From positions 21,993 through 85,992 of the forward strand of contig CAWAZH010000006.1 of the NCBI GenBank assembly GCA_963786575.1: a stretch of 64,000 nucleotides of DNA, written 5' to 3'. Position 1 is the stretch's first letter. Each line of letters begins with the position of its first letter. Below the pieces are notes generated by a model. That model made no database searches. It saw only the letters and a list, made by a program, of their open reading frames with translations, and was not told where the DNA came from. Origin of the DNA: an uncultured Actinomycetes bacterium. Lineage in GTDB: Bacteria > Actinomycetota > Thermoleophilia > Solirubrobacterales > Solirubrobacteraceae. The position numbers and the translations under genes are program-made. Below, in pieces: positions 1 through 64,000 of the stretch.

Positions 1-250
1 GGTTGATGCCGATGCCGGTGTCGCGGATGTTCTTGGCCTTCTTGTCGATCGAACGAGCGGTGTTGACCGTCTCGGCGAGCAGACCTGCCGCGATCGTGAC
101 CGAAGCCGCGACCAGGACCAAGATGATGATGTTGACGCCCTGCACGCCGCCTGCGGCGCCGGTTGCCCGGCCTCCGCCGCTGCTGCTGCCGCCGCCGCCT
201 GACCTGGCAGCCTGCTGTGGGCTACGCGGCTTCCGTTTTAGCGCCGGCAC
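1..250 (-). CDS. hypothetical small membrane protein, N-terminal part only (runs off the window start)
   Basis: Not in the ORF track. The reverse-strand frame starts at GTG (complement of 248-250) with GGAG 6 nt upstream. It reads VPALKRKPRSPQQAARSGGGGSSSGGGRATGAAGGVQGVNIIILVLVAASVTIAAGLLAETVNTARSIDKKAKNIRDTGIGIN, with G/C-ending codons and one clear TM stretch. Confidence 0.45.
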   Translation of the reverse strand, partial: MPALKRKPRSPQQAARSGGGGSSSGGGRATGAAGGVQGVNIIILVLVAASVTIAAGLLAETVNTARSIDKKAKNIRDTGIGIN

Positions 251-615
251 GGAACGCTCCGCCGGTATGGCGCCGATGCGCCTGACCCTCTAAGCACTGT
301 GGCTCCCCTCTGTTTTCGCCCCTGCCCGCCCACGACGCGAACGCCCCGTGCGGTCAGTTGCTCGCTCCCTAATAGTCCCGGCCGCGGGTCCCGGTACGTC
401 TCCCTCTGCCCCGACCCAGCCGATGTCTGCGCGCGACACTAGTACAGACACGGCCGGGATGTCCAGTGGTCGCACCCCCCTGGAGCCCGTGGGCTCCCCC
501 GGCGGGTCGAAGGGTAGCGGTTTTGCAGGCATGTTTAGGTGCGTGTTAAGAGTTTTCGCGGATTTCGCGCGGAATGGCCGTAGCGGGGGCGTACGACCTG
601 GAGTAGCTTGATCGC

Positions 616-1005
616 GTGCCCGTCGATTCCGATCTCGCGCGCGTCGTCCTGCCGAAGAACTTCCTGCGCCCGTGCCTGCTGCTGCTGCTGCACGAGGCGC
701 CCGCGCACGGCTACGAGCTGCGCGAGCGCCTGCGCCCGCTGGGCTTCAACCGCGACGACCCGGGGCGCCTGTACCGGGCGCTGCGCGCGCTGGAGGGCGC
801 CAAGCTCGTGCGCTCGGCCTGGCACTCGTCGTCGGGCGGGCCCGACCGCCGCACGTACGAGCTCACGCGCGCGGGCGAGGAGCGGCTGGTCGAGGCGGCC
901 GAGGAGCTCAAGGCGATGTACACGATCCTCGACACGTTCCTGTGCCGCTGCGGCGACAGCGGGGCCGTCGATGAGCCGGCCCGCGCGGCACGCCGGGCGG
1001 GCTGA
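616..1005 (+). CDS. PadR family transcriptional regulator
   Basis: 129 aa, GTG start. Carries the PadR winged-helix signature (LLLLLHEAPAHGYELRERL ... RLYRALRALEGAKLV ... RRTYELTRAGEE). Confidence 0.85.
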   Translation: MPVDSDLARVVLPKNFLRPCLLLLLHEAPAHGYELRERLRPLGFNRDDPGRLYRALRALEGAKLVRSAWHSSSGGPDRRTYELTRAGEERLVEAAEELKAMYTILDTFLCRCGDSGAVDEPARAARRAG

Positions 1006-1033
1006 CGCGCACGCGCGCGCGAGGCGGGTGCGC

Positions 1034-1132
1034 ATGAACCGCATCCGCTGGCTGCTGCTCGCGACCGCCGTACCGCTCGTCGTCATCCTGGCGGTGCTCG
1101 TGGTGGCGGCGATCACCGGGGGCGGCGGCTGA
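1034..1132 (+). CDS. possible 32-aa single-TM micro-protein downstream of PadR
   Basis: ATG at 1034 with GAGG about 10 nt upstream. Translation MNRIRWLLLATAVPLVVILAVLVVAAITGGGG, almost all codons G/C-ending. No homology evidence. Confidence 0.35.
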   Translation: MNRIRWLLLATAVPLVVILAVLVVAAITGGGG

Positions 1133-1187
1133 GAGCCGCGTGTATCGTCCACGCCGTCGACTGGCCAGTCAGCCAAAGGAGCGCGCC

Positions 1188-2396
1188 GTGGACCTCAACG
1201 ACACTCCCGAGCAGGCCCGCTACCGGACCAAGGTCCGCGCCTGGCTCGAGGAGCACGCGGCCGAGGCGCCGGCCGAGCAGGGCGACGAGGCCGCCTACAT
1301 CGCGGCGCGCAGGGCGTGGCAGGGCCGGCTCGCCGCGGCCGGGCTGGCGGGCGTCGCCTGGCCCGCGGAGCTCGGCGGCCAGGGGCTGGGAGCGGTCGAG
1401 CAGGTCATCGTCAACCAGGAGATCGCCACGGCGGGCGTGCCCGGCGTGCTCGACGTGATCGGCGTCGGGATGCTCGGTCCGACGATCATCGCCCACGGCA
1501 GCGACGAGCAGAAGAACCGCTACCTCGGGCCGATGCTGCACGGCGACGAGGTCTGGTGCCAGCTGTTCTCCGAACCGGCCGCCGGCTCCGACCTCGCCGC
1601 GGTCCAGGCGCGCGCCGTCGCGCAGGAGGACGGCAGCTGGCGCCTGTCCGGGCAGAAGGTCTGGACGACCAACGCGCACTTCGCCTCCTACGGCCTGCTG
1701 CTCGCGCGCACCGATGCCGACGTGCCCAAGCACAAGGGGCTGACGATGTTCATCGTCCCGATGGACGCGCCGGGCGTGACGATCCGCGGCCTGCGCCAGA
1801 TCTCCGGCGAGGCGGAGTTCAACGAGGTCTTCTTCGACGACGTGCGCCTGGAGGCCGACGCCGTCTGCGGGCCGCTCGGCGGCGGCTGGGGCACGGCCCT
1901 GACGACGCTCATGTTCGAGCGCCTCACGATCGGCCTGGGCTCCGAGGGTCTCGGCTACCGCCCCGAGCGCTACGCGCGCGCCATCGCAGGCGACGAGCAC
2001 GCGCGCCAGGATCCCGAGGCGCGCCGGCGCCTCGGCGAGCTGGCGGTCGAGCTGCTGGCCGTGAAGTTCACCGGCTACCGGATGCTCAGCGCGCTGCAGC
2101 AGGGTCAGATCCCGGGGCCCGAGGCGGGGCTCGCGAAGATCACCACCGTGCGCTCGGCGATCGAGGCGGGCGAGCTGATCGCCGACGTGCTCGGCCCCGA
2201 CGCGCTCGACGAGGACAGCGAGTGGGCGTACATGATCTCGTTCCTGCCGGGCCTGAAGTCCGCCGGCGGGACGGAGGAGATCCTGCGCAACACGGTCGGC
2301 GAGCGCGTCCTCGGGCTGCCGCCGGAGCCGCGGCTGGACAAGGGCATCCCGTTCTCCGAGCTGCGCGCGAAGGAGCGCGCTGCGGTGACGTCATGA
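1188..2396 (+). CDS. acyl-CoA dehydrogenase family protein
   Basis: AAGGAG lies 6 nt upstream of GTG 1188, inside track ORF 1140..2396. ACAD-like blocks present (FSEPAAGSDLA, KVWTTNAH, GGTEEILRN). Confidence 0.9.
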   Translation: MDLNDTPEQARYRTKVRAWLEEHAAEAPAEQGDEAAYIAARRAWQGRLAAAGLAGVAWPAELGGQGLGAVEQVIVNQEIATAGVPGVLDVIGVGMLGPTIIAHGSDEQKNRYLGPMLHGDEVWCQLFSEPAAGSDLAAVQARAVAQEDGSWRLSGQKVWTTNAHFASYGLLLARTDADVPKHKGLTMFIVPMDAPGVTIRGLRQISGEAEFNEVFFDDVRLEADAVCGPLGGGWGTALTTLMFERLTIGLGSEGLGYRPERYARAIAGDEHARQDPEARRRLGELAVELLAVKFTGYRMLSALQQGQIPGPEAGLAKITTVRSAIEAGELIADVLGPDALDEDSEWAYMISFLPGLKSAGGTEEILRNTVGERVLGLPPEPRLDKGIPFSELRAKERAAVTS

Positions 2397-3514
2397 ACCT
2401 GGAGCTGACCGACGAGCAGACGTTCCTGCGCGAGGCCGCCCGCGACGCGCTCTCGCGCGTGAAGACGATCGCGCTCGCGCGCGAGGCGCTGGAGGACCCG
2501 TCACAGCTGCCCGACCTGTGGCCGACCGCGCGCGAGGCGGGCTGGTCGGGGCTGCTCGTCGGCGAGGAGCGCGGCGGCGCGGGCCTCAGCGCATTCGAGG
2601 CGATGCTCGTGATGACCGAGGCCGGCCGCGTCCTGGCGGGCGTGCCGCTGCTCGGCCACCTGCCCGCGTCGGCGCTGCTCGACGACGCCGCCGACGAGCG
2701 CACCGCCGCGGTCGCCGAGGGCGAGCTGCGCGCGTGCTTCGTCGCCGCGCGGCCACCTGGCGACCTGGGCGGCGGCTGGACCGTCGAGGCACGCGCGGGA
2801 TCGGTGCGGGCGGACGCGCCGGTGCTGGGCGACGACGGGGTTCTCAGCGGGACGGTCGCGTGGGTGCCGGATGCGCCCGGGGCCGACCTACTCGTCGTCG
2901 CGGCGACGCGGGGGGTGCACGGGGAGCCCGTGGCGGTCGCCGTGGACGCCGGTGCCGACGGCGTGAGCGTCGAGGCGGTCACCCGCTACGACGCGACGCG
3001 GGCGCTCGGGCACGTGACGTTCGACGGCGCGGCCGCCACGGTGCTCGAGGGCGCCGGCGGCGAGGGCCTCGAGCGCGCGTGGTTCCTGGCCCAGGCGCTG
3101 CTCGCGGCCGAGTCGCTCGGCGCGGTCGAGACCGCGCTCGAGCTGTCGGTCGCCTACGCGAAGGAGCGCTTCACGTTCGGGCGCGCGATCGGCTCCTACC
3201 AGGCCGTCAAGCACGGGCTCGTCGAGGTGCTGCGCCTGCGCGAGAACACGTATGCGCTGCTGCTCTACGCGGGCTGGGCCTACGTCGACAGCCGCGACGA
3301 GTTCGCGCTCGCGGCGAGCGCGGCGCGCAGCGCCGGCGGCCACGCGCTCGACGTCGCGAGCCGCACGATGATCTCGGTCCACGGCGGCATCGGCGCGACC
3401 TGGGAGCACGACGCGCCGCTGTTCTTCCGCCGCGCCCAGCTCTCGCGCCGGCTGCTCGGCGGCGCCGGCGAGGCCGCCGATCGCGTGGCGGGCGAGCTCA
3501 TGAGCGCCGTCTGA
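2393..3514 (+). CDS. acyl-CoA dehydrogenase family protein (second subunit/paralog)
   Basis: ATG 2393 overlaps the upstream stop (ATGA). The sequence MNLELTDEQTFLREAARD ... YAKERFTFGRAIGSYQAVKH ... HGGIGATWEHD is typical of the ACAD C-terminal domain. Confidence 0.88.
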   Translation: MNLELTDEQTFLREAARDALSRVKTIALAREALEDPSQLPDLWPTAREAGWSGLLVGEERGGAGLSAFEAMLVMTEAGRVLAGVPLLGHLPASALLDDAADERTAAVAEGELRACFVAARPPGDLGGGWTVEARAGSVRADAPVLGDDGVLSGTVAWVPDAPGADLLVVAATRGVHGEPVAVAVDAGADGVSVEAVTRYDATRALGHVTFDGAAATVLEGAGGEGLERAWFLAQALLAAESLGAVETALELSVAYAKERFTFGRAIGSYQAVKHGLVEVLRLRENTYALLLYAGWAYVDSRDEFALAASAARSAGGHALDVASRTMISVHGGIGATWEHDAPLFFRRAQLSRRLLGGAGEAADRVAGELMSAV

Positions 3515-3536
3515 CGGCGATTACACTCCGTCGCGA

Positions 3537-3609
3537 GGGGCCATAGCTCAGCTGGGAGAGCGCCTGCTTTGCAAGCAGGAGGTCACCGGTTCGATCCCGG
3601 TTGGCTCCA
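3537..3609 (+). tRNA. tRNA-Ala (anticodon UGC)
   Basis: 73-nt cloverleaf GGGGCCATAGCTCAGCTGGGAGAGCGCCTGCTTTGCAAGCAGGAGGTCACCGGTTCGATCCCGGTTGGCTCCA. Anticodon loop cuUGCaa, G3:U70 Ala identity pair, GGTTCGATCC T-arm, CCA not encoded. Confidence 0.97.
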
Positions 3610-3619
3610 CTGACACGAA

Positions 3620-3638
3620 CCGCGGGAGCGTCTCGCGG
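3620..3638. terminator. hairpin between tRNA-Ala and the convergent udgX gene (possible bidirectional terminator)
   Basis: CCGCGGGA-gcg-TCTCGCGG forms an 8-bp stem (one G:U) with a 3-nt loop. There is no U-tract, which is common in high-GC genomes. Confidence 0.35.
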
Positions 3639-3689
3639 GCGTGGACGTCGACGAAGCCGTCGTGGCCGGGGACCCGGCCGGCCGCCGGC

Positions 3690-4316
3690 TCAGCCGCGGA
3701 GCGCCCCGACGACCGCGCGCACGTCGGCGGCGAATGCGGTCCGCATCTCGTGCCGTGCCTCGTCGCCACGGGCGCGCAGGATCGCCGACGGGTGCGAGGT
3801 CGCCATCACGACCTCGGCGAGCTCGGAGTCGATCGGGTGCCCGCGCGCCTCGCCGAGCTTGAAGCCCGGGCCCAGCAGCGCCTGGCCGGCGGTCGCGCCG
3901 AGCAGCAGCAGCCCCCGCGGACGCACGACGTCGAGCTCGGCGCGCAGCCACGGGTTGCAGGCCCGCACCTGCGCGCGCGTCGGCTTCTGGTGGATGCGGC
4001 GCTTGCCGCGTTCTTCGAATGCGAAGTGCTTGACGGCGTTCGTGATGTAGACGTCGGCGCGCGCGATGCCCGCGGCCTGGAGGGCGCGATCGAGCTCGCG
4101 GCCGGCCGGACCGACGAACACGTGCCCGGCGCGGTCCTCCTGGTCGCCGGGGCTCTCGCCGACGAGCATCAGCTGCGCGCGGCGCTTGCCCTCCCCGAAG
4201 ACGACCTGCGTCGCCCGCGCGTAGCGGTCGCAGGCGCGGCAGCCGGCGGCCGCCTTCGCGAGCGCGGTCCGCGAGCGGCGCTCGGGGAGGTGGGGCGTCG
4301 CGTCGGCAACGCCCAC
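3690..4316 (-). CDS. udgX: UdgX-type family-4-like uracil-DNA glycosylase (covalent uracil-DNA cross-linking type)
   Basis: 208 aa. Motif A is GESPGDQED, followed by NAVKHFAFEERGKRRIHQKP, which contains the KRRIH loop diagnostic of M. smegmatis UdgX. Cys residues consistent with a 4Fe-4S cluster (CRAC..., ACNPW) and an HPS-type motif B (TSHPSAILR) are present. Confidence 0.85.
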   Translation of the reverse strand: MGVADATPHLPERRSRTALAKAAAGCRACDRYARATQVVFGEGKRRAQLMLVGESPGDQEDRAGHVFVGPAGRELDRALQAAGIARADVYITNAVKHFAFEERGKRRIHQKPTRAQVRACNPWLRAELDVVRPRGLLLLGATAGQALLGPGFKLGEARGHPIDSELAEVVMATSHPSAILRARGDEARHEMRTAFAADVRAVVGALRG

Positions 4317-4317
4317 G

Positions 4318-4614
4318 TCAGCGCCGGGCGATCGCCAGCCCGGCGACGACCGCCACCGCGACGACGGCGCCGATCACGAGCCGCATCGTCGCCGGATCCT
4401 CGGCAGCCGCTCGCGCGCGCCGCTTCGTGTCGTCGAGCTTCGCCCTCGACCGGGCCTTGACGTCGGTCTTGGCGGCGAGCGCCTCGACGGTCTCGCCGAG
4501 CTCCTCGCGCGTGCGCTCGATCTCCTCGCGGATCTCGTCGGGCCCGCGCTCGTGCGGGTCCTGCCCGCCGTGCCCGTTTACTGCCTGCCCGCCTGCGCGC
4601 GTTCCTTGGCCCAC
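4318..4614 (-). CDS. DUF3618 domain-containing protein
   Basis: ERGPDEIREEIERTREELGETVEALAAKTDVKARSRAKL followed by a C-terminal TM helix. The GTG 4614 start is uncertain and would overlap the upstream gene by 37 nt. Confidence 0.7.
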   Translation of the reverse strand: MGQGTRAGGQAVNGHGGQDPHERGPDEIREEIERTREELGETVEALAAKTDVKARSRAKLDDTKRRARAAAEDPATMRLVIGAVVAVAVVAGLAIARR

Positions 4615-4997
4615 TGGACATCCTCCTTCACGGTCTCGACGGTCTGCTCGGGAATCGGTGGCGCGGATTCCTGCACCTGCCGCTTGCCGCTGAGTGCCAG
4701 GACGCCGGCGAGCGCGCCGTAGGCGGCGGCGACGATCAGGGCCGCCAGCCACGCATCGACCGCGGTCGCAAGCGCGAGGACGACGCACGCCGTGAAGACG
4801 GCGAAGGCGAAGAAGCCGAACAGCCCGGCGGCGCCGAACATGCCCACGCCGAGCCCTACCTTCTTGCCCTTCTCGGTGAGCTCGGCCTTGGCCAGCTCGA
4901 CCTCCTGGCGCGCGAGCGTCTTCGTCTGCTCGGTGAGCTGCTTGACGAGCTCCGCGACAGAGGCGTCAGCGGCGGTGTTGCCGTTGCCCTCTCGCAT
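4578..4997 (-). CDS. phage-holin-family / actinobacterial Holin-X-like membrane protein
   Basis: ATG 4997 has AGGAGG upstream. An N-terminal amphipathic helix (VAELVKQLTEQTKTLARQEVELAKAEL) is followed by two TM helices. Confidence 0.7.
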   Translation of the reverse strand: MREGNGNTAADASVAELVKQLTEQTKTLARQEVELAKAELTEKGKKVGLGVGMFGAAGLFGFFAFAVFTACVVLALATAVDAWLAALIVAAAYGALAGVLALSGKRQVQESAPPIPEQTVETVKEDVQWAKERAQAGRQ

Positions 4998-5130
4998 CGT
5001 GCCTCCTGGGTTGCTGTCGATCGTCGTTCCCGACGCGGATACCCGCGGCGGCGCGGGCCCACGCCTGTCATGGCGGGCGGACGGGTATGCCGCGTGGCTG
5101 AGGTCGATCAACCCGCCGAGGAGGCGCTTC

Positions 5131-5361
5131 ATGAGCAACGAGACGACGGAGGACGGCGAGCGCCGCGGCGCGCCGCCGCACGACGACGAGGCCGACGAGC
5201 CGCTCGGGCCGGCGACGCCCGACGACGAGACGCCGCTCGGCGACACCCCTGAGGTCCACGACGAGATCAGCCCTCACGACCTGCCGCCGGACAACCCCGG
5301 CCGCGAGGAGGCCGAGCGCCTGGCCGGCGGCGAGGACGGGACCACCAAGGGCAATATCTGA
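5131..5361 (+). CDS. hypothetical small acidic protein
   Basis: ATG 5131 has GAGGAG upstream. The 76-aa product is rich in D, E and P (MSNETTEDGERRGAPPHDDEADEPLGP...). Codons are G/C-ending. Confidence 0.5.
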   Translation: MSNETTEDGERRGAPPHDDEADEPLGPATPDDETPLGDTPEVHDEISPHDLPPDNPGREEAERLAGGEDGTTKGNI

Positions 5362-5364
5362 AGC

Positions 5365-5595
5365 TCAGCTGGAGCTCTTCTTGCCGCCCTTGCGTCCGGC
5401 GGCGGCCTTCTGCGCCTTCGTCCCTCCCTGGCTGGAGTCCGTGTTGCGCTTCCCGTTGCCGGACGCCTTGCCGCCCTTCTTCGAGGAGTCCGGGTCGTTC
5501 GCGATCGCTGCGGCGCGCGACTTGCTCATCCCCTTCTTGCGCAGCCCCTCGTACTGCTTGTCGTCCTTGATGCTCGAACCGTGGTCCTTGGCCAT
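5365..5595 (-). CDS. small basic protein (DUF7218 / Rho-N-like family, from memory)
   Basis: MAKDHGSSIKDDKQYEGLRKKGMSKSRAAAIAND... matches a conserved actinobacterial small-protein N-terminus, followed by a lysine/glycine-rich tail. Confidence 0.65.
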   Translation of the reverse strand: MAKDHGSSIKDDKQYEGLRKKGMSKSRAAAIANDPDSSKKGGKASGNGKRNTDSSQGGTKAQKAAAGRKGGKKSSS

Positions 5596-5629
5596 GACGC
5601 TCCTCCTCGCTCGATGAACAGGCTCGCGG

Positions 5630-6283
5630 CTACGCCGGGCGGCGGCCGCGCACGATCACGATCTCCTCGTCGTAGGTGCCGGCCGGCAGCAGCCCGTCGG
5701 CCCACAACTGCTCGGCGCGCTCGGTCAGGATCGGCCCGAGCGGGCCGCGGTGGCGGAAGACGACGCGGGGCTCCAGGCCGTGCTCGGCGAGCAGCGCCTC
5801 GGTGCGGCCGGTGCCGCAGACCGACGAGTGCAGCACGAGCAGCGAGCCGCCCGGGGTCAGGTGCGACGGCGCCGTCGCGCAGATCGGGTCCAGCAGCGCG
5901 CGCCCGTCGCGGCCGGCATCCCAGGCGCGCTCGGGCCCGGCGTCGGGGAGCTCGTCGGCGGCCGCCGGCAGGTAGGGCGGGTTGGCGACGACGAGGTCGA
6001 AGCGCTCTCCGTCGACCGCCGCGAACAGGTCGCCGCAGCGCGCGCGCACGCGCACGCCGTTGACCAGCGCGTTGAGCCGGACCGAGAACAGCGCGCGCTG
6101 CGAGACGTCCACTGCGGTCACCGCGGCCCCGCGTAGGGCGGCGGCCACGCCGACCGCGCCGCTGCCGGTGCAGAGGTCGAGCACGCGCGCGCCGGGAGCG
6201 AGCGTGTGCTGACGGACGGCCTGGACGAGCATCCAGGTGTCACTTCGGGGTTGAAAAACGCCGGGGACGGTGATGACGCGCAT
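5630..6283 (-). CDS. class I SAM-dependent methyltransferase, HemK/PrmC-like (NPPY motif)
   Basis: Starts at the internal ATG 6283 of track ORF 5630..7609. Contains VLDLCTGSGAVG (motif I) and VVANPPYLP (motif IV). Confidence 0.8.
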   Translation of the reverse strand: MRVITVPGVFQPRSDTWMLVQAVRQHTLAPGARVLDLCTGSGAVGVAAALRGAAVTAVDVSQRALFSVRLNALVNGVRVRARCGDLFAAVDGERFDLVVANPPYLPAAADELPDAGPERAWDAGRDGRALLDPICATAPSHLTPGGSLLVLHSSVCGTGRTEALLAEHGLEPRVVFRHRGPLGPILTERAEQLWADGLLPAGTYDEEIVIVRGRRPA

Positions 6284-6325
6284 GCGACCGCTGCCTTTCC
6301 CGCTGCGGCGACCCGACGAAACGTC

Positions 6326-7495
6326 ATGGACATCCGAGCCCTCCGCACCCGCTTCCGCGACGCGACCCCGCTGACCGTGGGCATCGAAGAGGAGCTGATG
6401 CTGCTCGACGCCGAGACGCTCGAACTCGCGCCGCGGGCGCCCGAGCTCCTCCGCGCACTCGACGGCGACCCGCACATCAAGCTCGAGCTCCCGGCCGCTC
6501 AGCTGGAACTGCTCAGCTCGCCTCGCGCAACCGTCGCCGACGCGGTCGGCGACCTGCGCGCCGCGCGCGCCGACCTCGCGACGGTCGCCGACCGCCATGG
6601 GCTGCGCGTCGCGGGCGCCGGGGCGCACCCGTTCTCGTCGCCGCTCGGAGTGCTCAACGGCGGCGACCGCTACGACGCCACGCGCGCCCGCTTCGGGCTC
6701 GTCGCCGAGACGCAGCTCGTCTGCGGGCTGCACGTGCACGTCGCGATCGGCGACGCGGACGCGGCGATCGCGGTGCACGACGCGCTGCGCTCCCACCTTC
6801 CCGAGCTGGCGGCGCTGGCCGCCGCGGCGCCCTGGTACTGCGGGCGCGACACGGGTCTGGCGTCGGTGCGCCCGGAGATCGCGGCACTGCTCCCTCGCCA
6901 GGGCGTCCCGCCGGCGCTGGGCAGCGTCGAGGAGTACGCGGCGCAGCTGGCCTGGGGCGCGGCCGCCGGCACGCTGCCCGAGCCGCGCTGCTGGTGGTGG
7001 GAGCTGCGCCCGCATCCGGCCTACGGGACGCTCGAGATCCGCGTGTGCGACACACAGCCCGACGTCCGCGGCGCCGGCGCGCTGGCGGGCGTTGTCCACG
7101 CCCTCGTCGCCGAGCTGACCATGCGCCATGCCCGCGGCGAGCTCCCGCCACCGGCCGCCGGCTGGCGGATTGCCGAAAACCGCTGGGCCGCGTGCCGCTG
7201 CGGCCTCGGCGGCACGATGGCCGACCTCGACAGCGGGCTGTCTGAGCCGACCGCCAGGCGGGTCGGGCGCCTGCTCGAGGCGCTCGACGGCGCGGCCGCG
7301 CACGTCGGCTGCGTCCCCGAGCTCGGGGACGCGTGGAGGCTGCTCGCCGCGGGCGGCGAGGCGGCGCTGCAGCGGCGCGTGGGCGCGGCCCGCGGCGCGC
7401 GCGGCCTCACCGCCTGGCTCGCCGATCGCTTCCTCGCCGACGACGTCGCGACGGGCGTGCTCGCCGGATCGGATGGGTATCACCAGCGGGCATGA
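6326..7495 (+). CDS. carboxylate-amine ligase, YbdK / glutamate-cysteine ligase family 2
   Basis: MDIRALRTRF... TVGIEEELMLLD ... CGLHVHV ... WWELRPHPAYGTLEIRVCD are hallmark GCS2 blocks. Confidence 0.88.
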   Translation: MDIRALRTRFRDATPLTVGIEEELMLLDAETLELAPRAPELLRALDGDPHIKLELPAAQLELLSSPRATVADAVGDLRAARADLATVADRHGLRVAGAGAHPFSSPLGVLNGGDRYDATRARFGLVAETQLVCGLHVHVAIGDADAAIAVHDALRSHLPELAALAAAAPWYCGRDTGLASVRPEIAALLPRQGVPPALGSVEEYAAQLAWGAAAGTLPEPRCWWWELRPHPAYGTLEIRVCDTQPDVRGAGALAGVVHALVAELTMRHARGELPPPAAGWRIAENRWAACRCGLGGTMADLDSGLSEPTARRVGRLLEALDGAAAHVGCVPELGDAWRLLAAGGEAALQRRVGAARGARGLTAWLADRFLADDVATGVLAGSDGYHQRA

Positions 7496-7613
7496 CCGGC
7501 TGCGGGCCACGCCCTTCCCGGGTGGTCCCAGGCGGTGACAGAGACGAGGGACCGGCGGCGTGCTGCGCGTTGTGCCGGGACCATCGCCATCGCGACTCAG
7601 CGAGGTCATCTTC

Positions 7614-7811
7614 GTGTCTGTTCTCAGATCAACTCAATCCAGCGACGCGCTGCCCGAGGACGCGTACTGCCGGCGCTGCGAGACGACCTTCAGCCGTCCG
7701 CTCCCGGCGCCCTACGGCGCGATCTGCCAGGCCTGCTTCGCCGAAGGGCACATCGTCACCCTGACCGAGCCGCCCCCCGGGCGCCGCTTCAAGAGGCGTC
7801 GGCGAGCGTGA
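7614..7811 (+). CDS. possible small zinc-ribbon protein
   Basis: GTG 7614. CRRC-x17-CQAC motif, G/C-ending codons from residue 10 onward, basic tail. The 3' end overlaps the convergent oxidoreductase gene by 23 nt. No homology evidence. Confidence 0.35.
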   Translation: MSVLRSTQSSDALPEDAYCRRCETTFSRPLPAPYGAICQACFAEGHIVTLTEPPPGRRFKRRRRA

Positions 7812-8760
7812 CGCCCTCGACCGCGACGGTGTCGCCGCCGATCGCGTCCGAGCGGCGCGCGGCGTCGAGGACGCACATGACGGCGGCGCCCTCGCCGGCG
7901 GTCGCCAGCGGGCCCGGGTCGCCGCCGCGCAGCGCGCGGCCGAAGGCCTCCAGCTGCGCGGTCAGCGAGCGCACGAGCGGGCTGATGCCCGGGCGCACGC
8001 GAGCCGCGGCGCCGCGCGCGCGGCCCCCGCGCTCCACGCGGGCGAGGCGGCGGCCGTCGGGGCCGAGGATCTCGACGAGCTCGTGGTGCGTGCGATCGGT
8101 GGCGCACTCGATCCGCACGCGAGCTCGCGACGTGGCGAGCTCGATGCCGGCGCGGTCGCGCGCCGCATGGGCGCGGACGGCGAGCGGCAGCGTGCCGGTG
8201 AGGAAGAGCGCGAGGTCGATGAGGTGCGGGGCGAGGTCCAGCAGGGCGTCCTCGTCGCGGACCACGGCCCGCCAGGACTTGCGGCGGTAGTGCAGGACCA
8301 TGCGCAGCTCGACCTCGCCGCCCGGCGGCATCGAGCCGGCCAGCTCGAGCCCCTGGTCGAAGCGCCGGTTGAAGCCGATGAACGGCGCCGGCGTGAGCGC
8401 CATGAGTCGCAGGGCGGCCTCGTAGTCGGGCGCGGGCGGCTTCTCGATCAGCGCCGGGTAGTCGGCGGCCGCGACCGCCAGGGCGACCTCCTCGTGCTGC
8501 TCGGCGGTCGTGCAGACGACGATGCCGTCGAGGCTGGTGGCGGCCAGCAGCTCGCTGAGCCGCGCGTGCGCGGAGGCGCCGAGCTTGCCCGCCACGAGCC
8601 CGCGGCGGGCGCGGTCGGGGTCGCCGACCGCGACGATGTCGACGCCCGCGGCGGCGCGCGAGGCGGGCACGTAGCCGAGCTCGGCGAGGCGGCCGCACCC
8701 GACCAGGCCGAGGCGCACCGGTGCGGCGGGTCGATCGGGGGCTGTTGGCGCGGAGGACAT
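7789..8760 (-). CDS. Gfo/Idh/MocA family oxidoreductase
   Basis: N-terminal Rossmann motif VRLGLVGCGRLA, EKP motif (LIEKPPA), and typical length of 323 aa. Confidence 0.85.
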   Translation of the reverse strand: MSSAPTAPDRPAAPVRLGLVGCGRLAELGYVPASRAAAGVDIVAVGDPDRARRGLVAGKLGASAHARLSELLAATSLDGIVVCTTAEQHEEVALAVAAADYPALIEKPPAPDYEAALRLMALTPAPFIGFNRRFDQGLELAGSMPPGGEVELRMVLHYRRKSWRAVVRDEDALLDLAPHLIDLALFLTGTLPLAVRAHAARDRAGIELATSRARVRIECATDRTHHELVEILGPDGRRLARVERGGRARGAAARVRPGISPLVRSLTAQLEAFGRALRGGDPGPLATAGEGAAVMCVLDAARRSDAIGGDTVAVEGVTLADAS

Positions 8761-8814
8761 GGTTCGACGGGACTGGAAAGGTAGGAGCGAGGCCAGGCTA
8801 CGACCTCGCCCGGC

Positions 8815-8838
8815 GGTCAGCGGGTCAGCGGGTCAGAG
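8815..8838. repeat. 8-bp tandem repeat GGTCAGCG x3 (third copy GGTCAGAG)
   Basis: Read directly. On the minus strand it supplies TGA stops in all three frames (8817, 8825, 8833) at the end of the PhzF-like gene. Confidence 0.9.
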
Positions 8839-9688
8839 CGACACTTCGCCGTCGGCGACCACGACGACGTCGCCCGAGACGCGCGGGCGGTCGTCCTCCC
8901 AGGCGCAGTCGATCCGGCTCGGGCGCCCCATCTCGGCGCCCTGGTGGACGGTCAGCTCGGTCGTCCCGTCGCGCTCGCGCAGGTAGGCGAGCAGCGGGCC
9001 GGCGGCCGAGCCGGTCGCCGGATCCTCGGCGATCCCCGCCGGGTCCAGGAAGAACCCGCGTGCCCGCGCGCTGCCGGCGCCGGGATCGACGGCGGCGAGG
9101 TAGAGGACCATCGCGCCGATCGGCTCCAGCAGCGCCCGCATGGCCGCGCGGTCGGGGGCGACGCGCGCGAGCGTCGCGGCGTCGCGGACCGGCGCGAGCA
9201 GGTGCGCGACGCCGGTGGAGACGACCTGCGGCGGATGCGCCTCGTCGGCGTCGGCGGCGCCCAGTCCGGCGGCGGCCATGACCTCGGCGACCGCTGGCTC
9301 GTCCGCGAAGACGGGCGGCTCCTGGAGCATCGTCGCGGTCGCGCGGTCGCCGTCGAGCGTCACCTCGACGGGCTGCAGCCCGGCCGGCGTCTGCTGGACG
9401 TAGCGCGCGTGCGACTCGCCGCGGGCGCGGGCGACCGCGACCGCCGTGCCGAGCGACGGGTGGCCGGCGAACGGCATCTCGCCGGGCGTCGCGAAGATCC
9501 GGTTGCGGTAGTCGGCGCCGGCCACGGTCGCGCGCTGGACGAAGGTCGTCTCCGACAGGCGCGTCTCGCGGGCGAAGGCGAGCATCGTCGCGTCGTCGAG
9601 GCCGTCGGCGTCGTGGACGACCGCCAGCTGGTTGCCCGGCGAGCGGGGTCGACGTGAAGACGTCGAGCCAGGTGAGGCGCCGGCGCAC
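8833..9688 (-). pseudogene. PhzF family isomerase, frameshifted (pseudogene or sequencing indel)
   Basis: The N-terminus VRRRLTWLDVFTSTPLAG is in one frame, and NQLAVVHDADGLDDATMLAFARETRLSETTF ... to the end is in another. The join is at a CCC run at 9635-9637 (GGC read as GGG-C). Length is 856 nt = 3n+1. Confidence 0.8.
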
Positions 9689-9698
9689 CGGCGGCCGG

Positions 9699-10509
9699 CT
9701 AGCCGTCGAAGTCGAAGTCGCGCGGCGGGCGCTGCTCGAACCAGAGCCGGTCGTGCTCGGGCGTCTCCTCGAGGAAATCCGGGGTCTCCTCGAGCAGGTC
9801 CTCGCCGTCGGGCTCGTCGTCGGCGGGGACGTCGGGCTCGCGGGCCGGCGGCGGCGTGTACGGCGGCGGCTGCTGGGCGGGCGCCGAGGGCGGCTCGTAC
9901 GGCGGACGCGGCCTGGTGGTGCGCCGTCGGCGGGTCGGGGTCCGGCTCGCCGGTCGGCTCCGCCTCGGCGTGCTCGCGGCGGCCGCGCCTGAAGCGCGAC
10001 AGCAGCGAGTGCGACGTGCTCGGCGCCGGCTCGGGCTCGGCCTCCGGTTCGTCGGCCAGCTCGGGGAAGGGGTCGAAGTCGGGGTCGGGGTCCGGGGCCG
10101 GGTCGTAGACCGGCGGCGCCGGGACGGGCGGCGGCTCGTAGACATCCGGGGCCGGCGGCGGCTCGTAGGTCTGCGGCGGCGGTGGCGTCGCAGCCACCGG
10201 CGGGATCGACGGCGGCTCGTAGGTCGGAGCGGGCGGCGGCGGGCTGTGGATCGCCGTCTGCTCCTCCTCCGGCGGCGCGGCCGGGACCTCGTGGCCTGCG
10301 GTCGGCTCGTCGAGCTCGGGGTCGAACTCGGGCGCGTGCGCCTCGGCGGTTGCCGCCCCGGGCGCGTCCGCGAGCTCGGGCACGCCCTCGGCGGACCGGC
10401 GGACCGGGCCCAGCGCGTCGGTCTCCTGCCGCGAGATCTCGGTCGCATCGGCGCCTCGGCGCCGCTTGAGCTCCAGGTGCTCGCGGATGGCGTCGTCCAG
10501 CAGTCCCAT
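9699..10509 (-). pseudogene. conserved hypothetical proline-rich protein, frameshifted near 9905
   Basis: The N-terminal part (MGLLDDAIREHLELKRRRGADATEI..., YEPP repeats) is in one frame. The C-terminal part (PPYEPPSAPAQQPPPYTPPPAREPDVPADDEPDGEDLLEETPDFLEETPEHDRLWFEQRPPRDFDFDG) is in another. Length is 811 nt = 3n+1. Confidence 0.65.
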
Positions 10510-10520
10510 CTCGGGACAGC

Positions 10521-12395
10521 CTACCTCGCGCGCACCGACTTGTTCTTGCCCGTGCGCTTGGCCTCGTACAGCGCAGTGTCCGCGGCGGCCAGCAGGCGGC
10601 CCTCGTCGGCCTCCGCCGGCGGCACCGCGGCGACGCCGCAGCTCGTGGTGATCGTGATCGAGCCCTGGCCGTCGGCACGGGGGATCCGCAGCCCGCCGAT
10701 GCGCTCGCGCACGCGCTCGGCGAGGTTGTACGTGCCCTCGAGATCGGTGCCCGGCACGACGACCGCCAGCTCCTCGCCGCCGTAGCGGGCGGGATGGTCG
10801 ACCTCGCGCGAGGCGTCGCGCAGCACGCGCGCGACCTCGCTCAGGACGATGTCGCCCTGCTGATGGCCGTAGGTGTCGTTGACGGACTTGAAGTCGTCGA
10901 GGTCCAGCAGGATGAGCCCGAGCCCGGTGCCGTAGCGCCTGCTGCGCTCGACCTCGCTCGCGAGGGCGTCGTCGAAGGCGCGGCGGTTGGACAGGCCCGT
11001 GAGCTCGTCGGTGATCGACTCGCGGGCGGCGGTCTCGTGCAGTTGCACGTTCTCGATCGAGCGCGCCGCCTGCCCGGCGAGATAGCCGAAGAGCTCGCGA
11101 TCGCTCGGCGTGAAGGGGCGGCCGGTGCGGCCGATCGACACGACGCCGACGACCTGGTTGCCGGCGCCGTCGCGCAGCGGGTGGGCGATCGCGTTGGTCT
11201 CGCCGACGGAGGACTCGCGCGGGCTGCCGACGCGCAGCGCCTCTGACTCGACCGACTGGACGGCGGACTCCAGCCCGTTGAGGATGCCGACGCGCGAGCG
11301 CTCCTGGAGCGTCACGCCGTCGGGCCCGCGGACGCAGGCGCGCCCGGCGTCGGCGCCGACGCCGTCGACGGCCGTGCGCACGACGATCTCCAGCAGGGCG
11401 TCGCGATCCAGGCCCGAGGCCACGGCCTCGCCGAGGCGCAGCATCGAGTCCTGCATGCGCTTGCGCTCCTTGCCGAGCTCGATCAGCCGGCCCTCGAGCT
11501 CCGTGGACATCTTGTTGAACTCCTGGCCGAGCTCGGCGAACTCGTCGTTGCCGACGGTCGGGACCTTGGCGGAGAAGTCGCCGCCGGCAAGCCGGCGGGC
11601 GGCGGTGAGGAAGCCGGCGATCTGCTGCTGCAGGGTGCGCGACACGAGCACGGCGCAGGCGATCGCGATGAGGAAGAAGCCGAGCAGGATCGATGCCGCG
11701 GTGATGCGCCCGTCGCGGATCTTGGTGGTCGTGGCGCCGACCGTGCGCAGCGTCGAGACGCGCACGCGCTGGCCGGCGAAGGACGTGGTGTCGCTGAAGG
11801 AGACGACGCGGTACTCCGTGTCGTCGACCGAGATCTCGTCGCCGTCGATCGGGAGCTCGCGCGAGCCGATCGCGGGAAGCGTGCTGGCGACGACGCGGCC
11901 GTTCACCCGCACGACCGTCTCCAGGCTCGCGAGCCGCTTCACCTGGGCCGCGTAGTGGCGGGCGTCGATGACGGAGACCTGCAGCACCCCGAGCGACTTG
12001 CGCGCTGCCGACTGGATCGGGCGGCTCGCGGGCGCGATCGCGGTCCGGTCGCCCACGCGCATGGCGACACGACCGTCGCGCACGAGCACGATGCGCTCGA
12101 TGCCGCGGGACTTCTCGAGCTGGCGCGCGCGCTTGGCCGCCCGCCGGCGGTCGTCCTTCGCGAGCGCCGAGACGAAGACCCGGTCGTTGCGCAGCTCGCC
12201 GGAGATCGCGACCCGCGCAAGGTCGCGCTGCTCGCTGTAGAGCTGCTTGGCGACGTCGTGTTGCGCGGAGATCGCGGCGTTGGCCTTGCCGTTCTCGCTC
12301 TGCGCGATGAGGCGGAACAGCAGGAACGTCACCGCGAGCATCGGGACGATGACGATCAAGACGAAGAACAACGCCAGGCGATTGCGAAAGCTCAC
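10521..12395 (-). CDS. diguanylate cyclase with N-terminal sensor, HAMP, GAF and GGDEF domains
   Basis: 624 aa. Two TM helices flank a periplasmic-type domain. HAMP region (LAGGDFSAKVPTVGNDEFAELGQEFNKM), GAF-like region, and a GGDEF domain with REVDHPARYGGEEL (RxxD I-site plus a GGEEL active-site variant). Confidence 0.9.
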   Translation of the reverse strand: MSFRNRLALFFVLIVIVPMLAVTFLLFRLIAQSENGKANAAISAQHDVAKQLYSEQRDLARVAISGELRNDRVFVSALAKDDRRRAAKRARQLEKSRGIERIVLVRDGRVAMRVGDRTAIAPASRPIQSAARKSLGVLQVSVIDARHYAAQVKRLASLETVVRVNGRVVASTLPAIGSRELPIDGDEISVDDTEYRVVSFSDTTSFAGQRVRVSTLRTVGATTTKIRDGRITAASILLGFFLIAIACAVLVSRTLQQQIAGFLTAARRLAGGDFSAKVPTVGNDEFAELGQEFNKMSTELEGRLIELGKERKRMQDSMLRLGEAVASGLDRDALLEIVVRTAVDGVGADAGRACVRGPDGVTLQERSRVGILNGLESAVQSVESEALRVGSPRESSVGETNAIAHPLRDGAGNQVVGVVSIGRTGRPFTPSDRELFGYLAGQAARSIENVQLHETAARESITDELTGLSNRRAFDDALASEVERSRRYGTGLGLILLDLDDFKSVNDTYGHQQGDIVLSEVARVLRDASREVDHPARYGGEELAVVVPGTDLEGTYNLAERVRERIGGLRIPRADGQGSITITTSCGVAAVPPAEADEGRLLAAADTALYEAKRTGKNKSVRAR

Positions 12396-12475
12396 GTGTG
12401 GTCAGGGTATCGGCGCATCGGCCGCCTTTCCGTAGCCCTGGCCTTGTGTGAGCACGGCTACACTGTCGGTTCCTC

Positions 12476-12548
12476 GGGGCTATAGCTCAGTTGGGAGAGC
12501 GCCTGGATCGCACCCAGGAGGTCGGGGGTTCGAGTCCCCCTAGCTCCA
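12476..12548 (+). tRNA. tRNA-Ala (anticodon CGC)
   Basis: 73-nt cloverleaf GGGGCTATAGCTCAGTTGGGAGAGCGCCTGGATCGCACCCAGGAGGTCGGGGGTTCGAGTCCCCCTAGCTCCA. Anticodon loop auCGCac, G3:U70, CCA not encoded. A TACACT -10-like hexamer lies 11 nt upstream. Confidence 0.97.
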
Positions 12549-12604
12549 TCGCCTCGCTGTTCCCGGAATCAGTCCCGAAAGTCGGGGCGGTCCGTGCGGT
12601 CGCT

Positions 12605-13167
12605 GTGGGAGACTGCGCGCCGTTGTTGAGGAGCGGACGATCCGGGGGCGTCGTCGCACGTTGCGTGCTGGCCGTGTCGGCGAGCGTCGCAGCACTCGTC
12701 CTCGCCGCTCCGGCGCTGGGCGAGAACTACATGTACGCGTCGCGGTCGGGCGGTCACGGAAGCGCCAATGGGCCGCTCGACGCCCCGCGGAACCTGGCGA
12801 TCAACGCGGCCGGCCAGGTGTTCGTCAGCGACGACAACAACCACCGGATCGTGGTGTTCAGCTCGACCGGGGTTTCGTCCGCACGTGGGGGACGCGCGGC
12901 ACCGGCGACCTGCAGTTCGAGGGCCCACGGGGCATCGCGATCGACCCCGTGTCCGGCAATGTCGTCGTGGCCGACCGGGTGAACAACCGGATCATGGTGT
13001 TCGATCAGCTCGGCGGCTTCGTCCGCAAGTGGGGAGGTCCCGGCGCCGGGGACCTGCAGTTCAACGACCCCTACGGCGTGGCGGTCGACCTGAGCGTCGT
13101 CGCGAAGCTGCCGCGGCGGCGCTCGTTCAGGCCGCGCGCGCGGCGGCCCCAAGACGGGTCGCGCTGA
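12605..13167 (+). pseudogene. NHL-repeat protein fragment: frameshifted and 3'-truncated
   Basis: A signal-peptide-like N-terminus is followed by NHL repeats (LDAPRNLAINAAGQVFVSDDNNHRIVVF; QFEGPRGIAIDPVSGNVVVADRVNNRIMVF; QFNDPYGVAVD...). The frame breaks at the GGGG run at 12869-12872 (one G missing). Repeat homology stops after the third blade, where the methyltransferase gene begins. Confidence 0.7.
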
Positions 13168-13909
13168 TCTCGATCGCCTCGGGGTTGGAGTCGATCAGCA
13201 CGAAGCGCCGGCCGAGCGGGCCGCACACCGCGCCGAGCGTGCCCGAGCCGGCGAACGGGTCCAGACACCAGCCGCCGGGGCGCGAGGACGCGGCGACCAT
13301 CCGCCGCACGATGCCGGCCGGCTTCTGCGTCGGGTAGCCCGTCTTCTCGCGCGAGTTCGTCGGCACGATCGTGTGCCACCAGCAGTCGCTCGGGCGCTTG
13401 CCGCGGGCGGCCTTCTCGGGCCCGACGAGCCCCGGCGCCATGTACGGCTCGCGGTCGACCTCGTCGTCGTCGAAGTGGTACTTCGAGCGGTCGCGGACGT
13501 AGACGAGGATCGTGTCGTGCTTGGCCGGCCAGCGGCGCTTGGGCCGGCCGCCGTAGTCGTAGATCCAGATCAGCTCGTTGAGGAAGCACTCGGGGCCGAA
13601 GAGCTCGTCGAGCGCGAGCTTGGCGCGGTGCGCCTCGCGGTAGTCGAGGTGCAGGTAGAGCGTCCCGTGCGGCGCGAGCAGCTCGCGCACGCGCTGCAGG
13701 CGCGGCGCGAGGAACCCGACGTAGTCGTCGAACGCGTCGGCGTACCCCAGCGCGCCGCGGCGGCGCTCGGAGCCGGTGTTGAAGGGCGGGTCGAGGTAGG
13801 CCATGTCGAAGCTCGCGTCGGGGAGGGCGGCCATCGCGGCGAGGTTGTCGCCGCCGACGAGCAGGTCGTCGTCGAGCACGAGCGGGTCTCCGGGAGCGAC
13901 GATGCGCAC
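13127..13909 (-). CDS. site-specific DNA methyltransferase (beta-class N6-adenine/N4-cytosine), no cognate nuclease seen
   Basis: Starts at internal GTG 13909 of track ORF 13127..15016. Motif IV DPPFN lies N-terminal to motif I DPFAGSGT (beta-class order). PTQKP and ELIWIYDYG blocks are typical of the N4/N6 MTase family. Confidence 0.85.
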   Translation of the reverse strand: MRIVAPGDPLVLDDDLLVGGDNLAAMAALPDASFDMAYLDPPFNTGSERRRGALGYADAFDDYVGFLAPRLQRVRELLAPHGTLYLHLDYREAHRAKLALDELFGPECFLNELIWIYDYGGRPKRRWPAKHDTILVYVRDRSKYHFDDDEVDREPYMAPGLVGPEKAARGKRPSDCWWHTIVPTNSREKTGYPTQKPAGIVRRMVAASSRPGGWCLDPFAGSGTLGAVCGPLGRRFVLIDSNPEAIEISATRLGAAARAA

Positions 13910-13984
13910 GGCGCGAGGGTAGAAGGCGCGACGGTCGTCGCGGGCGCGGCGCGGGCGCGGGCCAAGCTTGCGAGGCTGTGGGGG

Positions 13985-15436
13985 ATGGCGTCGCTGCTCC
14001 TGCGCGTCCTCGCGCTGGCTGCCGTCGTCGTCGCGGCGGTGTTCGGCGCGCGGGCCCTCCTGAACTCCGGCGGCAGTCCCCGCCTCGCCCCCGGCTCCGG
14101 CCAGGCGGCGGGCCAGGACGACGACCGCGTCGACCCGCTCGCGTACACGCCTGCGCGCGAGGACGAGCTCGTCGCCGCCGCGGCGCGCGGCAACGCGCAC
14201 GTCATCTACGCCAAGTCGCCGGGCGGGGCGCTGGCGAGCGCCGCGCGGACCGCGCGCTACCGCCCACTCGTCGAAGCCGCCGCGAAGGTCGCCGACCTCG
14301 ATCCCGACACGCTGGAGGCGATCGTCCTGCTGGAGAGCGCCGGGCGCCCCGACGCGATCGCCGACCCGCGCCTGGAGGGCGCCGTCGGGCTGACGCAGAT
14401 CCTCGCCGAGACGGGACGCAACCTGCTGCAGATGCGCGTCGACCCGGCGGGCGCGCGGCGGATCGGCCGTTCGATCGCCCGCGCGCAGGCGCGCGGCGAC
14501 GGCGCGCTGGTCGCGCGGCTGCGGGCGCGACGCCGGCGCGTGGACGAGCGCTTCGACCCGCCGAAGGCCCTCGCCGCGACCGTCCGCTACCTGCTGCTCG
14601 CGCGCAACGAGCTGCACCGCGAGGACCTCGCCGTCGTCAGCTACCACATGGGCATCGGCAACCTCCAGAACGCGCTGCGCGCCTACGACGGCGGCGACGA
14701 CGTCTCCTACGCGCGCCTGTACTTCGACTCCTCGCCGACGCAGCATCCGAGCGCGTGGCAGTCGCTGGCGAAGCTCGGCGACGACTCGTCGACCTACCTC
14801 TGGCGCGTCATGGCGGCGCGCGAGATCATGCGCCTGTACCGCGCCGACCCCGCGCAGCTGACCGCCAACTCGGGGCTGCAGAACGCCAAGAACTCGGCCG
14901 AGGAGGTCCTGCACCCGGAGTCCTCGACCGAGCGCTTCGCGACGCCGGACGACCTGCGCGGCGCCTACGACGACGGCCGCCTCGTCGAGCTGCCGCGCGC
15001 GCTGCTGGATGGCCACGGCATCAGCATCGACGGGCAGATGGGCGAGCTCGCGGGGCGCCTGAAGCGCTCGCGGACGACCTACCGCGGGCTACGGCCGGAG
15101 GCGCTTGCGCTGCTCGTCGTGCTCGGCGCCGGGACGAAGGAGATCTCCGGCAGCGAGCCGCTGATCCTCACGAGCACGGTCCGCGACCAGCGCTACCAGC
15201 GCCTGCTGATCGCCGACAACGGCGAGGCGACCCGCAACTACTCGCTGCACACGACCGGCTGGGCGTTCGACATCCTGCGCACGTACCAATCGCGCGCGCA
15301 GGCACTGGCGTTCGAGTTCATGCTCGGGCGCCTGCAGTCCGAGGACCTCATCGCCTGGGTGCGCGAGCCGGCCGCGATCCACGTGACCGTCTCGTCGCGC
15401 GCCCAAGCGCTGCTCGGGGTGCTGCGCGGTGGCTAG
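13985..15436 (+). CDS. exported cell-wall hydrolase: lytic transglycosylase (SLT) domain fused to an M15/VanY-like peptidase domain
   Basis: ATG 13985, N-terminal TM/signal (MASLLLRVLALAAVVVAAVF). SLT catalytic block LLESAGRPDAI...AVGLTQIL. C-terminal SLHTTGWAFDI ... IHV resembles the SxHxxGxAxD ... H zinc site of M15 peptidases. Confidence 0.75.
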   Translation: MASLLLRVLALAAVVVAAVFGARALLNSGGSPRLAPGSGQAAGQDDDRVDPLAYTPAREDELVAAAARGNAHVIYAKSPGGALASAARTARYRPLVEAAAKVADLDPDTLEAIVLLESAGRPDAIADPRLEGAVGLTQILAETGRNLLQMRVDPAGARRIGRSIARAQARGDGALVARLRARRRRVDERFDPPKALAATVRYLLLARNELHREDLAVVSYHMGIGNLQNALRAYDGGDDVSYARLYFDSSPTQHPSAWQSLAKLGDDSSTYLWRVMAAREIMRLYRADPAQLTANSGLQNAKNSAEEVLHPESSTERFATPDDLRGAYDDGRLVELPRALLDGHGISIDGQMGELAGRLKRSRTTYRGLRPEALALLVVLGAGTKEISGSEPLILTSTVRDQRYQRLLIADNGEATRNYSLHTTGWAFDILRTYQSRAQALAFEFMLGRLQSEDLIAWVREPAAIHVTVSSRAQALLGVLRGG

Positions 15437-15993
15437 TCCCCGAAGAGCTCGCCGAGCGCGAGCACGAACCCGGGCAGCAGCGGCGAGCTGAGCACGTCGC
15501 CGCGTGCGAGCTCGAGGCTCACGTCGAAGCTCGGCGCCTGCGGGGAGGAGCGGCGGAAGACGAGCACGACGTCGGCTGCCGTGTCGACGAGCCACAGCTC
15601 GGGCAGTCCGTGCTGCTCGTAGCGGGCCTTCTTGACGCCGATGTCGTAGCGCCACGTCGAGGGCGAGCGGATCTCGGCGGCGATGTCCGGCAGCGGCTGC
15701 GGGCGGAAGTCGGCACGGCCCGGCCCGCGGCCCTCGCGGTACCAGAGGACGTCGGGCGCAAAGCAGTTGTGCTCGTCGAGGGCGACGTCGAGCGGGAGTG
15801 TGGCTTCGCCGCGTCCCGGAGCGGCCCGGCACCAGATTCCGAGCGCCATGGCGAGCTCGAAGAGGGCTCGCTGGTGTCGCGCCATTGGCTCGTGCACGAC
15901 GACCTCACCGTCCACGAGGTTCGTCTTGCGCGGGTCCTCCTGCTCCAGGTACTCCGCAACCGTCATCCGCTGCGCCACGGTCATGCCGCTCAT
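15433..15993 (-). CDS. Uma2 family (DUF820) PD-(D/E)xK endonuclease-like protein
   Basis: MTVAEYLEQED...NLVDGEVVVHEP ... PDIAAEIRSPST ... KKARYEQHGLPELWLVD is the canonical Uma2 layout. The exact start (15993, 15984 or 15966) is uncertain. Confidence 0.85.
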   Translation of the reverse strand: MSGMTVAQRMTVAEYLEQEDPRKTNLVDGEVVVHEPMARHQRALFELAMALGIWCRAAPGRGEATLPLDVALDEHNCFAPDVLWYREGRGPGRADFRPQPLPDIAAEIRSPSTWRYDIGVKKARYEQHGLPELWLVDTAADVVLVFRRSSPQAPSFDVSLELARGDVLSSPLLPGFVLALGELFGD

Positions 15994-16057
15994 CGTACGC
16001 CCCGCTTCGCTCGCCGCCCACTCCTCACAGAGGCGCGGGCGGCGGCGTTCTCGCCCC

Positions 16058-18031
16058 TCAGGCCAGCAGCTGGCGCACGTGGTCGGCGACGTTCTCGGGC
16101 GTGATCCCGAGCTTCTCGAGCACCAGGCCGCCGGGCGCGGAGGCGCCGAAGCGGTCGATCGAGACGATCGCGTCGGCGTAGCGCTCCCAGCCCATGCGGA
16201 CGCCGGCCTCGACGGAGACCGTCGGCAGGTCGACCGGCAGGACGGACGTCTTGTAGTCCTCGTCCTGCTGCTCGAACAGCTCCCACGACGGCATCGACAC
16301 GACCCGCACCGGGACGTCGAGCAGGTCGCGCGCCTCGAGCGCCACCCAGACCTCGCTGCCGGTCGCGATGATCGTCGCCTGGGCGTCGTCGGCGTCGGCG
16401 AGGACGTAGGCGCCCTTGGCGACGCCCGCGGCCGAGCCGTAGACGGACTGGTCGAGCACCGGCAGGTCCTGGCGCGACAGCGCCATCGCGGCGGGGCCCT
16501 CGAGGTCCTCGAGGATCACGCGCCAGGCCTCGGCCGTCTCGTTGGCATCGCCGGGGCGCAGGAAGACGAGGCCCGGGATCGCGCGCAGCGCGGCGAAGTG
16601 CTCGACCGGCTGGTGCGTCGGGCCGTCCTCGCCGAGTCCGACGGAGTCGTGCGTGAAGACCCACGCCACGGGCAGGCCGGTCAGCGCGGACAGGCGGATC
16701 GCGCCGCGCATGTAATCGGCGAACTGCAGGAACGTCGAGCCGTACGGGCGCACGATCCCGCCGTGGGCGGCCATGCCGTTGACGGCACCGCCCATGCCGT
16801 GCTCGCGCACGCCGAAGAAGATGTTGCGCCCGGCCTTCTCGGCGGTGAAGCGGTCGGAGCCGGGGAACTCGGTCTTCGTCGACTCCGACAGGTCGGCGGC
16901 GCCGCCGATCATCGTCGGCGTGAACGGCTCGAACGCGGCCATCGTCTTCTGGCCGGCGACGCGGGTCGCGAGCTTGTCCTTCTCCCAGTCCTTGGGCAGC
17001 GCGTCGGCGAGGCCGGGCAGCGGCTTGCCCTGCCAGGCGAGGTCCCACTCCTCGGCGAGCTCGGGATTGGCGGAGCGCCAGGCGTCGAAGCGCTCCTTCC
17101 ACTCCGCGTGCGCGGCGGCGCCGTCGTCCTTCATCGAGCAGGCCTCGTAGGCCTCGTCGGGGACGTAGAACTGCTTGTCGGGGTCCCAGCCCATGACCTC
17201 CTTGGTCAGGCGGACCTCGTCCTCGCCGAGCGCGGCGCCGTGGGCCTTGCTGGAGCCGGACTTGTTGGGCGACGGGTAGCCGATGATCGACTTCACGCGG
17301 ATGAGCGAGGGCCGGTCCTCGACCTTCTGCGCGTTGCGGATCGCGGCCTCGAGGGCGGTCATGTCGTTGGCGTCGCGGACGTCGGTGACGTGCCAGCCGT
17401 AGGCCTCGAAGCGCTTGTCGACGTCCTCGCGGTCGAAGCTCAGCGACGTCGGGCCGTCGAGCGAGATGTCGTTGTCGTCGTAGAGGTAGATGACGCGGCC
17501 GAGGCCGAGCTGGCCCGCGAGCGAGGCGGCCTCGGCGGCGATGCCCTCCATGAGGTCGCCGTCGGAGACGATCGCGTAGACGTGGTGGTCGGAGACCTCG
17601 GAGCCGTAGTGCTCGCGCAGGTACTTCTCGGCGATCGCCATGCCGACGCCGTTGGCGAAGCCGGCGCCCAGCGGGCCGGTCGTGACCTCGACGCCGGGCG
17701 TCACGTGGACGCGGTCGCGCTCGGGGTGGCCCGGGGTCAGCGAGCCCCACTGGCGGAAGCTCTTGATCTGGTCCATCGGCAGGTCGTAGCCGGTGAGGTG
17801 CAGCATCGAGTAGAGGAGCATCGACCCGTGGCCGGCGCTCAGCAGGAAGCGGTCGCGGTCGGGCCAGGTCGGATCCGCCGGGTCGTGGCGCATGATGCGC
17901 CGGTAGAGGACGAAGGCCGCAGGCGCCATCGCCATCGGCAGGCCGGGGTGCCCGGAGTTGGCTTTCTGGATCGCGTCCATCGAGAGGGCGCGGATCGCGT
18001 CGACGCAGAGCTGGTCGTTCTCGGAAGTCAT
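16058..18031 (-). CDS. tkt: transketolase
   Basis: 657 aa. [36 protein letters not shown]-type block ([10 protein letters not shown]), [16 protein letters not shown]. Confidence 0.97.
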
Positions 18032-18090
18032 GGCCTGGAAGTATCAACATCCGCCGCGCAAGCTGCGGTGTCGCCCTAGCATCCCCCGCG

Positions 18091-19242
18091 ATGGCCGGTG
18101 CCACACCCGTGTCTGCCGAGCTGAGCTGGCCGTCGGTGCTGGCCTGGCGGATGGATCGCCACGGCTTGGTGCAGCGCGCGCCGGTTGCCGACTGGCCGCG
18201 CGTCGTCGCGCGGATCTGCGGCCTTCACGCGCAGGTGCAGAGCTCCGCCGAGCTGACGCTGTGGGCGCGCGTCGACGACCTCGGTAACGGGGCCGTCGCG
18301 CAGGCGCTGTGGACCGACCGCACGCTCGTGCGCACGTGGGCGATGCGCGGGACGCTGCACCTGCTGCCCGCGGCCGAGCTCGCGACCTGGGTCGGCGCGC
18401 AGGGCGTGCTGAAGCCGCGCTATGAGACCGCGCCCTGGCGCAAGGCGTTCGGCATGAGCAGCGAGGAGGCGGTCGCGGTGCTCGACGCGATCCGCACGGC
18501 GCTCGACGGCGAGCCGCTCACGCGCGACGAGCTGGGCGACGCCGTCGCCGAGCTGCTCGGCGACGCGCGCCTCGGCGACGCGACACGCGGCAGCTTCGGG
18601 ACGATGCCCAAGCTCGCCGCCTTCCGCGGCGACGTCTGCTTCGCCAAGCCGGCCGGGCAGAAGGTGCGCTTCACGCGCCCCGACCGCTGGCTCGGCGAGG
18701 ACTGGGCGCCGGCCCCGGCGCCGGCGGCGATGGCCGAGGTCATACGCCGCCACCTCGCCGTCAGCGGGCCGGCGACGCGCGAGAGCTTCGCGCGCTGGTT
18801 CGGCATGTCGTCGGCGGCGCAGGCCGGGAAGCTGATCGCCGCGCTCGGCGAGGAGGTCGTGCGCGTGAGCGTCGAGGGCGCCGACGGCTGGATGCTCGCC
18901 GCCGACGCCGAGGCCGCCGCGGCGGCGCAGCCGGGCGGCCACGTCGCGCTGCTGCCGGCGTTCGACCAGTACGTCGTCGCGGCCCCGCGCGAGGGCACGC
19001 CGGTGCTGTCGAGCGACCTGCGCCCGCGCGTCTACCGGCCGCAGGGCTGGCTGTCGCCGGTGCTGCTCGTCGACGGGCGCATCGAGGGCGTCTGGAAGCA
19101 CGAGCGCCGCGCCGGGACGCTGACCGTGACGATCGAGCCCTTCGCCGACCCCGGCGACGCGGTGCGCACGCAGGCCGAGCGCGAGGCGCAGCGGCTGCTG
19201 GCGTACTTCGGCGACGAAGAGCTGGACGTCAGCTGGGCTTGA
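18091..19242 (+). CDS. winged-helix HTH_42 superfamily DNA glycosylase, AlkZ-like (crosslink repair)
   Basis: 383 aa. ICGLHAQVQSSAELTLWARV ... LVRTWAMRGTLHLL is typical of the DUF1006/AlkZ/YcaQ family. The Q-V-Q triad matches the AlkZ-like (QxQ) rather than the YcaQ-like (QxD) catalytic motif. Confidence 0.75.
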   Translation: MAGATPVSAELSWPSVLAWRMDRHGLVQRAPVADWPRVVARICGLHAQVQSSAELTLWARVDDLGNGAVAQALWTDRTLVRTWAMRGTLHLLPAAELATWVGAQGVLKPRYETAPWRKAFGMSSEEAVAVLDAIRTALDGEPLTRDELGDAVAELLGDARLGDATRGSFGTMPKLAAFRGDVCFAKPAGQKVRFTRPDRWLGEDWAPAPAPAAMAEVIRRHLAVSGPATRESFARWFGMSSAAQAGKLIAALGEEVVRVSVEGADGWMLAADAEAAAAAQPGGHVALLPAFDQYVVAAPREGTPVLSSDLRPRVYRPQGWLSPVLLVDGRIEGVWKHERRAGTLTVTIEPFADPGDAVRTQAEREAQRLLAYFGDEELDVSWA

Positions 19243-19849
19243 CCGCCACGCCGGCGATCAGCGGCTCGACGATCCGCGGGGCCTTCGGCATGCGGCCGTG
19301 CTCGACCTCGACGACCTCCAGCGCGGCCTCGATCGCGGCCAGCGTCGCGCGGTTGCAGTGGCAGCCGTGCCCGAACCGTCGCCACAGCGGATGCCAGCGG
19401 TCCTGCCGGCGAGCCAGGCGCGGTTCTCCGGAGCGCACGTGCTCGAGGAACAACAGGCGGCCGCCGGGCGCGAGGACGCGCCGCACCTCGCGCAGCGACG
19501 CGGCCAGGTCGCCGACGGTGCAGAGCGCCAGCGTCGTGACCACCGTGTCGAAGCTCGCGTCCTCGAACGGGAGCCGCTCGGCGGGCGCGGCGACGATCGT
19601 CGCCGACGGCTGCACGTCGGCGGCGCGCTCGCGCAGGCGCGCGAGCATCGGCGCCTCGGGCTCGGTGAGGACGAGCTCGATGCCGGGCGGGTAGTGCTCG
19701 AGGTTCAGGCCGGTGCCGGCGCCGAGCTCGAGGACGCGCCCGCGGGCGCCGGCGAGCAGCGCCGCCCGCCGGGCCGCGAGTCCGGCCGCCTCGGTGTTGG
19801 CGAACACGCGGTCGTAGAAGCGGGCGAAGATGCGGCCGTAGAGGCTCAC
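19229..19849 (-). CDS. class I SAM-dependent methyltransferase
   Basis: VLELGAGTGLN motif I, 206 aa. The GTG start overlaps the upstream stop (GTGA). Confidence 0.85.
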   Translation of the reverse strand: MSLYGRIFARFYDRVFANTEAAGLAARRAALLAGARGRVLELGAGTGLNLEHYPPGIELVLTEPEAPMLARLRERAADVQPSATIVAAPAERLPFEDASFDTVVTTLALCTVGDLAASLREVRRVLAPGGRLLFLEHVRSGEPRLARRQDRWHPLWRRFGHGCHCNRATLAAIEAALEVVEVEHGRMPKAPRIVEPLIAGVAVKPS

Positions 19850-20712
19850 GGCTCGGCCGGTGGTGGCAGCCCGGCGCCCGAGCGCCCGGCGCGCTGCTCG
19901 TACTCGCTGCGCGCGCTGCCGTCGCGCAGGTCGAGCACGCGGTCGGCGCGCAGCGCGCGCGACAGCGCCTCGCGCCCGGCGCGCGGCAGGAGGTTCGCGA
20001 GCGCCATCAGCGGGCCGATCGTCCGCGGGACGTAGACGTCGAAGCGCGGCGCGCGCAGGACGCCGACGATCGCCGCGGCGACCGCCTCGGGCTCGGTGTG
20101 CTTGACGAGGCGCGCCTGCGGCAGGCCTGCCGCAAGCTCGGTCTTGACGATCCCCGGCAGGACGCAGGAGATCTCGACCGCGCTGCCGCGCAGCTCGCCG
20201 CGGGCGGCCTCGCTCACGCCGATGACGAAGTGCTTCGTGCCCGAGTACGTCGCGCCGCCGGCGAAGCCGACCCGGCCGGCGGTCGAGGCCATGTTCACGA
20301 CGTGGCCACTGTTGCGCGCGAGCATCCGCGGCAGCGCCTCCTTCATCCCGTTCAGCACGCCGTGGACGTTGATGTCGACCTGGCGGCGGGCGGTCGCGTC
20401 GTCCTCGTCGACGAGCCGGCCGAGCTGCATGATCCCGGCGTTGTTGACGAGCACGTCGATCGGGCCGAGGCGCGTCTCGGTCTCGCCGAGGAAGCGCGCG
20501 AAGGAGCCGCGGTCGCAGACGTCGAGGCCCAGGGCGATGGTGCCGTGGCCGAGCTCGGCGGCGGTGCGCTGCGCGGCCGCGAGGTCGAGGTCGCCGATCG
20601 CCACCTGCATGCCCTCGGCGATGCAGGCTCGTGCGGTGGCGAGGCCGATGCCGCGCGCCGCGCCGGTGATCGCGACGACGCGTCCGGTCAGGTTGCGGGG
20701 CGTGCGGGCCAT
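19846..20712 (-). CDS. SDR family oxidoreductase
   Basis: TGAARGIG cofactor motif, NNAG, and YSGTK (YxxxK) catalytic motif. Confidence 0.9.
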   Translation of the reverse strand: MARTPRNLTGRVVAITGAARGIGLATARACIAEGMQVAIGDLDLAAAQRTAAELGHGTIALGLDVCDRGSFARFLGETETRLGPIDVLVNNAGIMQLGRLVDEDDATARRQVDINVHGVLNGMKEALPRMLARNSGHVVNMASTAGRVGFAGGATYSGTKHFVIGVSEAARGELRGSAVEISCVLPGIVKTELAAGLPQARLVKHTEPEAVAAAIVGVLRAPRFDVYVPRTIGPLMALANLLPRAGREALSRALRADRVLDLRDGSARSEYEQRAGRSGAGLPPPAEP

Positions 20713-20750
20713 CCGACCGCCGAGGCTAGCGCGAGGTATCGTGGCCGCCG

Positions 20751-21587
20751 GTGCCCTCGTTTCGCCACAACGGCCACCGCATCGCCTACAGCGAGTTCGG
20801 CTCCGGGCCGCGCACCTGCGTCCTGATCCACGGGCTGCTGCTGTCCCAGCTCATGCACGAGCCGCTGGCCCGCGACCTCGCCGCGCGCGGCAACCGCGTC
20901 GTGACGATCGACCTCCTGGGCCACGGGCGCTCGGACCGCCCGCGCGAGCCGTGGAACTACTCGATCCCCGGCTGCGCCGAGCAGGTCGTTGGGCTTCTGG
21001 ACCACCTCGAGCTCGACGAGGCCGTGATCCTCGGGACGTCGCTGGGAGCCAACACGGCGCTCGAGGTCTGCCTGCTCGCGCCCGAGCGCGTGCGCGGCAC
21101 CGTCATCGAGATGCCCGTGCTCGACCACGCGCTGATCGGCTGCGTCGTGGCGTTCACGCCGCTGATGGTCGGGCTGACGTTCGGCGAGCCGCTGCTGAAG
21201 CTCGTCGCCCGCGCGGCGCGCGCCGTCCCGCGCCGGCTGCTGCCGCTGCACGGCAACGTCCTGCTGGACACCGTGCGCCAGGAGCCCGGGCCCAGCGCGG
21301 CGGTCATGCAGGGCCTGTTCTTCGGGCGCGTCGCGCCGCACCCCGAGCAGCGGCGCACGTTCGCGGCACCGGCGCTCGTGATCGGCCACCGGCGCGATCC
21401 GGTGCACCCGCTGTCGGACGCCGGCATGCTCGCCGACGAGCTGCCCAACGCCCGCCTGCTGGAGGCCGACTCGATCGTCGAGCTGCGGATCTCGCCCGAC
21501 CGCCTGACGGGCGAGATCGCCGGCTTCCTGGACGCCTGCTGGAAGCCCGCGCGGCGAGCGACGCGCCGCAAACGCGCGAGCCTCTAG
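20751..21587 (+). CDS. alpha/beta hydrolase
   Basis: HGLLLS..., GHGRSD, and nucleophile elbow GTSLG. 278 aa, GTG start. Confidence 0.85.
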   Translation: MPSFRHNGHRIAYSEFGSGPRTCVLIHGLLLSQLMHEPLARDLAARGNRVVTIDLLGHGRSDRPREPWNYSIPGCAEQVVGLLDHLELDEAVILGTSLGANTALEVCLLAPERVRGTVIEMPVLDHALIGCVVAFTPLMVGLTFGEPLLKLVARAARAVPRRLLPLHGNVLLDTVRQEPGPSAAVMQGLFFGRVAPHPEQRRTFAAPALVIGHRRDPVHPLSDAGMLADELPNARLLEADSIVELRISPDRLTGEIAGFLDACWKPARRATRRKRASL

Positions 21588-21616
21588 TGGGCGGGGCCGC
21601 CGGACCCGTCCACTAG
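21584..21616. terminator. 33-bp near-perfect palindrome/hairpin immediately after the hydrolase stop codon
   Basis: CTAGTGGGCGGGGCCG-C-CGGACCCGTCCACTAG has 16-nt arms with 14 complementary positions. No U-tract. Could be a terminator or a protein-binding palindrome. Confidence 0.4.
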
Positions 21617-21627
21617 GCTTCGCGCCG

Positions 21628-22293
21628 ATGTCGAGCCGCCAGGAGGAGAAGGAGCAGCGCAAGGCCGAGCGCCTCGAGCGCGAGCGCGCCGCGCAGGCCG
21701 AGGCCAAGCGCAAGCGCCTGCTGCAGATCGGCGGCGGGGTCGTCGTCGCGGCGGCGGTCGTCATCGGTGTCGTCCTCGCGCTCGCCGGCGGCAGCAGCGC
21801 CGACCGCCCGGCCGACTCGGCGGTGAAGACGGCCGCGACCGCGGCCGGCTGCACCTACCGCGCGTTCCCCGAGGAGGGCCGCGGCCACGTCGCCACGGCG
21901 CTGACGGCCAAGAACTTCAAGACCAACCCGCCGACCTCCGGCAACCACAACCCGACCCCGGCGCAGGACGGCGAGTACCCGGCGGGCAACGAGCCCGCGA
22001 TCGAGAACTGGGTGCACACGCTCGAGCACGGCCGCGTGCTCCTCCAGTACAAGTCCGGCTCCGACGCGGACATCGTCGGCGCGCTGTCGAACCTCTACAA
22101 GCAGCCGGTCCTCGACAGCGGCGACAGCTACCACACGGCGCTGATGCAGAACAACTCGAACATGCCCTTCCAGACCGCGGCCGTGGCCTGGCGCCACTAC
22201 CTCGGCTGCAAGAACGCCAACCTGGCGACGACCAAGGCGATGGCGCTGTTCCGCGATCGCTGGGTCGACCAGGGCCCCGAGTTCGTCCCGTAG
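21628..22293 (+). CDS. DUF3105 domain-containing protein
   Basis: Lys/Glu-rich N-terminus, one TM helix, then NPPTSGNH ... HTLEHGRVLLQY blocks typical of DUF3105. Confidence 0.8.
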   Translation: MSSRQEEKEQRKAERLERERAAQAEAKRKRLLQIGGGVVVAAAVVIGVVLALAGGSSADRPADSAVKTAATAAGCTYRAFPEEGRGHVATALTAKNFKTNPPTSGNHNPTPAQDGEYPAGNEPAIENWVHTLEHGRVLLQYKSGSDADIVGALSNLYKQPVLDSGDSYHTALMQNNSNMPFQTAAVAWRHYLGCKNANLATTKAMALFRDRWVDQGPEFVP

Positions 22294-22312
22294 CCGGGCG
22301 CCGGGCGCGCAA

Positions 22313-22329
22313 GCGGCCGTGCAGGCCGC
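22313..22329 (+). terminator. short GC hairpin after the DUF3105 gene
   Basis: GCGGCC-gtgca-GGCCGC, a 6-bp stem with no U-tract. Confidence 0.25.
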
Positions 22330-22362
22330 ACCCGATCCGCCGCGAGGGTGTTCTGTGGTCCG

Positions 22363-24063
22363 ATGCGCCGTCTCGCCGTGCTCCTCGTGGCCGTGGGCCT
22401 CGTCGTCTGGCTCGCCGCCCCGGCGCTGTCGACCGGCCCCTTCGTGGCGCGCGCTGTCGAGTTCGCGCAGACCCCACCGCCGGGCAGCGCCGGCGCTGAT
22501 GGCTGGCGCTCGGGCGTCGTGCGCGCGCCCAGGCGCTTCGACCTCGTCGGCCTGACCTGGCGCGGCGCGGGCGAGGTCCGCGCGCGGATCCGCGTGCGCT
22601 CGGCGAGCGGGCGCTGGAGCCCGTGGAAGGCGATGGGCGACGACCACGGCGGCGGACACGGGGCCGAGCCCGTCTGGGCCGGCGGCGCCGACGCCTACGA
22701 GCTGCGCCTGAGCCGCCGGCCCGCCGGGCTGCGGGCGCACTTCGTCAACGCCACCGGGACCGCGACCGCCGCCGCACGGCTGACGACGGCGCTGCGCCGC
22801 ACCGTCCACGGCGCGCTGGCGGCGATCGCCGGAACGCCGGCGCGCGCGCAGGGGGCACCGGGCGCGCCGCCGATCATCGGGCGCGAGGCCTGGGGCGCCG
22901 ACCAGTGCGCGCCGCGCACGCCCCCGTCCTACGGCGAGGTGCAGGTCGGCTTCGTCCATCACACCGTCGACGCCAACGACTACGGGCCGCAGGACAGCGC
23001 CGCGATGGTGCTCGCGATCTGCCGCTATCACCGCAACACGAACGGCTGGCGGGACATCGGCTACAACTTCCTCGTCGACCGCTACGGGCAGGTCTTCGAG
23101 GGCCGCGCCGGCGGCATCGACCAGCCGGTGATCGGCGCGCAGGCGCAGGGCTACAACGGCGTGTCGACCGGCGTCGCGAACCTCGGGACGTTCACCGGGG
23201 TCGCGCAGACGCCCGCGGCGGTGAGCGCTACGGCGCAGCTGCTCGCCTGGAAGATGACGCTGCACGGCGTGCCGGTCACCGGCCAGGTGACGGTCACCTC
23301 GGCCGGCGGCCCGTCCAACCGCTTCGCGTCCGGGCGCCCCGTGACGTTCGAGCGGATCGCCGGCCACCGCGACGCCGACTCGACCGCCTGCCCCGGCGAC
23401 GCGCTGTTCGCGCAGCTGCCCGAGATCCGCCGCCGCGCCGACGACCTCGCGCCGCCGCTGGCGGCCGTCGCGACGCCCAGCACGCTGTCGATCGGCGTCG
23501 CCGACGCGACGCTCGACTACCCGCAGGCCGCGCACGTCACGGGCGTCGCGACCGGCGCCGGCGGCGCCCCGCTGGCGGGCGCGCCGGTCTCCGTCCAGGT
23601 CGCGGCGGGCGCCGGCTTCCTCACCCGCGGGCGCACGACGACCGGCTCCGACGGCGGCTGGTCGCTGGATCTCGCGACGCAGTTCTCGCGCACCGTGCGC
23701 GCCGTCGCGCGGCTGCCCGCCGGCGGCCTGGCGACGTCGCCGCGGGTCAGCGTGCGGGTCGCGCCGCGAATCGGGCTGCGCGTCGCGCGGCGGGTGACGG
23801 CGACGCGGCGGTTCACCGTCAGCGGCAGCGCGCGCCCCGCGCGCGTGCGCCTCGCGCTCCAGGTTGCGCGCCAGGGCCGCGACGGCAGGATGCACGTCGT
23901 CGCGCGGCTGCCGGTGAAGCTCCGCGGCGGGCGCTTCGCCCTCAAGGTCCGCCTGCGCCGGCCCGCGCTGCACCGGCTGCGCGTGGTCTCGGTCGCCGAC
24001 GCGCGCAACGGCGCGGGGCGCTCGGGCGACGTCGTGCTGCGCGCCGTGCGGCCGCGGCGCTGA
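22363..24063 (+). CDS. exported N-acetylmuramoyl-L-alanine amidase (PGRP/Amidase_2 domain) with C-terminal Ig-like region
   Basis: Signal peptide MRRLAVLLVAVGLVVWLAAPA. Amidase_2 blocks VHHTVDANDY, WRDIGYNFLVDRYGQVFEGRAGG and IAGHRDADSTACPG. Confidence 0.85.
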   Translation: MRRLAVLLVAVGLVVWLAAPALSTGPFVARAVEFAQTPPPGSAGADGWRSGVVRAPRRFDLVGLTWRGAGEVRARIRVRSASGRWSPWKAMGDDHGGGHGAEPVWAGGADAYELRLSRRPAGLRAHFVNATGTATAAARLTTALRRTVHGALAAIAGTPARAQGAPGAPPIIGREAWGADQCAPRTPPSYGEVQVGFVHHTVDANDYGPQDSAAMVLAICRYHRNTNGWRDIGYNFLVDRYGQVFEGRAGGIDQPVIGAQAQGYNGVSTGVANLGTFTGVAQTPAAVSATAQLLAWKMTLHGVPVTGQVTVTSAGGPSNRFASGRPVTFERIAGHRDADSTACPGDALFAQLPEIRRRADDLAPPLAAVATPSTLSIGVADATLDYPQAAHVTGVATGAGGAPLAGAPVSVQVAAGAGFLTRGRTTTGSDGGWSLDLATQFSRTVRAVARLPAGGLATSPRVSVRVAPRIGLRVARRVTATRRFTVSGSARPARVRLALQVARQGRDGRMHVVARLPVKLRGGRFALKVRLRRPALHRLRVVSVADARNGAGRSGDVVLRAVRPRR

Positions 24064-24176
24064 CGCACGACCGCAACGCCCGGTTCACACAAACGACATC
24101 TCCGCCACACGAAGGTGAAACCCCGCGCTGCCAGCGTGGTCACGGTCCACGCCTGCGGCCGTCCGGAGGAGTTTCC

Positions 24177-25735
24177 ATGAGCACGACCACTGCACCACCC
24201 CCGCGCACGGAGGCGCCGCCCGACCGAACGCCCGCCCCCGCGCCGTCGCGCCGCGGACGCTGGCTCGACGACTGGGATCCCGAGGACGAGACGTTCTGGG
24301 AGACCCGCGGCAGGAAGATCGCCAAGAAGAACCTCGTGCTCTCGATCTTCGCCGAGAACCTCGGCTTCTCGATCTGGGTGCTGTGGACGATCGTCGTCAT
24401 CAACCTCGCCAACGCCGGCTTCACGCTGTCGCTCTCCGAGCAGTTCCTGCTCATCGCGCTGCCCAACCTCGTCGGCTCGACGCTGCGGATCCCCTACACG
24501 TTCGCCGTGCCGAAGTTCGGCGGCCGCGCATGGACCGGGTTCAGCGCGTCGCTGCTGCTGATCCCGGTGCTGCTGCTGGCGATCCTCGTGCCCAGCGGCT
24601 GGCTGGCCGGACCAGAGCCACGGCACGCAGATGTGGGTGCTCGGCGCTGTGCGCCGCGACGGCCGGCTTCGGCGGCGGCAACTTCTCCTCCTCGATGGCG
24701 AACATCTCGTTCTTCTATCCCGACCGCCACAAGGGCTTCGCGCTCGGCCTCAACGCCGCCGGGGGCAACCTCGGCGTGGCCGTCGCGCAGCTGCTCGTCC
24801 CGCTGGTGATCATCATCGGCGTCCCGGTGGCGACCCACAAGCTGCCCGTCCACGACGTCCATCTCGCCTACGCCGGCCTCGTCTGGCTGCCGTTCATCGT
24901 CCTCGCAGCGGTCCTCGCCTGGCTCTACATGGACAGCATCACGGACGCCAAGACCGACCCGAAGACGTACACGAAGTCGCTGAAGCACAGCCAGACGTGG
25001 GTGATGTCGCTGCTGTACATCGGCACGTTCGGGTCCTTCATCGGCTACGCGTTCGCGCTGCCGCTCGTCATCAAGAACACGTTCCCGGAGTTCCTCGCCA
25101 GCCACCCGTTCATCGCGACGTACCTCGCCGGGCTGGGCTTCGTCGGCGCGCTCATCGGCTCGATCGCGCGGCCGCTCGGCGGCTGGCTGTCGGACAGGAT
25201 CGGCGGCGCGCGCGTGACGCTCGCGGTCTTCCTCGGCGAGGCGCTGTTCACGCTCACGGCGATCGTCGGCGTCAACGAGCACAGCTTCCCGATCTTCTTC
25301 GGGTCGTTCATGGCGATCTTCCTGCTCGCCGGCGCCGGCAACGGCTCGACGTACCGGATGATCCCCTGCATCTTCAGCGCGCTGGGGCGCAAGGAGGCGG
25401 CCGAGAAGGGCCTGGATGCGAAGGCGACCGCGCTGGACTTCAAGCACCAGGCGGCCGCCGTGATCGGCATCGCCGGCGCGATCGGCGCCTTCGGCGGCTT
25501 CCTGATCCAGGTCATCTTCCGGCAGGCGAGCCTCGGCGTGTCGGCCGCGGTCAAGGCCGCCGAGTCCCCGGCGGAGAAGCTCTCGATCGCGCAGGCGCAG
25601 GCCGACTGGTCGATCCCCGCGCTGTACGTCTTCCTGGCCGCCTACCTCGTCTTCGCCGGCATGACGTGGTTCTTCTACCTGCGCACGAGCTTCGCGACCG
25701 ACAAGGTCTCGAGCCTCGCGCACGCCTCCGTCTGA
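24177..25735 (+). pseudogene. narK: NarK/NasA family nitrate/nitrite MFS transporter, disrupted by two 1-nt insertions
   Basis: ATG 24177 with GGAGGA upstream. The N-terminal third is in frame 0 (LVLSIFAENLGFSIWVLW...). A short stretch DQSHGTQMWVL is in frame 1. The remainder (CAATAGFGGGNFSSSMANISFFYP... to the end) is in frame 2. Breaks are near 24610 and 24644. Length is 3n+2. Confidence 0.8.
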
Positions 25736-25742
25736 CCCCGGC

Positions 25743-25779
25743 CCGCGCGTCCGCCGCAGTCGTGGTGGCGGGCGCGCGG
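25743..25779 (+). terminator. strong GC hairpin after narK
   Basis: CCGCGCGTCCGCC-(11 nt)-GGCGGGCGCGCGG, a 13-bp stem including one U:G pair, starting 8 nt after the stop codon. No U-tract. Confidence 0.45.
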
Positions 25780-25795
25780 CTACGCTTGCGCCGCC

Positions 25796-26671
25796 ATGCG
25801 GCGCCTTCCGTCAACGGACGATCGCGAGGCCCACGAGAGCCGCTCGCCGATCGTCCGGTGGTGCGCGGACCTCGCGGACTCGACGGTCTTCAACCTCTTC
25901 ATCTTCGCGGTCATCCTCGCCAACGCCGTCGTGCTGGGGCTGGAGACCTACGACGGCGTCGTGCGCGACTACGGCGATCTGCTGCACACGCTCAACAACG
26001 TCTTCCTCGGCATCTTCGTCGTCGAGCTGGCGATCCGGCTGACGGCCTTCGGCTCCAAGCCGGGGCAGTTCTTCCGCAGCGGCTGGAACGTCTTCGACTT
26101 CGTCGTGATCCTCGCGTCGTTCGCGCCCGGCCTGCGCGAGAACACGACGCTGCTGCGGCTCGCGCGCCTGGGCCGCGTGCTGCGGATCGTGCGGCTGCTG
26201 CCCGACCTGCGCGTGCTGACGATCGCGATCGGCCGCAGCCTCCCGGGCGTCGCGAGCCTGTCGGTGCTCGCGCTGCTCGTGGTCTTCATCTACGGGATGG
26301 TCGGCTGGACGATCTTCGACGACCACGCGCCGGGCCAGTACGGGACGATCGGCGAGGCGATGCTCACGCTGTTCGTGACGCTGACGCTCGAGAACCTGCC
26401 CGACCAGCTCGCGATGGGGCGCGAGCTGTCGGACTGGACGATCCTCTACTTCATCAGCTACGCCCTGGTCGCGGCGTTCCTGATCTTCAACATCCTGATC
26501 GGGGTCGTCATCAACTCGCTCGAGGAGGCGCGCGCGATCGAGCATGCCCGCGAGCGCGCCGACCGCCTCGAGCACGGCGACCCGGAGGAGCCGGTCATCG
26601 AGGAGCGAATACTCGAGGTGCGCGAGGCGCTCGACCGCCTGGAGGCCGACGTCAAGCGCGGGCGCGTGTGA
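25796..26671 (+). CDS. single-domain 6-TM voltage-gated cation channel (BacNav/NaChBac-like)
   Basis: S4 has five Arg at 3-residue spacing (LLRLARLGRVLRIVRLL). The pore region is TLFVTLTLENLPD, S6 is FLIFNILIGVVINSLEEA, and there is a C-terminal coiled-coil-like tail. Confidence 0.85.
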   Translation: MRRLPSTDDREAHESRSPIVRWCADLADSTVFNLFIFAVILANAVVLGLETYDGVVRDYGDLLHTLNNVFLGIFVVELAIRLTAFGSKPGQFFRSGWNVFDFVVILASFAPGLRENTTLLRLARLGRVLRIVRLLPDLRVLTIAIGRSLPGVASLSVLALLVVFIYGMVGWTIFDDHAPGQYGTIGEAMLTLFVTLTLENLPDQLAMGRELSDWTILYFISYALVAAFLIFNILIGVVINSLEEARAIEHARERADRLEHGDPEEPVIEERILEVREALDRLEADVKRGRV

Positions 26672-27064
26672 GCGCGATCGCCGTCGAGCCGATCGGCGTC
26701 GTGCGCTCGCCGCTGACCGACGCCGCCGACGCGCCCAAGCAGGGCTTCGAGGGGTCGCCCGAGGCCACGATCGAGGTCGAGCCGCGGGTGCTCGACGGCG
26801 CTCGACGGGATCGCCGCCGGCGACGAGCTGATCGTCGTGACGTGGCTTGATCGCGCGCGCCGCGACGTGCTGCGCGTGCACCCGCGCGACGACCCGTCCA
26901 ACCCCGAGCGCGGCGTGTTCTCCACGCGCTCGCAGGATCGCCCGAACCCGATCGGGCTGCACCGCGTCCGGGTGCTGGCGGTCGACGGCGCGCGCCTGCG
27001 CGTGGCCGATCTGGAGGCGCTCGACGGCACGCCGGTGCTGGACATCAAGATCGCGCTGCGCTGA
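26668..27064 (+). pseudogene. TsaA/TrmO-like tRNA methyltransferase (YaeB family), frameshifted near 26800
   Basis: GTG 26668 overlaps the channel gene stop (GTGA). The N-terminal part VSAIAVEPIGVVRSPLTDAADAPKQG... and the C-terminal part ...VTWLDRARRDVLRVHP...GVFSTRSQDRPNPIGLHRVRVL...LDGTPVLDIK are in different frames. Length is 3n+1. Confidence 0.75.
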
Positions 27065-27070
27065 CGCGCG

Positions 27071-27658
27071 CTAGCGCGGCGTCCAGCCCCCGGTCTCGCC
27101 CTTGTAGAGGCCGTCGCCGCCGAACACCATGCGCGCGCTGCGCCAGAGGATCTGCAGGTCCAGCCGCCAGCTGCGGTGCTCGATGTACCAGAGGTCGAGC
27201 TCGATGCGCTCGGGCCAGGGCAGCGAGGCGCGGCCGTTGACCTGCGCCCAGCCGGTGAGGCCCGGGCGCACGGCGAGGCGGCCGCGCTCGCGCTCGGTGT
27301 ACTGCGCCACCTGCGCCGGCAGCGTCGGGCGCGGGCCGATGATCGCCATCTCGCCGCGCAGGATGTTGACGAGGTTGGGCAGCTCGTCGAGCGAGGTGCG
27401 CCGCAGGAACCTCCCGACGCGGGTGATGCGCGCGTCGCCGGAGTCGACGGCCATGCCGGCCCCGATGTGCTCGGCGCCGTCGACCATCGTGCGCAGCTTG
27501 AGGACGTCGAACTCGCGGCCGTCGAGGCCGACGCGGCGCTGGCGGTAGATCGCCCCGCCGCGCGACTCCAGGCGGATCGCGACGATCGCAAGCGCCAGCA
27601 CCGGCGACGCGAGCGCCAGCGCGACCGCCGCCACGACGACGTCGAGCGCGCGCCGCAT
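27071..27658 (-). CDS. undecaprenyl-phosphate sugar-phosphate transferase (bacterial sugar transferase family, small type)
   Basis: One TM helix, then YRQRRVGLDGREFDVLKLRTM ... DELPNLVNILRGEMAIIGPRP ... PGLTGWAQV. ATG 27658 overlaps the upstream stop (ATGA). Confidence 0.9.
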   Translation of the reverse strand: MRRALDVVVAAVALALASPVLALAIVAIRLESRGGAIYRQRRVGLDGREFDVLKLRTMVDGAEHIGAGMAVDSGDARITRVGRFLRRTSLDELPNLVNILRGEMAIIGPRPTLPAQVAQYTERERGRLAVRPGLTGWAQVNGRASLPWPERIELDLWYIEHRSWRLDLQILWRSARMVFGGDGLYKGETGGWTPR

Positions 27659-28793
27659 CAGCGCGTGCCCTGCGCCGGCTCCCAGCCGGCGGCGGTCCCG
27701 TGGCGCAGCCAGTCCCACAGCCCCGCCGCGACCGACGCGGTCGTCAAGACGTAGTAGCGCGCGACGAGCAGCGCGCGGTACGGATAGCGCGGCGCCAGCA
27801 GCGCGGCGGCGAGCAGCGCGAGCTGCACCGCGAACGCCAGCGCGTAGATCGCGCCGCTCGCCACGAGCAGGGCGCTGGCGACGAACGCGCCGACGTGCAG
27901 GAACGGCGCGGCGTAGCGCAGCACGCGGTGCGATCCGATCATCAGCGCGTAGAGCGGCGGGTAGCCGCGCGGCGACAGCAGCCCGCCCCGCAGGACGATC
28001 GGCCAGGCGTGGCTCATCATGCGCCGCTTGCGGGCGAACTCGCCCTCGATCGAGGGCACCATCTTCTCCGTCGCGCGCGCCGCCGGCACGTAGACCGCGC
28101 GCCAGCCGCGCTTGACCATGTTGAACGGGAACGAGAGGTCGTGGCCCATGATCGGGTCGACCTCGATGTAGCACTCGCGGCGCGTCGAGTAGATCGCGCC
28201 GTTGCCGGCGGTGATCGAGACCAGCCGCGACTCGAGCGCGCGCAGCGCCATCTCGTAGCGCCAGTACAGCCCCTCCTGGTTGGAGCCCCCGTCGTTGACG
28301 AACGTCACCTGCCCGCAGGCGTAGCCGACGTCGGGGTCGGCGAACGCGCCGACGAGCACGGCCAGCGCGTCGGGCTCCCAGGTCGCGTTGGCGTCCGAGA
28401 ACGCGACGATCTGCCCCTGGGCGTGCGCGACGGCGGTGTCCTGGGCGCGGATCTTGCCGCCGCGCGGGAGGTCGAGCACGAGGTCGGCGCCGGCCTCGTC
28501 GGCGACCGCGGCGGTCGCGTCGGTGCAGCCGTCGCAGGCGACGATGATCTCCATCCGGTCCAGCGGATAGTCGAGCGCCTGCGCGTTGGCGACCTTCGCC
28601 TCGATGCCGTCCTCCTCGTCGTAGGCGGCGATGATGAGGCTCACGGTCGGCGGCTCCTCGGCGCCGGGGGCGACGTGCCGCGCCGTCGCAGCCGCGCCAG
28701 CGCGGCGAGCAGCAGCGGATAGCCGAGCTGCGCGTAGACGAGCAGGACGACGCAGACCCAGAAGACGAGTTCCCCGAACGACACGCGCGCCAT
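27658..28793 (-). pseudogene. glycosyltransferase family 2 with N- and C-terminal TM segments, N-terminus out of frame
   Basis: MARVSFGELVFWVCVVLLVYAQLGYPLLLAALARLRRR (from ATG 28793) is in a different frame from VAPGAEEPPTVSLIIAAYDEEDGI...DANATWEP... (main ORF). The break is about 28680-28705. Length is 3n+2. Confidence 0.75.
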
Positions 28794-28817
28794 TGTGGCC
28801 CAGTTGGCGCCCGCGCC

Positions 28818-29918
28818 CTACCCGGCGGTCAGCGAGCCGTACAGCGCGAGGTGCTCGCGGGCGATCGCAGCCCAGGAGTAGCGGCCGCTCGCCGCCGCCC
28901 GGGCGCCGGCCGCGAGCACCTCGCGCGCAGGCCGATCGGCGAGCAGCCGGCGCAGCTCGGCGGCCAGCGCGGGGGCGTCGCCGGGAGCGACGAGCGCGGC
29001 CGCGCCCTGCTCGGCGAGCTCCGGGAAGCCGCCGACGGCGCTCAGCAGCAGCGGGGCGCCGAACGCGAGCGCCGTGAACAGCACGCCCGACTGGTCGATC
29101 TCGCGGTAGGGGAGCACGACGAGGTCGGCGCGGCGGAAGTAGGCGGCGAGCTCGTCGTCGGGCACGAAGCGCGGGACCCAGCGCACCGACGGCGGCGCCG
29201 CCGCGCGCAGCGCCGCGATGTCCATGCGCGGCATGCCGACGATCCACAGCTCGGCGTCGTCGACCTCGCGCCAGGCCTCGAGCAGGACGTCGATCCCCTT
29301 GTACGGGCGCAGCAGGCCGAAGCACAGGACGACGGGCTTGCCGACCTTCGCCAGCGCCGGCGGCAGCGGCTTGGCGCCGGCGACCGCCGTCAGGTGCTCG
29401 AAGGCGCCGTGGGCGATGACGCGGACCTTGGCGGGGTCGACGCCGAGCTGGCCGACGAGCCGCTCGCGCCCGTGCTCGGAGTGCACGACGACGGCGTCGA
29501 CGCGCTCGTAGAGGCGGCGCTGGGCGCCGAGCTGGCCGCGGCGCGGCTCGCGCGGGAGGACGTCGTGCGCGGTGAGCACGAGCGGGCGCGAGCGCGGCAG
29601 CAGGTGCACGTCGACGGGCTGCACGGTGAGCCACTGGAAGTGGACGACGTCGGCCGCCCGCGCCGCGCGGGCATAGGCGAGCATGTCGGGAACGTGCTGG
29701 ACGAGCTTGGCGGCGAAGCGCCCGCGCGAGCGCGGGCCGCCCGGACCGCGCCGGTAGAAGCGCTCGACGCGCTCATAGCCCTCCGGCGCGGGCGCGGCGG
29801 CGTAGGCGAAGCGGCTCGTCTGCAGCCGCACGTCCGCGCCCTGGCGCGCCAGCGCCGCGCACAGCGCGTGGTCGTAGGGCGGCGTGAAGGCCGAGGGGTC
29901 GACGACGTCGATGCGCAC
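28818..29918 (-). CDS. glycosyltransferase family 4 (GT-B)
   Basis: Starts at internal GTG 29918 of track ORF 28818..30200. VRIDVVDPSAFTPPYDHALC..., LLRPYKGID, and C-terminal E-x7-E-like region (LPYREIDQSGVLFTALAFGAPLL). Confidence 0.85.
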   Translation of the reverse strand: MRIDVVDPSAFTPPYDHALCAALARQGADVRLQTSRFAYAAAPAPEGYERVERFYRRGPGGPRSRGRFAAKLVQHVPDMLAYARAARAADVVHFQWLTVQPVDVHLLPRSRPLVLTAHDVLPREPRRGQLGAQRRLYERVDAVVVHSEHGRERLVGQLGVDPAKVRVIAHGAFEHLTAVAGAKPLPPALAKVGKPVVLCFGLLRPYKGIDVLLEAWREVDDAELWIVGMPRMDIAALRAAAPPSVRWVPRFVPDDELAAYFRRADLVVLPYREIDQSGVLFTALAFGAPLLLSAVGGFPELAEQGAAALVAPGDAPALAAELRRLLADRPAREVLAAGARAAASGRYSWAAIAREHLALYGSLTAG

Positions 29919-29993
29919 CGCCGCGAAGTATCGTCGGGGACCGTACGACGACACTCGCCGGTCCGCCTGCGCCGGGTATTGTCGCCGGTCTTC

Positions 29994-30932
29994 GTGGCGG
30001 TGGAGCTTTCGTACTGCGTCGTGAACACCGAGCAGCGCGAGCTGCTCCTGCGCTGCCTGGACGCGATCGCAGCCGAGCAGGCGACGCTCGACGTCGAGAC
30101 CGAGGTGCTCGTGCTCGACAACGCGTCGCGCGACGGATCGGCCGGCGCCGCGCGCAACCACCCGGCGACGACCGAGCTCGTCGCGCTCGACCGCCGGCAC
30201 GGCAAGGGCGAGAACGACTCCGGCGCTGCTGCAGCTCGCGCGCGGGCGCTACTGCCTGCTGCTCAACGAGGACTCAGAGCTCGAGCCGGGCGCCACGGCC
30301 GCGCTGCTACGCGGCCCTCGAGGCGCGGCCCGACGCGGCCGCCGCGGGCGCGCGGCTGCTGCGCCCGGACGGCCGCCGCCAGGCGTCGGCGTGGCGGTTC
30401 CCGACGCCGCGTGACGGCGCTTGTCGGAGCGCTGTTCCTGCACCGCCGCTACACCGTGCAGAGCCGCGGCGACGCGATCCGCAACGTCGACTGGGCGCAG
30501 TCGGCCGCGCTGCTCGTGCGCCGCGAGGCGGCCGAGCAGATCGGCTGGTTCGATCCCGCCTTCTTCGTCTACTCCGACGAGGTCGACTTCTGCAAGCGCC
30601 TGCGCGACGCCGGCTGGCGCACGCTCTACGTGCCGGGCGCCGCCGCCGTGCACCACGAGCAGCTGTCGACCGGGCCGGTGCCCGAGCGGCGGATCGTCGA
30701 GCTGTCGCGCAACCGCGACCTCTACATGCGCAAGCACCACGCGCCCCCGGCGGCCTGGACGGTGCGCCTGCTGACGGCGTTCACGTACGCCGTCCGCGCC
30801 GCGCTCGCGCTCGTCCTGCCGGGGCACGACCCCAAGCGCTACTGGCGCCACGTGACGGCGACGCTGCGCCCCGCGCAGGGAGAGGGCCTGCGCGAGGCGG
30901 CGTCGGAGCACAACCGCGGGCGGCGGCTGTGA
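29994..30932 (+). CDS. glycosyltransferase family 2, with three internal 1-nt insertions that net restore the frame
   Basis: The ORF is open end to end, but residues coded by about 30222-30410 read as Arg/Ala junk in frame. The +1 and +2 frames give ALLQLARGRYCLLLNEDSELEPGATAALLR and ALEARPDAAAAGARLLRPDGRRQASAWRFPTP, which fit GT2 family order. Flanks are conserved (LVLDNASRDGS; FFVYSDEVDFCKRLRDAGW). Confidence 0.75.
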   Translation: MAVELSYCVVNTEQRELLLRCLDAIAAEQATLDVETEVLVLDNASRDGSAGAARNHPATTELVALDRRHGKGENDSGAAAARARALLPAAQRGLRARAGRHGRAATRPSRRGPTRPPRARGCCARTAAARRRRGGSRRRVTALVGALFLHRRYTVQSRGDAIRNVDWAQSAALLVRREAAEQIGWFDPAFFVYSDEVDFCKRLRDAGWRTLYVPGAAAVHHEQLSTGPVPERRIVELSRNRDLYMRKHHAPPAAWTVRLLTAFTYAVRAALALVLPGHDPKRYWRHVTATLRPAQGEGLREAASEHNRGRRL

Positions 30933-30936
30933 GCGG

Positions 30937-31901
30937 TCAGCAGGCGGGCGTGGGCTCGGGCGTGAACGTGTGCGTCACGATGCCGATCCCGGGCACGAGC
31001 AGGTAGAGGCTCGCGCCGTCGACCGCGACGTCGGTGGCGAGGAAGGTGCCGTTCTCGCCGGCGCTGACGAGCCGCTCGCGCTGCAGGCACGAACCCTGGC
31101 GGCGGAAGATCAGCGTCTCGTCCGGGTCGCCCGCATGCGAGGCGTTGGTCAAGGTCCAGTCGGTCGTCGCGCTCTGGATCGCCAGGCCGCGCGCGTGCTC
31201 GTCGCTGTCGCCCTCCGAGGCGGCCGCGAGGAAGGAGCGGATGTTCCTCCCCGCCGTCGTCTCGGTGTAGGAGTACTCGAAGATGTCGACCGCGGTGGCG
31301 GCGACCTGCGTGTTGCGCAGATCGACCGAGCCGACGCGCATGACGCCGAACTTCACGGCGTCCTTCGGGCGCGGCAGGCGCACGGGCTTGCGCGAGCCGG
31401 TCTTGACGTAGAGGCCCGGTGAGCTTGCGGTTGGCCTTGGAGCCGGTGCAGTCCAGGCCGTAGGCGATCTTCGTGCGCCACCAGGACGGGGCGGTGCCGA
31501 CCGTGCAGCCCGGGATCGTGAGCGTGCGAAACGTCGCGCGGCGGCCGTCGAGGTCGTTCCACAGCGACTGGCAGGACGAGTTCGCGTTGCCGTCGCAGCG
31601 CAGGTAGGTCAGGCGCAGGGCGCCGTCCTGGTCGTGGCCGAGGTCGATCGAGCGGTACGAGCGCGCCTGGCGCGTCCCCTTGACGGGCGCGATCGTGCCG
31701 TCGGGCGCGCGCTGCATGAGGTTCTGGCTGCCGAACTTCCCGGTGACCCAGACGACCCAGCCGTCGAGCGCGGTGATCTGCTGGGCGACGGGGTCGGGCG
31801 GCGACCACGACGTCGGCGGCGGCGGCCGCCGCGGCGGGCACGGCGAGCGCGACCGCGGCGAGCAGGGCTGTGAGGAGGGAGCGGTGCATGTGGCGCATCA
31901 T
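30937..31901 (-). pseudogene. hypothetical secreted protein, two frameshifts (about 31800 and 31416)
   Basis: The signal peptide MMRHMHRSLLTALLAAVALAVPAAA is in frame a. The middle part (DGWVVWVTGKFGSQNLMQRAPDGTIAPVKG...CTGSKANRKLTG) is in frame b. The C-terminal part (LYVKTGSRKPVRLPRPKDAVKFGV... to PAC) is in frame c. Length is 3n+2. Confidence 0.6.
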
Positions 31902-32008
31902 CGTCCGCCGCGCGGTGCGCATGGGAATCACCAAGGGCTCGACCTGTCACACCTGCGTGCAGGCGGCGAACGCGTGCGCTGCGGCGGGCTCGGGTAGGGT
32001 CGCAGGCG

Positions 32009-33210
32009 TTGCGCCTTAACCGCGTCAACTCCCGGCTGGTGCCCGCCGCGGTCGCGGGGCTGCTCGCGCTCACGCTCGCCACGAGCGCGGCGGCGCTCAC
32101 CAAGCGCGGTGGCAACGGCCCGGACACGATCGTCGGCACGCCCCAGGCCGACCGCCTCAGCGGCCAGGGCGGCAACGACCTCCTGCGCGGGCTCGGCGGC
32201 CGCGACGTGCTCGACGGCGGCGGCGGCAACGACGGCCTCAGCGGCGGCGCTGGCGACGACCGCCTGACCGGCCGCGGCGGCGCCGACCGGCTCACCGGCG
32301 GCGACGGCATCGATCGCGCCGACGGCGGCAACGGCCGCGACCGCGTCGACGGCGGCGACGGCTCCGACCGGCTCAACGGCGGCACCGACCGCGACACCGT
32401 CGTGGGGGGCGCCGGCGCGGACCGCGCCGACGGCGACGGCGGCGACGACCGCGTCGACGGCGGCACGCGGCGACGACCGGCTCTCCGGCGGCGCCCGGCG
32501 TCGACCGCGTCTTCGGCGGCGCCGGCGACGACACGCTCTTCGGCGGTTCCCAGGGCGACACGCTCGACGGCGGCGAGGGCGCCGACACGATCTCCGGCGA
32601 CGCAGCCGAGGACCGGCTCACCGGCGGCGCGGGCAACGACAAGCTCAACGGCGGCGCCGACGCCGACCGCGTCGACGGCGGCGCAGGCGACGACCGCGTC
32701 GACGGCGGCCTCGGGCCCGACCTGCTGGTCGGCGGCGCGGGCAACGACTTCATCGTCGAGCAGCGCTCCGACCCGCTCGAGAAGGTCGACGGCGGCGAGG
32801 GCGACGACTACATCTCCACCGCCGGCGGGCCCGATCGCGTGCTGCGCGGCGGGGCCGGCAACGACGTCGTCCACGGCGGCGCGATGCCCGCGAACCTCAG
32901 CGGCGCCGATCAGTTCGGCGACGGGATCTCCGACGGCGGGGCGGGCAACGACATCGTGACCGGCGGCGGCGCGCACGACGTGCTGGTGGGCGGCGACGGC
33001 GACGACATCCTCTACGGCGGCGCGCTGCTGGACGCCTACGACTGCGGCGCGGGCAACGACGTCGCGTTCGTCGAGAACGCGCTCGAGGGCCAGGTCGCGT
33101 CGGCGCGCGGCTGCGAGCGCGTGGTCATCGGCGACCCGTCGGCGAGCGACCCCAGCTTCGACGGCCTCAACGGCGCGCAGCACCCCGGCAAGACCACCGG
33201 CGGCGGCTGA
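32009..33210 (+). pseudogene. calcium-binding protein with hemolysin-type (RTX-like GGxGxDxLx) nonapeptide repeats, two 1-nt insertions
   Basis: TTG/GTG start with a Sec-type signal (VPAAVAGLLALTLATSAAA). More than 20 tandem nonapeptides follow (GGNDLLRGL GGRDVLDGG GGNDGLSGG ...). The frame breaks near 32465 and 32495. The C-terminal part is track ORF 32839..33210. Length is 3n+2. Confidence 0.75.
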
Positions 33211-33319
33211 GTTTCACGCCCCGCATTCTGGGGTAGCGAGGGGGCGCTTGGCCCGGTGGAGTTCCTGCGGGGAGCGCTGTGGACCTCCCGGGCGACCACC
33301 CATAGCGAGAGGAATCACC

Positions 33320-33520
33320 GTGGCGCGCGAGCAGTCGACACGGCCGTACGGCGTACCGTCGGACCCCAGCAGCGATTCCGACGACGGGCGGGATCCGGTG
33401 ACCGGGCTGACGCCCGCTCAGGAGCATGCGATGCGACGCAGTGCGCCACTCTCGCCGGGACAGTTCGCGGAGCTGCGACGGCTCGCCGAGCGCGGGGTGA
33501 ACCCGCTGCCGCGCCTCTGA
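33320..33520 (+). CDS. hypothetical small protein
   Basis: GTG 33320 with GAGAGGAA upstream. 66 aa, mostly G/C-ending codons. No homology evidence. Confidence 0.35.
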   Translation: MAREQSTRPYGVPSDPSSDSDDGRDPVTGLTPAQEHAMRRSAPLSPGQFAELRRLAERGVNPLPRL

Positions 33521-33530
33521 CCCGGGCGCT

Positions 33531-34598
33531 CTAGCCGGCCAGCGGCGCGGGCCGGGCGCCCGCGCGCTTGCGCCAGCCGCGCTCGATCCCGGCGACGAAG
33601 CGCTTGGGCGACTGCGCGTAGAGCTCGCGGCCGAGCGCGAGCGCGCGCCGCTGCAGCGCGTCGCGGCGGCGGTCGAGGACCCCCAGCAGCGCCTGCTTGG
33701 AGGACTCGTCCTCGAAGCACTGCGGGTGCCTCAGGGCGTAGTCGCGCAGCACCGCGAGATCGTGGTCGTCGCCGAGCAGGTCGGCCAGCCGGTGCGCGCG
33801 CTTGGAGAGCCGCTTGAGCTTCTTCGGCGCCGCCGCGCGCAGGATCTGGGTCGCGTGCCAGAGGTCCTTGGCGCGCTTGCGGGCCTCGTGGAGGTTCTCC
33901 GTCGTCGGCTGCTTCGCCGCCGCGCGCATCCGCTTGCGCCCGCGGCGGTAGATGCGGCGCAGGCCGGGCTCGAGGGCGGCGAAGCCTGCGTCGTCGAGCG
34001 TCCACGCGGCTGTGCGGGTGCGGGCCTCGGCGAGCTCACTCGCCGTCGTGGCGATGACGACGTCGTCCTCGTGCAGCGCGGCGGTCGCGCGCTCCTGCTC
34101 GTCGTGCAGGCGCCGGCGCAGGGCGCTCGTCAGGCCCGGCGCGAGCTCGCCATCGAAGCGCTGCGTCAGCCCGTCGAGCGTCTCGACGAGCACCTGCGCG
34201 TCGCGCGTGGCGGAGAGGCGCCGGCCCGCCATCCGGAAGGCCGTGTTCTCGCGGTCGTAGGTCTGCTCGCCGAGCGCGTCGCGGCCGAGACGCAGCGCGG
34301 CGCGCAGGCGCTTGAGGTCCTTGCGCGTGGCGTGCACGGCCGCAGGCAGGTCGCGCTTGGAGGCCCCGTCGAGGCGGTCGCGGGCGTCGTCGAGGCGACC
34401 GCGCGCGATCCGGCGCAGGCCGTCGGGCACGTGTTCGTGGGTGCGCAGGCGGTAGGCGCGATCGAACGCGGCGTCGGCCTTCGCTTGGGCGCGGCGCTCG
34501 TGGGCGAGCCTGCCGCCCGCGGCGGCGGCGCCCGCCAGCGCGACCGCGGCAGCGGCTGCGGCCTTGCCCGCGGCGGGAGGGGTGCGCGACTTCGCCAT
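33531..34598 (-). CDS. CHAD domain-containing protein
   Basis: 355 aa, all-helical and Arg/Ala-rich, with repeated H-x-x-RK-x-x-K-x-LR motifs (VHATRKDLKRLRAALR; LHEARKRAKDLWHATQIL; LGDDHDLAVL) typical of CHAD. Confidence 0.8.
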   Translation of the reverse strand: MAKSRTPPAAGKAAAAAAVALAGAAAAGGRLAHERRAQAKADAAFDRAYRLRTHEHVPDGLRRIARGRLDDARDRLDGASKRDLPAAVHATRKDLKRLRAALRLGRDALGEQTYDRENTAFRMAGRRLSATRDAQVLVETLDGLTQRFDGELAPGLTSALRRRLHDEQERATAALHEDDVVIATTASELAEARTRTAAWTLDDAGFAALEPGLRRIYRRGRKRMRAAAKQPTTENLHEARKRAKDLWHATQILRAAAPKKLKRLSKRAHRLADLLGDDHDLAVLRDYALRHPQCFEDESSKQALLGVLDRRRDALQRRALALGRELYAQSPKRFVAGIERGWRKRAGARPAPLAG

Positions 34599-34627
34599 GC
34601 CTCCCGGCTATCCGGGACGGCGCGGTT

Positions 34628-34816
34628 TTATTCGCCGTCCGGGTGCTCGGCCTGCTGCTCGAGCTTCGCCTGCAGGTAGGCGGCCTTGTCGGCGCGCCGC
34701 ACGGCGGCGCGTTCCTCGGAGTCGGTCAGCGCGCGCTCGGCGCGCTCGCGCTCGGCGTTCTCGCGCGCGGACTGCTCGAGCTGGAGGGTCTCGGTGGTGG
34801 GGTCGTCGTCGCGCAT
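34628..34816 (-). CDS. hypothetical small charged protein
   Basis: 62 aa: MRDDDPTTETLQLEQSARENAERERAERALTDSEERAAVRRADKAAYLQAKLEQQAEHPDGE. Clean ORF with G/C-ending codons. Confidence 0.5.
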   Translation of the reverse strand: MRDDDPTTETLQLEQSARENAERERAERALTDSEERAAVRRADKAAYLQAKLEQQAEHPDGE

Positions 34817-34839
34817 GGGACGTCTTCAGGTTGTCTGCC

Positions 34840-34863
34840 CGCTCAGCGCCGCCGCAACCCCCG
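34840..34863. repeat. left copy of a perfect 24-bp direct repeat CGCTCAGCGCCGCCGCAACCCCCG
   Basis: Identical to 37046-37069. Read on the minus strand it is an orphan copy of the last codons (GLRRR-stop) of the flippase gene. Confidence 0.95.
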
Positions 34864-37005
34864 TCAGCAATCCGGGGGATCGCCGTACAGGTCGACGAAC
34901 TTGCCGCTGACCCACCGCCCCGCGAGGTCGGCCGGCCCGGCAAGGTGAAGCCACGTCGTCGCCGCGGCCGCATCCGGCTCGTCTGCGACGAGCGCAACCG
35001 CATCGGGCTCGGCCGGGCCGGGCTCGGCCGGGCCGGGCTCGGCCGGGCCGGGCTCGGCCGCGGTCTGGCACGCGACATCGACGACGCGGTCCCGATCGAG
35101 GGTCGCGACGACGTCGCGGGGATTGTCGCTGAGTTCTGGGGACGCCCGCACGGCAACCGCATCCGCGGAGATGAAGCCGGGCACCGCGTCGGTCGGGCCG
35201 CACGCCCGAGTCGGGCTTCCGACCGAGACGAGTCGCTTGTGGTCGCGCCCGATACACGCGCCCTCGTCGCCGATGTCGAAGTACCACGGCGGGGCGCGGA
35301 GGCTCCGGCAGATGATCCCGGTCACTCGCGAGCCGCAGAAGAAGGTGCCGCCCGGCGTGATGAAATCGGCGCCGACACCCATCTTCCTGGGAGCAGACAG
35401 TGTCGACAGGAGGCCGCTGTCGACCACCGCGGGCCGCGCGCCGGCCGGCATCGCGATCGTCACGTTGGCTGGATTTGAGTGACAGACCACCTCGTCGTCG
35501 TCAGCCTGGCAGACCTGACGTCCGTCGGCGCTCGCGAACTCGCCGCTGTACGTCGCCTTCCATTTGTCGCAGGGCCGCGGGCCGCTGCCCTGGGGACCGG
35601 TTTCGCTCTCCGTGTTGAGCCGCGCCATCGCGTCCTTGTCGCCGAACACCACCCAGACCGTGCCTCCGCTGGTGGCGATCGCCTTCGGTCGCGAGCCGAT
35701 CGCGAACGTCGCGGTGTGCCCGTCATCGGGCGCTACGCGCGTGACCGTTCCGTCCGTCTTGTTGGCGACCCACACAAATCCGTCCTCCCCGACGGTGATC
35801 GCGCTCGGCCCCCGGCCCACGCGGATCGCAGGCCCGACCTGGCCCGTGGCGCTGTCGATCGAGTTCACCGTCCCGTCACACCCGTTCGTCACCCAGGCTG
35901 TCTCACCGTCGGCGGTGAGCGCAATCTTGTGAGGCCCGTTGCCGACGAGCGCTCGGGTCGGCGCCAGCTTCAGATCGTCGCCACCGTCGCCGACATCGAT
36001 CCAGCGGACGGATCGCTCGTTGAGGATCGAGCGATCGCGCTCGAGGTCTGTGCGCGAGTTGACTTCGGCCGCGAACCAGATGCGGCGCGGGCCCGCGGCG
36101 ACGTCGCTGAAAACGATGTGGACGGGAATATCCTGCACGACGTCTCGTCGGTCGCCAACGCGTATCCGGTGCACGATGCGGTTCGGCATCCGCGGCCCAG
36201 AGCGTGTCTCCCGCCGGGTTGATCGCAAGGGCTGGGGAGCGGTCCGAAGCGGACCTCCGAGACCTTCTTGAGGTGCTTCGGGTCGATGCGCGTGAGGGTC
36301 GACGCCGGACATGTCTTGTCCGCGACCGGGGCGGCAACTCAGCGCCCACACCCATTCTGTGCTCACGACGACGCTGCTTGCGAGGTTGCCCACAGAGACC
36401 CCCCGCACTCGCGTGCCTGATTGCGTGAGCCAGACCGAATCGGGCGCCGGGTCGTCGGCGGGACCGTTGTACGCGACCCAGACGGTGTCCTTCTTCACCC
36501 CCGGATCCGGGGGCGACACCGCTGCGTCGACTCCGACACTCGGCGTGGTGTCGCGCGGTTGGTGCGCCGCGGCTTCGGCTCGCGTCGGTGGCCAGTGGCT
36601 GAACGGCGTCGTTCCGAGGACGCCCTTCCACACTCCGGCCAGAGCACCCACGCTCACCAGCGCGACGACGCCCCACGCCCGTAGTCGCAGCGCGCGCTTG
36701 ACCCGATCGGTCGCCTGGTCGCCGGCGCGAAGCAGCGCGTCACGATCCTGGCCGCCTGACGTGAGCACCCGAAACGCCCGTGCCCGTCGAAACCCGCTCA
36801 CGCGGCTGTCCAGTTCCGTCGACAGCTCCGACTGCGCCGCCTGCACCTGAGCACTGCTCTCGTCGGTGGCCTTCATCACAGCCGCCACGCGCTTCTGGAC
36901 CTCGAGCAGGTGGGCGCGCCGGTCCGTGAACCATTTCGTCAACAGCCCGAGCGCGATCGCCACCACAGGAGTACCGAGGACCAGCAGGAGGTCTTCGGTA
37001 CTCAC
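34864..37005 (-). CDS. membrane-anchored hypothetical protein with YVTN-type beta-propeller repeats, Cys-rich region, (AEPGP)n linker and SH3-like C-terminus. Lower GC than the surroundings. Three internal compensating 1-nt insertions.
   Basis: 713-aa open ORF. N-terminal TM plus a coiled region. Repeats such as GTVNSIDSATGQVGPAIRVGRGPSAITVGEDGFVWVANKTDGTVTRV. The region coded by about 36181-36300 reads better in the other two frames (TLTRIDPKHLKKVSEVRFGPLPS / LAINPAGDTLWAADAE). Many A/T-ending codons. Confidence 0.7.
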   Translation of the reverse strand: MSTEDLLLVLGTPVVAIALGLLTKWFTDRRAHLLEVQKRVAAVMKATDESSAQVQAAQSELSTELDSRVSGFRRARAFRVLTSGGQDRDALLRAGDQATDRVKRALRLRAWGVVALVSVGALAGVWKGVLGTTPFSHWPPTRAEAAAHQPRDTTPSVGVDAAVSPPDPGVKKDTVWVAYNGPADDPAPDSVWLTQSGTRVRGVSVGNLASSVVVSTEWVWALSCRPGRGQDMSGVDPHAHRPEAPQEGLGGPLRTAPQPLRSTRRETRSGPRMPNRIVHRIRVGDRRDVVQDIPVHIVFSDVAAGPRRIWFAAEVNSRTDLERDRSILNERSVRWIDVGDGGDDLKLAPTRALVGNGPHKIALTADGETAWVTNGCDGTVNSIDSATGQVGPAIRVGRGPSAITVGEDGFVWVANKTDGTVTRVAPDDGHTATFAIGSRPKAIATSGGTVWVVFGDKDAMARLNTESETGPQGSGPRPCDKWKATYSGEFASADGRQVCQADDDEVVCHSNPANVTIAMPAGARPAVVDSGLLSTLSAPRKMGVGADFITPGGTFFCGSRVTGIICRSLRAPPWYFDIGDEGACIGRDHKRLVSVGSPTRACGPTDAVPGFISADAVAVRASPELSDNPRDVVATLDRDRVVDVACQTAAEPGPAEPGPAEPGPAEPDAVALVADEPDAAAATTWLHLAGPADLAGRWVSGKFVDLYGDPPDC
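35005..35060. repeat. 15-bp tandem repeat GGGCTCGGCCGGGCC x3.7
   Basis: Read directly. It encodes AEPGP x3-4 within the 34864..37005 gene. Confidence 0.95.
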
Positions 37006-37045
37006 GGCGCCACCGTAACCGAAAGGGAGGACTTCACCGCCGCGG

Positions 37046-37069
37046 CGCTCAGCGCCGCCGCAACCCCCG
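37046..37069. repeat. right copy of the 24-bp direct repeat, inside the 3' end of the flippase gene
   Basis: Identical to 34840-34863. Covers codons GLRRR plus the stop of CDS 37049..38497. Confidence 0.95.
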
Positions 37070-38497
37070 CAGACCCGCGCGCTCCTCCGGGCGCATGAAG
37101 CCCGTGAGCGCGAACGCCACGGGCAGCGCCGCGAGCGCCAGCGCGCGCGCCGCGAAGCCGCCCGCGCCGCTGGTCGGCAGCAGCAGCTCGCCGGCGACCG
37201 AGACGCCCACCAGCAGCGCCGCCGCGTGCGCCAGCCGGCCCCACTCGAAGGGCACGGTGAACAGGCGGCGCGTGAGCAGGTGCAGGACGACGAGCATCAC
37301 CGCGTAGGACGCGACGAGGGCGATGCCGGCGCCCTTGATCCCGAGCGGGTCGACGAGCAGTACGAGCACGACGACGTTGACGACGACGCCGGCGAACGCC
37401 GCGGGGAACGTCCGCGTCGTCACGCCCGCCCGGCCGCCGATCGTCACGAGCACGAGGAACAGCCCGTACATCGCCCAGCCCAGCGCGACCCACGGCAGCG
37501 CCTCGTGCGCCTCGAAGTACTCCGGCGCGGCGAGCAGGCGAACGACCCAGCGGCCGAGCAGCGTCAGGCCGGCGACGACGAGCCCCGCGACGACGACGTA
37601 CCAGGTCGTGACCGCCGCGTAGAAGCGGCGGGCGCGGTCGTCGTCCTCGATCGAGTAGGCGAGCGGCGGCCAGGCGAGCTGGAAGCCGCGCACCGCGAGG
37701 ATCACCGCCGTCGCGAGCTTCACCGACAGCGCGAACAGGCCGGCCGCGGCCGCGCTCTGCGAGCGCAGGATGTAGGCGCGGTCGATGACGTTCAGCGCGA
37801 AGACGGTCGCGTCGGCGGGCACGGTCGGGACGCCGAAGGCCAGCAGCGGCGCCAGCGCGAACGAGTCGCCGACCTGCAGCCCCAGGCGCCCGCGCAGCGT
37901 CCACCACAGGCCGGCGAGGACGACCGCGGACGCCGCGTAGTTGCCCAGCAGGTAGCCGCGCGCGCCCTGGTCGAGCACGACCACAAGCGTGACCGTCAGC
38001 ACCACGCTCAGCACGACGTTGCTCAGGGACGCGATCAGATACGTGCGCCGGCGCTCGTCGACCCGCAGCAGCGCGTAGGCGATCTCGAGGTTCGTGAACG
38101 ACCACAGGCCGAGGACGGCGATCCGCATGAGCCCGGCCTCCTCGAAGCCGAGCAGCAGCTCGCTGAGCGGCCCCGCGAGCGCAACGGCGAGCAGTGAGGC
38201 CGTGGTCGTCGTCAGCAGCACCGCGGCGCTCGTCGTGCGCGCGAGCTTGTCGCGCTCGTCCTCGGGCGTCGTGAAGTAGAAGCGCACGAACGCCTCGCCG
38301 AGCCCCAGGCGCAGCAGGATCGACGCGAGGATGATGAACGTCAGCAGCGTCTCGGCGACGCCGAAGTCCGACCGGCTCAGCGCCCGCGTGTACAGCGGCA
38401 GCGTCACGAGCGCCAGCACGGCCGACGCGACGCTCGCCGCCTGGTAGCTCGCGCCGCCCCTCAGCAGGCGCGTGAAGAGGCTGGCCACTCCCGCCAC
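37049..38497 (-). CDS. oligosaccharide/polysaccharide flippase (Wzx-like, MOP superfamily)
   Basis: 482 aa with about 12-14 TM helices. N-terminal region SVASAVLALVTLPLYTRALSRSDFGVAETLLTFIIL is typical of polysaccharide biosynthesis (Polysacc_synt) proteins. Confidence 0.85.
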   Translation of the reverse strand: MAGVASLFTRLLRGGASYQAASVASAVLALVTLPLYTRALSRSDFGVAETLLTFIILASILLRLGLGEAFVRFYFTTPEDERDKLARTTSAAVLLTTTTASLLAVALAGPLSELLLGFEEAGLMRIAVLGLWSFTNLEIAYALLRVDERRRTYLIASLSNVVLSVVLTVTLVVVLDQGARGYLLGNYAASAVVLAGLWWTLRGRLGLQVGDSFALAPLLAFGVPTVPADATVFALNVIDRAYILRSQSAAAAGLFALSVKLATAVILAVRGFQLAWPPLAYSIEDDDRARRFYAAVTTWYVVVAGLVVAGLTLLGRWVVRLLAAPEYFEAHEALPWVALGWAMYGLFLVLVTIGGRAGVTTRTFPAAFAGVVVNVVVLVLLVDPLGIKGAGIALVASYAVMLVVLHLLTRRLFTVPFEWGRLAHAAALLVGVSVAGELLLPTSGAGGFAARALALAALPVAFALTGFMRPEERAGLRGLRRR

Positions 38498-38511
38498 GCT
38501 ACTGTCCGCAC

Positions 38512-39543
38512 GTGCCGGATCCGCGCGCCCTCCTGCTGCTCCCGCGACCGCTGGAGGGCTTCATCCTCGCCGACCAGGCCCGCGATCTCCTGCGCGCCGA
38601 GGGCGTCGCCGCCGCTGATCCGCCGCGCATCCCCTACGGCGCGATCGCGCGCCTGCCGCGCCCGCTGCGCAACCGCCTCGCGCGCGGGACCGCGCGCCGG
38701 CTGCTGCGAACGCTGAAGGGCGACCTGCGCGCGGTCGCGATCTTTCACCCGGTGCAGTGGCCGCTGGCGCAGGCGCTGCTGGCCGCCCGGCCGCAGGCCG
38801 AGCTCTGGTACGGGCGCTGGGACCGCTACGAGGTCGCCTACGACGCGTCGCCGCGCATGCGCGCCCGCCTGGCCGCGCTGCACGAGGCGGCCGCCGCGCG
38901 CTCGTCGCTGACGTTCGTCGTCTCCGGCAAGCTCGCCGAGCTCGAGCGCGAGGCCGGGCGCGAGGCGCAGCTCGTCGGCCTCGCCGCCGACTCGTTCCCC
39001 GCGCCCGACCCCGGCGCCGCGGTCATCGCGGTCTCGCTCGGGCACCTCGGCTGGCGCACCGACTGGGCGCTGCTGCGCGCCGTCGCCGAGCGGATGCCCG
39101 AGCTCGTCCTGCTGCTCGTCGGCGAGTGGCACGCGGACGAGTGCAAGGCCGACGCCGACTTCGCCTGGTGTCGCGCGGCGCCGAACCTCGTCTGGCTCGG
39201 GCGCCAGTCCGACGAGGCGGCGGCGCGGCTGATCCTCTGCGCCGACGTCGGGATCCTGCCGTTCCGCGTCGAGCCGTTCAACGACGCCGCGCTGCCCTAC
39301 CGGATCCTCAAGTACGCGCGCCTGGGCCGGCGCACGGTCTCGCCCGAGCTCGCCGGGGTGCACACCTGGGACCGCGCGGTGACGACGGCGCCCGACGCCG
39401 GCGCCTTCGCCGACGCGCTGCGCGCGCAGGCGGGCGCGCGGATGAACCCCGACGCGGCGCTGCGCGCGTGGGCGCTGGAGCAGACCGCCGAGCGCGTCAA
39501 CGCGCCGCTGTGGGAGCGCCTGCGCGAGCTCGGCCTGGCGTAG
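38512..39543 (+). CDS. putative glycosyltransferase (GT-B, TuaH-like)
   Basis: 343 aa, GTG start. The C-terminal half (VGEWHAD...NLVWLGRQSDEAAARLILCADVGILPFRVEPFNDAALPYRILKYARLGRRTV) resembles the nucleotide-sugar binding half of GT4-like enzymes. The assignment is tentative. Confidence 0.5.
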   Translation: MPDPRALLLLPRPLEGFILADQARDLLRAEGVAAADPPRIPYGAIARLPRPLRNRLARGTARRLLRTLKGDLRAVAIFHPVQWPLAQALLAARPQAELWYGRWDRYEVAYDASPRMRARLAALHEAAAARSSLTFVVSGKLAELEREAGREAQLVGLAADSFPAPDPGAAVIAVSLGHLGWRTDWALLRAVAERMPELVLLLVGEWHADECKADADFAWCRAAPNLVWLGRQSDEAAARLILCADVGILPFRVEPFNDAALPYRILKYARLGRRTVSPELAGVHTWDRAVTTAPDAGAFADALRAQAGARMNPDAALRAWALEQTAERVNAPLWERLRELGLA

Positions 39544-39545
39544 CC

Positions 39546-39908
39546 CTAGGCCGCCCAGGGCAGCGGCCGCTCGCCCTCGGCCGTCGTCACCGCCGGCGCC
39601 GCGCCCGACGCGACGAGCGCGACGAGCCCGTCCGGGGCGCTGACCTGCCGCGTCACGTGCGCCGGCAGGACGAGGACGTCGCCGGCGTCGGCGGTCTCGG
39701 CGCAGCCGTCGACGATCGCCGCCGCCCGCCCCTCGAGCAGCACCCAGACCTGCTCGCGGTCGACCGCGTGCTGCGGTCCCGCCTGCCCAGCCCGCATCTC
39801 CACGCGCCACAACGAGAGCTCCTGCGCGCCGCGCGACGGCGCGGCGAGCGTGCGCATGCTCGCGTTGGGGGTCTCGAACACCTTCGCCGCCTCGCTCGTC
39901 AGTACCAC
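39546..39908 (-). CDS. cupin domain-containing protein
   Basis: 120 aa with a cupin-like beta-barrel core (LWRVEMRAGQAGPQHAVDREQVWVLLEGRAAAIVDG...GDVLVLPAHVTRQV). Confidence 0.7.
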   Translation of the reverse strand: MVLTSEAAKVFETPNASMRTLAAPSRGAQELSLWRVEMRAGQAGPQHAVDREQVWVLLEGRAAAIVDGCAETADAGDVLVLPAHVTRQVSAPDGLVALVASGAAPAVTTAEGERPLPWAA

Positions 39909-39920
39909 GGTGTGCTCCTA

Positions 39921-39968
39921 TTCGTAAAGACGCTTTCCCTTCTTGCGAGAAAGGTACACGCGCTTTAC
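39921..39968. promoter_or_regulatory. AT-richer divergent promoter region with nested imperfect palindrome (candidate MarR operator)
   Basis: GTAAAGACGCTTTCCcttcttgcgaGAAAGGTACACGCGCTTTAC. The outer GTAAAG/CTTTAC and inner CTTTC/GAAAG arms are complementary. It lies between the divergent cupin and MarR genes. Confidence 0.3.
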
Positions 39969-39978
39969 CATCTCGTCA

Positions 39979-40440
39979 ATGGCCGATGTCGAGGGCTGGG
40001 AGATCGCGGTCGCGCTGCTACAGAGCTCGCGCGCGCTCGTCGACGAGCTGCATGCCCGGCTCGAGCAGCGCGGGCACCCGGGGCTGCGCCCGGTCCACGG
40101 CTACGCGTTTCAGTCCGTCGGGGCCGGCGGCACGACCTCGGGCGCGCTGGCGGTCGACCTCGGCATGACGAAGCAGGCCGCGGGACAGATCGTCGACGAG
40201 CTCGCCCGCAAGGGCTACCTGCGGCGCACGAGCGATGCCGCGGACCGGCGGCGCAAGCTCATCGTCCTCACCGAGCGCGGCGAGGACTGCCTGCGCCAAT
40301 CGGCGGCGATCTTCGAGGAGCTGCGGCGCGAGTGGACCGAGCGCGTCGGCGCCGATCGCCTGGCCGCGCTCGACGAGGACCTGCGCGCGCTGCTGGACCT
40401 CTACCAGCGTCCCGGCCAGGGGCTGCGCCCGGTCTGGTGA
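39979..40440 (+). CDS. MarR family transcriptional regulator
   Basis: ATG 39979. Winged-helix block LAVDLGMTKQAAGQIVDELARKGYLRRTSDAADRRRKLIVLTERG. Confidence 0.88.
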   Translation: MADVEGWEIAVALLQSSRALVDELHARLEQRGHPGLRPVHGYAFQSVGAGGTTSGALAVDLGMTKQAAGQIVDELARKGYLRRTSDAADRRRKLIVLTERGEDCLRQSAAIFEELRREWTERVGADRLAALDEDLRALLDLYQRPGQGLRPVW

Positions 40441-40946
40441 CCGAGGAGCTGCTCACCGAGCGCCTGCGGCTGCGACGCTGGCGTCCCGACGACGCCGTCG
40501 CGATGGGCGCGATCAACCGCGACCCGGAGGTCGCGCGCTACCTCAACGCGCCGACCGACGACGCGGCGGTCGATGCCTTCGTCGGGCAGCGGATCGAGCA
40601 CTGGGAGGCGCACGGCTTCGGCTTCTGGGCCGTCGAGCTGCTCGCGACGCAGGAGCTCGTCGGCTTCGCCGGCGTCGGCTACCCGCTGTTCCTGGCGCCG
40701 GTCGCGCACCGGCCCGAGCTCGGCTGGCGCCTGGCCCGCCACGCCTGGGGGCGCGGCCTGGCCACCGAGGCAGCGGCCGCCGCCCGCGACGACGCGCTCG
40801 GCCGGCTCGGGCTCGCGGAGCTCATCTCGATCATCCATCCCGCCAACAAGCGCTCGCAGTCGGTCGCGCGCAAGCTCGGGATGAGCATCGACACGCTCGT
40901 GCGCCATCCGGGCCTCGGACTCGACGTCGAGATCTGGCGAACGTAG
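40437..40946 (+). CDS. GNAT family N-acetyltransferase (RimJ/RimL-like)
   Basis: GTG 40437 overlaps the MarR stop (GTGA). LTERLRLRRWRPDDA ... GWRLARHAWGRGLATEAA ... NKRSQSVARKLGM. Confidence 0.85.
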   Translation: MTEELLTERLRLRRWRPDDAVAMGAINRDPEVARYLNAPTDDAAVDAFVGQRIEHWEAHGFGFWAVELLATQELVGFAGVGYPLFLAPVAHRPELGWRLARHAWGRGLATEAAAAARDDALGRLGLAELISIIHPANKRSQSVARKLGMSIDTLVRHPGLGLDVEIWRT

Positions 40947-40947
40947 G

Positions 40948-41841
40948 TCAGGCCGGCTGGGCGACATCGCGCGCGAGGCCCGCGACGTCGAGGATGCCGA
41001 GCGCGCCGAGGCCGCCGGCCCGCCGCGCCGAGCTCGCCGGCGCGCCCGCCCGCAGGCAGGCGGCGAGCGCCTCGGGATCGTCGCTGGCGACGGCGAGTCG
41101 CCGCGTCGCCAGCGCCTCGCGAAACGGTCGCTGGAGCATGACGGGCTCGCTGAGCTCGAGCCAGACGTCGACGCGACCGCGCGCCGCCAGCAGCGCGACG
41201 GCGTCGCGCTCGGTCAGCGCCCGCCCGCCCGCGACGCGCTCGGTGCGCGCGACCGCCCTCTCCACGGCTCCGTGCGGCACGCGCACGCGGTACAGCGGGC
41301 CGTTGCGCAGCACGGCCGCGGACGCGCCGACGCGGTGCGGGTAGGCGCGCGCGCCGAGCGCGAAGCCCCAGAGCCAGACGAGCGCGTAGGCGTGCAGCGC
41401 GGTGAAGATCCAGGCGACGAGGCCGCCTCCCAGCAGCAGGTGCATCGCGACGCCCTCGCTCACGACGACCGGCGTCAGCGCGAGCGCGAGCGCCAGCCCG
41501 AAGGTGCCGCGGTGATAGGCCATCCCCGGCCCCTGGCGCCCGAGCAGCAGCCGCGGCAGCGCGGTCATGACGTCGAGCTCCGTCCGCGCGAGCGCCCGTC
41601 CGCGGGGGTGCATCAGCAGATCGCGCAGCGCCTCGCCGCGCTCCCCGCCCAGCCGCCACGCGGCGACCGCCACGGCCGTCCACAGCGCGGCGCGCACGCC
41701 GAGCACGAGCGCGCCCTGATGCACGCCGTAGACGTGCCCGACGACCAGCGCGACCGGCACCGTGACGACGAACGACCAGCGCCTGATCCGGCGCACGCGC
41801 GGTCGCATGAGCCACGCGACCAGGGCGTCGAGCAGGCGCAT
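40948..41841 (-). CDS. hypothetical membrane protein (4-5 TM plus soluble C-terminal domain)
   Basis: ATG 41841 overlaps the stop of the upstream MFS gene (ATGA). Hydrophobic N-terminal half. No family recognised. Confidence 0.6.
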   Translation of the reverse strand: MRLLDALVAWLMRPRVRRIRRWSFVVTVPVALVVGHVYGVHQGALVLGVRAALWTAVAVAAWRLGGERGEALRDLLMHPRGRALARTELDVMTALPRLLLGRQGPGMAYHRGTFGLALALALTPVVVSEGVAMHLLLGGGLVAWIFTALHAYALVWLWGFALGARAYPHRVGASAAVLRNGPLYRVRVPHGAVERAVARTERVAGGRALTERDAVALLAARGRVDVWLELSEPVMLQRPFREALATRRLAVASDDPEALAACLRAGAPASSARRAGGLGALGILDVAGLARDVAQPA

Positions 41842-43397
41842 CACGCCGCGGCGGCCTCCATCGCGGCGGCCTCGGGCTGATCCGGCCGCGGCGGGCCGTG
41901 CCCGACGAAGTCGCTGCCGCGCACGAGCGCGAGGGCGAAGATGGCGCCGACGAACGCGATCCCCGCGCCGACGAGCAGGATGTCGTTGAGCGCCGCCGTG
42001 AACGCGACGTGGATCGCGTGCTCCAGGCGCGGGCGGGCGGCCGCGGGCGTGGCGGCGATCGCCTGCGGCGCGCCGCCGCCGCTGACCGCGTGGGCGAGGC
42101 CGTCGCTGCGACCGGCGCCGGGGGTGCCGGCCAGCGCGGTCGTGAGGTGCTGGGTGACCTTGCTCTGGAAGATCGCGCCGAGGCCGGCGATGCCGGTGGC
42201 GATGCCGACCTGCCGGAACGTCGAGCTGATCCCCGACGCCATCCCGCTGCGGGCGGGCGCGACGACGCCGATGGCGGCGTTGGCGATCGACGGGTTGATC
42301 GTGCCGATGCCGATGCCGGCGACGACGAACCCGGGCAGCAGCTCGGTCCAGCTCGAGGCGGCGTCGACGCCGCGCATGAGCACGAGGCCGGCGCCGACGA
42401 GCATCAGCCCGCCGCCGAGCAGCCCGCGCGCCGGCAGCTTCGCGGTGAGCTTGCCCGAGACGGCCGCGGCGACGAACGACAGCAGCGTGATCGGCAGGAA
42501 GCGCAGGCCGGTCTCCAGCGGGCCGTAGCCGAGGATCGTCTGCACGTACAGCGTGATGTAGAGGAACATCGCGAACATCGACGCCGACAGCGCGAAGGCG
42601 GCGATCGACGCGCCCACGAAGGTGCGGTTGCGAAACAGCGAGAGGTCGAACATCGGCGAGGCGCTGCGCCGCTCGACCTCGATGAAGAGCGCCAGCAGCA
42701 GTCCCGAGGCGACGAGCATGCCGACGATCGGCGCGCTGCTCCAGCCCTCCTCGTTGCCGCGGATGAGCGCGAAGACGAGCAGGAACAGGGCGGCGCTGAA
42801 GGTGACCAGGCCACCCCAGTCGATCGGCCCGGCGTTCTCGTCGCGCGACTCGGGCAGCTTGCGCATCGTGATCGCGATCGTCGCGATGCCGATCGGGACG
42901 TTGAGGTAGAAGATCGACGGCCAGCCGAAGCCGCTCGTCAGGGCGCCGCCGACGAGCGGGCCGATCGCCACGGCAGCGCCGGTCGTCGCGCCCCAGATGC
43001 CAAAGGCGGTCCCGCGCTCGCGGCCCTGGAACTCCTGCGCGAGCAGCGCCAGCGAGGTCGCGAACATCGCGGCGCCGCCGATGCCCTGCGCGCCGCGCGC
43101 GAGGATCAGGACGAGCGCGCTGGGCGCCAGCGCGCACAGCACCGACGCGACCGTGAAGCTCGCCAGGCCGAAGGCGAACACGCGCCGGCGCCCGAGCAGG
43201 TCGGCGAGCGACCCCGCCGTCAGCAGCAGCGCGGCGAGCATCAGCGCGTAGGCGTCGATCACCCACTGCAGGTCGCTGAACGACGTGTCGAGCTCGCTCG
43301 CGATGTCCGGCAGCGCGACATTCACGATCGTGATGTCGAGCAGCAGCATGAACGTCGCCAGGCAGACGGCGAGGAGGGTCCACCACTTGCGTGCCAT
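41841..43397 (-). CDS. MFS transporter, DHA2 (EmrB/QacA, 14-TM) family
   Basis: LLDITIVNVALPDIASEL ... LADLLGRRRVF ... SIFYLNVPIG are typical DHA2 signatures. Start taken at MARKWW (43397). Confidence 0.88.
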   Translation of the reverse strand: MARKWWTLLAVCLATFMLLLDITIVNVALPDIASELDTSFSDLQWVIDAYALMLAALLLTAGSLADLLGRRRVFAFGLASFTVASVLCALAPSALVLILARGAQGIGGAAMFATSLALLAQEFQGRERGTAFGIWGATTGAAVAIGPLVGGALTSGFGWPSIFYLNVPIGIATIAITMRKLPESRDENAGPIDWGGLVTFSAALFLLVFALIRGNEEGWSSAPIVGMLVASGLLLALFIEVERRSASPMFDLSLFRNRTFVGASIAAFALSASMFAMFLYITLYVQTILGYGPLETGLRFLPITLLSFVAAAVSGKLTAKLPARGLLGGGLMLVGAGLVLMRGVDAASSWTELLPGFVVAGIGIGTINPSIANAAIGVVAPARSGMASGISSTFRQVGIATGIAGLGAIFQSKVTQHLTTALAGTPGAGRSDGLAHAVSGGGAPQAIAATPAAARPRLEHAIHVAFTAALNDILLVGAGIAFVGAIFALALVRGSDFVGHGPPRPDQPEAAAMEAAAA

Positions 43398-43447
43398 CAG
43401 CCAGGAGGTTACGCAGGCGAGCTCCCCGGCCCGCCACACTTCACAGG

Positions 43448-44686
43448 GTGAGCGACGCGCCGGGTCCCGCAGCGCCCGCCGACCAGGCGGGTCTCGCGCA
43501 TGTCGCCACCGCGTCGTTCCTCTCCTCGCGCGTCGTGCCGACCGGCGGCTTCGCGGTCGCGCTGGCCGGCGGCGTGGCGCTCGCGCGGGCGGCCCAGTGC
43601 GCCGGCGCGCGCACCGGGTACGGCGCGAGCCTCGCCGCGATGCTGCAGACGATCGCCGTCATGGGCCCGGCGCGCATCGGGATCCCGCTGACGCAGGCCG
43701 TGTCGGCGCCGTGGCTCGGGCGGCTGCACGCGCGCCGCGCCGCCTTCGTGACGCAGCTCGCCGCCTGCGCGTTCGTGCGCGCCACCGACCAACTCGTCAC
43801 GACGGCCTTCTACATCTGGATCATCCTCGGCGGGCTCGACGTCTACGCGGGGACCTACGACGCGCTGCTCGGCAGGCTGCCGGTTCCGCCGGGCGCGGCG
43901 GGCGCGCTGCTGGTCACCGTCGCCGGCCTGCTGGCGTGGACGGTCTTCGCGAGCGTCGTGCAGGTCGCGGTCTATCGCCGCGGGCTGCTGGGATGGCCGG
44001 ACGCGCGAGCCGCCGAGAGCGCCGTGCGCGAGGCTCCGGCGGACGGGCCGGCGCAGCGCCCGCGCTTCGATCCCCGCGCCGTCGCGGTCTGCGCGATCGT
44101 CGCCTTCGCCGTGCTCCTGGCCAGCACCGCGTGGGCGGTCCTCGCCGCCGTGACGGCCTGGCTCGCGATCGCCTGGGCGACCGCGCGCGGGGACCGCGAG
44201 CCGATCCGCGCCGGCCTGGCGCTCGCCGCCACGCTGGCGATCGGCGCGCTCGCCTTCGGCCTCGTGAGCGGCGCGGGCCTCGACATCACGTTGCAGCGCA
44301 CCGCGCGCGCCGCGCTGCTCGTCCTCGTCGCGACCTGGCTGCGCGCGGCGGCCGGCGAGGACGGGCTGCGCGAGGTCGCGCGCCGCGGGCTGCAGCGCCT
44401 GCACTGGCTGCCCGCCGCCGACGAGGCCGCGGCGATCCTCGAGCGCCTCGGCGCTCGCGGCGGCCTGGCGGCCTCCGGCAGGGCGCTCGTGGAGACCGTC
44501 CGCCACGTGCCGCGCAAGGCGGCGCCGCTCGCGTCCGCGGTCCTGCTGTGGATCGCCGCCGAGGCCGCCCGCTACGCGCCCGCGACGGGCGTCGCGCCGG
44601 CCGTGCTGCGCACGCGCACGCACGACCGCGCGCTCGTCGCGCTGGTGGTCGCCGCGGCCGCGACGCTGGCGCTGCCGGTGGGCTAG
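43448..44686 (+). CDS. hypothetical polytopic membrane protein
   Basis: About 412 aa from GTG 43448. Multiple hydrophobic segments, G/C-ending codons. No family recognised. Confidence 0.55.
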   Translation: MSDAPGPAAPADQAGLAHVATASFLSSRVVPTGGFAVALAGGVALARAAQCAGARTGYGASLAAMLQTIAVMGPARIGIPLTQAVSAPWLGRLHARRAAFVTQLAACAFVRATDQLVTTAFYIWIILGGLDVYAGTYDALLGRLPVPPGAAGALLVTVAGLLAWTVFASVVQVAVYRRGLLGWPDARAAESAVREAPADGPAQRPRFDPRAVAVCAIVAFAVLLASTAWAVLAAVTAWLAIAWATARGDREPIRAGLALAATLAIGALAFGLVSGAGLDITLQRTARAALLVLVATWLRAAAGEDGLREVARRGLQRLHWLPAADEAAAILERLGARGGLAASGRALVETVRHVPRKAAPLASAVLLWIAAEAARYAPATGVAPAVLRTRTHDRALVALVVAAAATLALPVG

Positions 44687-46114
44687 TCAGCCCGCGACCG
44701 CGTCGGCGGCGTTGACCTCGCTGCGCAGCGCGGGCGCCCTGGCCGGAAGCCAGCGCCACGCGACGACGGCGCCCAATGCCGCCACGAGCGCCAGGACGAT
44801 CGACGCGCGCGACATCGCATGGACGAATGCCTCGCGCGCCGCGCCGGTCCCGACGGCCGCGCCGAGCGACGCCACGATGCTGCCCACGACGGCGACGCCG
44901 AGTGCGCCGCCGAGCTCGCGCGTCGTGTCGTTGACGGCCGCGCCGATGTTGGCGCGTGCAGGCGGCAGCGACCCCATGATCGACTCCGTCGCCGGCGCCC
45001 CCGCCAGCCCCATCCCGGCGCCCATGAGGACCAGGGCGACCGCGAGCCGCCCGTAGCCCGCGCTCGTCTCGACCGTCGACGCGACGGCAAGGCCGGTCGC
45101 GAAGAGCGCCATGCCCGTGGTGGCGACGCCCTTGGTGCCGAAGCGGGTCACGAGCATCGACGACAGCGGCGCGCACACGATCATCGCTCCGGCGTAGGGC
45201 AGGATCCGCACCCCCGCGGCCGACGGCGAGAAGCCCAGGACGAACTGCAGGTACTGCGTCGACAGGAAGAGGAACCCGAAGAGCGCGAAGAACAGCACCA
45301 TGACCGTGCCGCTCGCCGCGCTGAAGCGGGCGTCCCTGAACAGGCGGACGTCGAGCAGCGGCTCCGCGACGCGCCGCTGCCACACGACGAACCCGGCCAG
45401 CGCGATCGCGGCGAGCACGATCGCGGCCAGCACGGGGACGGAGGTCCAGCCCTTCGACGGCGCCTCGATGACCGCCCAGACGAGGGCGACGAGGCCGGCG
45501 CCGGACAGTCCCGCGCCCGTCCAGTCGATCCGCCGCGTCACGGGATCGCGCGACTCGGGGAGCAGCCGCAGCCCGGCGACGACCGCGATCGCGGTCAGCG
45601 GGACGTTGACGATGAAGATCGACCCCCACCAGAAGCGGTCGAGCAGCAGGCCGCCGACCACCGGGCCGAGCGCGACCCCGAGCCCGGCGGTCGCGGCCCA
45701 CAGGCCGATCGCCGTGGCGCGCTCGCGGGGGTCGGTGAAGACGCCGATCACCAGCGAGAGCGTCGCCGGCATGATCAGCGCGGCGCCGGCGCCCATCACC
45801 GCGCGGGCGAGGATCAGCCCGTCGACCCCGCCCGCGTAGGCGCTCCACGCCGAGGCGGCTCCGAACAGCGCGAGCCCGCAGAGCAGCATGCGCCGGCGCC
45901 CGAAGCGATCCCCGAGCGCACCGGCCAGCAGCAGCAGCCCGGCGAACACGAGCGTGTACGCGTCGACAACCCACTGCAGCTCGCTCAGGTCGGCGCCGAG
46001 GTCGCGTGCGAGCGTCGGGAGCGCGACGTTGACGATCGTGTTGTCGACGACGATCGCCAGCAGGCTCACGCACAGCACGCTCAGCGCCAGCCAGCGCCGG
46101 CGCGCGCCGCTCAC
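44687..46114 (-). CDS. MFS transporter, DHA2 (EmrB/QacA) family
   Basis: GTG 46114 overlaps the upstream stop (GTGA). VDNTIVNVALPTLARDLGA ... LGDRFGRRRML ... SIFIVNVPL. Confidence 0.88.
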   Translation of the reverse strand: MSGARRRWLALSVLCVSLLAIVVDNTIVNVALPTLARDLGADLSELQWVVDAYTLVFAGLLLLAGALGDRFGRRRMLLCGLALFGAASAWSAYAGGVDGLILARAVMGAGAALIMPATLSLVIGVFTDPRERATAIGLWAATAGLGVALGPVVGGLLLDRFWWGSIFIVNVPLTAIAVVAGLRLLPESRDPVTRRIDWTGAGLSGAGLVALVWAVIEAPSKGWTSVPVLAAIVLAAIALAGFVVWQRRVAEPLLDVRLFRDARFSAASGTVMVLFFALFGFLFLSTQYLQFVLGFSPSAAGVRILPYAGAMIVCAPLSSMLVTRFGTKGVATTGMALFATGLAVASTVETSAGYGRLAVALVLMGAGMGLAGAPATESIMGSLPPARANIGAAVNDTTRELGGALGVAVVGSIVASLGAAVGTGAAREAFVHAMSRASIVLALVAALGAVVAWRWLPARAPALRSEVNAADAVAG

Positions 46115-46821
46115 GAGGTCACCGGCGCCGAGCTCCTCGCGGAGAGGCCGGCGCCGGCGCGGCGCTCGTGGACGAGGATCACGACCGCGAAGGCGATCAG
46201 CCACACGCACCACAGCACGTACCCGACGAAGTTCGCGGTGTCGACGGCGGGCAGCCCGAGCGGCGAGAGGACTCCGGCGACGACGAGCCCCGCGGCCACG
46301 GCGCCCAGCGCCGGGAACCAGCGTCCCGCGTAGCGGCGCCCGAGCGCGGCGATGACGAGCACCGTCCAGGCGGCCGTCAGCAGGTACCCGAGCGTCTCTC
46401 CGATCGCCGTGCCGAGGATGTCGCTCGCGGTCGTGAACGAGTCGCGCGCGGCCGCCGCGACGCCGGGGTCGGCGCTCGCGGCATCCGACGCGTAGCCGGG
46501 CACGAGGAGCGGCCAGCGCGACAGGCCGACGACCTGCACGACGGCCGCCGCGATGCCGACCGGCACCGCGATCCGCATCAGGCGGCTGGACGACAGGCGC
46601 CCGACGCCGATCGCCATCGGAGCGAACAGGGCGGCGGACAGCGCGAGGACCGAGAACCACCCGCTGACGGCGCCCTGGTTGTCACGGAAGTCCGCGAGCA
46701 CCTGGCCCGCGGGCTCGTCGAGCACGTCGGGGTAGTTGAAGATCGAGCCGAGGGCCGTGAAGCCCACGTTGGCCAGGACGGCCGCGAGGATCAGCAGGAA
46801 TGCGGTGAGCTTGAGGTTCAT
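46111..46821 (-). CDS. DUF4386 domain-containing membrane protein
   Basis: 236 aa with 6 TM helices. N-terminal region MNLKLTAFLLILAAVLANVGFTALGSIFNYPDVL is typical of DUF4386. Confidence 0.75.
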   Translation of the reverse strand: MNLKLTAFLLILAAVLANVGFTALGSIFNYPDVLDEPAGQVLADFRDNQGAVSGWFSVLALSAALFAPMAIGVGRLSSSRLMRIAVPVGIAAAVVQVVGLSRWPLLVPGYASDAASADPGVAAAARDSFTTASDILGTAIGETLGYLLTAAWTVLVIAALGRRYAGRWFPALGAVAAGLVVAGVLSPLGLPAVDTANFVGYVLWCVWLIAFAVVILVHERRAGAGLSARSSAPVTS

Positions 46822-47168
46822 GTGAGCTCCTGGTCGGTGGTGGTTGTGCGGTGACTCGCGCCGGCGATCCAGGCGACGAGGACGTTGTCGGGGTGGTCGA
46901 CGAGGTGGTCGCGGGCGAGGGCGTCGACGAGCTCGCGATCGCCGCGCAGGTGCGCGGTTGCGATCGCCACGAGCTGGCGGTCGCGGGTGGTCGCCGCGAC
47001 GCCCTGGGCGCGGGCCACGAGGCCCGCTCCGTCGGGAGCGAACAGCGCGGCCGCGACGAGGATCAGCGGGTCGTCGCTGGTCCGCGACGCCGCGACGATC
47101 GCCGCGATCGCCGCGGCGTCGCCGACGACGAGTTGGTGCAGCAGCTGCTCGGCGGGCGTCGGTGGCAT
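46818..47168 (-). CDS. hypothetical helical protein, first gene of the operon divergent from the SARP gene
   Basis: ATG 47168. The 116-aa product is Ala/Leu-rich. Its stop overlaps the next start (ATGA). It is the C-terminal tail of track ORF 46818..49307, whose upstream part is antisense shadow. Confidence 0.55.
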   Translation of the reverse strand: MPPTPAEQLLHQLVVGDAAAIAAIVAASRTSDDPLILVAAALFAPDGAGLVARAQGVAATTRDRQLVAIATAHLRGDRELVDALARDHLVDHPDNVLVAWIAGASHRTTTTDQELT

Positions 47169-47189
47169 GGGGCCCAGCGTCGACGTCGC

Positions 47190-47240
47190 CGCTGACACGG
47201 CGCTGACACCCCGCTGACCGTTCCCGGCCGCCCGTAGACT
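47190..47240 (+). promoter_or_regulatory. three direct repeats CGCTGAC(A/C)(C/G) at exact 11-bp spacing (candidate SARP boxes) plus a TAGACT -10-like hexamer
   Basis: CGCTGACAC at 47190 and 47201, and CGCTGACCG at 47212. TAGACT at 47235-47240 lies 6 nt before the GTG start of the SARP gene, which would give a leaderless-type layout. The third repeat sits where a -35 element would be. Confidence 0.5.
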
Positions 47241-47246
47241 CGTTCG

Positions 47247-50246
47247 GTGTTCCAGGTCTCGGTGCTGGGCCCCGTGGAGGTCAGATGCGATGGCCTGCTC
47301 GTGCCCGTGCCGGGCGGCAAGACCGCGGAGCTGCTGGTGCGCCTGGCGCTCGACGCGAGCCTGTTCGTGCGCACCGACCGGCTCGTCGAGGACCTGTGGG
47401 CCGCCGACGCCGTCAACACGCGACCCAACACGCTGCAGTCGAAGGTCGCCAGGCTGCGCCGGGCGCTCGGCGATCCGCTGCTGATCGTGAGCGGCGAGGG
47501 CGGCTACAAGCTTGCGGTCGACCCGTCGTCGATCGACGCGCTCGCCGTGCTGCGCGACAGCGCCCGCGCGGACGCGCTGCTCGAGGCCGGCGACGACCGC
47601 GGCGCCGCCGAGCTGAGCGCGGCCACGCTGGACCTGTACCGCGGGGACGTGCTGCCGGCGGCCGGCGACTGGGCCGGTCCGCAGCGGGCGCGGCTCGAGG
47701 AGGCGCGCATGAAGCTGATCGAGACCCGCTCCGCGGCGCGCTTGCGGCTCGGCGACCCCGGCGACGTGATCGGCGAGCTGGAGTCGGCCGTGGCGGCGTA
47801 TCCGTACCAGGAGCGCCTGTGGGAGCTGCTGATCACGGCCCTGTACCGGGCCGGTCGCCAGGCCGACGCGCTGGCGGCCTACCGGCGCGTGCGCAGCGGG
47901 CTGGCGGACGACCTCGGCCTCGCTGCCGGGCCGCGGCTGCGCGAGCTCGAGCGCCAGGTCCTCGAGCAGGCACCGGCGCTGCGCGGCCCCGCGGCCGGAA
48001 ACCTGCCCTCGTTGTCGGCCGAACTCGTCGGCCGCGAGGCGGAGATCGCCGCCCTCTGCGACCTCCTCGATCGGGCGCGGCTCGTCGAGATCGTCGGCAC
48101 CGGTGGGATCGGCAAGACGGCGATCGCGATCGCCGCCGGCCGGCGACTGACCGCGCCGGGCGGCGTCTGGCTGGCTCGCCTGGAGACGGCGACGACGGCC
48201 CACGAGGTGCTCGACGCACTGATCGCCGCGATGCGCGTCACGGGCGGCGAGCCGGCGCTGCTGGGGCGCCTGCAGGGTGCCGCGGCGGTCGTGATCCTCG
48301 ACAACTGCGAGCACGTCGTCGACGACGCCGCGCAGCTCGCCGCCCGCCTCCTCGACGCCGCGCCCGGGCTGCGGATCCTGTGCACGAGCCAGGCGCCGCT
48401 GGACGTCGAGGGCGAGATCGTGTTCGAGCTCGGGCCGCTGGCGCTCGCCGACGCGGTGGAGCTGTTCGCCCGTCGCGCCCGGCGCAGCGATCAGCCCGAG
48501 GACGCGGTGCACGAGCTGTGCCGCTCGCTCGACGGCCTGCCGCTGGCGATCGAGCTCGCGGCGGCGCGCACGAAGACGCTGTCGATCCAGGAGATCACGC
48601 GACGCCTCGACGACCGCTTCAGCGTGCTGAGCGACCCGGCCAGCCGCAGGCCGCAGCGCCGCCGGGCGCTGAAGGCGACGATCCGGTGGAGCTATGAGCT
48701 GCTGTTCCCCGACGACCAGCGCGGCCTGTGGGCGCTCGCGACGTTCGCCGGCGGAGCCCCCCTGCCGGCGGTCGAGTCGGTCCTCGCCGCGCTCGACGTG
48801 CCGGCCGCCGCCGCGATCGACGTGGTCGGGCGGCTGGCGAGCCGCTCGCTCGTCATCGTCGACGACGAGGACGCGTCGGGGCGCGTCCGCTACCGGCTGC
48901 TGGACAGCATCCGCGCCTACGCGCTGGAGGCGATGACCGACGCCGGGCCGGCCGAGCGCGCGCGCGCCGCGCATGCCGCCTGGTTCGCCGCAGCGGCCGC
49001 GTCCTCGACGCAGGGGGTGCGCAGCGCCGACCAGGCCGGGCACCTCGCGTTCGCCCGGGCCGAGCGCGCCAACATCGATGCCGCGCTGGCCTGGAGCGCG
49101 GCGCACGACCCGCTGCTCGGGCTGCGGATCGTCAACGGCTTCGGCTGGGCCTGGATCGTCCTCGGCGACAGCCGCGGCGCGCAGCGGGTCCTGGCGGCAC
49201 TCGACGCCGCCGGCGACGCGGCGCCGATCCCCGGCCGGGCGAGCGCCCTGCTGCTCGCTGGGTGGATGAAGGCCTCGACGGGCGACCTCGGGCCGGCCCG
49301 CGAGCACATCGTCGCGGCCGCCGAGCTGGCCGAGGCGATCGGCGACGTCGACCTGCAGGCGCGCTGCTCGTACTACCTCGCCTACGTCGTGTCACATCAC
49401 GGCGAGTTCGCGCGCGCGCTGGAGCTGACCGACCGCAGCAACGCGCTCTACGACGGGCTCGACCGCCCCTGGGACCAGGCCGCGAACTGGCTGTTCGCGG
49501 CCAGGGCCGCGATCTCGGCCCGTGACCGGGTGCGCGCCACGCACGCGCGCGACCAGGTGCAGCACTGGCTACAGGCCGTCGACGACCCGTGGCTGCACGT
49601 CCGCCGCGAGGCCATGCTCGGCGAGCTCGCGCGCCTCGAGCACCGCTTCGACGAAGCCGTCCACCACATCGGTGTTGCGGCGAGCACCTCCGGGCGGCTC
49701 GGCTTCCTGCAGACGGAGGCCTATCAGTGCTTCAGCCTCGGGCGGGCGCAGTGGCAGGCCGGCGACCACGCGACCGGCGCGGCGACGCTGGCGCTCGCGA
49801 TCGAGAAGGCCGAGGCGACCGGCGACGTGCGCATGGCGGCGCTCGGCCGGGTGCATCTCGGGCGCGTCCTGCGCGCGCTGGGGCGGATCGCGCCGGCGCG
49901 GGCGGCGCTCGAGGCGGCGACGGCGTGGCACCGCGCCGCCGGCGGTGGCGAGCAGGCCGCGCTCGGCGAGTGCCTGCTGGCGGCGCTCGACGCCGAGGAT
50001 CAGGTCGCAGGCGCCGAGCAGCGGCTCGTCGCGCTCCTCGATGCGGCCCGCCTCGCCGGCGACGCGCCCGTCGAGGTCTTCGCCGCCGACGCGCTCGCCC
50101 GCCTCGCGGCCGGACGCGGCGAGCTCGCCGCGGCGCAGGAGCTGCGGGAGGCGGCCGACCGGCGCATGGAGACCGCGTCGCATGTCATCACGGCGCTCGA
50201 CCGGGCCGACGCTGGTGCGCCACCACGAAGGCCAGCAGCCCGCTGA
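47247..50246 (+). CDS. AfsR/SARP family transcriptional regulator (OmpR-type wHTH + BTAD + NB-ARC/P-loop ATPase + TPR)
   Basis: 999 aa. VSVLGPVEVRCDG...GGKTAELLVRLAL (wHTH). BTAD region (YPYQERLWELLITALYRAGRQADALAAYRRVRSGLADDLGLAAGPRLRELE). Walker A is GTGGIGKT. TPR-like C-terminal half. Confidence 0.92.
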   Translation: MFQVSVLGPVEVRCDGLLVPVPGGKTAELLVRLALDASLFVRTDRLVEDLWAADAVNTRPNTLQSKVARLRRALGDPLLIVSGEGGYKLAVDPSSIDALAVLRDSARADALLEAGDDRGAAELSAATLDLYRGDVLPAAGDWAGPQRARLEEARMKLIETRSAARLRLGDPGDVIGELESAVAAYPYQERLWELLITALYRAGRQADALAAYRRVRSGLADDLGLAAGPRLRELERQVLEQAPALRGPAAGNLPSLSAELVGREAEIAALCDLLDRARLVEIVGTGGIGKTAIAIAAGRRLTAPGGVWLARLETATTAHEVLDALIAAMRVTGGEPALLGRLQGAAAVVILDNCEHVVDDAAQLAARLLDAAPGLRILCTSQAPLDVEGEIVFELGPLALADAVELFARRARRSDQPEDAVHELCRSLDGLPLAIELAAARTKTLSIQEITRRLDDRFSVLSDPASRRPQRRRALKATIRWSYELLFPDDQRGLWALATFAGGAPLPAVESVLAALDVPAAAAIDVVGRLASRSLVIVDDEDASGRVRYRLLDSIRAYALEAMTDAGPAERARAAHAAWFAAAAASSTQGVRSADQAGHLAFARAERANIDAALAWSAAHDPLLGLRIVNGFGWAWIVLGDSRGAQRVLAALDAAGDAAPIPGRASALLLAGWMKASTGDLGPAREHIVAAAELAEAIGDVDLQARCSYYLAYVVSHHGEFARALELTDRSNALYDGLDRPWDQAANWLFAARAAISARDRVRATHARDQVQHWLQAVDDPWLHVRREAMLGELARLEHRFDEAVHHIGVAASTSGRLGFLQTEAYQCFSLGRAQWQAGDHATGAATLALAIEKAEATGDVRMAALGRVHLGRVLRALGRIAPARAALEAATAWHRAAGGGEQAALGECLLAALDAEDQVAGAEQRLVALLDAARLAGDAPVEVFAADALARLAAGRGELAAAQELREAADRRMETASHVITALDRADAGAPPRRPAAR

Positions 50247-51096
50247 CGACGATCGCGATGCCGGCGATCTGGCGGTGGTTGACCACCTCGCCCAGGATCA
50301 GGAACGACCACACGACGGCGAGCGCGGGCTGCGCCACCTGCGCGATCGCGATCGTGCCGATCTGGATCGACTTCTGCGCGAACACCAGCAGGCCCTGGGC
50401 GGCGACGCCGCTCGTGAACGTCAGGATCAGCATGTAGGTCCAGCCGGTGGCGCTCATCCCGAAGACGTCGCCGTGGGCGATCGCCAGCGGCAGCACCGCC
50501 ACCGCCGCGATCGGGCAGATCGTCGACATGAACGTCGTGACGTCCATGTCGCGGCGGAAGTGCTTCGTCGCCGCGACGTAGGCCACGAGCAGCAGCATCG
50601 CGAGCAGGCCGAACGCGTTGCCCTCCAGCGAGGCGTCGCCGTTGGGCGGGGCGCTGAACAGCACGATGCCGACGCCGCCGAACGCGACGCCTGCGAAGAC
50701 GAGCGCACGCGGGTTGATGTACTCCCGGAACAGCCAGGCGCCGACCGGCACGATGAGAAACGGGGCCAGCGATCCGATCAGCGCGGCGTTGGCGACGCTG
50801 TTGTGCGTCGCCCCGGCGAAGAACACGGCGAGGTTCAGCCCGAAGAAGATCCCCGGCACGAACACCTGGCGGACGTTGCCCATCGTGATCCGCCGGCCCG
50901 TGCTCAGGAGCACGAGGTTCCAGACGACGGTGACGGTGACCATTCGCCAGAACGCGACGAGGACGCCGGGCGACTCCGCGCGCTTGACGAGCGTCGAGCT
51001 GAGCGAGAAGGCGATCACCATCCCGACGACCGCGAGCACCCCGAACGTCCTCGCGCTCACCGCGGGCGTTCGCTGCGGTGAAGCCACGACTGTCAC
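50188..51096 (-). CDS. DMT superfamily (EamA-like) transporter
   Basis: 302 aa with 10 TM helices in two EamA-like halves. The 3' end overlaps the SARP gene end by 59 nt. Confidence 0.8.
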   Translation of the reverse strand: MTVVASPQRTPAVSARTFGVLAVVGMVIAFSLSSTLVKRAESPGVLVAFWRMVTVTVVWNLVLLSTGRRITMGNVRQVFVPGIFFGLNLAVFFAGATHNSVANAALIGSLAPFLIVPVGAWLFREYINPRALVFAGVAFGGVGIVLFSAPPNGDASLEGNAFGLLAMLLLVAYVAATKHFRRDMDVTTFMSTICPIAAVAVLPLAIAHGDVFGMSATGWTYMLILTFTSGVAAQGLLVFAQKSIQIGTIAIAQVAQPALAVVWSFLILGEVVNHRQIAGIAIVVSGLLAFVVAHQRRPGRAP

Positions 51097-51155
51097 GCCC
51101 GTCCCACAGTACGCGCGGGCGCGGGCCCGCGCCGGTCAGTTCCTACAATCCGGCG

Positions 51156-51581
51156 ATGTCATCGACCGCGTTCGAACCCCTCACCGCCGGCTGCGGCTGC
51201 GGCGCCGTGCGCCTCGAGGTCCGCGCCGAGCCCGTGGGCGCGCTCTACTGCCACTGCACCCGCTGCCAGCGCCGCTCGGGCACCGCGGCCTCGGCCAGCG
51301 CGCGCGTGCAGCCGGACTCCGTCGTCGTCACCGCGGGCGAGGAGCACCTGCGCGGATGGACGCCGGCCGGCGGCAGGGAGAAGGTCTTCTGCGCGCTGTG
51401 CGGCTCGGCGCTGCTGATCCGCGATCCCGAGACCGGCGCGATCGCGGGCGTCCGCCTCGGCGCCTTCGACGGCGATCCCGGCGTGCGGCCGAGCGCGCAC
51501 CAGTTCGTCGCCTACGCGGCGCCGTGGGAGCCGCTCCCCGACGACGGCCTGCCGCGCTACGACGAGCGAGTGCCGTCCTAG
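51156..51581 (+). CDS. GFA (glutathione-dependent formaldehyde-activating / CENP-V) family protein
   Basis: ATG 51156. Zinc-binding Cys pattern CGCG ... CHCTRCQRRSG ... CALCGS. Confidence 0.8.
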   Translation: MSSTAFEPLTAGCGCGAVRLEVRAEPVGALYCHCTRCQRRSGTAASASARVQPDSVVVTAGEEHLRGWTPAGGREKVFCALCGSALLIRDPETGAIAGVRLGAFDGDPGVRPSAHQFVAYAAPWEPLPDDGLPRYDERVPS

Positions 51582-52987
51582 CCGCAGCGCACGTAGACCG
51601 CGAACGGCCCTGAGCGCACGTCGGGCTCGCCCGCGGGCAGGACGTTGGCGGCGCGGCTGACGCCGTCGGCGCGGCCGAAGCGGCGCTCGAACTTGGCGTC
51701 GCCGGTGATGTACACGGCGACGGCGCCGGGCGCGGGGTCGGCGGCGCGCGAGCGCACGCGGCGCGCGTCCGCGTCGAGGATCCAGCGCGCGTCGGGGACG
51801 AGGCGATAGGTCGGGAACGTCAGCGGGCCGCAGCGCTCACCGGCGCGCACCTGCGGGTCGGCGAGCAGGGCCGAGACCTCGGCGTGCGTGCGGTCGATGA
51901 AGCGCAGCTCGTCGCGCAGCCGGTCGAAGCTCGCGGCCTTGACCGCGAAGAACGCGACCCCGACGACGAGCGCGCCGATCGCCGCGCGGCGCCAGCGCTC
52001 GCGCACCGGCCCCGCCGGCAGCGTCGTGAAGCCGAGGACCGCGTAGCCGGCGAGCAGGCACAGCGCCACCGCGGGGACCGTCAGGTAGCGCGGCAGGATC
52101 GCCAGGCCAGCGACGCCCGCGCCGGCGAACGTCAGCGCGCCCGCGCCCAGCAGCGCGAGCGGGACCGCCATCCGCTCGGCGCCGTGGCGGCGGACGGCGA
52201 GCACGAGGCCGATCACGCCCGCGGCCGCCACCGGCGGGCGCGCGACGTCGGCCAGGAACGTCACGAAGGCCGACGGCACGTGGCGCAGCCCGCGCTCGCG
52301 CCCGAGCGCCTCGGCGAGGCTGCTCGTCGCGTGCAGGCTGAAGAGCGGGTCGCCGGTCACGGCGAGGTCGACGAGCGCCCACACCAGCGGCGACACGACG
52401 ACGAGCGCGAGCAGCCCCAGCCGCGCGCGCCGATCGCGGCCCGGCAGGCACCAGAGCCAGTACAGGCCCGCGAGCACCCAGGCCTCCGGTCGCAGCAGTC
52501 CGGCCAGCGCGAGCAGTGCCATCGGCACCCAGGCGCGGCGTGGGCGCTGGACCTCGATCGCCGCCGCCCACACGACGAGCGCGAGGAACGGCACATCGAC
52601 GAACGCGCGCACGGCGTAGAGCAGGAAGGCGAAGCTCGACCCGACGAAGAACGCCGCCGCGACGCCCGGCCAGGTCCCGAACAGCCCGCGGCCGAGCACG
52701 TAGGTCCCGGCGGTCAGCGCGACGAGGCTCAGCACCGTGACGAGCACGAGCAGGCGGTCGGCGTCCTGGCCGGCGAGCGACAGCAGCGACGCGAGCGCGA
52801 GGTAGAGCGGATGCTGCGTCGGCGCGGCGAACGTCTCGAAGCCCGGCGCGGCGCCGCGCAGGAGGTCGCGGCCCCAGACGAGGTGCTCGTAGGCGTCGTA
52901 GTCGGGGTAGGTCGGCGCGAGCGCCCACAGCGCGACGGCCGCCAGCGCGAGCGCGGCAAGCGCCGCCCGCTCCTGGGCGCGCGTCAC
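51578..52987 (-). CDS. polytopic membrane glycosyltransferase (GT-C fold, ArnT/PMT-like)
   Basis: GTG 52987 overlaps the upstream stop (GTGA). About 10 TM helices with an acidic first loop (YPDYDAYEHLVWGRDLL) and a soluble C-terminal domain. Family-level call only. Confidence 0.6.
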   Translation of the reverse strand: MTRAQERAALAALALAAVALWALAPTYPDYDAYEHLVWGRDLLRGAAPGFETFAAPTQHPLYLALASLLSLAGQDADRLLVLVTVLSLVALTAGTYVLGRGLFGTWPGVAAAFFVGSSFAFLLYAVRAFVDVPFLALVVWAAAIEVQRPRRAWVPMALLALAGLLRPEAWVLAGLYWLWCLPGRDRRARLGLLALVVVSPLVWALVDLAVTGDPLFSLHATSSLAEALGRERGLRHVPSAFVTFLADVARPPVAAAGVIGLVLAVRRHGAERMAVPLALLGAGALTFAGAGVAGLAILPRYLTVPAVALCLLAGYAVLGFTTLPAGPVRERWRRAAIGALVVGVAFFAVKAASFDRLRDELRFIDRTHAEVSALLADPQVRAGERCGPLTFPTYRLVPDARWILDADARRVRSRAADPAPGAVAVYITGDAKFERRFGRADGVSRAANVLPAGEPDVRSGPFAVYVRCG

Positions 52988-54526
52988 GGCGCCGCGGCGG
53001 CGGGCTCGGCCGCGGCGGCGGGCGCGGCGGGCGCCGGCGCGCGCTCCCGCGACCGCGCGGCGGCCGGTGCGAGCGCCGAGCCGACCGCCAGCAGCGCCCA
53101 GGCCAGCGGGTCCTCGAGGAAGGCGGCGTACAGCAGCGTGTGGACCACGAGCGCGACGAACGCCGCCGCGACCGCGGCACGCGCGACCGACGAGCGCGCC
53201 CCGCGCAGCAGCCCGGTGATCGCCACGACGACGAGCGCGAGGTAGAGCGCCAGCCCGAGGCCGCCCTGCTCGGCGGCAACCGTGATCGGGATCGTGTGCG
53301 AGGCCGCCGACGCCCGCGCGTTGGAGGACTTCTCCTGCTTGCGGTACTCGCCCTTGAACGCGCCCGCGCCCCAGCCGGTCAGCGGGCGCTCGGTGAACAG
53401 CTCGACCCCGCCGCTGACGAGCGTCGAGCGCCCGCTCGTGGCCGAGTCGGTGGACTGGTCCAGGCCGACGGCGCCCGGCGCGGCGAGCACGACGACGGCG
53501 CCCGCGATCGCCAGCGCCGCGACCGCGACCGCCATCTTCGCCGCCCCCCAGCGCAGCGCGCCCAGCAGCGCGAGCCCCGCCAGCAGCGCGGTGAACGACG
53601 ACTGCGACAGCGTCAGCACGAGGCCCGCCCACAGCACCAGCAGCGCCAGCGCGCAGCCCGCCATGACCAGCGCCGCGCCGCGCCCACAGCAGCAGCGCCA
53701 TCAGCCCGAGCATCACCGTCACGAGGAAGCGCCCGTAGATGTTCGGGTCGAAGAACAGCGAGTTGACGCGGAAGTAGGACTCGAACTGGTTGGAGCTGAT
53801 GACCTTCGGGTTCAGCAGCAGCTCGCGCTTGCCGTACTCGACGAAGCCGATCCCGGCGAACGCCACGGCGAGCACGAGCAGGACGACGAGGCAGCGGGCC
53901 GCCAGCGCCGGCGTCCAGTCGATCCGCACGAGCAGCGCGTAGAGCAGCGCGAACGGGACGTAGAAGAAGATGACCTGCGCCAGCGCAGCGTCGAAGCCGC
54001 TGGAGTACGAGGCCTGCACGGCGTAGAGCACGACGACCGCGGCCAGCAGCCATTCGAGCAGCCCGCGGCGGCGGACGTCCTCCTCGTCGTCGAGTCCGGG
54101 CGGCGCGCGCAGCCGCGGCACGGCGTAGGCGAGCACGCCGGCGGCGATGACGAGGTACAGCGGCACGAGCAGGTTCGCGGTATCGCCGCCGGACTCGATC
54201 GGGACGCGGAACGGCAGCGTCGCCGCCGCGGCGAGCGCCAGCAGCTCGGGACGGCGGTGGACCGCGAACGCGGCGATCGCGAGCACGAGCAGCCCGCCGC
54301 CGCCCGCCGCGAGCAACAGCAGCGGGCGGCTGCGCAGCGGCTCGAGCTGCGGCGTCGACCAGATGTTGGCGACCAGCAGCACCGGCGTGAGCACGAGCGC
54401 GGCGAGCATCGCCAGCGCGCGCGAGCGTGGCGAGCGCACGAGCAGGACGGCGGCGGCGAGCAGCGCGGCCGCGACGACGCCGGCGGTCTGGGCGACGTCC
54501 CCGAGCGTGGTGACGGCGGCGATCAC
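52984..54526 (-). pseudogene. O-antigen ligase/polymerase-like (Wzy_C domain) membrane protein, frameshifted near 53675
   Basis: The N-terminal part (VIAAVTTLGD... FLVTVMLGLMALLLWARR) and the C-terminal part (ALVMAGCALALLVLWAGLVLTLSQSSFTALLAGL ... TGWGAGAF ... SHTIPITVAAEQGGLG) are in different frames. Length is 3n+1. GTG 54526 overlaps the upstream stop. Confidence 0.75.
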
Positions 54527-56328
54527 CGGCGCCTCAGCAGGGTCCACGTGCTGTCCAGGAAGGCCGCGAGCTCGGGGCTCGAGCGCAGCTTGGCGGAGAA
54601 GTCGGGGATCCCCGGGCGCACGACGAGCCCGTCGCCCAGGCGCGAGGCGACGATCACCTGACGGTCGCCGGGCTGCGTCGCCGCCGCGGCGGCGATCGCG
54701 CGCGGCCCGCCGCGGACGTCGAGCGTCTGCTCGAAGGCGTCGATGCCGCCGAACAGCCCCTCGGTCCCGCCGAAGAGCTCGATCTCGTCGACGACGTTGA
54801 CGAGCGAGACGGGCTCACGCACGACCGGCCGCAGCCGCGCGCCGAAGAGGTCGCGGGCGGTCGGCAGCGTCGGGCGCACCGCGCGCTCGCGGAGCTTCTC
54901 GTAGGTCACGCTGCGGCGCAGCGAGTCGGTCCCGACCGACAGGACGTTGCCGCCGCTGCGCACGAAGGCGCGCAGGTTGCGCGCGACGCCCGCGTCGAGC
55001 CAGCGCGTGTCGCCGGCGAGGATGACCGCGCGATGGCCGGCGAGCCGCGGGCCGACGCCGCGCGCGAGCGCGACGTCGGTCGTGAGGTCGTAGCGCCGGC
55101 GGGTGCGGTCGAGCTGTGCGAGCAGCAGCGCCTCCTGCTGGGCCAGCTGCGCCGGCAGTCCGCCGCCGCTGTAGGGACGCGCCACCCGCACCGCCAGCCC
55201 GGCGCCGAGCGTGTTCGGGCGCCCGTCGCCGTCGTCGTCGACGGGGTTCGTGCCCTGCCAGGTCATCAGCGGCAGGACGACGAGCACGTCGCGCTCGGTC
55301 CGGGCCTGCACGACGAGCGGCGCCGAGACATGCCGCGACCGCGTGCGCGCCTCGAAGACGTAGAGGCCCGACTTGCCGCCCGGCGCCGCGAAGTGCACGA
55401 CGCGCGAGCGCGTGCCGCTGCCGCGCTTGCGGATGTTGCTCTCGCCGACGCGGCGCAGCGTCCAGTTGAAGCTCTCGTCGACGGAGTCGACCGCGACGCT
55501 CGCCTGCTCGCCTGCCGTGACCGGCGCCGTCGCCGCCTGCGCGGTGAGGTAGCGGACGGTGATCCCGCCGCGCCCGCGCAGCGGCTGGCGGAACGCGAAC
55601 CGCGGCGGGATCGGCGCCGAGGAGCCGATGTTGCCCGCCTGGTCGCGGGCGCGGACGACGACGAGGTAGGTCCCGGCGGAGACGCGGCGCCCGTCGGCGC
55701 GCCCGTTCCACAGCCACTGGGTCGCGCTGTCCTCGAGCTTCACGGGCTCGTCGAAGACCGGCCGCAGCGGGCGCACGTCGGTGCGGTAGACGAGCACCTC
55801 CTTGCGGTGGCCGGCGGCCTGGAAGGAGACGCGCGCCGGCTCGCCCTGCGGGTTGGGGAACAGCTCGGGCCGCGGCAGCTTGTCGCGCAGCGGGCCGATC
55901 GAGGTCACGAGGACGTCGGGCGGCTTGACGTCCTTGCGCACGTTCTGGGGCAGCAGGACGGCGCGGTTCTGGCGGCGCAGGTTGACCCTGAAGCGGTAGA
56001 TGCCGTCGTCGACCTGCCGCCCGCCGGCGTCGCTGCCGTCCCAGACCAGGCGCATGCGCTGGCGCGCGGGCAGGCGCCGGTTGTTGCGCAGCTCGCGCAC
56101 CTCGTCGCCGGCGCGGTCGATGACCGTGACCGTCACGTCGTCGGTGCGCTTGAGGTCAAACGACGCCCGCGCGCGGTCGAAGCGCCCGTCCTTGTTGGGC
56201 GAGAAGAACGGCGTCACCTGGACGTGCTGGACGAGCGGCGGCGTGCTCTTGAGCTCCTGTGCGACGAAGAACGCGCCGAACGTCGCGCAGACGAGCAGCG
56301 CGAACGCGATCCGCGGCGCGGCGCTCAC
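54523..56328 (-). CDS. exported hypothetical protein with FlgD-Ig-like beta-sandwich repeats and a C-terminal GATase1-like/DUF domain
   Basis: 601 aa with a signal/TM region (IAFALLVCATFGAFFVA). Two segments of the type FSPNKDGRFD...VWDGSDAGGRQVDDGIYRFRV and WNGRADGRRVSAGTYLVVVRARDQAGN resemble FlgD Ig-like domains. Confidence 0.6.
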   Translation of the reverse strand: MSAAPRIAFALLVCATFGAFFVAQELKSTPPLVQHVQVTPFFSPNKDGRFDRARASFDLKRTDDVTVTVIDRAGDEVRELRNNRRLPARQRMRLVWDGSDAGGRQVDDGIYRFRVNLRRQNRAVLLPQNVRKDVKPPDVLVTSIGPLRDKLPRPELFPNPQGEPARVSFQAAGHRKEVLVYRTDVRPLRPVFDEPVKLEDSATQWLWNGRADGRRVSAGTYLVVVRARDQAGNIGSSAPIPPRFAFRQPLRGRGGITVRYLTAQAATAPVTAGEQASVAVDSVDESFNWTLRRVGESNIRKRGSGTRSRVVHFAAPGGKSGLYVFEARTRSRHVSAPLVVQARTERDVLVVLPLMTWQGTNPVDDDGDGRPNTLGAGLAVRVARPYSGGGLPAQLAQQEALLLAQLDRTRRRYDLTTDVALARGVGPRLAGHRAVILAGDTRWLDAGVARNLRAFVRSGGNVLSVGTDSLRRSVTYEKLRERAVRPTLPTARDLFGARLRPVVREPVSLVNVVDEIELFGGTEGLFGGIDAFEQTLDVRGGPRAIAAAAATQPGDRQVIVASRLGDGLVVRPGIPDFSAKLRSSPELAAFLDSTWTLLRRR

Positions 56329-56879
56329 GGCGGGCTCGCGACCGGCGCCGGGACCCGGTACAGCTGGCAGTTGGCGACCGCGCCGCCGGGGGCGTCGATG
56401 CCCTCCACGGCGCGAATCGTGCCGCCGTGGGTCACGACGAGCGCGGGCAGCGGCCCGGCGCCGACGTCGCGCAGCGCCGCCGCGACGCGCGCGCCCTGCT
56501 CCTCCACCGACTCGCCGCCGGGGAAGCGGAAGCCGGGCTCGCGGGCGCGCCAGGCGCTGAACGCGCCGGCGTCGCCGGCCACGATCTCGGCGTACAGCTG
56601 CCCCGACCAGGCGCCCGCGTCGGCCTCCATCAGGCGGCCGTCGAGCACGGGCTCGAGGCCCAGCCGCGCGCCGACGATCTCGGCCGTCTCGCGGGCGCGC
56701 AGCAGCGGGCTGGAGTACAGCGCGCGCAGGCCCTCGCCGGCGAGGGCCTCGGCGAGCGCGCGCGACTGCTCGCGCCCGCGCTCGTTCAGCGGCGTGTCGA
56801 TGCGGCCCTGGAAGCGGTCGGCCGCGTTGTCGTCGGTCTCCCCGTGGCGCACGAGCAGAACCTCATTCGAGCCGGCCAC
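56325..56879 (-). CDS. histidine phosphatase family protein (phosphoglycerate mutase-like)
   Basis: GTG 56879. RHGETDDN catalytic motif (LLVRHGETDDNAADRFQGRIDTPLNERG) and a later HGG (VVTHGGTIRA). Confidence 0.85.
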   Translation of the reverse strand: MAGSNEVLLVRHGETDDNAADRFQGRIDTPLNERGREQSRALAEALAGEGLRALYSSPLLRARETAEIVGARLGLEPVLDGRLMEADAGAWSGQLYAEIVAGDAGAFSAWRAREPGFRFPGGESVEEQGARVAAALRDVGAGPLPALVVTHGGTIRAVEGIDAPGGAVANCQLYRVPAPVASPP

Positions 56880-56896
56880 GTGGACCCCTGGGGGAA

Positions 56897-58117
56897 CTAT
56901 CCGATTTTGTCGGCGCCGACGATGACGACGACGTCCGCGTCGGCGGCGGCGGACGCGTTGGCGTCGACGGGCTGCACGGACGCGCGGTCGATGCCGATCA
57001 CCTGCGCGACGATCTGCGCCGCGCGCTCGTTGCCGTCGCGGTAGGCGACGGTCGTCGACGGCACCGCCTGGTCGGCGTTGTTCTCCGTGCCGCTGATCGT
57101 GAAGCGCGCCTTCTCGACCTCGTCGGCGACGGTGCGGGCCAGCCCGGTCTGGGTCGTGCCGTTGAGGACGGCGACGCGCGTCGCGCGGCGGTCGACGGAC
57201 GTCGGGCTCGCCGCATTCGCGTTCGTCGAGGTCCCGTCGTCCGGCGCGGGCGAGGAGGCCGCCGGCGTCGTGACCTGCCCGAAGCCGTTGGGCTTCGTCG
57301 TCGGGTCGTCCTTCGTCAGCGCGACCATCAGCACGACCGCGACGAGCACTGCGGCGACGGCGCCCCCGACGATCGCGCCGGTGCGGCCGGGCGAGAAGCC
57401 GAAGCCGCCCTCGTCGTCGGCGGAGAAGCTGTCCAGGGGCAGCGGGCCCTCGAGCGGGTCCGGGCGCGCGGCGGCGGACTCGTGCGTCTCCTGGCCGGTC
57501 GTGCCGTTGTCCAGCGGCGAGGCGGTGCGGGTCGCGATGGCGGCGGCGCTCGCCGCGGCGGCCGGGGAGCCGGCGGGCGTCGCGGCGCCCGGGACGCTGC
57601 CGGGCGCCGGCGTGGTGGCGCCGGGAACGCTGCCGGGCGCGGGCGTCATGGTGCCCGGCACGCTGCCGGCAGCCTGCTGCGGGGCGCCCGCGGGCGCCGC
57701 GCCGGCGGTCCCCGGGACGGCGCCGGGCGCGACCGGCCGCGCCAGCTGACCGGCGGGGCCGACGAGCGGCGCGGGCGGCGGCGGAGGCGGCGGGACCTTC
57801 GCGTAGAGCGCCGCGGCCGCGGCGGTGCGGGCGGCCTCGGCCTGCTGGGCGGCCGTCGTCGCCGGCTGCATCGGCTGCGCCACGACGCGCTTCTGGGCGT
57901 CGGTCTGCACGCGCAGCGCCAGCTCGGCGTCGCGCTCGGGCGCGCGGCCGGCCCACTCGCGCAGGCGCTTGACCTCGCGCGCCTGGGCGAAGTAGAGCAG
58001 CGACATCACGGCCAGCCCGAGGATCGCCGCGAGGCCCGCGTAGGCGCCGATCTTGATGATCGTGTCCCCGATCGAGACAGCGAAAAGCGCAGCGCTCACT
58101 GGTGCGCTCCGGGGCAC
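56897..58117 (-). CDS. LytR_C domain-containing membrane protein with Pro/Ala-rich repeat linker
   Basis: N-terminal TM helix, low-complexity region with TPAPGSVPGAx repeats, second TM helix, and a C-terminal LytR_C-like domain (RVAVLNGTTQTGLARTVADEVEKARF...VAYRDGNERAAQIVAQVIG). The start is 58117 or 58099. Confidence 0.75.
   Translation of the reverse strand: MPRSAPVSAALFAVSIGDTIIKIGAYAGLAAILGLAVMSLLYFAQAREVKRLREWAGRAPERDAELALRVQTDAQKRVVAQPMQPATTAAQQAEAARTAAAAALYAKVPPPPPPPAPLVGPAGQLARPVAPGAVPGTAGAAPAGAPQQAAGSVPGTMTPAPGSVPGATTPAPGSVPGAATPAGSPAAAASAAAIATRTASPLDNGTTGQETHESAAARPDPLEGPLPLDSFSADDEGGFGFSPGRTGAIVGGAVAAVLVAVVLMVALTKDDPTTKPNGFGQVTTPAASSPAPDDGTSTNANAASPTSVDRRATRVAVLNGTTQTGLARTVADEVEKARFTISGTENNADQAVPSTTVAYRDGNERAAQIVAQVIGIDRASVQPVDANASAAADADVVVIVGADKIG
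57585..57675. repeat. 33-bp tandem repeat, about 2.7 copies
   Basis: GCGCCCGGGACGCTGCCGGGCGCCGGCGTGGTG / GCGCCGGGAACGCTGCCGGGCGCGGGCGTCATG / partial copy. Encodes the PAPGSVPGATT repeats of the LytR_C protein. Confidence 0.8.
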
Positions 58118-58155
58118 AGGACGGTGTCAGGGACGAAAATCAGGACAAACCCTCG

Positions 58156-60129
58156 CTACGACCGCAGGATCCTAGTGGGCCAGGCGTCCGGAATCGCCGA
58201 GAGGTCCGAGACCTTCGCCGCCAGGCCCGCGGCATCGCCCTCGAGGACGAGCAGCCCGATCTGGTCGAACATGTCGTCGACGGCCTGCGGCGGGCGCGCC
58301 TCGCGCTCGGCCCGCAGAATCTTCTCGGCGGGCGTCGGCTGCGGGCGCTCGTAGGGGTTGAAGAGCTCCTCGTGGAGCTTCTCGCCCGGCCGGCGGCCGA
58401 CGATCTCGATCGCGATGTCGCGCTCGGGGTCCAGGCCCGACAGCTCGATCATCGTGCGCGCGAGGTCGAGGATCCGGACCGGCTCGCCCATCTCCAGGAC
58501 GTAGACGTCGCCGCCCGGCGTCGCCGGCACGGCCGGGCTGTTGGCGGTCGTCTTCGCCAGGCCGCCCGCGCGGATGATCAGCTGGACCGCCTCGGGGATC
58601 GTCATGAAGTAGCGCGTCATGCGCTCGTCGGTCACCGTCAGCGGGCCGCCGAGCGCGATCTGGCGGCGGAAGATCGGCACGACCGAGCCCGACGAGCCCA
58701 GGACGTTGCCGAAGCGCACGGCGCAGTAGGCGGTCGTCGGGAAGCGCGCCTGCTCGGCCTCGATCGCGAACTCCGCGAGCGCCTTGGACGCGCCCATGAC
58801 GGTCGCCGGTGCGACCGCCTTGTCGGTCGACACGAGCACGAACGACTTCACGCCCGTCTGGCCCGCGATCCGCGCCATCAGGCGCGTCGCGATCGCGTTG
58901 TTGCGCACCGCCTCGACGGGGTTCTGCTCCATCAGGCCGACGTGCTTGTAGGCCGCGGCGTGGAAGACGATCGTCGGGCGGTAGGCCTCGAAGACCTCCC
59001 GCATCCGCTCCTCCTCCTTGCAGTCGGCGAGGACCGCGTCGAGGATCGAGGAGTGCACGTGGCGGTCGTGCTCGAGCTCGCGCTGGATCGTGAAGAGGTT
59101 GTCCTCGGCGTGGTCGAGCACGATGATCCGCCGCGGCGCGACGCGCGCGATCTGGCGCGAGAGCTCCTTGCCGATCGAGCCGCCCGCGCCGGTGATCAGC
59201 ACGACCTCGCCGTTGAGGTAGGCGCCGACGCGGTCGAGCTCCATGCGCACGGGCTCGCGGCCGAGGATGTCCTCGACCTGCACGTCGCGCACCTGGCGCA
59301 CGTAGTTGCCGCCGGTCTGCAGCAGCTCGAAGACCGTCGGCAGGGTGCGCACCGGGATCCCGCGCTCGCGGCAGGCGCGCACGACGGTCGCGCGCAGCGT
59401 GCCGGGCGCCGAGGGGATCGCGATCGTGACCTCGTCGGGCTCGGCCTCGTCGAGGATCCGCGCGAGGTCGCTCGTCGCGCCGAGGACCTTCACGCCGTCG
59501 ATCCGCAGCCGCCGCTTCGTCGGGTCGTCGTCGACGAAGCCGACCGGCTTGAGGCCGAGCTCGGGGTTGCGCAGGATCTCGCGCAGCACGAGCCGGCCGC
59601 CGTCGCCGGCGCCGACGATCAGCAGCCCGCGGGCGTCCTTGCCGGCGCGGAAGCCGCGCAGCGGGCGCTCGTAGACCGTCCGCGCGAGGAAGCGCGCGCC
59701 GCCGACGAGGGCCAGCATCAGCAGCAGGTGCAGCGCCAGGACGCCGGACGGCGCGGTGACCGTCGTCTCGAAGCCGTTGACCGAGCGCGTGACCGGCTTG
59801 ACGAGCGCGACGTAGAGCAGCAGCAGCAGCGCGGCGGCGACGACGCCCTGCACGATCGCCGCGTAGTCGCGCTGGGACACGTAGCGCCACCACTTCGCGT
59901 ACAGGCCGAAGGCGGCGAAGATGACGAGCGAGCTGCAGACGACGAACGGCAGCGTGGCCTCGAACAGCTCGCGATAGCGCGGCGGAACCGCCGACGGGCC
60001 GTCGAAGCGCAGCCGGTAGGACAGCCAGTACGCGAGCGCGACCAGAACCCCGTCGACCACGATCTGCAGGAGCGAATGGCGGTGCAGGGGGAAGGCCGCG
60101 GAGCGGATCCGTCGGCGCATCGGTCGCAA
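58156..60129 (-). CDS. membrane-anchored NDP-sugar 4,6-dehydratase (CapD/WbpM/PglF family polysaccharide biosynthesis protein)
   Basis: 657 aa with four N-terminal TM helices. Two Rossmann regions (LLIVGAGDGG; VLITGAGGSIG), AAYKHV catalytic region, STDKAV. Confidence 0.92.
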   Translation of the reverse strand: MRPMRRRIRSAAFPLHRHSLLQIVVDGVLVALAYWLSYRLRFDGPSAVPPRYRELFEATLPFVVCSSLVIFAAFGLYAKWWRYVSQRDYAAIVQGVVAAALLLLLYVALVKPVTRSVNGFETTVTAPSGVLALHLLLMLALVGGARFLARTVYERPLRGFRAGKDARGLLIVGAGDGGRLVLREILRNPELGLKPVGFVDDDPTKRRLRIDGVKVLGATSDLARILDEAEPDEVTIAIPSAPGTLRATVVRACRERGIPVRTLPTVFELLQTGGNYVRQVRDVQVEDILGREPVRMELDRVGAYLNGEVVLITGAGGSIGKELSRQIARVAPRRIIVLDHAEDNLFTIQRELEHDRHVHSSILDAVLADCKEEERMREVFEAYRPTIVFHAAAYKHVGLMEQNPVEAVRNNAIATRLMARIAGQTGVKSFVLVSTDKAVAPATVMGASKALAEFAIEAEQARFPTTAYCAVRFGNVLGSSGSVVPIFRRQIALGGPLTVTDERMTRYFMTIPEAVQLIIRAGGLAKTTANSPAVPATPGGDVYVLEMGEPVRILDLARTMIELSGLDPERDIAIEIVGRRPGEKLHEELFNPYERPQPTPAEKILRAEREARPPQAVDDMFDQIGLLVLEGDAAGLAAKVSDLSAIPDAWPTRILRS

Positions 60130-60166
60130 TTGTAGGGGTGGCGCCGGTGCGAAGGGCCCCTGCGGC

Positions 60167-61172
60167 CTATGCGCGGGCGGCCGCGACCGGGCGCGAGAGC
60201 AGCTCGGCGAGCAGCGCGGGGTCGCGGCGGATGCGCTCCTGCTCGCGTGCCGCGCCGCGCTTCTCCAGCACGATGTCGGCGGCGTCGGTCAGCGAGCGCA
60301 GGCGGCCGTCGGCGATCAGCTGCTCGTCGACGGCGCCGAGGCGGCCCTGGAACGTCGTCCAGACGGGGGTGCCGAGGGCGACCGCCTCGCGGTTCATCGT
60401 GCCGCCGGCGGAGACGACGAGGTCGGCGTAGGCGATCAGCGACTGGGCGTCGATCGCCTGCTCGGGGACGATGAAGCCGCCGTCGCGCAGCTCGGCCCGC
60501 TGCTGGGGCGTGCGCGGCAGCACGACGGTCTGGCTGCCGCGCAGGCGCTGCAGCACGGCGCCGAGGACGTCGTTCTCGAAGCGGTGGTAGAGCGAGACGG
60601 CGGGCGGCGTGCGCACGACGGCGATCGGCTGCGCCGGGTCGAGGCCGAGCTCGGCGAGCACCGCCGGGTCGGGCTCGAAGTCGGCGAGGTAGTACTCCTC
60701 CTTGAGGCCCTCGTAGGCGGCGATCTTGCCGCGCGCGCCGTAGCGCGCCAGGCGCTCGGGCGGGATCGCGGCCGGCACGACGACGGTCTGCGCCAGGCGG
60801 CAGTTGACCGTGTGCTGGACCGTCGCCCACTCGTAGTCGAACATCGTCGAGCAGGGGATCCGCAGCAGCCGCGCGGCGACCGTGACGTCGTTGGAGCCGT
60901 GGCCGAGCGCGAGGTCGAAGTGCCGGCGGCGCGCCCCAGCGGGCGAGCGCCGCCGAGCGCGACAGCAGCCCGACCCCCTTCGCCGCCAGCCGGCCGCCGC
61001 GGTGGCGGCCGACCTCGGTGTGCTCGATCCCGAAGCGCTCGAGCAGCCCGAGCGTCTGGGCGAAGTCGCGGGCGGTGATCTCGACGTCGTGGCCCTGCTC
61101 GCGCAGGGCCGCCACGATCGGGCGCAGGACGAGCACGTGGGGGCTGTTGGTGAGGTCGACCCAGACGCGCAT
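60167..61172 (-). pseudogene. DUF354 domain-containing protein (glycosyltransferase/epimerase-like fold), frameshifted near 60926
   Basis: The N-terminal part MRVWVDLTNSPHVLVLRPIVAALREQGHDVEITARDFAQTLGLLERFGI... and the C-terminal part RHFDLALGHGSNDVTVAARLLRIPCSTMFDYEWATVQH... (track ORF 60167..60844) are in different frames. Length is 3n+1. Confidence 0.75.
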
Positions 61173-61251
61173 CGGGTGCTGAGGCTAGTGCTGTAGGGAA
61201 CCTGAACGCCTGCCGTGACCTGGCGCCTGCGCTCGATAGCCTGTCGCGCTC

Positions 61252-61908
61252 GTGCTCGTCATCGCGTCATTGACCGACCCGATCGTCGAGTTCGCGACGA
61301 ACGTCGTCGCCGATCTGGGCCTGCCCGGCGTGTTCGTGCTCATGTTCTTCGAGAGCGCGTGCATCCCGATCCCCAGCGAGGCCACGATGCTCTTCGCGGG
61401 CTTCAACGTCAGCGAGGGTCACTACAGCCTGATCGCCGTCACCCTGATCGGGTCGCTGGCCAACCTCGCGGGGTCCTGGTTGGCCTACGCCGTCGGCTAC
61501 TACGGCCGCGTCGACATCATCGAGAAGCACGGCCACAGGATCCTCATCAAGCCCCACCACCTGCACGCGGCGGACCGCTGGTTCGAGCGCCACGGGGACG
61601 CGACCGTCTTCTTCACGCGCATGATGCCGATCATCCGCACGTTCATCTCGCTGCCGGCGGGCGTCGCGCGGATGCCGTTCATCCGCTTCTCGGTCCTGAC
61701 CTTCCTCGGCTGCCTGCCGTGGGTCTTCGCGCTGGCCTTCATCGGCCAGCAGGTCGGCGCCAACTGGACGGACTGGAAGGACTCGCTGCACTACGTCGAC
61801 TACGCCGTCGCGGCCATGATCGTCGCCGGCATCGGCTACCTCGTCCTGCGGCGCCGCCGCGGCGGGGGCGGGCCGGTGGAGCCGGCCGCCGATGCCGGCA
61901 CCCGCTGA
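61252..61908 (+). CDS. DedA family membrane protein
   Basis: 218 aa. FFESACIPIPSE and FTRMMPIIRTFISLPAGVARM signatures. Confidence 0.9.
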   Translation: MLVIASLTDPIVEFATNVVADLGLPGVFVLMFFESACIPIPSEATMLFAGFNVSEGHYSLIAVTLIGSLANLAGSWLAYAVGYYGRVDIIEKHGHRILIKPHHLHAADRWFERHGDATVFFTRMMPIIRTFISLPAGVARMPFIRFSVLTFLGCLPWVFALAFIGQQVGANWTDWKDSLHYVDYAVAAMIVAGIGYLVLRRRRGGGGPVEPAADAGTR

Positions 61909-62704
61909 CGGCGAGCTGCGCGCCCGCGACGCGATCGCGCTCGGGCTCCTGCACGGCCCCGCCGAGCTGCTGCCGGTCTCCTCGTCGGGTCACGTCACGG
62001 TCGTCCCCTGGCTGCTCGGCTGGCCCTACAGCGCGCTGGACGGCGAGCTGCGCAAGGCCTTCGAGGTCGCGCTGCACGCCGGCACCGCCGCGGCGCTGCT
62101 CGTCGGCCTGCGCGACGAGGTCGCCGACGCCGCCCGCGGCCTGGACCGCCGGCGCCTGCAGCTCGTCGTCCTGAGCTTCCTGCCGCCGGCGATCGTCGGC
62201 TACCTGCTGGAGCGCCCGATCGAGCGCCACCTCGGCACGCCGGCGACGATCGCCGCGGGGCTGGCGGCCGGGTCGGTCGCGATGGTCGCCGCCGACCTGC
62301 GCGGCAGCGGCCACCGCTCGCGCGAGGACGCCGGGGCGATGGACGCGCTCGCGCTCGGCCTGGCACAGGCCTGCGCGCTCGTGCCGGGCGTCTCGCGCAA
62401 CGGCGCCACGCTGGCCGCGGCGCGGGCGCGCGGCTTCGCGCGGGAGGACTCCAACGTCCTGTCGCGCCACGTCGCGCTGCCGATCATCGTCGGCGCGACC
62501 GTTCTGAAGGGGACGCGGCTGGCGCAGCGCGGCCTGCCGGCGGGCACGGCGCGGGCGTTCGCCGCCGGCATCGTGGCCTCGTTCGCCGCGACGCTCGCCT
62601 CGATCAAGGTCATCCGCCTCATCGAGCGCGACCGCTCGCTGATCCCCTACGCGGCCTACCGGGTCGCGCTGGCGGGGCTGATCGCGCGCCGACTCGTCCG
62701 CTAG
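61892..62704 (+). CDS. uppP: undecaprenyl-diphosphate phosphatase
   Basis: 270 aa. ELLPVSSSGH and PGVSRNGATL (PGxSRSGxT-type) motifs. Overlaps the dedA end by 17 nt. Confidence 0.92.
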   Translation: MPAPADGELRARDAIALGLLHGPAELLPVSSSGHVTVVPWLLGWPYSALDGELRKAFEVALHAGTAAALLVGLRDEVADAARGLDRRRLQLVVLSFLPPAIVGYLLERPIERHLGTPATIAAGLAAGSVAMVAADLRGSGHRSREDAGAMDALALGLAQACALVPGVSRNGATLAAARARGFAREDSNVLSRHVALPIIVGATVLKGTRLAQRGLPAGTARAFAAGIVASFAATLASIKVIRLIERDRSLIPYAAYRVALAGLIARRLVR

Positions 62705-62715
62705 GTTCGGGCGCG

Positions 62716-63747
62716 ATGTCCGACGCCTACGCAGCCGCCGGCGTGTCGATCGCCTCCAGCGACGCGGGCGTGCGCGCGCTCGTCGACGTCCTGCGCACGA
62801 TCGAGCCCGGCCGCCCGAGCCGCTCGCTGCTGGGATCCGGGCACTACGCGAGCGTCCTGCGCGTCAGCGACGACCTCGCGATCGCGCTGTCGACCGACGG
62901 CGTCGGCTCCAAGCTCGTCGTCGCCGAGCAGACCGGGCGCCTCGGCACGGTCGGGATCGACTGCATCGCGATGAACGTCAACGACCTCGTCTGCGTCGGC
63001 GCCGAGCCGCTGGCGATGCTCGACTACCTCGCCGTCGAGCAGCCCGATCCGGCCGCGCTCGCGCAGATCGCCGCCGGGCTGAAGATCGGCGCCGAGGACG
63101 CGGGGATCGAGATCCCCGGAGGCGAGCTCGCGGTCCTGCCCGAGCTCATCCGCGGCCATCCGAGCCCCAACGGCTTCGACCTCTGCGGCGCCGCGTTCGG
63201 CACGGTCGCGCCCGACGCGATCGTCACGGGCGACGCGATCGTCCCCGGCGACGCGCTCGTCGGCCTGCCCTCCAGCGGCCTGCACTCCAACGGCTACACG
63301 CTCGCCCGGCGCGCGCTGCTGCACGACGGCGGCCTCTCGCTCGACGACGCGCCCTCCGAGCTCGGCGGCGCCTCGATCGCCGATGCGCTGCTGGAGCCGA
63401 CGGTCATCTACGTCCGCGCCGTGCTCGAGCTGCTGTCCTGCGACATCGAGGTCCGCGGCCTGGCGCACATCACCGGCGGCGGGCTCGCCAACCTCCTGCG
63501 CCTCAACGGCGGCGTCGGCTTCGCCGTCGACCGCCCGCTGCCCGTCCCGCCGGTCTTCGGGCTGATCGCGCGGCTCGGAGGCGTCGCCGAGGCCGAGATG
63601 TGGGACGTCTTCAACATGGGCTGCGGCTTCGTCGCGGTCGTCCCGGCCGAGCGCGCCGACGAGGCCGTCGCGCTGCTGGCGGCCCGCCACCCCGGCACCG
63701 CGGTGATCGGCGCGGTCACCGACCGCGCCGGGCGCATCGAGCGCTAG
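62716..63747 (+). CDS. purM: phosphoribosylformylglycinamidine cyclo-ligase (AIR synthetase)
   Basis: 343 aa. DGVGSKL, MNVNDLVCVGAEPL, SSGLHSNGYTLARR, HITGGGL. Confidence 0.95.
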   Translation: MSDAYAAAGVSIASSDAGVRALVDVLRTIEPGRPSRSLLGSGHYASVLRVSDDLAIALSTDGVGSKLVVAEQTGRLGTVGIDCIAMNVNDLVCVGAEPLAMLDYLAVEQPDPAALAQIAAGLKIGAEDAGIEIPGGELAVLPELIRGHPSPNGFDLCGAAFGTVAPDAIVTGDAIVPGDALVGLPSSGLHSNGYTLARRALLHDGGLSLDDAPSELGGASIADALLEPTVIYVRAVLELLSCDIEVRGLAHITGGGLANLLRLNGGVGFAVDRPLPVPPVFGLIARLGGVAEAEMWDVFNMGCGFVAVVPAERADEAVALLAARHPGTAVIGAVTDRAGRIER

Positions 63748-64000
63748 GCCGGCTCCCAGAGCTCGCCCGACAGGCACGCCACCGGGCGCACCTTCCACTG
63801 CGCGGCCAGCCGCCACAGCTCGGCGGCCGCCAGCGGGCCCGGCAGCTCGCGGTCCCCGGCGACGCCGCGGCGGCGCTCGCACATGAAGCCCTCGCGCGCG
63901 CGGCGCAGGAAGGCGACGTCGCAGCCCTGCTCGGCCGCGGCCTTGACCGCGAGGCAGGACGGGTACGTACTGGCAGGAGGATGGTCGAGCCACAGCCGCG
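63744..64000 (-). pseudogene. C-terminal fragment of a thioredoxin-fold (DsbA-family-like) protein. Runs off the window end and has an apparent 1-nt deletion near 63895.
   Basis: Reverse-strand reading gives RLWLDHPPASTYPSCLAVKAAAEQGCDVAFLRRAR in one frame and EGFMCERRRGVAGDRELPGPLAAAELWRLAAQWKVRPVACLSGELWEPA-stop in another. The family call is from memory and weak. Confidence 0.3.

What the first reader, a model, noticed from the sequence alone, without database searches (positions are those of the whole stretch)
34840..37069. Single-gene, lower-GC 2.2-kb insertion bracketed by perfect 24-bp direct repeats that duplicate the 3' end of the flippase gene
- **Repeat:** the 24-mer CGCTCAGCGCCGCCGCAACCCCCG occurs at 34840-34863 and again at 37046-37069, 2206 bp apart and in the same orientation.
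- **What each copy is:** the right copy is the true 3' end of the Wzx-like gene (codons GLRRR plus stop). The left copy is an orphan duplicate of that gene end.
- **Cargo:** exactly one ORF (34864..37005) fills the space. Sampled 60-nt lines in it are about 60-64% GC, against over 70% in the flanks, and it uses many A/T-ending codons.
- **Interpretation:** duplication of a target gene's 3' end is the classic scar of site-specific integration (attL/attR). Here there is no integrase, transposase or other mobility gene, and the cargo is a single membrane-anchored beta-propeller/SH3-like protein with an (AEPGP)n linker.
- **Possible explanations:** a cassette-like mobile unit mobilised in trans, or the last remnant of a decayed island.
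- **Context:** it interrupts a polysaccharide locus, between wzx and the genes downstream of it.
Basis: partly seen in the sequence, partly recalled or inferred. Interest (0 to 1): 0.7.

Follow-up and report, generated by a model that had tools for sequence, protein, structure and literature searches.

The report
Foreign single-gene insertion behind flippase gene
A soil actinobacterium (family Solirubrobacteraceae) recently acquired one foreign gene for a membrane-anchored beta-propeller protein directly behind a flippase gene, and the last 24 bases of that flippase gene were duplicated on both sides of the insert; it is a clean scar of horizontal gene transfer, with no sign so far that the piece can move by itself.

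Summary
**Observation: confirmed.**
- The 24-mer occurs exactly twice in the window, at 34840-34863 and 37046-37069, in the same orientation.
- It brackets 2,182 bp: a 40-nt leader plus one ORF.
- The right-hand copy is the real end of the Wzx-like gene (RGLRRR, stop, 3 nt).

**It is an insertion.**
- The closest species (L003) has wzx, then 48 nt, then the same 62-aa gene, then CHAD, with no cargo.
- The cargo is absent near wzx in all 79 related genome loci.
- Two independent assemblies of the same species (98-99% identical) carry the same structure, so it is not an assembly artefact.

**It is foreign.** GC3 is 0.84 against 0.956±0.015 in window genes. A CAI-like index is 0.50 against 0.76±0.04.

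**The cargo** is a rare protein with two hydrophobic N-terminal segments and a YVTN-type beta-propeller. Only one distant homologue exists in the public data searched.

**Mobility is not shown.**
- No integrase, transposase or terminal inverted repeats were found.
- No other copy of the repeat was found in a related context.
- No other insert at this variable wzx-CHAD junction has flanking repeats.
- The wzx tail is hypervariable between species.

**Conclusion.** I favour a one-off illegitimate insertion with target duplication. A decayed or trans-mobilised att-flanked element is less likely. Interest is modest.

The parts
37046..37069 (-). Proximal copy of the 24-bp direct repeat. It is the genuine 3' end of the Wzx-like gene: codons RGLRRR, the stop codon at 37049-37051, and 3 further nt.
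   Evidence: It is colinear with the wzx end of the empty site in L003.
34840..34863 (-). Distal, orphan copy of the 24-bp repeat. It directly abuts the cargo stop codon and is followed by the native sequence upstream of the 62-aa gene.
   Evidence: In L001 and L002 this copy has one mismatch (CCGGGG instead of CGGGGG).
34864..37045 (-). Inserted DNA proper, 2,182 bp: a 40-nt leader (37006-37045) plus the cargo ORF. It has no terminal inverted repeats.
   Evidence: - Absent from L003 and from 78 other related loci.
- GC 0.699 against 0.746 in the flanks.
- The terminal-inverted-repeat test scored below the null.
34864..37005 (-). Cargo ORF of 713 codons in the window (712 in L001 and L002).
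- Two N-terminal hydrophobic segments.
- A YVTN/NHL-type beta-propeller at about residues 190-465.
- A Cys-rich C-terminal region.
- A PE-rich linker and a short C-terminal tail.
   Evidence: - Translation.
- Weak Pfam hits to Vgb_lyase, SGL and NHL.
- Homologues share only the propeller.
- The AlphaFold2 propeller has pLDDT 70-93.
- The best Foldseek match is the 1L0Q YVTN propeller.
- Hydropathy.
- GC3 0.838 and CAI-like index 0.50.
36184..36334 (-). A 150-nt stretch bounded by three 1-nt insertions (36334, 36242, 36184) relative to L001 and L002. About 50 codons of one propeller blade are read out of frame, and the net +3 keeps the ORF open. This is either real decay or local sequencing error.
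   Evidence: -.
- GC3 of the ORF frame drops to 0.62 here.
- These are the only coding indels in 12 kb of window-versus-L001 alignment.
35004..35060 (-). Perfect 15-nt tandem repeat, 3.8 copies, encoding the (AEPGP)n linker. The units are diverged in L001 and L002.
37049..38497 (-). Wzx-like MOP-family flippase gene (Polysacc_synt / Polysacc_synt_3). It is the target gene and remains intact because its last 24 nt are duplicated.
   Evidence: Orthologues were found in 79 loci.
34628..34816 (-). Native 62-aa gene downstream of the insertion. In L003 it lies directly after wzx.
33531..34598 (-). Native CHAD-domain gene. It is the conserved right-hand neighbour of wzx in many relatives.

Best explanation
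**What it is.** This is a recent, lineage-specific horizontal acquisition in a Solirubrobacteraceae bacterium. A compact, promoterless fragment from a lower-GC donor was joined into the chromosome at the very end of the wzx-like gene. The fragment is a 40-nt leader plus one complete gene for a membrane-anchored YVTN beta-propeller protein.

**Where it landed.** The site is the wzx-CHAD junction, which varies in gene content between species.

**Mechanism I favour.** A one-off, recombinase-independent (illegitimate) integration. The 24-bp target segment was copied on both sides in one of three ways:
- fill-in of staggered ends at a break;
- an overlapping joint;
- a template switch that re-copied 24 nt.

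The duplication left wzx intact. The cargo is co-oriented with wzx, the 62-aa gene and the CHAD gene, so it would be transcribed by read-through.

**Status today.** The insert is a passive islet, not a self-mobile element. In the window strain it may already be decaying.

**Shown:** the insertion, its boundaries, its foreign composition, the absence of mobility genes and inverted repeats, and its fixation in three assemblies.

**Inferred:** the joining mechanism and expression by read-through.

**Confidence.** The figure of 0.5 refers to the mechanism. That it is a genuine foreign insertion with target duplication I put at about 0.9.
For: **Insertion**
- The empty site in the nearest species, L003, is colinear across both junctions.
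- tblastn at E<=1e-5 finds no cargo within ±10 kb of wzx in 79 related loci.

**Foreign origin**
- GC3 is 0.838 against 0.956±0.015, and the CAI-like index is 0.50 against 0.76±0.04.
- Only three instances of the cargo exist among about 15 billion proteins.
- One distant homologue sits on a contig that looks lower in GC by eye.

**Not an artefact**
- The window, a JGI contig and a Logan contig share the structure at 98-99% identity. One has a substitution in one repeat copy.

**Against dedicated mobility**
- No integrase or transposase domains in the genes scanned across 22-45 kb.
- No terminal inverted repeats.
- The wzx tail is hypervariable, so there is no conserved target.
- Other inserts at this hotspot are unrelated and lack flanking repeats.
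- The repeat has no related copies in the metagenome or viral collections.
- No plasmid or phage DNA match.
- No mobility families among the 25 commonest Pfam families downstream of wzx in about 30 close relatives.

**Literature context**
- 10-18% of small variable segments in bacterial genomes are flanked by direct repeats, mostly under 30 bp, and much of this microdiversity is attributed to illegitimate recombination (PMC2884548).
Against: - A 24-bp duplication is long for a simple break-repair scar. I know of no bacterial pathway documented to give exactly this.
- The insert is strikingly compact. It ends exactly at the cargo's natural stop codon, as the homologue P0149 confirms, and it starts only 40 nt before the start codon. 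A random fragment would rarely be so tidy. A cassette-like element would be.
- The hypothetical circular junction folds somewhat better than shuffles as single-stranded DNA (z = -2.66, 2 of 200).
- Only 64 kb of the genome was visible. A recombinase or further copies of the 24-mer elsewhere cannot be excluded.
Confidence: 0.5

Rival explanations
1. Site-specific integration. The 24-mer is the identity block of attL and attR. The insert is either the last remnant of a decayed integrative element (a CIME-like element that lost its integrase) or a minimal cassette mobilised in trans by a recombinase encoded elsewhere.
For: - Duplication of a gene's 3' end that keeps the gene intact is the classic outcome of tyrosine-recombinase integration (textbook knowledge).
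- Integrase-less elements that keep attL and attR are a described category, the CIMEs (PMC5704250).
- The unit is extremely compact, an ORF plus 64 nt. Small hairpins straddle both junctions.
Against: - No recombinase in the genes scanned across 22-45 kb.
- No dyad-symmetric core by inspection, and no room for arm sites.
- The target sequence is not conserved even in the nearest species; by eye about 7 of 24 positions differ.
- No second instance of the att sequence in a related context, and none of the cargo elsewhere.
- The other inserts at this junction have no repeats.
- A decayed island would have had to lose everything except one gene while keeping both att sites perfect.
Confidence: 0.25
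2. Homology-facilitated illegitimate recombination from a close relative. Donor DNA carried wzx followed by the cargo. It recombined homologously within wzx. Its other end, the cargo stop codon, then joined illegitimately 24 nt upstream of the recipient's wzx end. The wzx tail is therefore present twice.
For: - It explains why the repeat is exactly the wzx 3' end and why no mobility genes are present.
- One-sided homology plus an illegitimate joint is discussed as a source of such dimorphic loci (PMC2884548).
- The junction is a hotspot flanked by conserved genes.
Against: - It needs a donor lineage that already has wzx-cargo adjacency with an identical wzx tail. None was found among the 79 species.
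- It only pushes the origin of the adjacency back one step.
Confidence: 0.12
3. The cargo and the repeats are ancestral. The 'empty' relatives lost the gene by deletion between the direct repeats.
For: Short flanking repeats are known substrates for deletion (PMC2884548). Only one species, L003, offers a strictly comparable empty site with the 62-aa gene.
Against: - The cargo's codon usage is far from that of the host, so it has not been resident long.
- It is absent from all 79 related loci, and the gene is nearly unique in public data.
- The repeats are still 24/24 or 23/24 identical, although the wzx tail evolves fast.
Confidence: 0.05
4. Assembly artefact, or a chance repeat in GC-rich DNA.
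For: - The window probably comes from a metagenome-assembled genome.
- High-GC DNA gives chance exact repeats of up to 21 nt in this window.
Against: - Three independent assemblies from different samples share the structure, with normal strain-level divergence.
- The repeat copies coincide with the insertion boundaries defined independently by L003.
Confidence: 0.02

Closest known systems
Small variable segments or genomic islets flanked by short direct repeats (Touzain et al. 2010, PMC2884548)
   Same: - A segment of a few kb, present in one lineage and absent in a close relative.
- It sits at a gene boundary, has no mobility genes, and is flanked by a direct repeat shorter than 30 bp.
- Illegitimate recombination is the proposed origin.
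   Different: - In that survey the repeats were mostly read as deletion substrates. Here the polarity is clearly a gain of foreign DNA.
- This repeat is an exact duplication of the target gene's end.
- The phylum is different (Thermoleophilia rather than E. coli, Staphylococcus or Streptococcus).
CIMEs (cis-mobilizable elements): decayed ICEs or IMEs that keep attL and attR but have lost their integrase (definition in PMC5704250). From memory, the Streptococcus thermophilus elements at the 3' end of fda, with repeats of about 27 bp, are the classic case.
   Same: - Integrase-less cargo flanked by direct repeats of about 25 bp.
- The repeats duplicate the 3' end of a protein-coding gene, which stays intact.
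   Different: - No cognate ICE or integrase is known.
- There is no conserved target and no second occurrence.
- The element is a single gene with no remnant of transfer or recombination modules.
Integron gene cassettes
   Same: A promoterless single ORF with very little non-coding DNA. A hypothetical circular form of 2,206 bp would carry only 64 non-coding nt.
   Different: - No attC-like imperfect palindrome and no GTTRRRY core by inspection.
- No IntI, attI or cassette array.
- Cassette insertion does not duplicate 24 bp of target.
Non-autonomous transposons with long target-site duplications (from memory: IS1634/IS1182-type elements give long, variable duplications; casposons give 14-15 bp)
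   Same: A direct duplication of the target flanks the inserted DNA.
   Different: - No terminal inverted repeats.
- No transposase in the genes scanned.
- No other copies.

Membership tests
Integrative element with attL/attR (tyrosine-recombinase type), including CIME remnants | Direct repeats at both ends that are identical to the target (attB) core | tested here: met
   24/24 identity in the window and 23/24 in L001 and L002. One copy is the native wzx end.
Integrative element with attL/attR (tyrosine-recombinase type), including CIME remnants | A cognate integrase in the element, or a related integrase-bearing element that uses the same att site | tested here: not met
   - No recombinase domain in the insert or in the genes scanned across 22-45 kb.
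- No element with this att sequence in 79 related loci or in the metagenome or viral scans.
- The rest of the genome was not visible.
Integrative element with attL/attR (tyrosine-recombinase type), including CIME remnants | A conserved target sequence reused across hosts, as with tRNA or conserved gene ends | tested here: not met
   The wzx 3' tails differ in nearly every species. By eye the L003 site differs at about 7 of 24 positions.
Integrative element with attL/attR (tyrosine-recombinase type), including CIME remnants | Excision to a circular form and an empty site | not testable with these tools
   This needs reads or PCR. The pattern scans found no circular junction or same-species empty site, but the collections may not include the relevant samples.
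DDE transposon or MITE-like non-autonomous element | Terminal inverted repeats | tested here: not met
   The best local alignment of the two ends scored 12 against a null of 14.3±2.2.
DDE transposon or MITE-like non-autonomous element | Multiple copies in the genome or in relatives | tested here: not met
   A single copy in the window. The cargo is found only at this locus, in three assemblies.
Integron gene cassette | An attC recombination site (an imperfect palindrome with R''/R' core sites) 3' of the ORF, and an integron platform (intI, attI) | tested here: not met
   - The junction region folds only into three short hairpins.
- No GTTRRRY core by inspection.
- No integrase nearby.
Horizontally acquired genomic islet | Presence/absence polymorphism against close relatives, plus atypical composition | tested here: met
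YVTN/NHL-type beta-propeller proteins (the cargo) | Repeated four-stranded blades with sequence or structure similarity to YVTN/NHL propellers | tested here: met
   - Sub-threshold Pfam hits to Vgb_lyase, SGL and NHL.
- Thousands of propeller-repeat hits.
- A confident AlphaFold2 propeller whose best PDB match is the 1L0Q YVTN propeller.
   No Pfam match at E<=1. Residues 466-712 have pLDDT of about 25.

The most novel reading that the evidence does not exclude
The 2,206-bp unit (ORF plus 24-mer plus 40-nt leader) is a minimal, integrase-less gene cassette. It would excise as a circle and re-integrate through the 24-bp core using a recombinase encoded elsewhere in the genome. That would be a cassette system in Thermoleophilia unrelated to integrons. 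The variable wzx-CHAD junction would then be its docking hotspot.
Probability: 0.07. Interest if true: 0.7.

Novelty: new member of a known kind. Interest (0 to 1): 0.33.

Why it matters
This is an unusually clean natural example of how a single foreign gene enters a bacterial chromosome without any visible mobile-element machinery.
- Both junctions are intact.
- An empty site exists in a sister species.
- Amelioration has barely begun.
- Decay may already be starting in one strain.

The phylum is poorly studied and known almost only from metagenomes. The case therefore gives a concrete substrate for asking which repair or recombination pathway produces 20-30-bp target duplications during gene gain.

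If the repeat proved to be a working recombination site, it would point to a new minimal cassette system. As the evidence stands, this is a well-documented but ordinary gene-gain scar.

Tried and rejected
**Look-ups that found nothing useful**
- Exact-protein look-ups for Wzx (two start choices), CHAD and the window's cargo found nothing. Only the 62-aa protein retrieved sister contigs.
- A scan of metagenome contigs with the 22-mer gave 6 loci. All were unrelated chance matches in other genes, for example GVAAALS-type signal peptides. No empty site or circular junction was found. The viral contigs gave 0.
- Plasmid and phage DNA searches, and a viral-contig search with the C-terminal domain profile, all found nothing.

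**Tests of a recurrent docking site**
- I searched for duplicated wzx ends downstream of wzx in all related loci. Only L001 and L002 have one. A 17-mer in L007 is low-complexity noise.
- A wider screen for direct repeats of at least 20 nt across 1.47 Mb of loci found the following:
  - paralogous genes in L006, L073 and L081;
  - a chance 22-mer in L013 with the same 2,203-bp spacing;
  - an odd mosaic duplication in L027, noted separately.

**Structure and signals**
- RNA folds of attL, attR and the L003 site are no more stable than shuffles.
- No promoter-like sites, and no more terminator-like sites than chance.
- Terminal inverted repeats: none.

**Other indels relative to L003**
- A 7.7-kb block and the replaced segment at 39.5-41.9 kb have no flanking repeats.

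**Cargo structure**
- Structure prediction failed for the C-terminal third, so the SH3-like claim stays untested.

**Limits**
- The genome-wide copy number of the 24-mer could not be checked.
Full report
**1. Observation**

The 24-mer CGCTCAGCGCCGCCGCAACCCCCG occurs at 34840-34863 and 37046-37069 on the + strand. It occurs nowhere else in the window, even with 3 mismatches. The bases on either side differ, so the perfect repeat is exactly 24 nt.

It is the longest dispersed exact direct repeat in the 64-kb window outside one gene's internal repeats. The RTX-repeat gene contains an equally long internal 24-mer, and the longest chance pair is 21 nt. Junction windows in related loci share at most 9-15 nt.

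All genes here lie on the minus strand:
- a Wzx-like MOP flippase at 37049-38497 (Polysacc_synt / Polysacc_synt_3);
- one ORF at 34864-37005, the cargo;
- a 62-aa gene at 34628-34816;
- a CHAD-domain gene at 33531-34598.

Read in gene orientation, the repeat is CGG GGG TTG CGG CGG CGC TGA GCG. That is the last six codons of wzx, its stop codon and three further bases. The second copy begins immediately after the cargo's TGA stop codon.

**2. It is an insertion, and it is real**

A search with the Wzx protein retrieved 79 loci. All are from Solirubrobacteraceae and other Thermoleophilia, which identifies the organism.

In the closest species (L003, Wzx 90% identical) wzx is followed after 48 nt by an orthologue of the 62-aa gene and then by CHAD. 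The L003 sequence aligns colinearly with the window across both junctions. tblastn finds no cargo within ±10 kb of wzx in any of the 79 loci.

Two independent assemblies from other samples are 98.8% and 98.2% identical to the window: a JGI contig (L001) and a Logan contig (L002). Both carry the same insert at the same place. Their distal repeat copy differs by one base. An assembly artefact is therefore excluded. The insertion predates the split of these strains and postdates the split from L003.

**3. It is foreign**

| Measure | Insert / cargo | Comparison |
|---|---|---|
| GC | 69.9% | 74.6% in flanks |
| GC3 (intact reading frame) | 0.838 | 0.956±0.015 in 23 window genes; lowest 200-codon window there is 0.855 |
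| CAI-like index, trained on those genes | 0.50 | 0.76±0.04 |

The reference genes were chosen for high GC3, which is partly circular. They are, however, most of the window's genes.

**4. The cargo**

Relative to L001 and L002, the window copy has three single-base insertions at 36334, 36242 and 36184. Together they add 3 nt. About 50 codons are therefore read out of frame while the ORF stays open. GC3 in the ORF frame falls to 0.62 over this stretch. These are the only coding indels in 12 kb of alignment with L001. They may be real early decay or local sequencing error. I could not decide which.

The intact 712-aa protein (P0001) has these features:
- hydrophobic segments at residues 3-26 and 108-131;
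- long N-terminal helices;
- a confidently predicted beta-propeller at about residues 190-465, whose best PDB match is the YVTN propeller 1L0Q;
- only sub-threshold Pfam hits to Vgb_lyase, SGL and NHL;
- a Cys-rich region;
- a PE-rich linker encoded by a perfect 15-nt x 3.8 tandem repeat;
- a short C-terminal tail.

An exhaustive profile search of 1.84 billion representative proteins found thousands of propeller-repeat matches but no full-length relative. One partial homologue, P0149, is 34% identical. It covers the last blade and the whole C-terminal region, and it ends at the same terminal cysteine. It comes from a 1.66-kb metagenome contig.

Only three copies of the cargo itself exist in a collection of about 15 billion proteins. 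The 'SH3-like' label could not be verified.

**5. Evidence on mobility**
- No integrase, resolvase or transposase domains in the insert or in the genes scanned across 22-45 kb.
- The insert has no terminal inverted repeats.
- The repeat has no obvious dyad symmetry. Folds of attL and attR are no better than shuffles.
- A hypothetical circular junction folds into three short hairpins with z = -2.66. That is suggestive at most.
- The 3' tail of wzx is hypervariable between species. The 24-mer is therefore not a conserved docking sequence.
- The 22-nt core was not found in viral contigs. In metagenome contigs it matched only unrelated genes.
- There are no plasmid or phage matches.

**6. Context: a variable junction**

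Among relatives that keep CHAD near wzx, the gap varies as follows:

| Loci | Content between wzx and CHAD |
|---|---|
| L009, L014, L015, L047 | under about 30 nt (overlapping in L009) |
| L003 and this lineage | the 62-aa gene |
| L004, L010, L026 | an OsmC-like gene on the other strand |
| L007, L011, L018, L021/L045 | other unrelated genes, up to 4.6 kb |

None of these inserts has flanking repeats above background. In many other relatives wzx is followed by GT2 or GT4 glycosyltransferases. No mobility family is among the 25 commonest Pfam families there.

In the window itself the nearest glycosyltransferase is 7 kb away. 'Polysaccharide locus' is therefore a loose description. The other differences from L003 are a 7.7-kb block and the replaced segment at 39.5-41.9 kb; neither has flanking repeats.

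**7. Interpretation**

What is shown:
- a recent gain of a compact foreign gene at the end of wzx;
- a 24-bp duplication of the target that leaves wzx intact;
- fixation in the species-level lineage sampled three times.

What is inferred is the joining mechanism. I favour a single illegitimate integration in which 24 nt of target were copied on both sides, with confidence of about 0.5. My reasons:
- Nothing indicates dedicated or repeated mobility.
- The target is not conserved.
- Short flanking repeats are a known feature of small variable segments attributed to illegitimate recombination (PMC2884548).

Two things speak for it. One is the classic '3'-end duplication' signature. The other is the tidiness of the unit, which starts 40 nt before the start codon and ends exactly at the natural stop codon.

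The remaining rivals:
- homology-facilitated illegitimate recombination from a relative that already carried wzx-cargo, about 0.12;
- ancestral presence with loss elsewhere, about 0.05;
- artefact or chance, about 0.02.

**8. Novelty and verdict**

This is a new member of a known kind: a horizontally acquired islet or small variable segment flanked by a short direct repeat. It is unusually clean and comes from a little-studied phylum.

Interest is modest at 0.33. It would rise sharply only if reads or further genomes showed excision, a circular form, or other cargo flanked by the same 24-mer.

Noticed in passing
window 36184-36334: Three 1-nt insertions relative to two sister assemblies, all within 150 nt of the cargo gene, adding 3 nt in total. 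They are the only coding indels in 12 kb of window-versus-L001 alignment. About 50 codons are scrambled but the ORF stays open. This is either early pseudogenisation or a local sequencing or polishing error.
   Followed up: partly
window 35004-35060: The 15-nt tandem repeat encoding (AEPGP)n is perfect in the window. In L001 and L002 it carries 5 substitutions over the same length. That suggests either repeat homogenisation in this strain or divergence in the others.
   Followed up: partly
window 41192-41316: A 125-bp segment is present in the window and absent from L001. It lies between the MFS transporter gene and the GNAT/MarR genes. No clear flanking repeat was seen.
   Followed up: partly
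window 43413-51142: A 7.7-kb block with normal GC (0.75) is absent from the syntenic region of the closest species, L003. It has no flanking direct repeat (longest shared word 9 nt). The adjacent 39.5-41.9 kb segment (cupin, MarR, GNAT) is also not alignable to L003.
   Followed up: partly
L027 8053-8136 and 11462-11589: In another Solirubrobacteraceae MAG, an 84-bp internal piece of the wzx 3' region is duplicated 3.4 kb downstream at 98% identity. A 44-bp copy of 9078-9121 follows it immediately. This mosaic suggests a second, independent rearrangement next to wzx, or a MAG assembly chimera.
   Followed up: partly
L084 2805-2833 versus window 34838-34866: An unrelated metagenome contig shares 29 identical nt with the distal repeat copy and its immediate flanks. 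There the sequence lies in what looks like a signal-peptide coding region. It is probably chance, but the match is longer than expected.
   Followed up: partly
L088 1-1177: The only distant homologue of the cargo sits on a 1.66-kb contig that looks lower in GC by eye. The propeller part appears to continue upstream of the called gene, interrupted by an in-frame TGA. That copy may also be a pseudogene or contain an error.
   Followed up: no
window 32020-33210 (+): A gene made of RTX calcium-binding nonapeptide repeats (HemolysinCabind, E = 4e-29). It produces the dense 27-nt-period direct repeats seen in the repeat scans.
   Followed up: no
window 24119-25735 (+): An MFS transporter ORF with GC3 of about 0.85 and GC of 0.69, similar to the cargo and well below neighbouring genes. 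It may be another recently acquired gene. No flanking repeat of 15 nt or more was seen.
   Followed up: no
L045, L047, L056, L058, L059, L060 (wzx region): The wzx orthologues in several 'MFD' MAGs align to the query in two or three frame-shifted pieces. This suggests indel errors typical of long-read assemblies. It matters for judging the frameshifts in the window's cargo.
   Followed up: no
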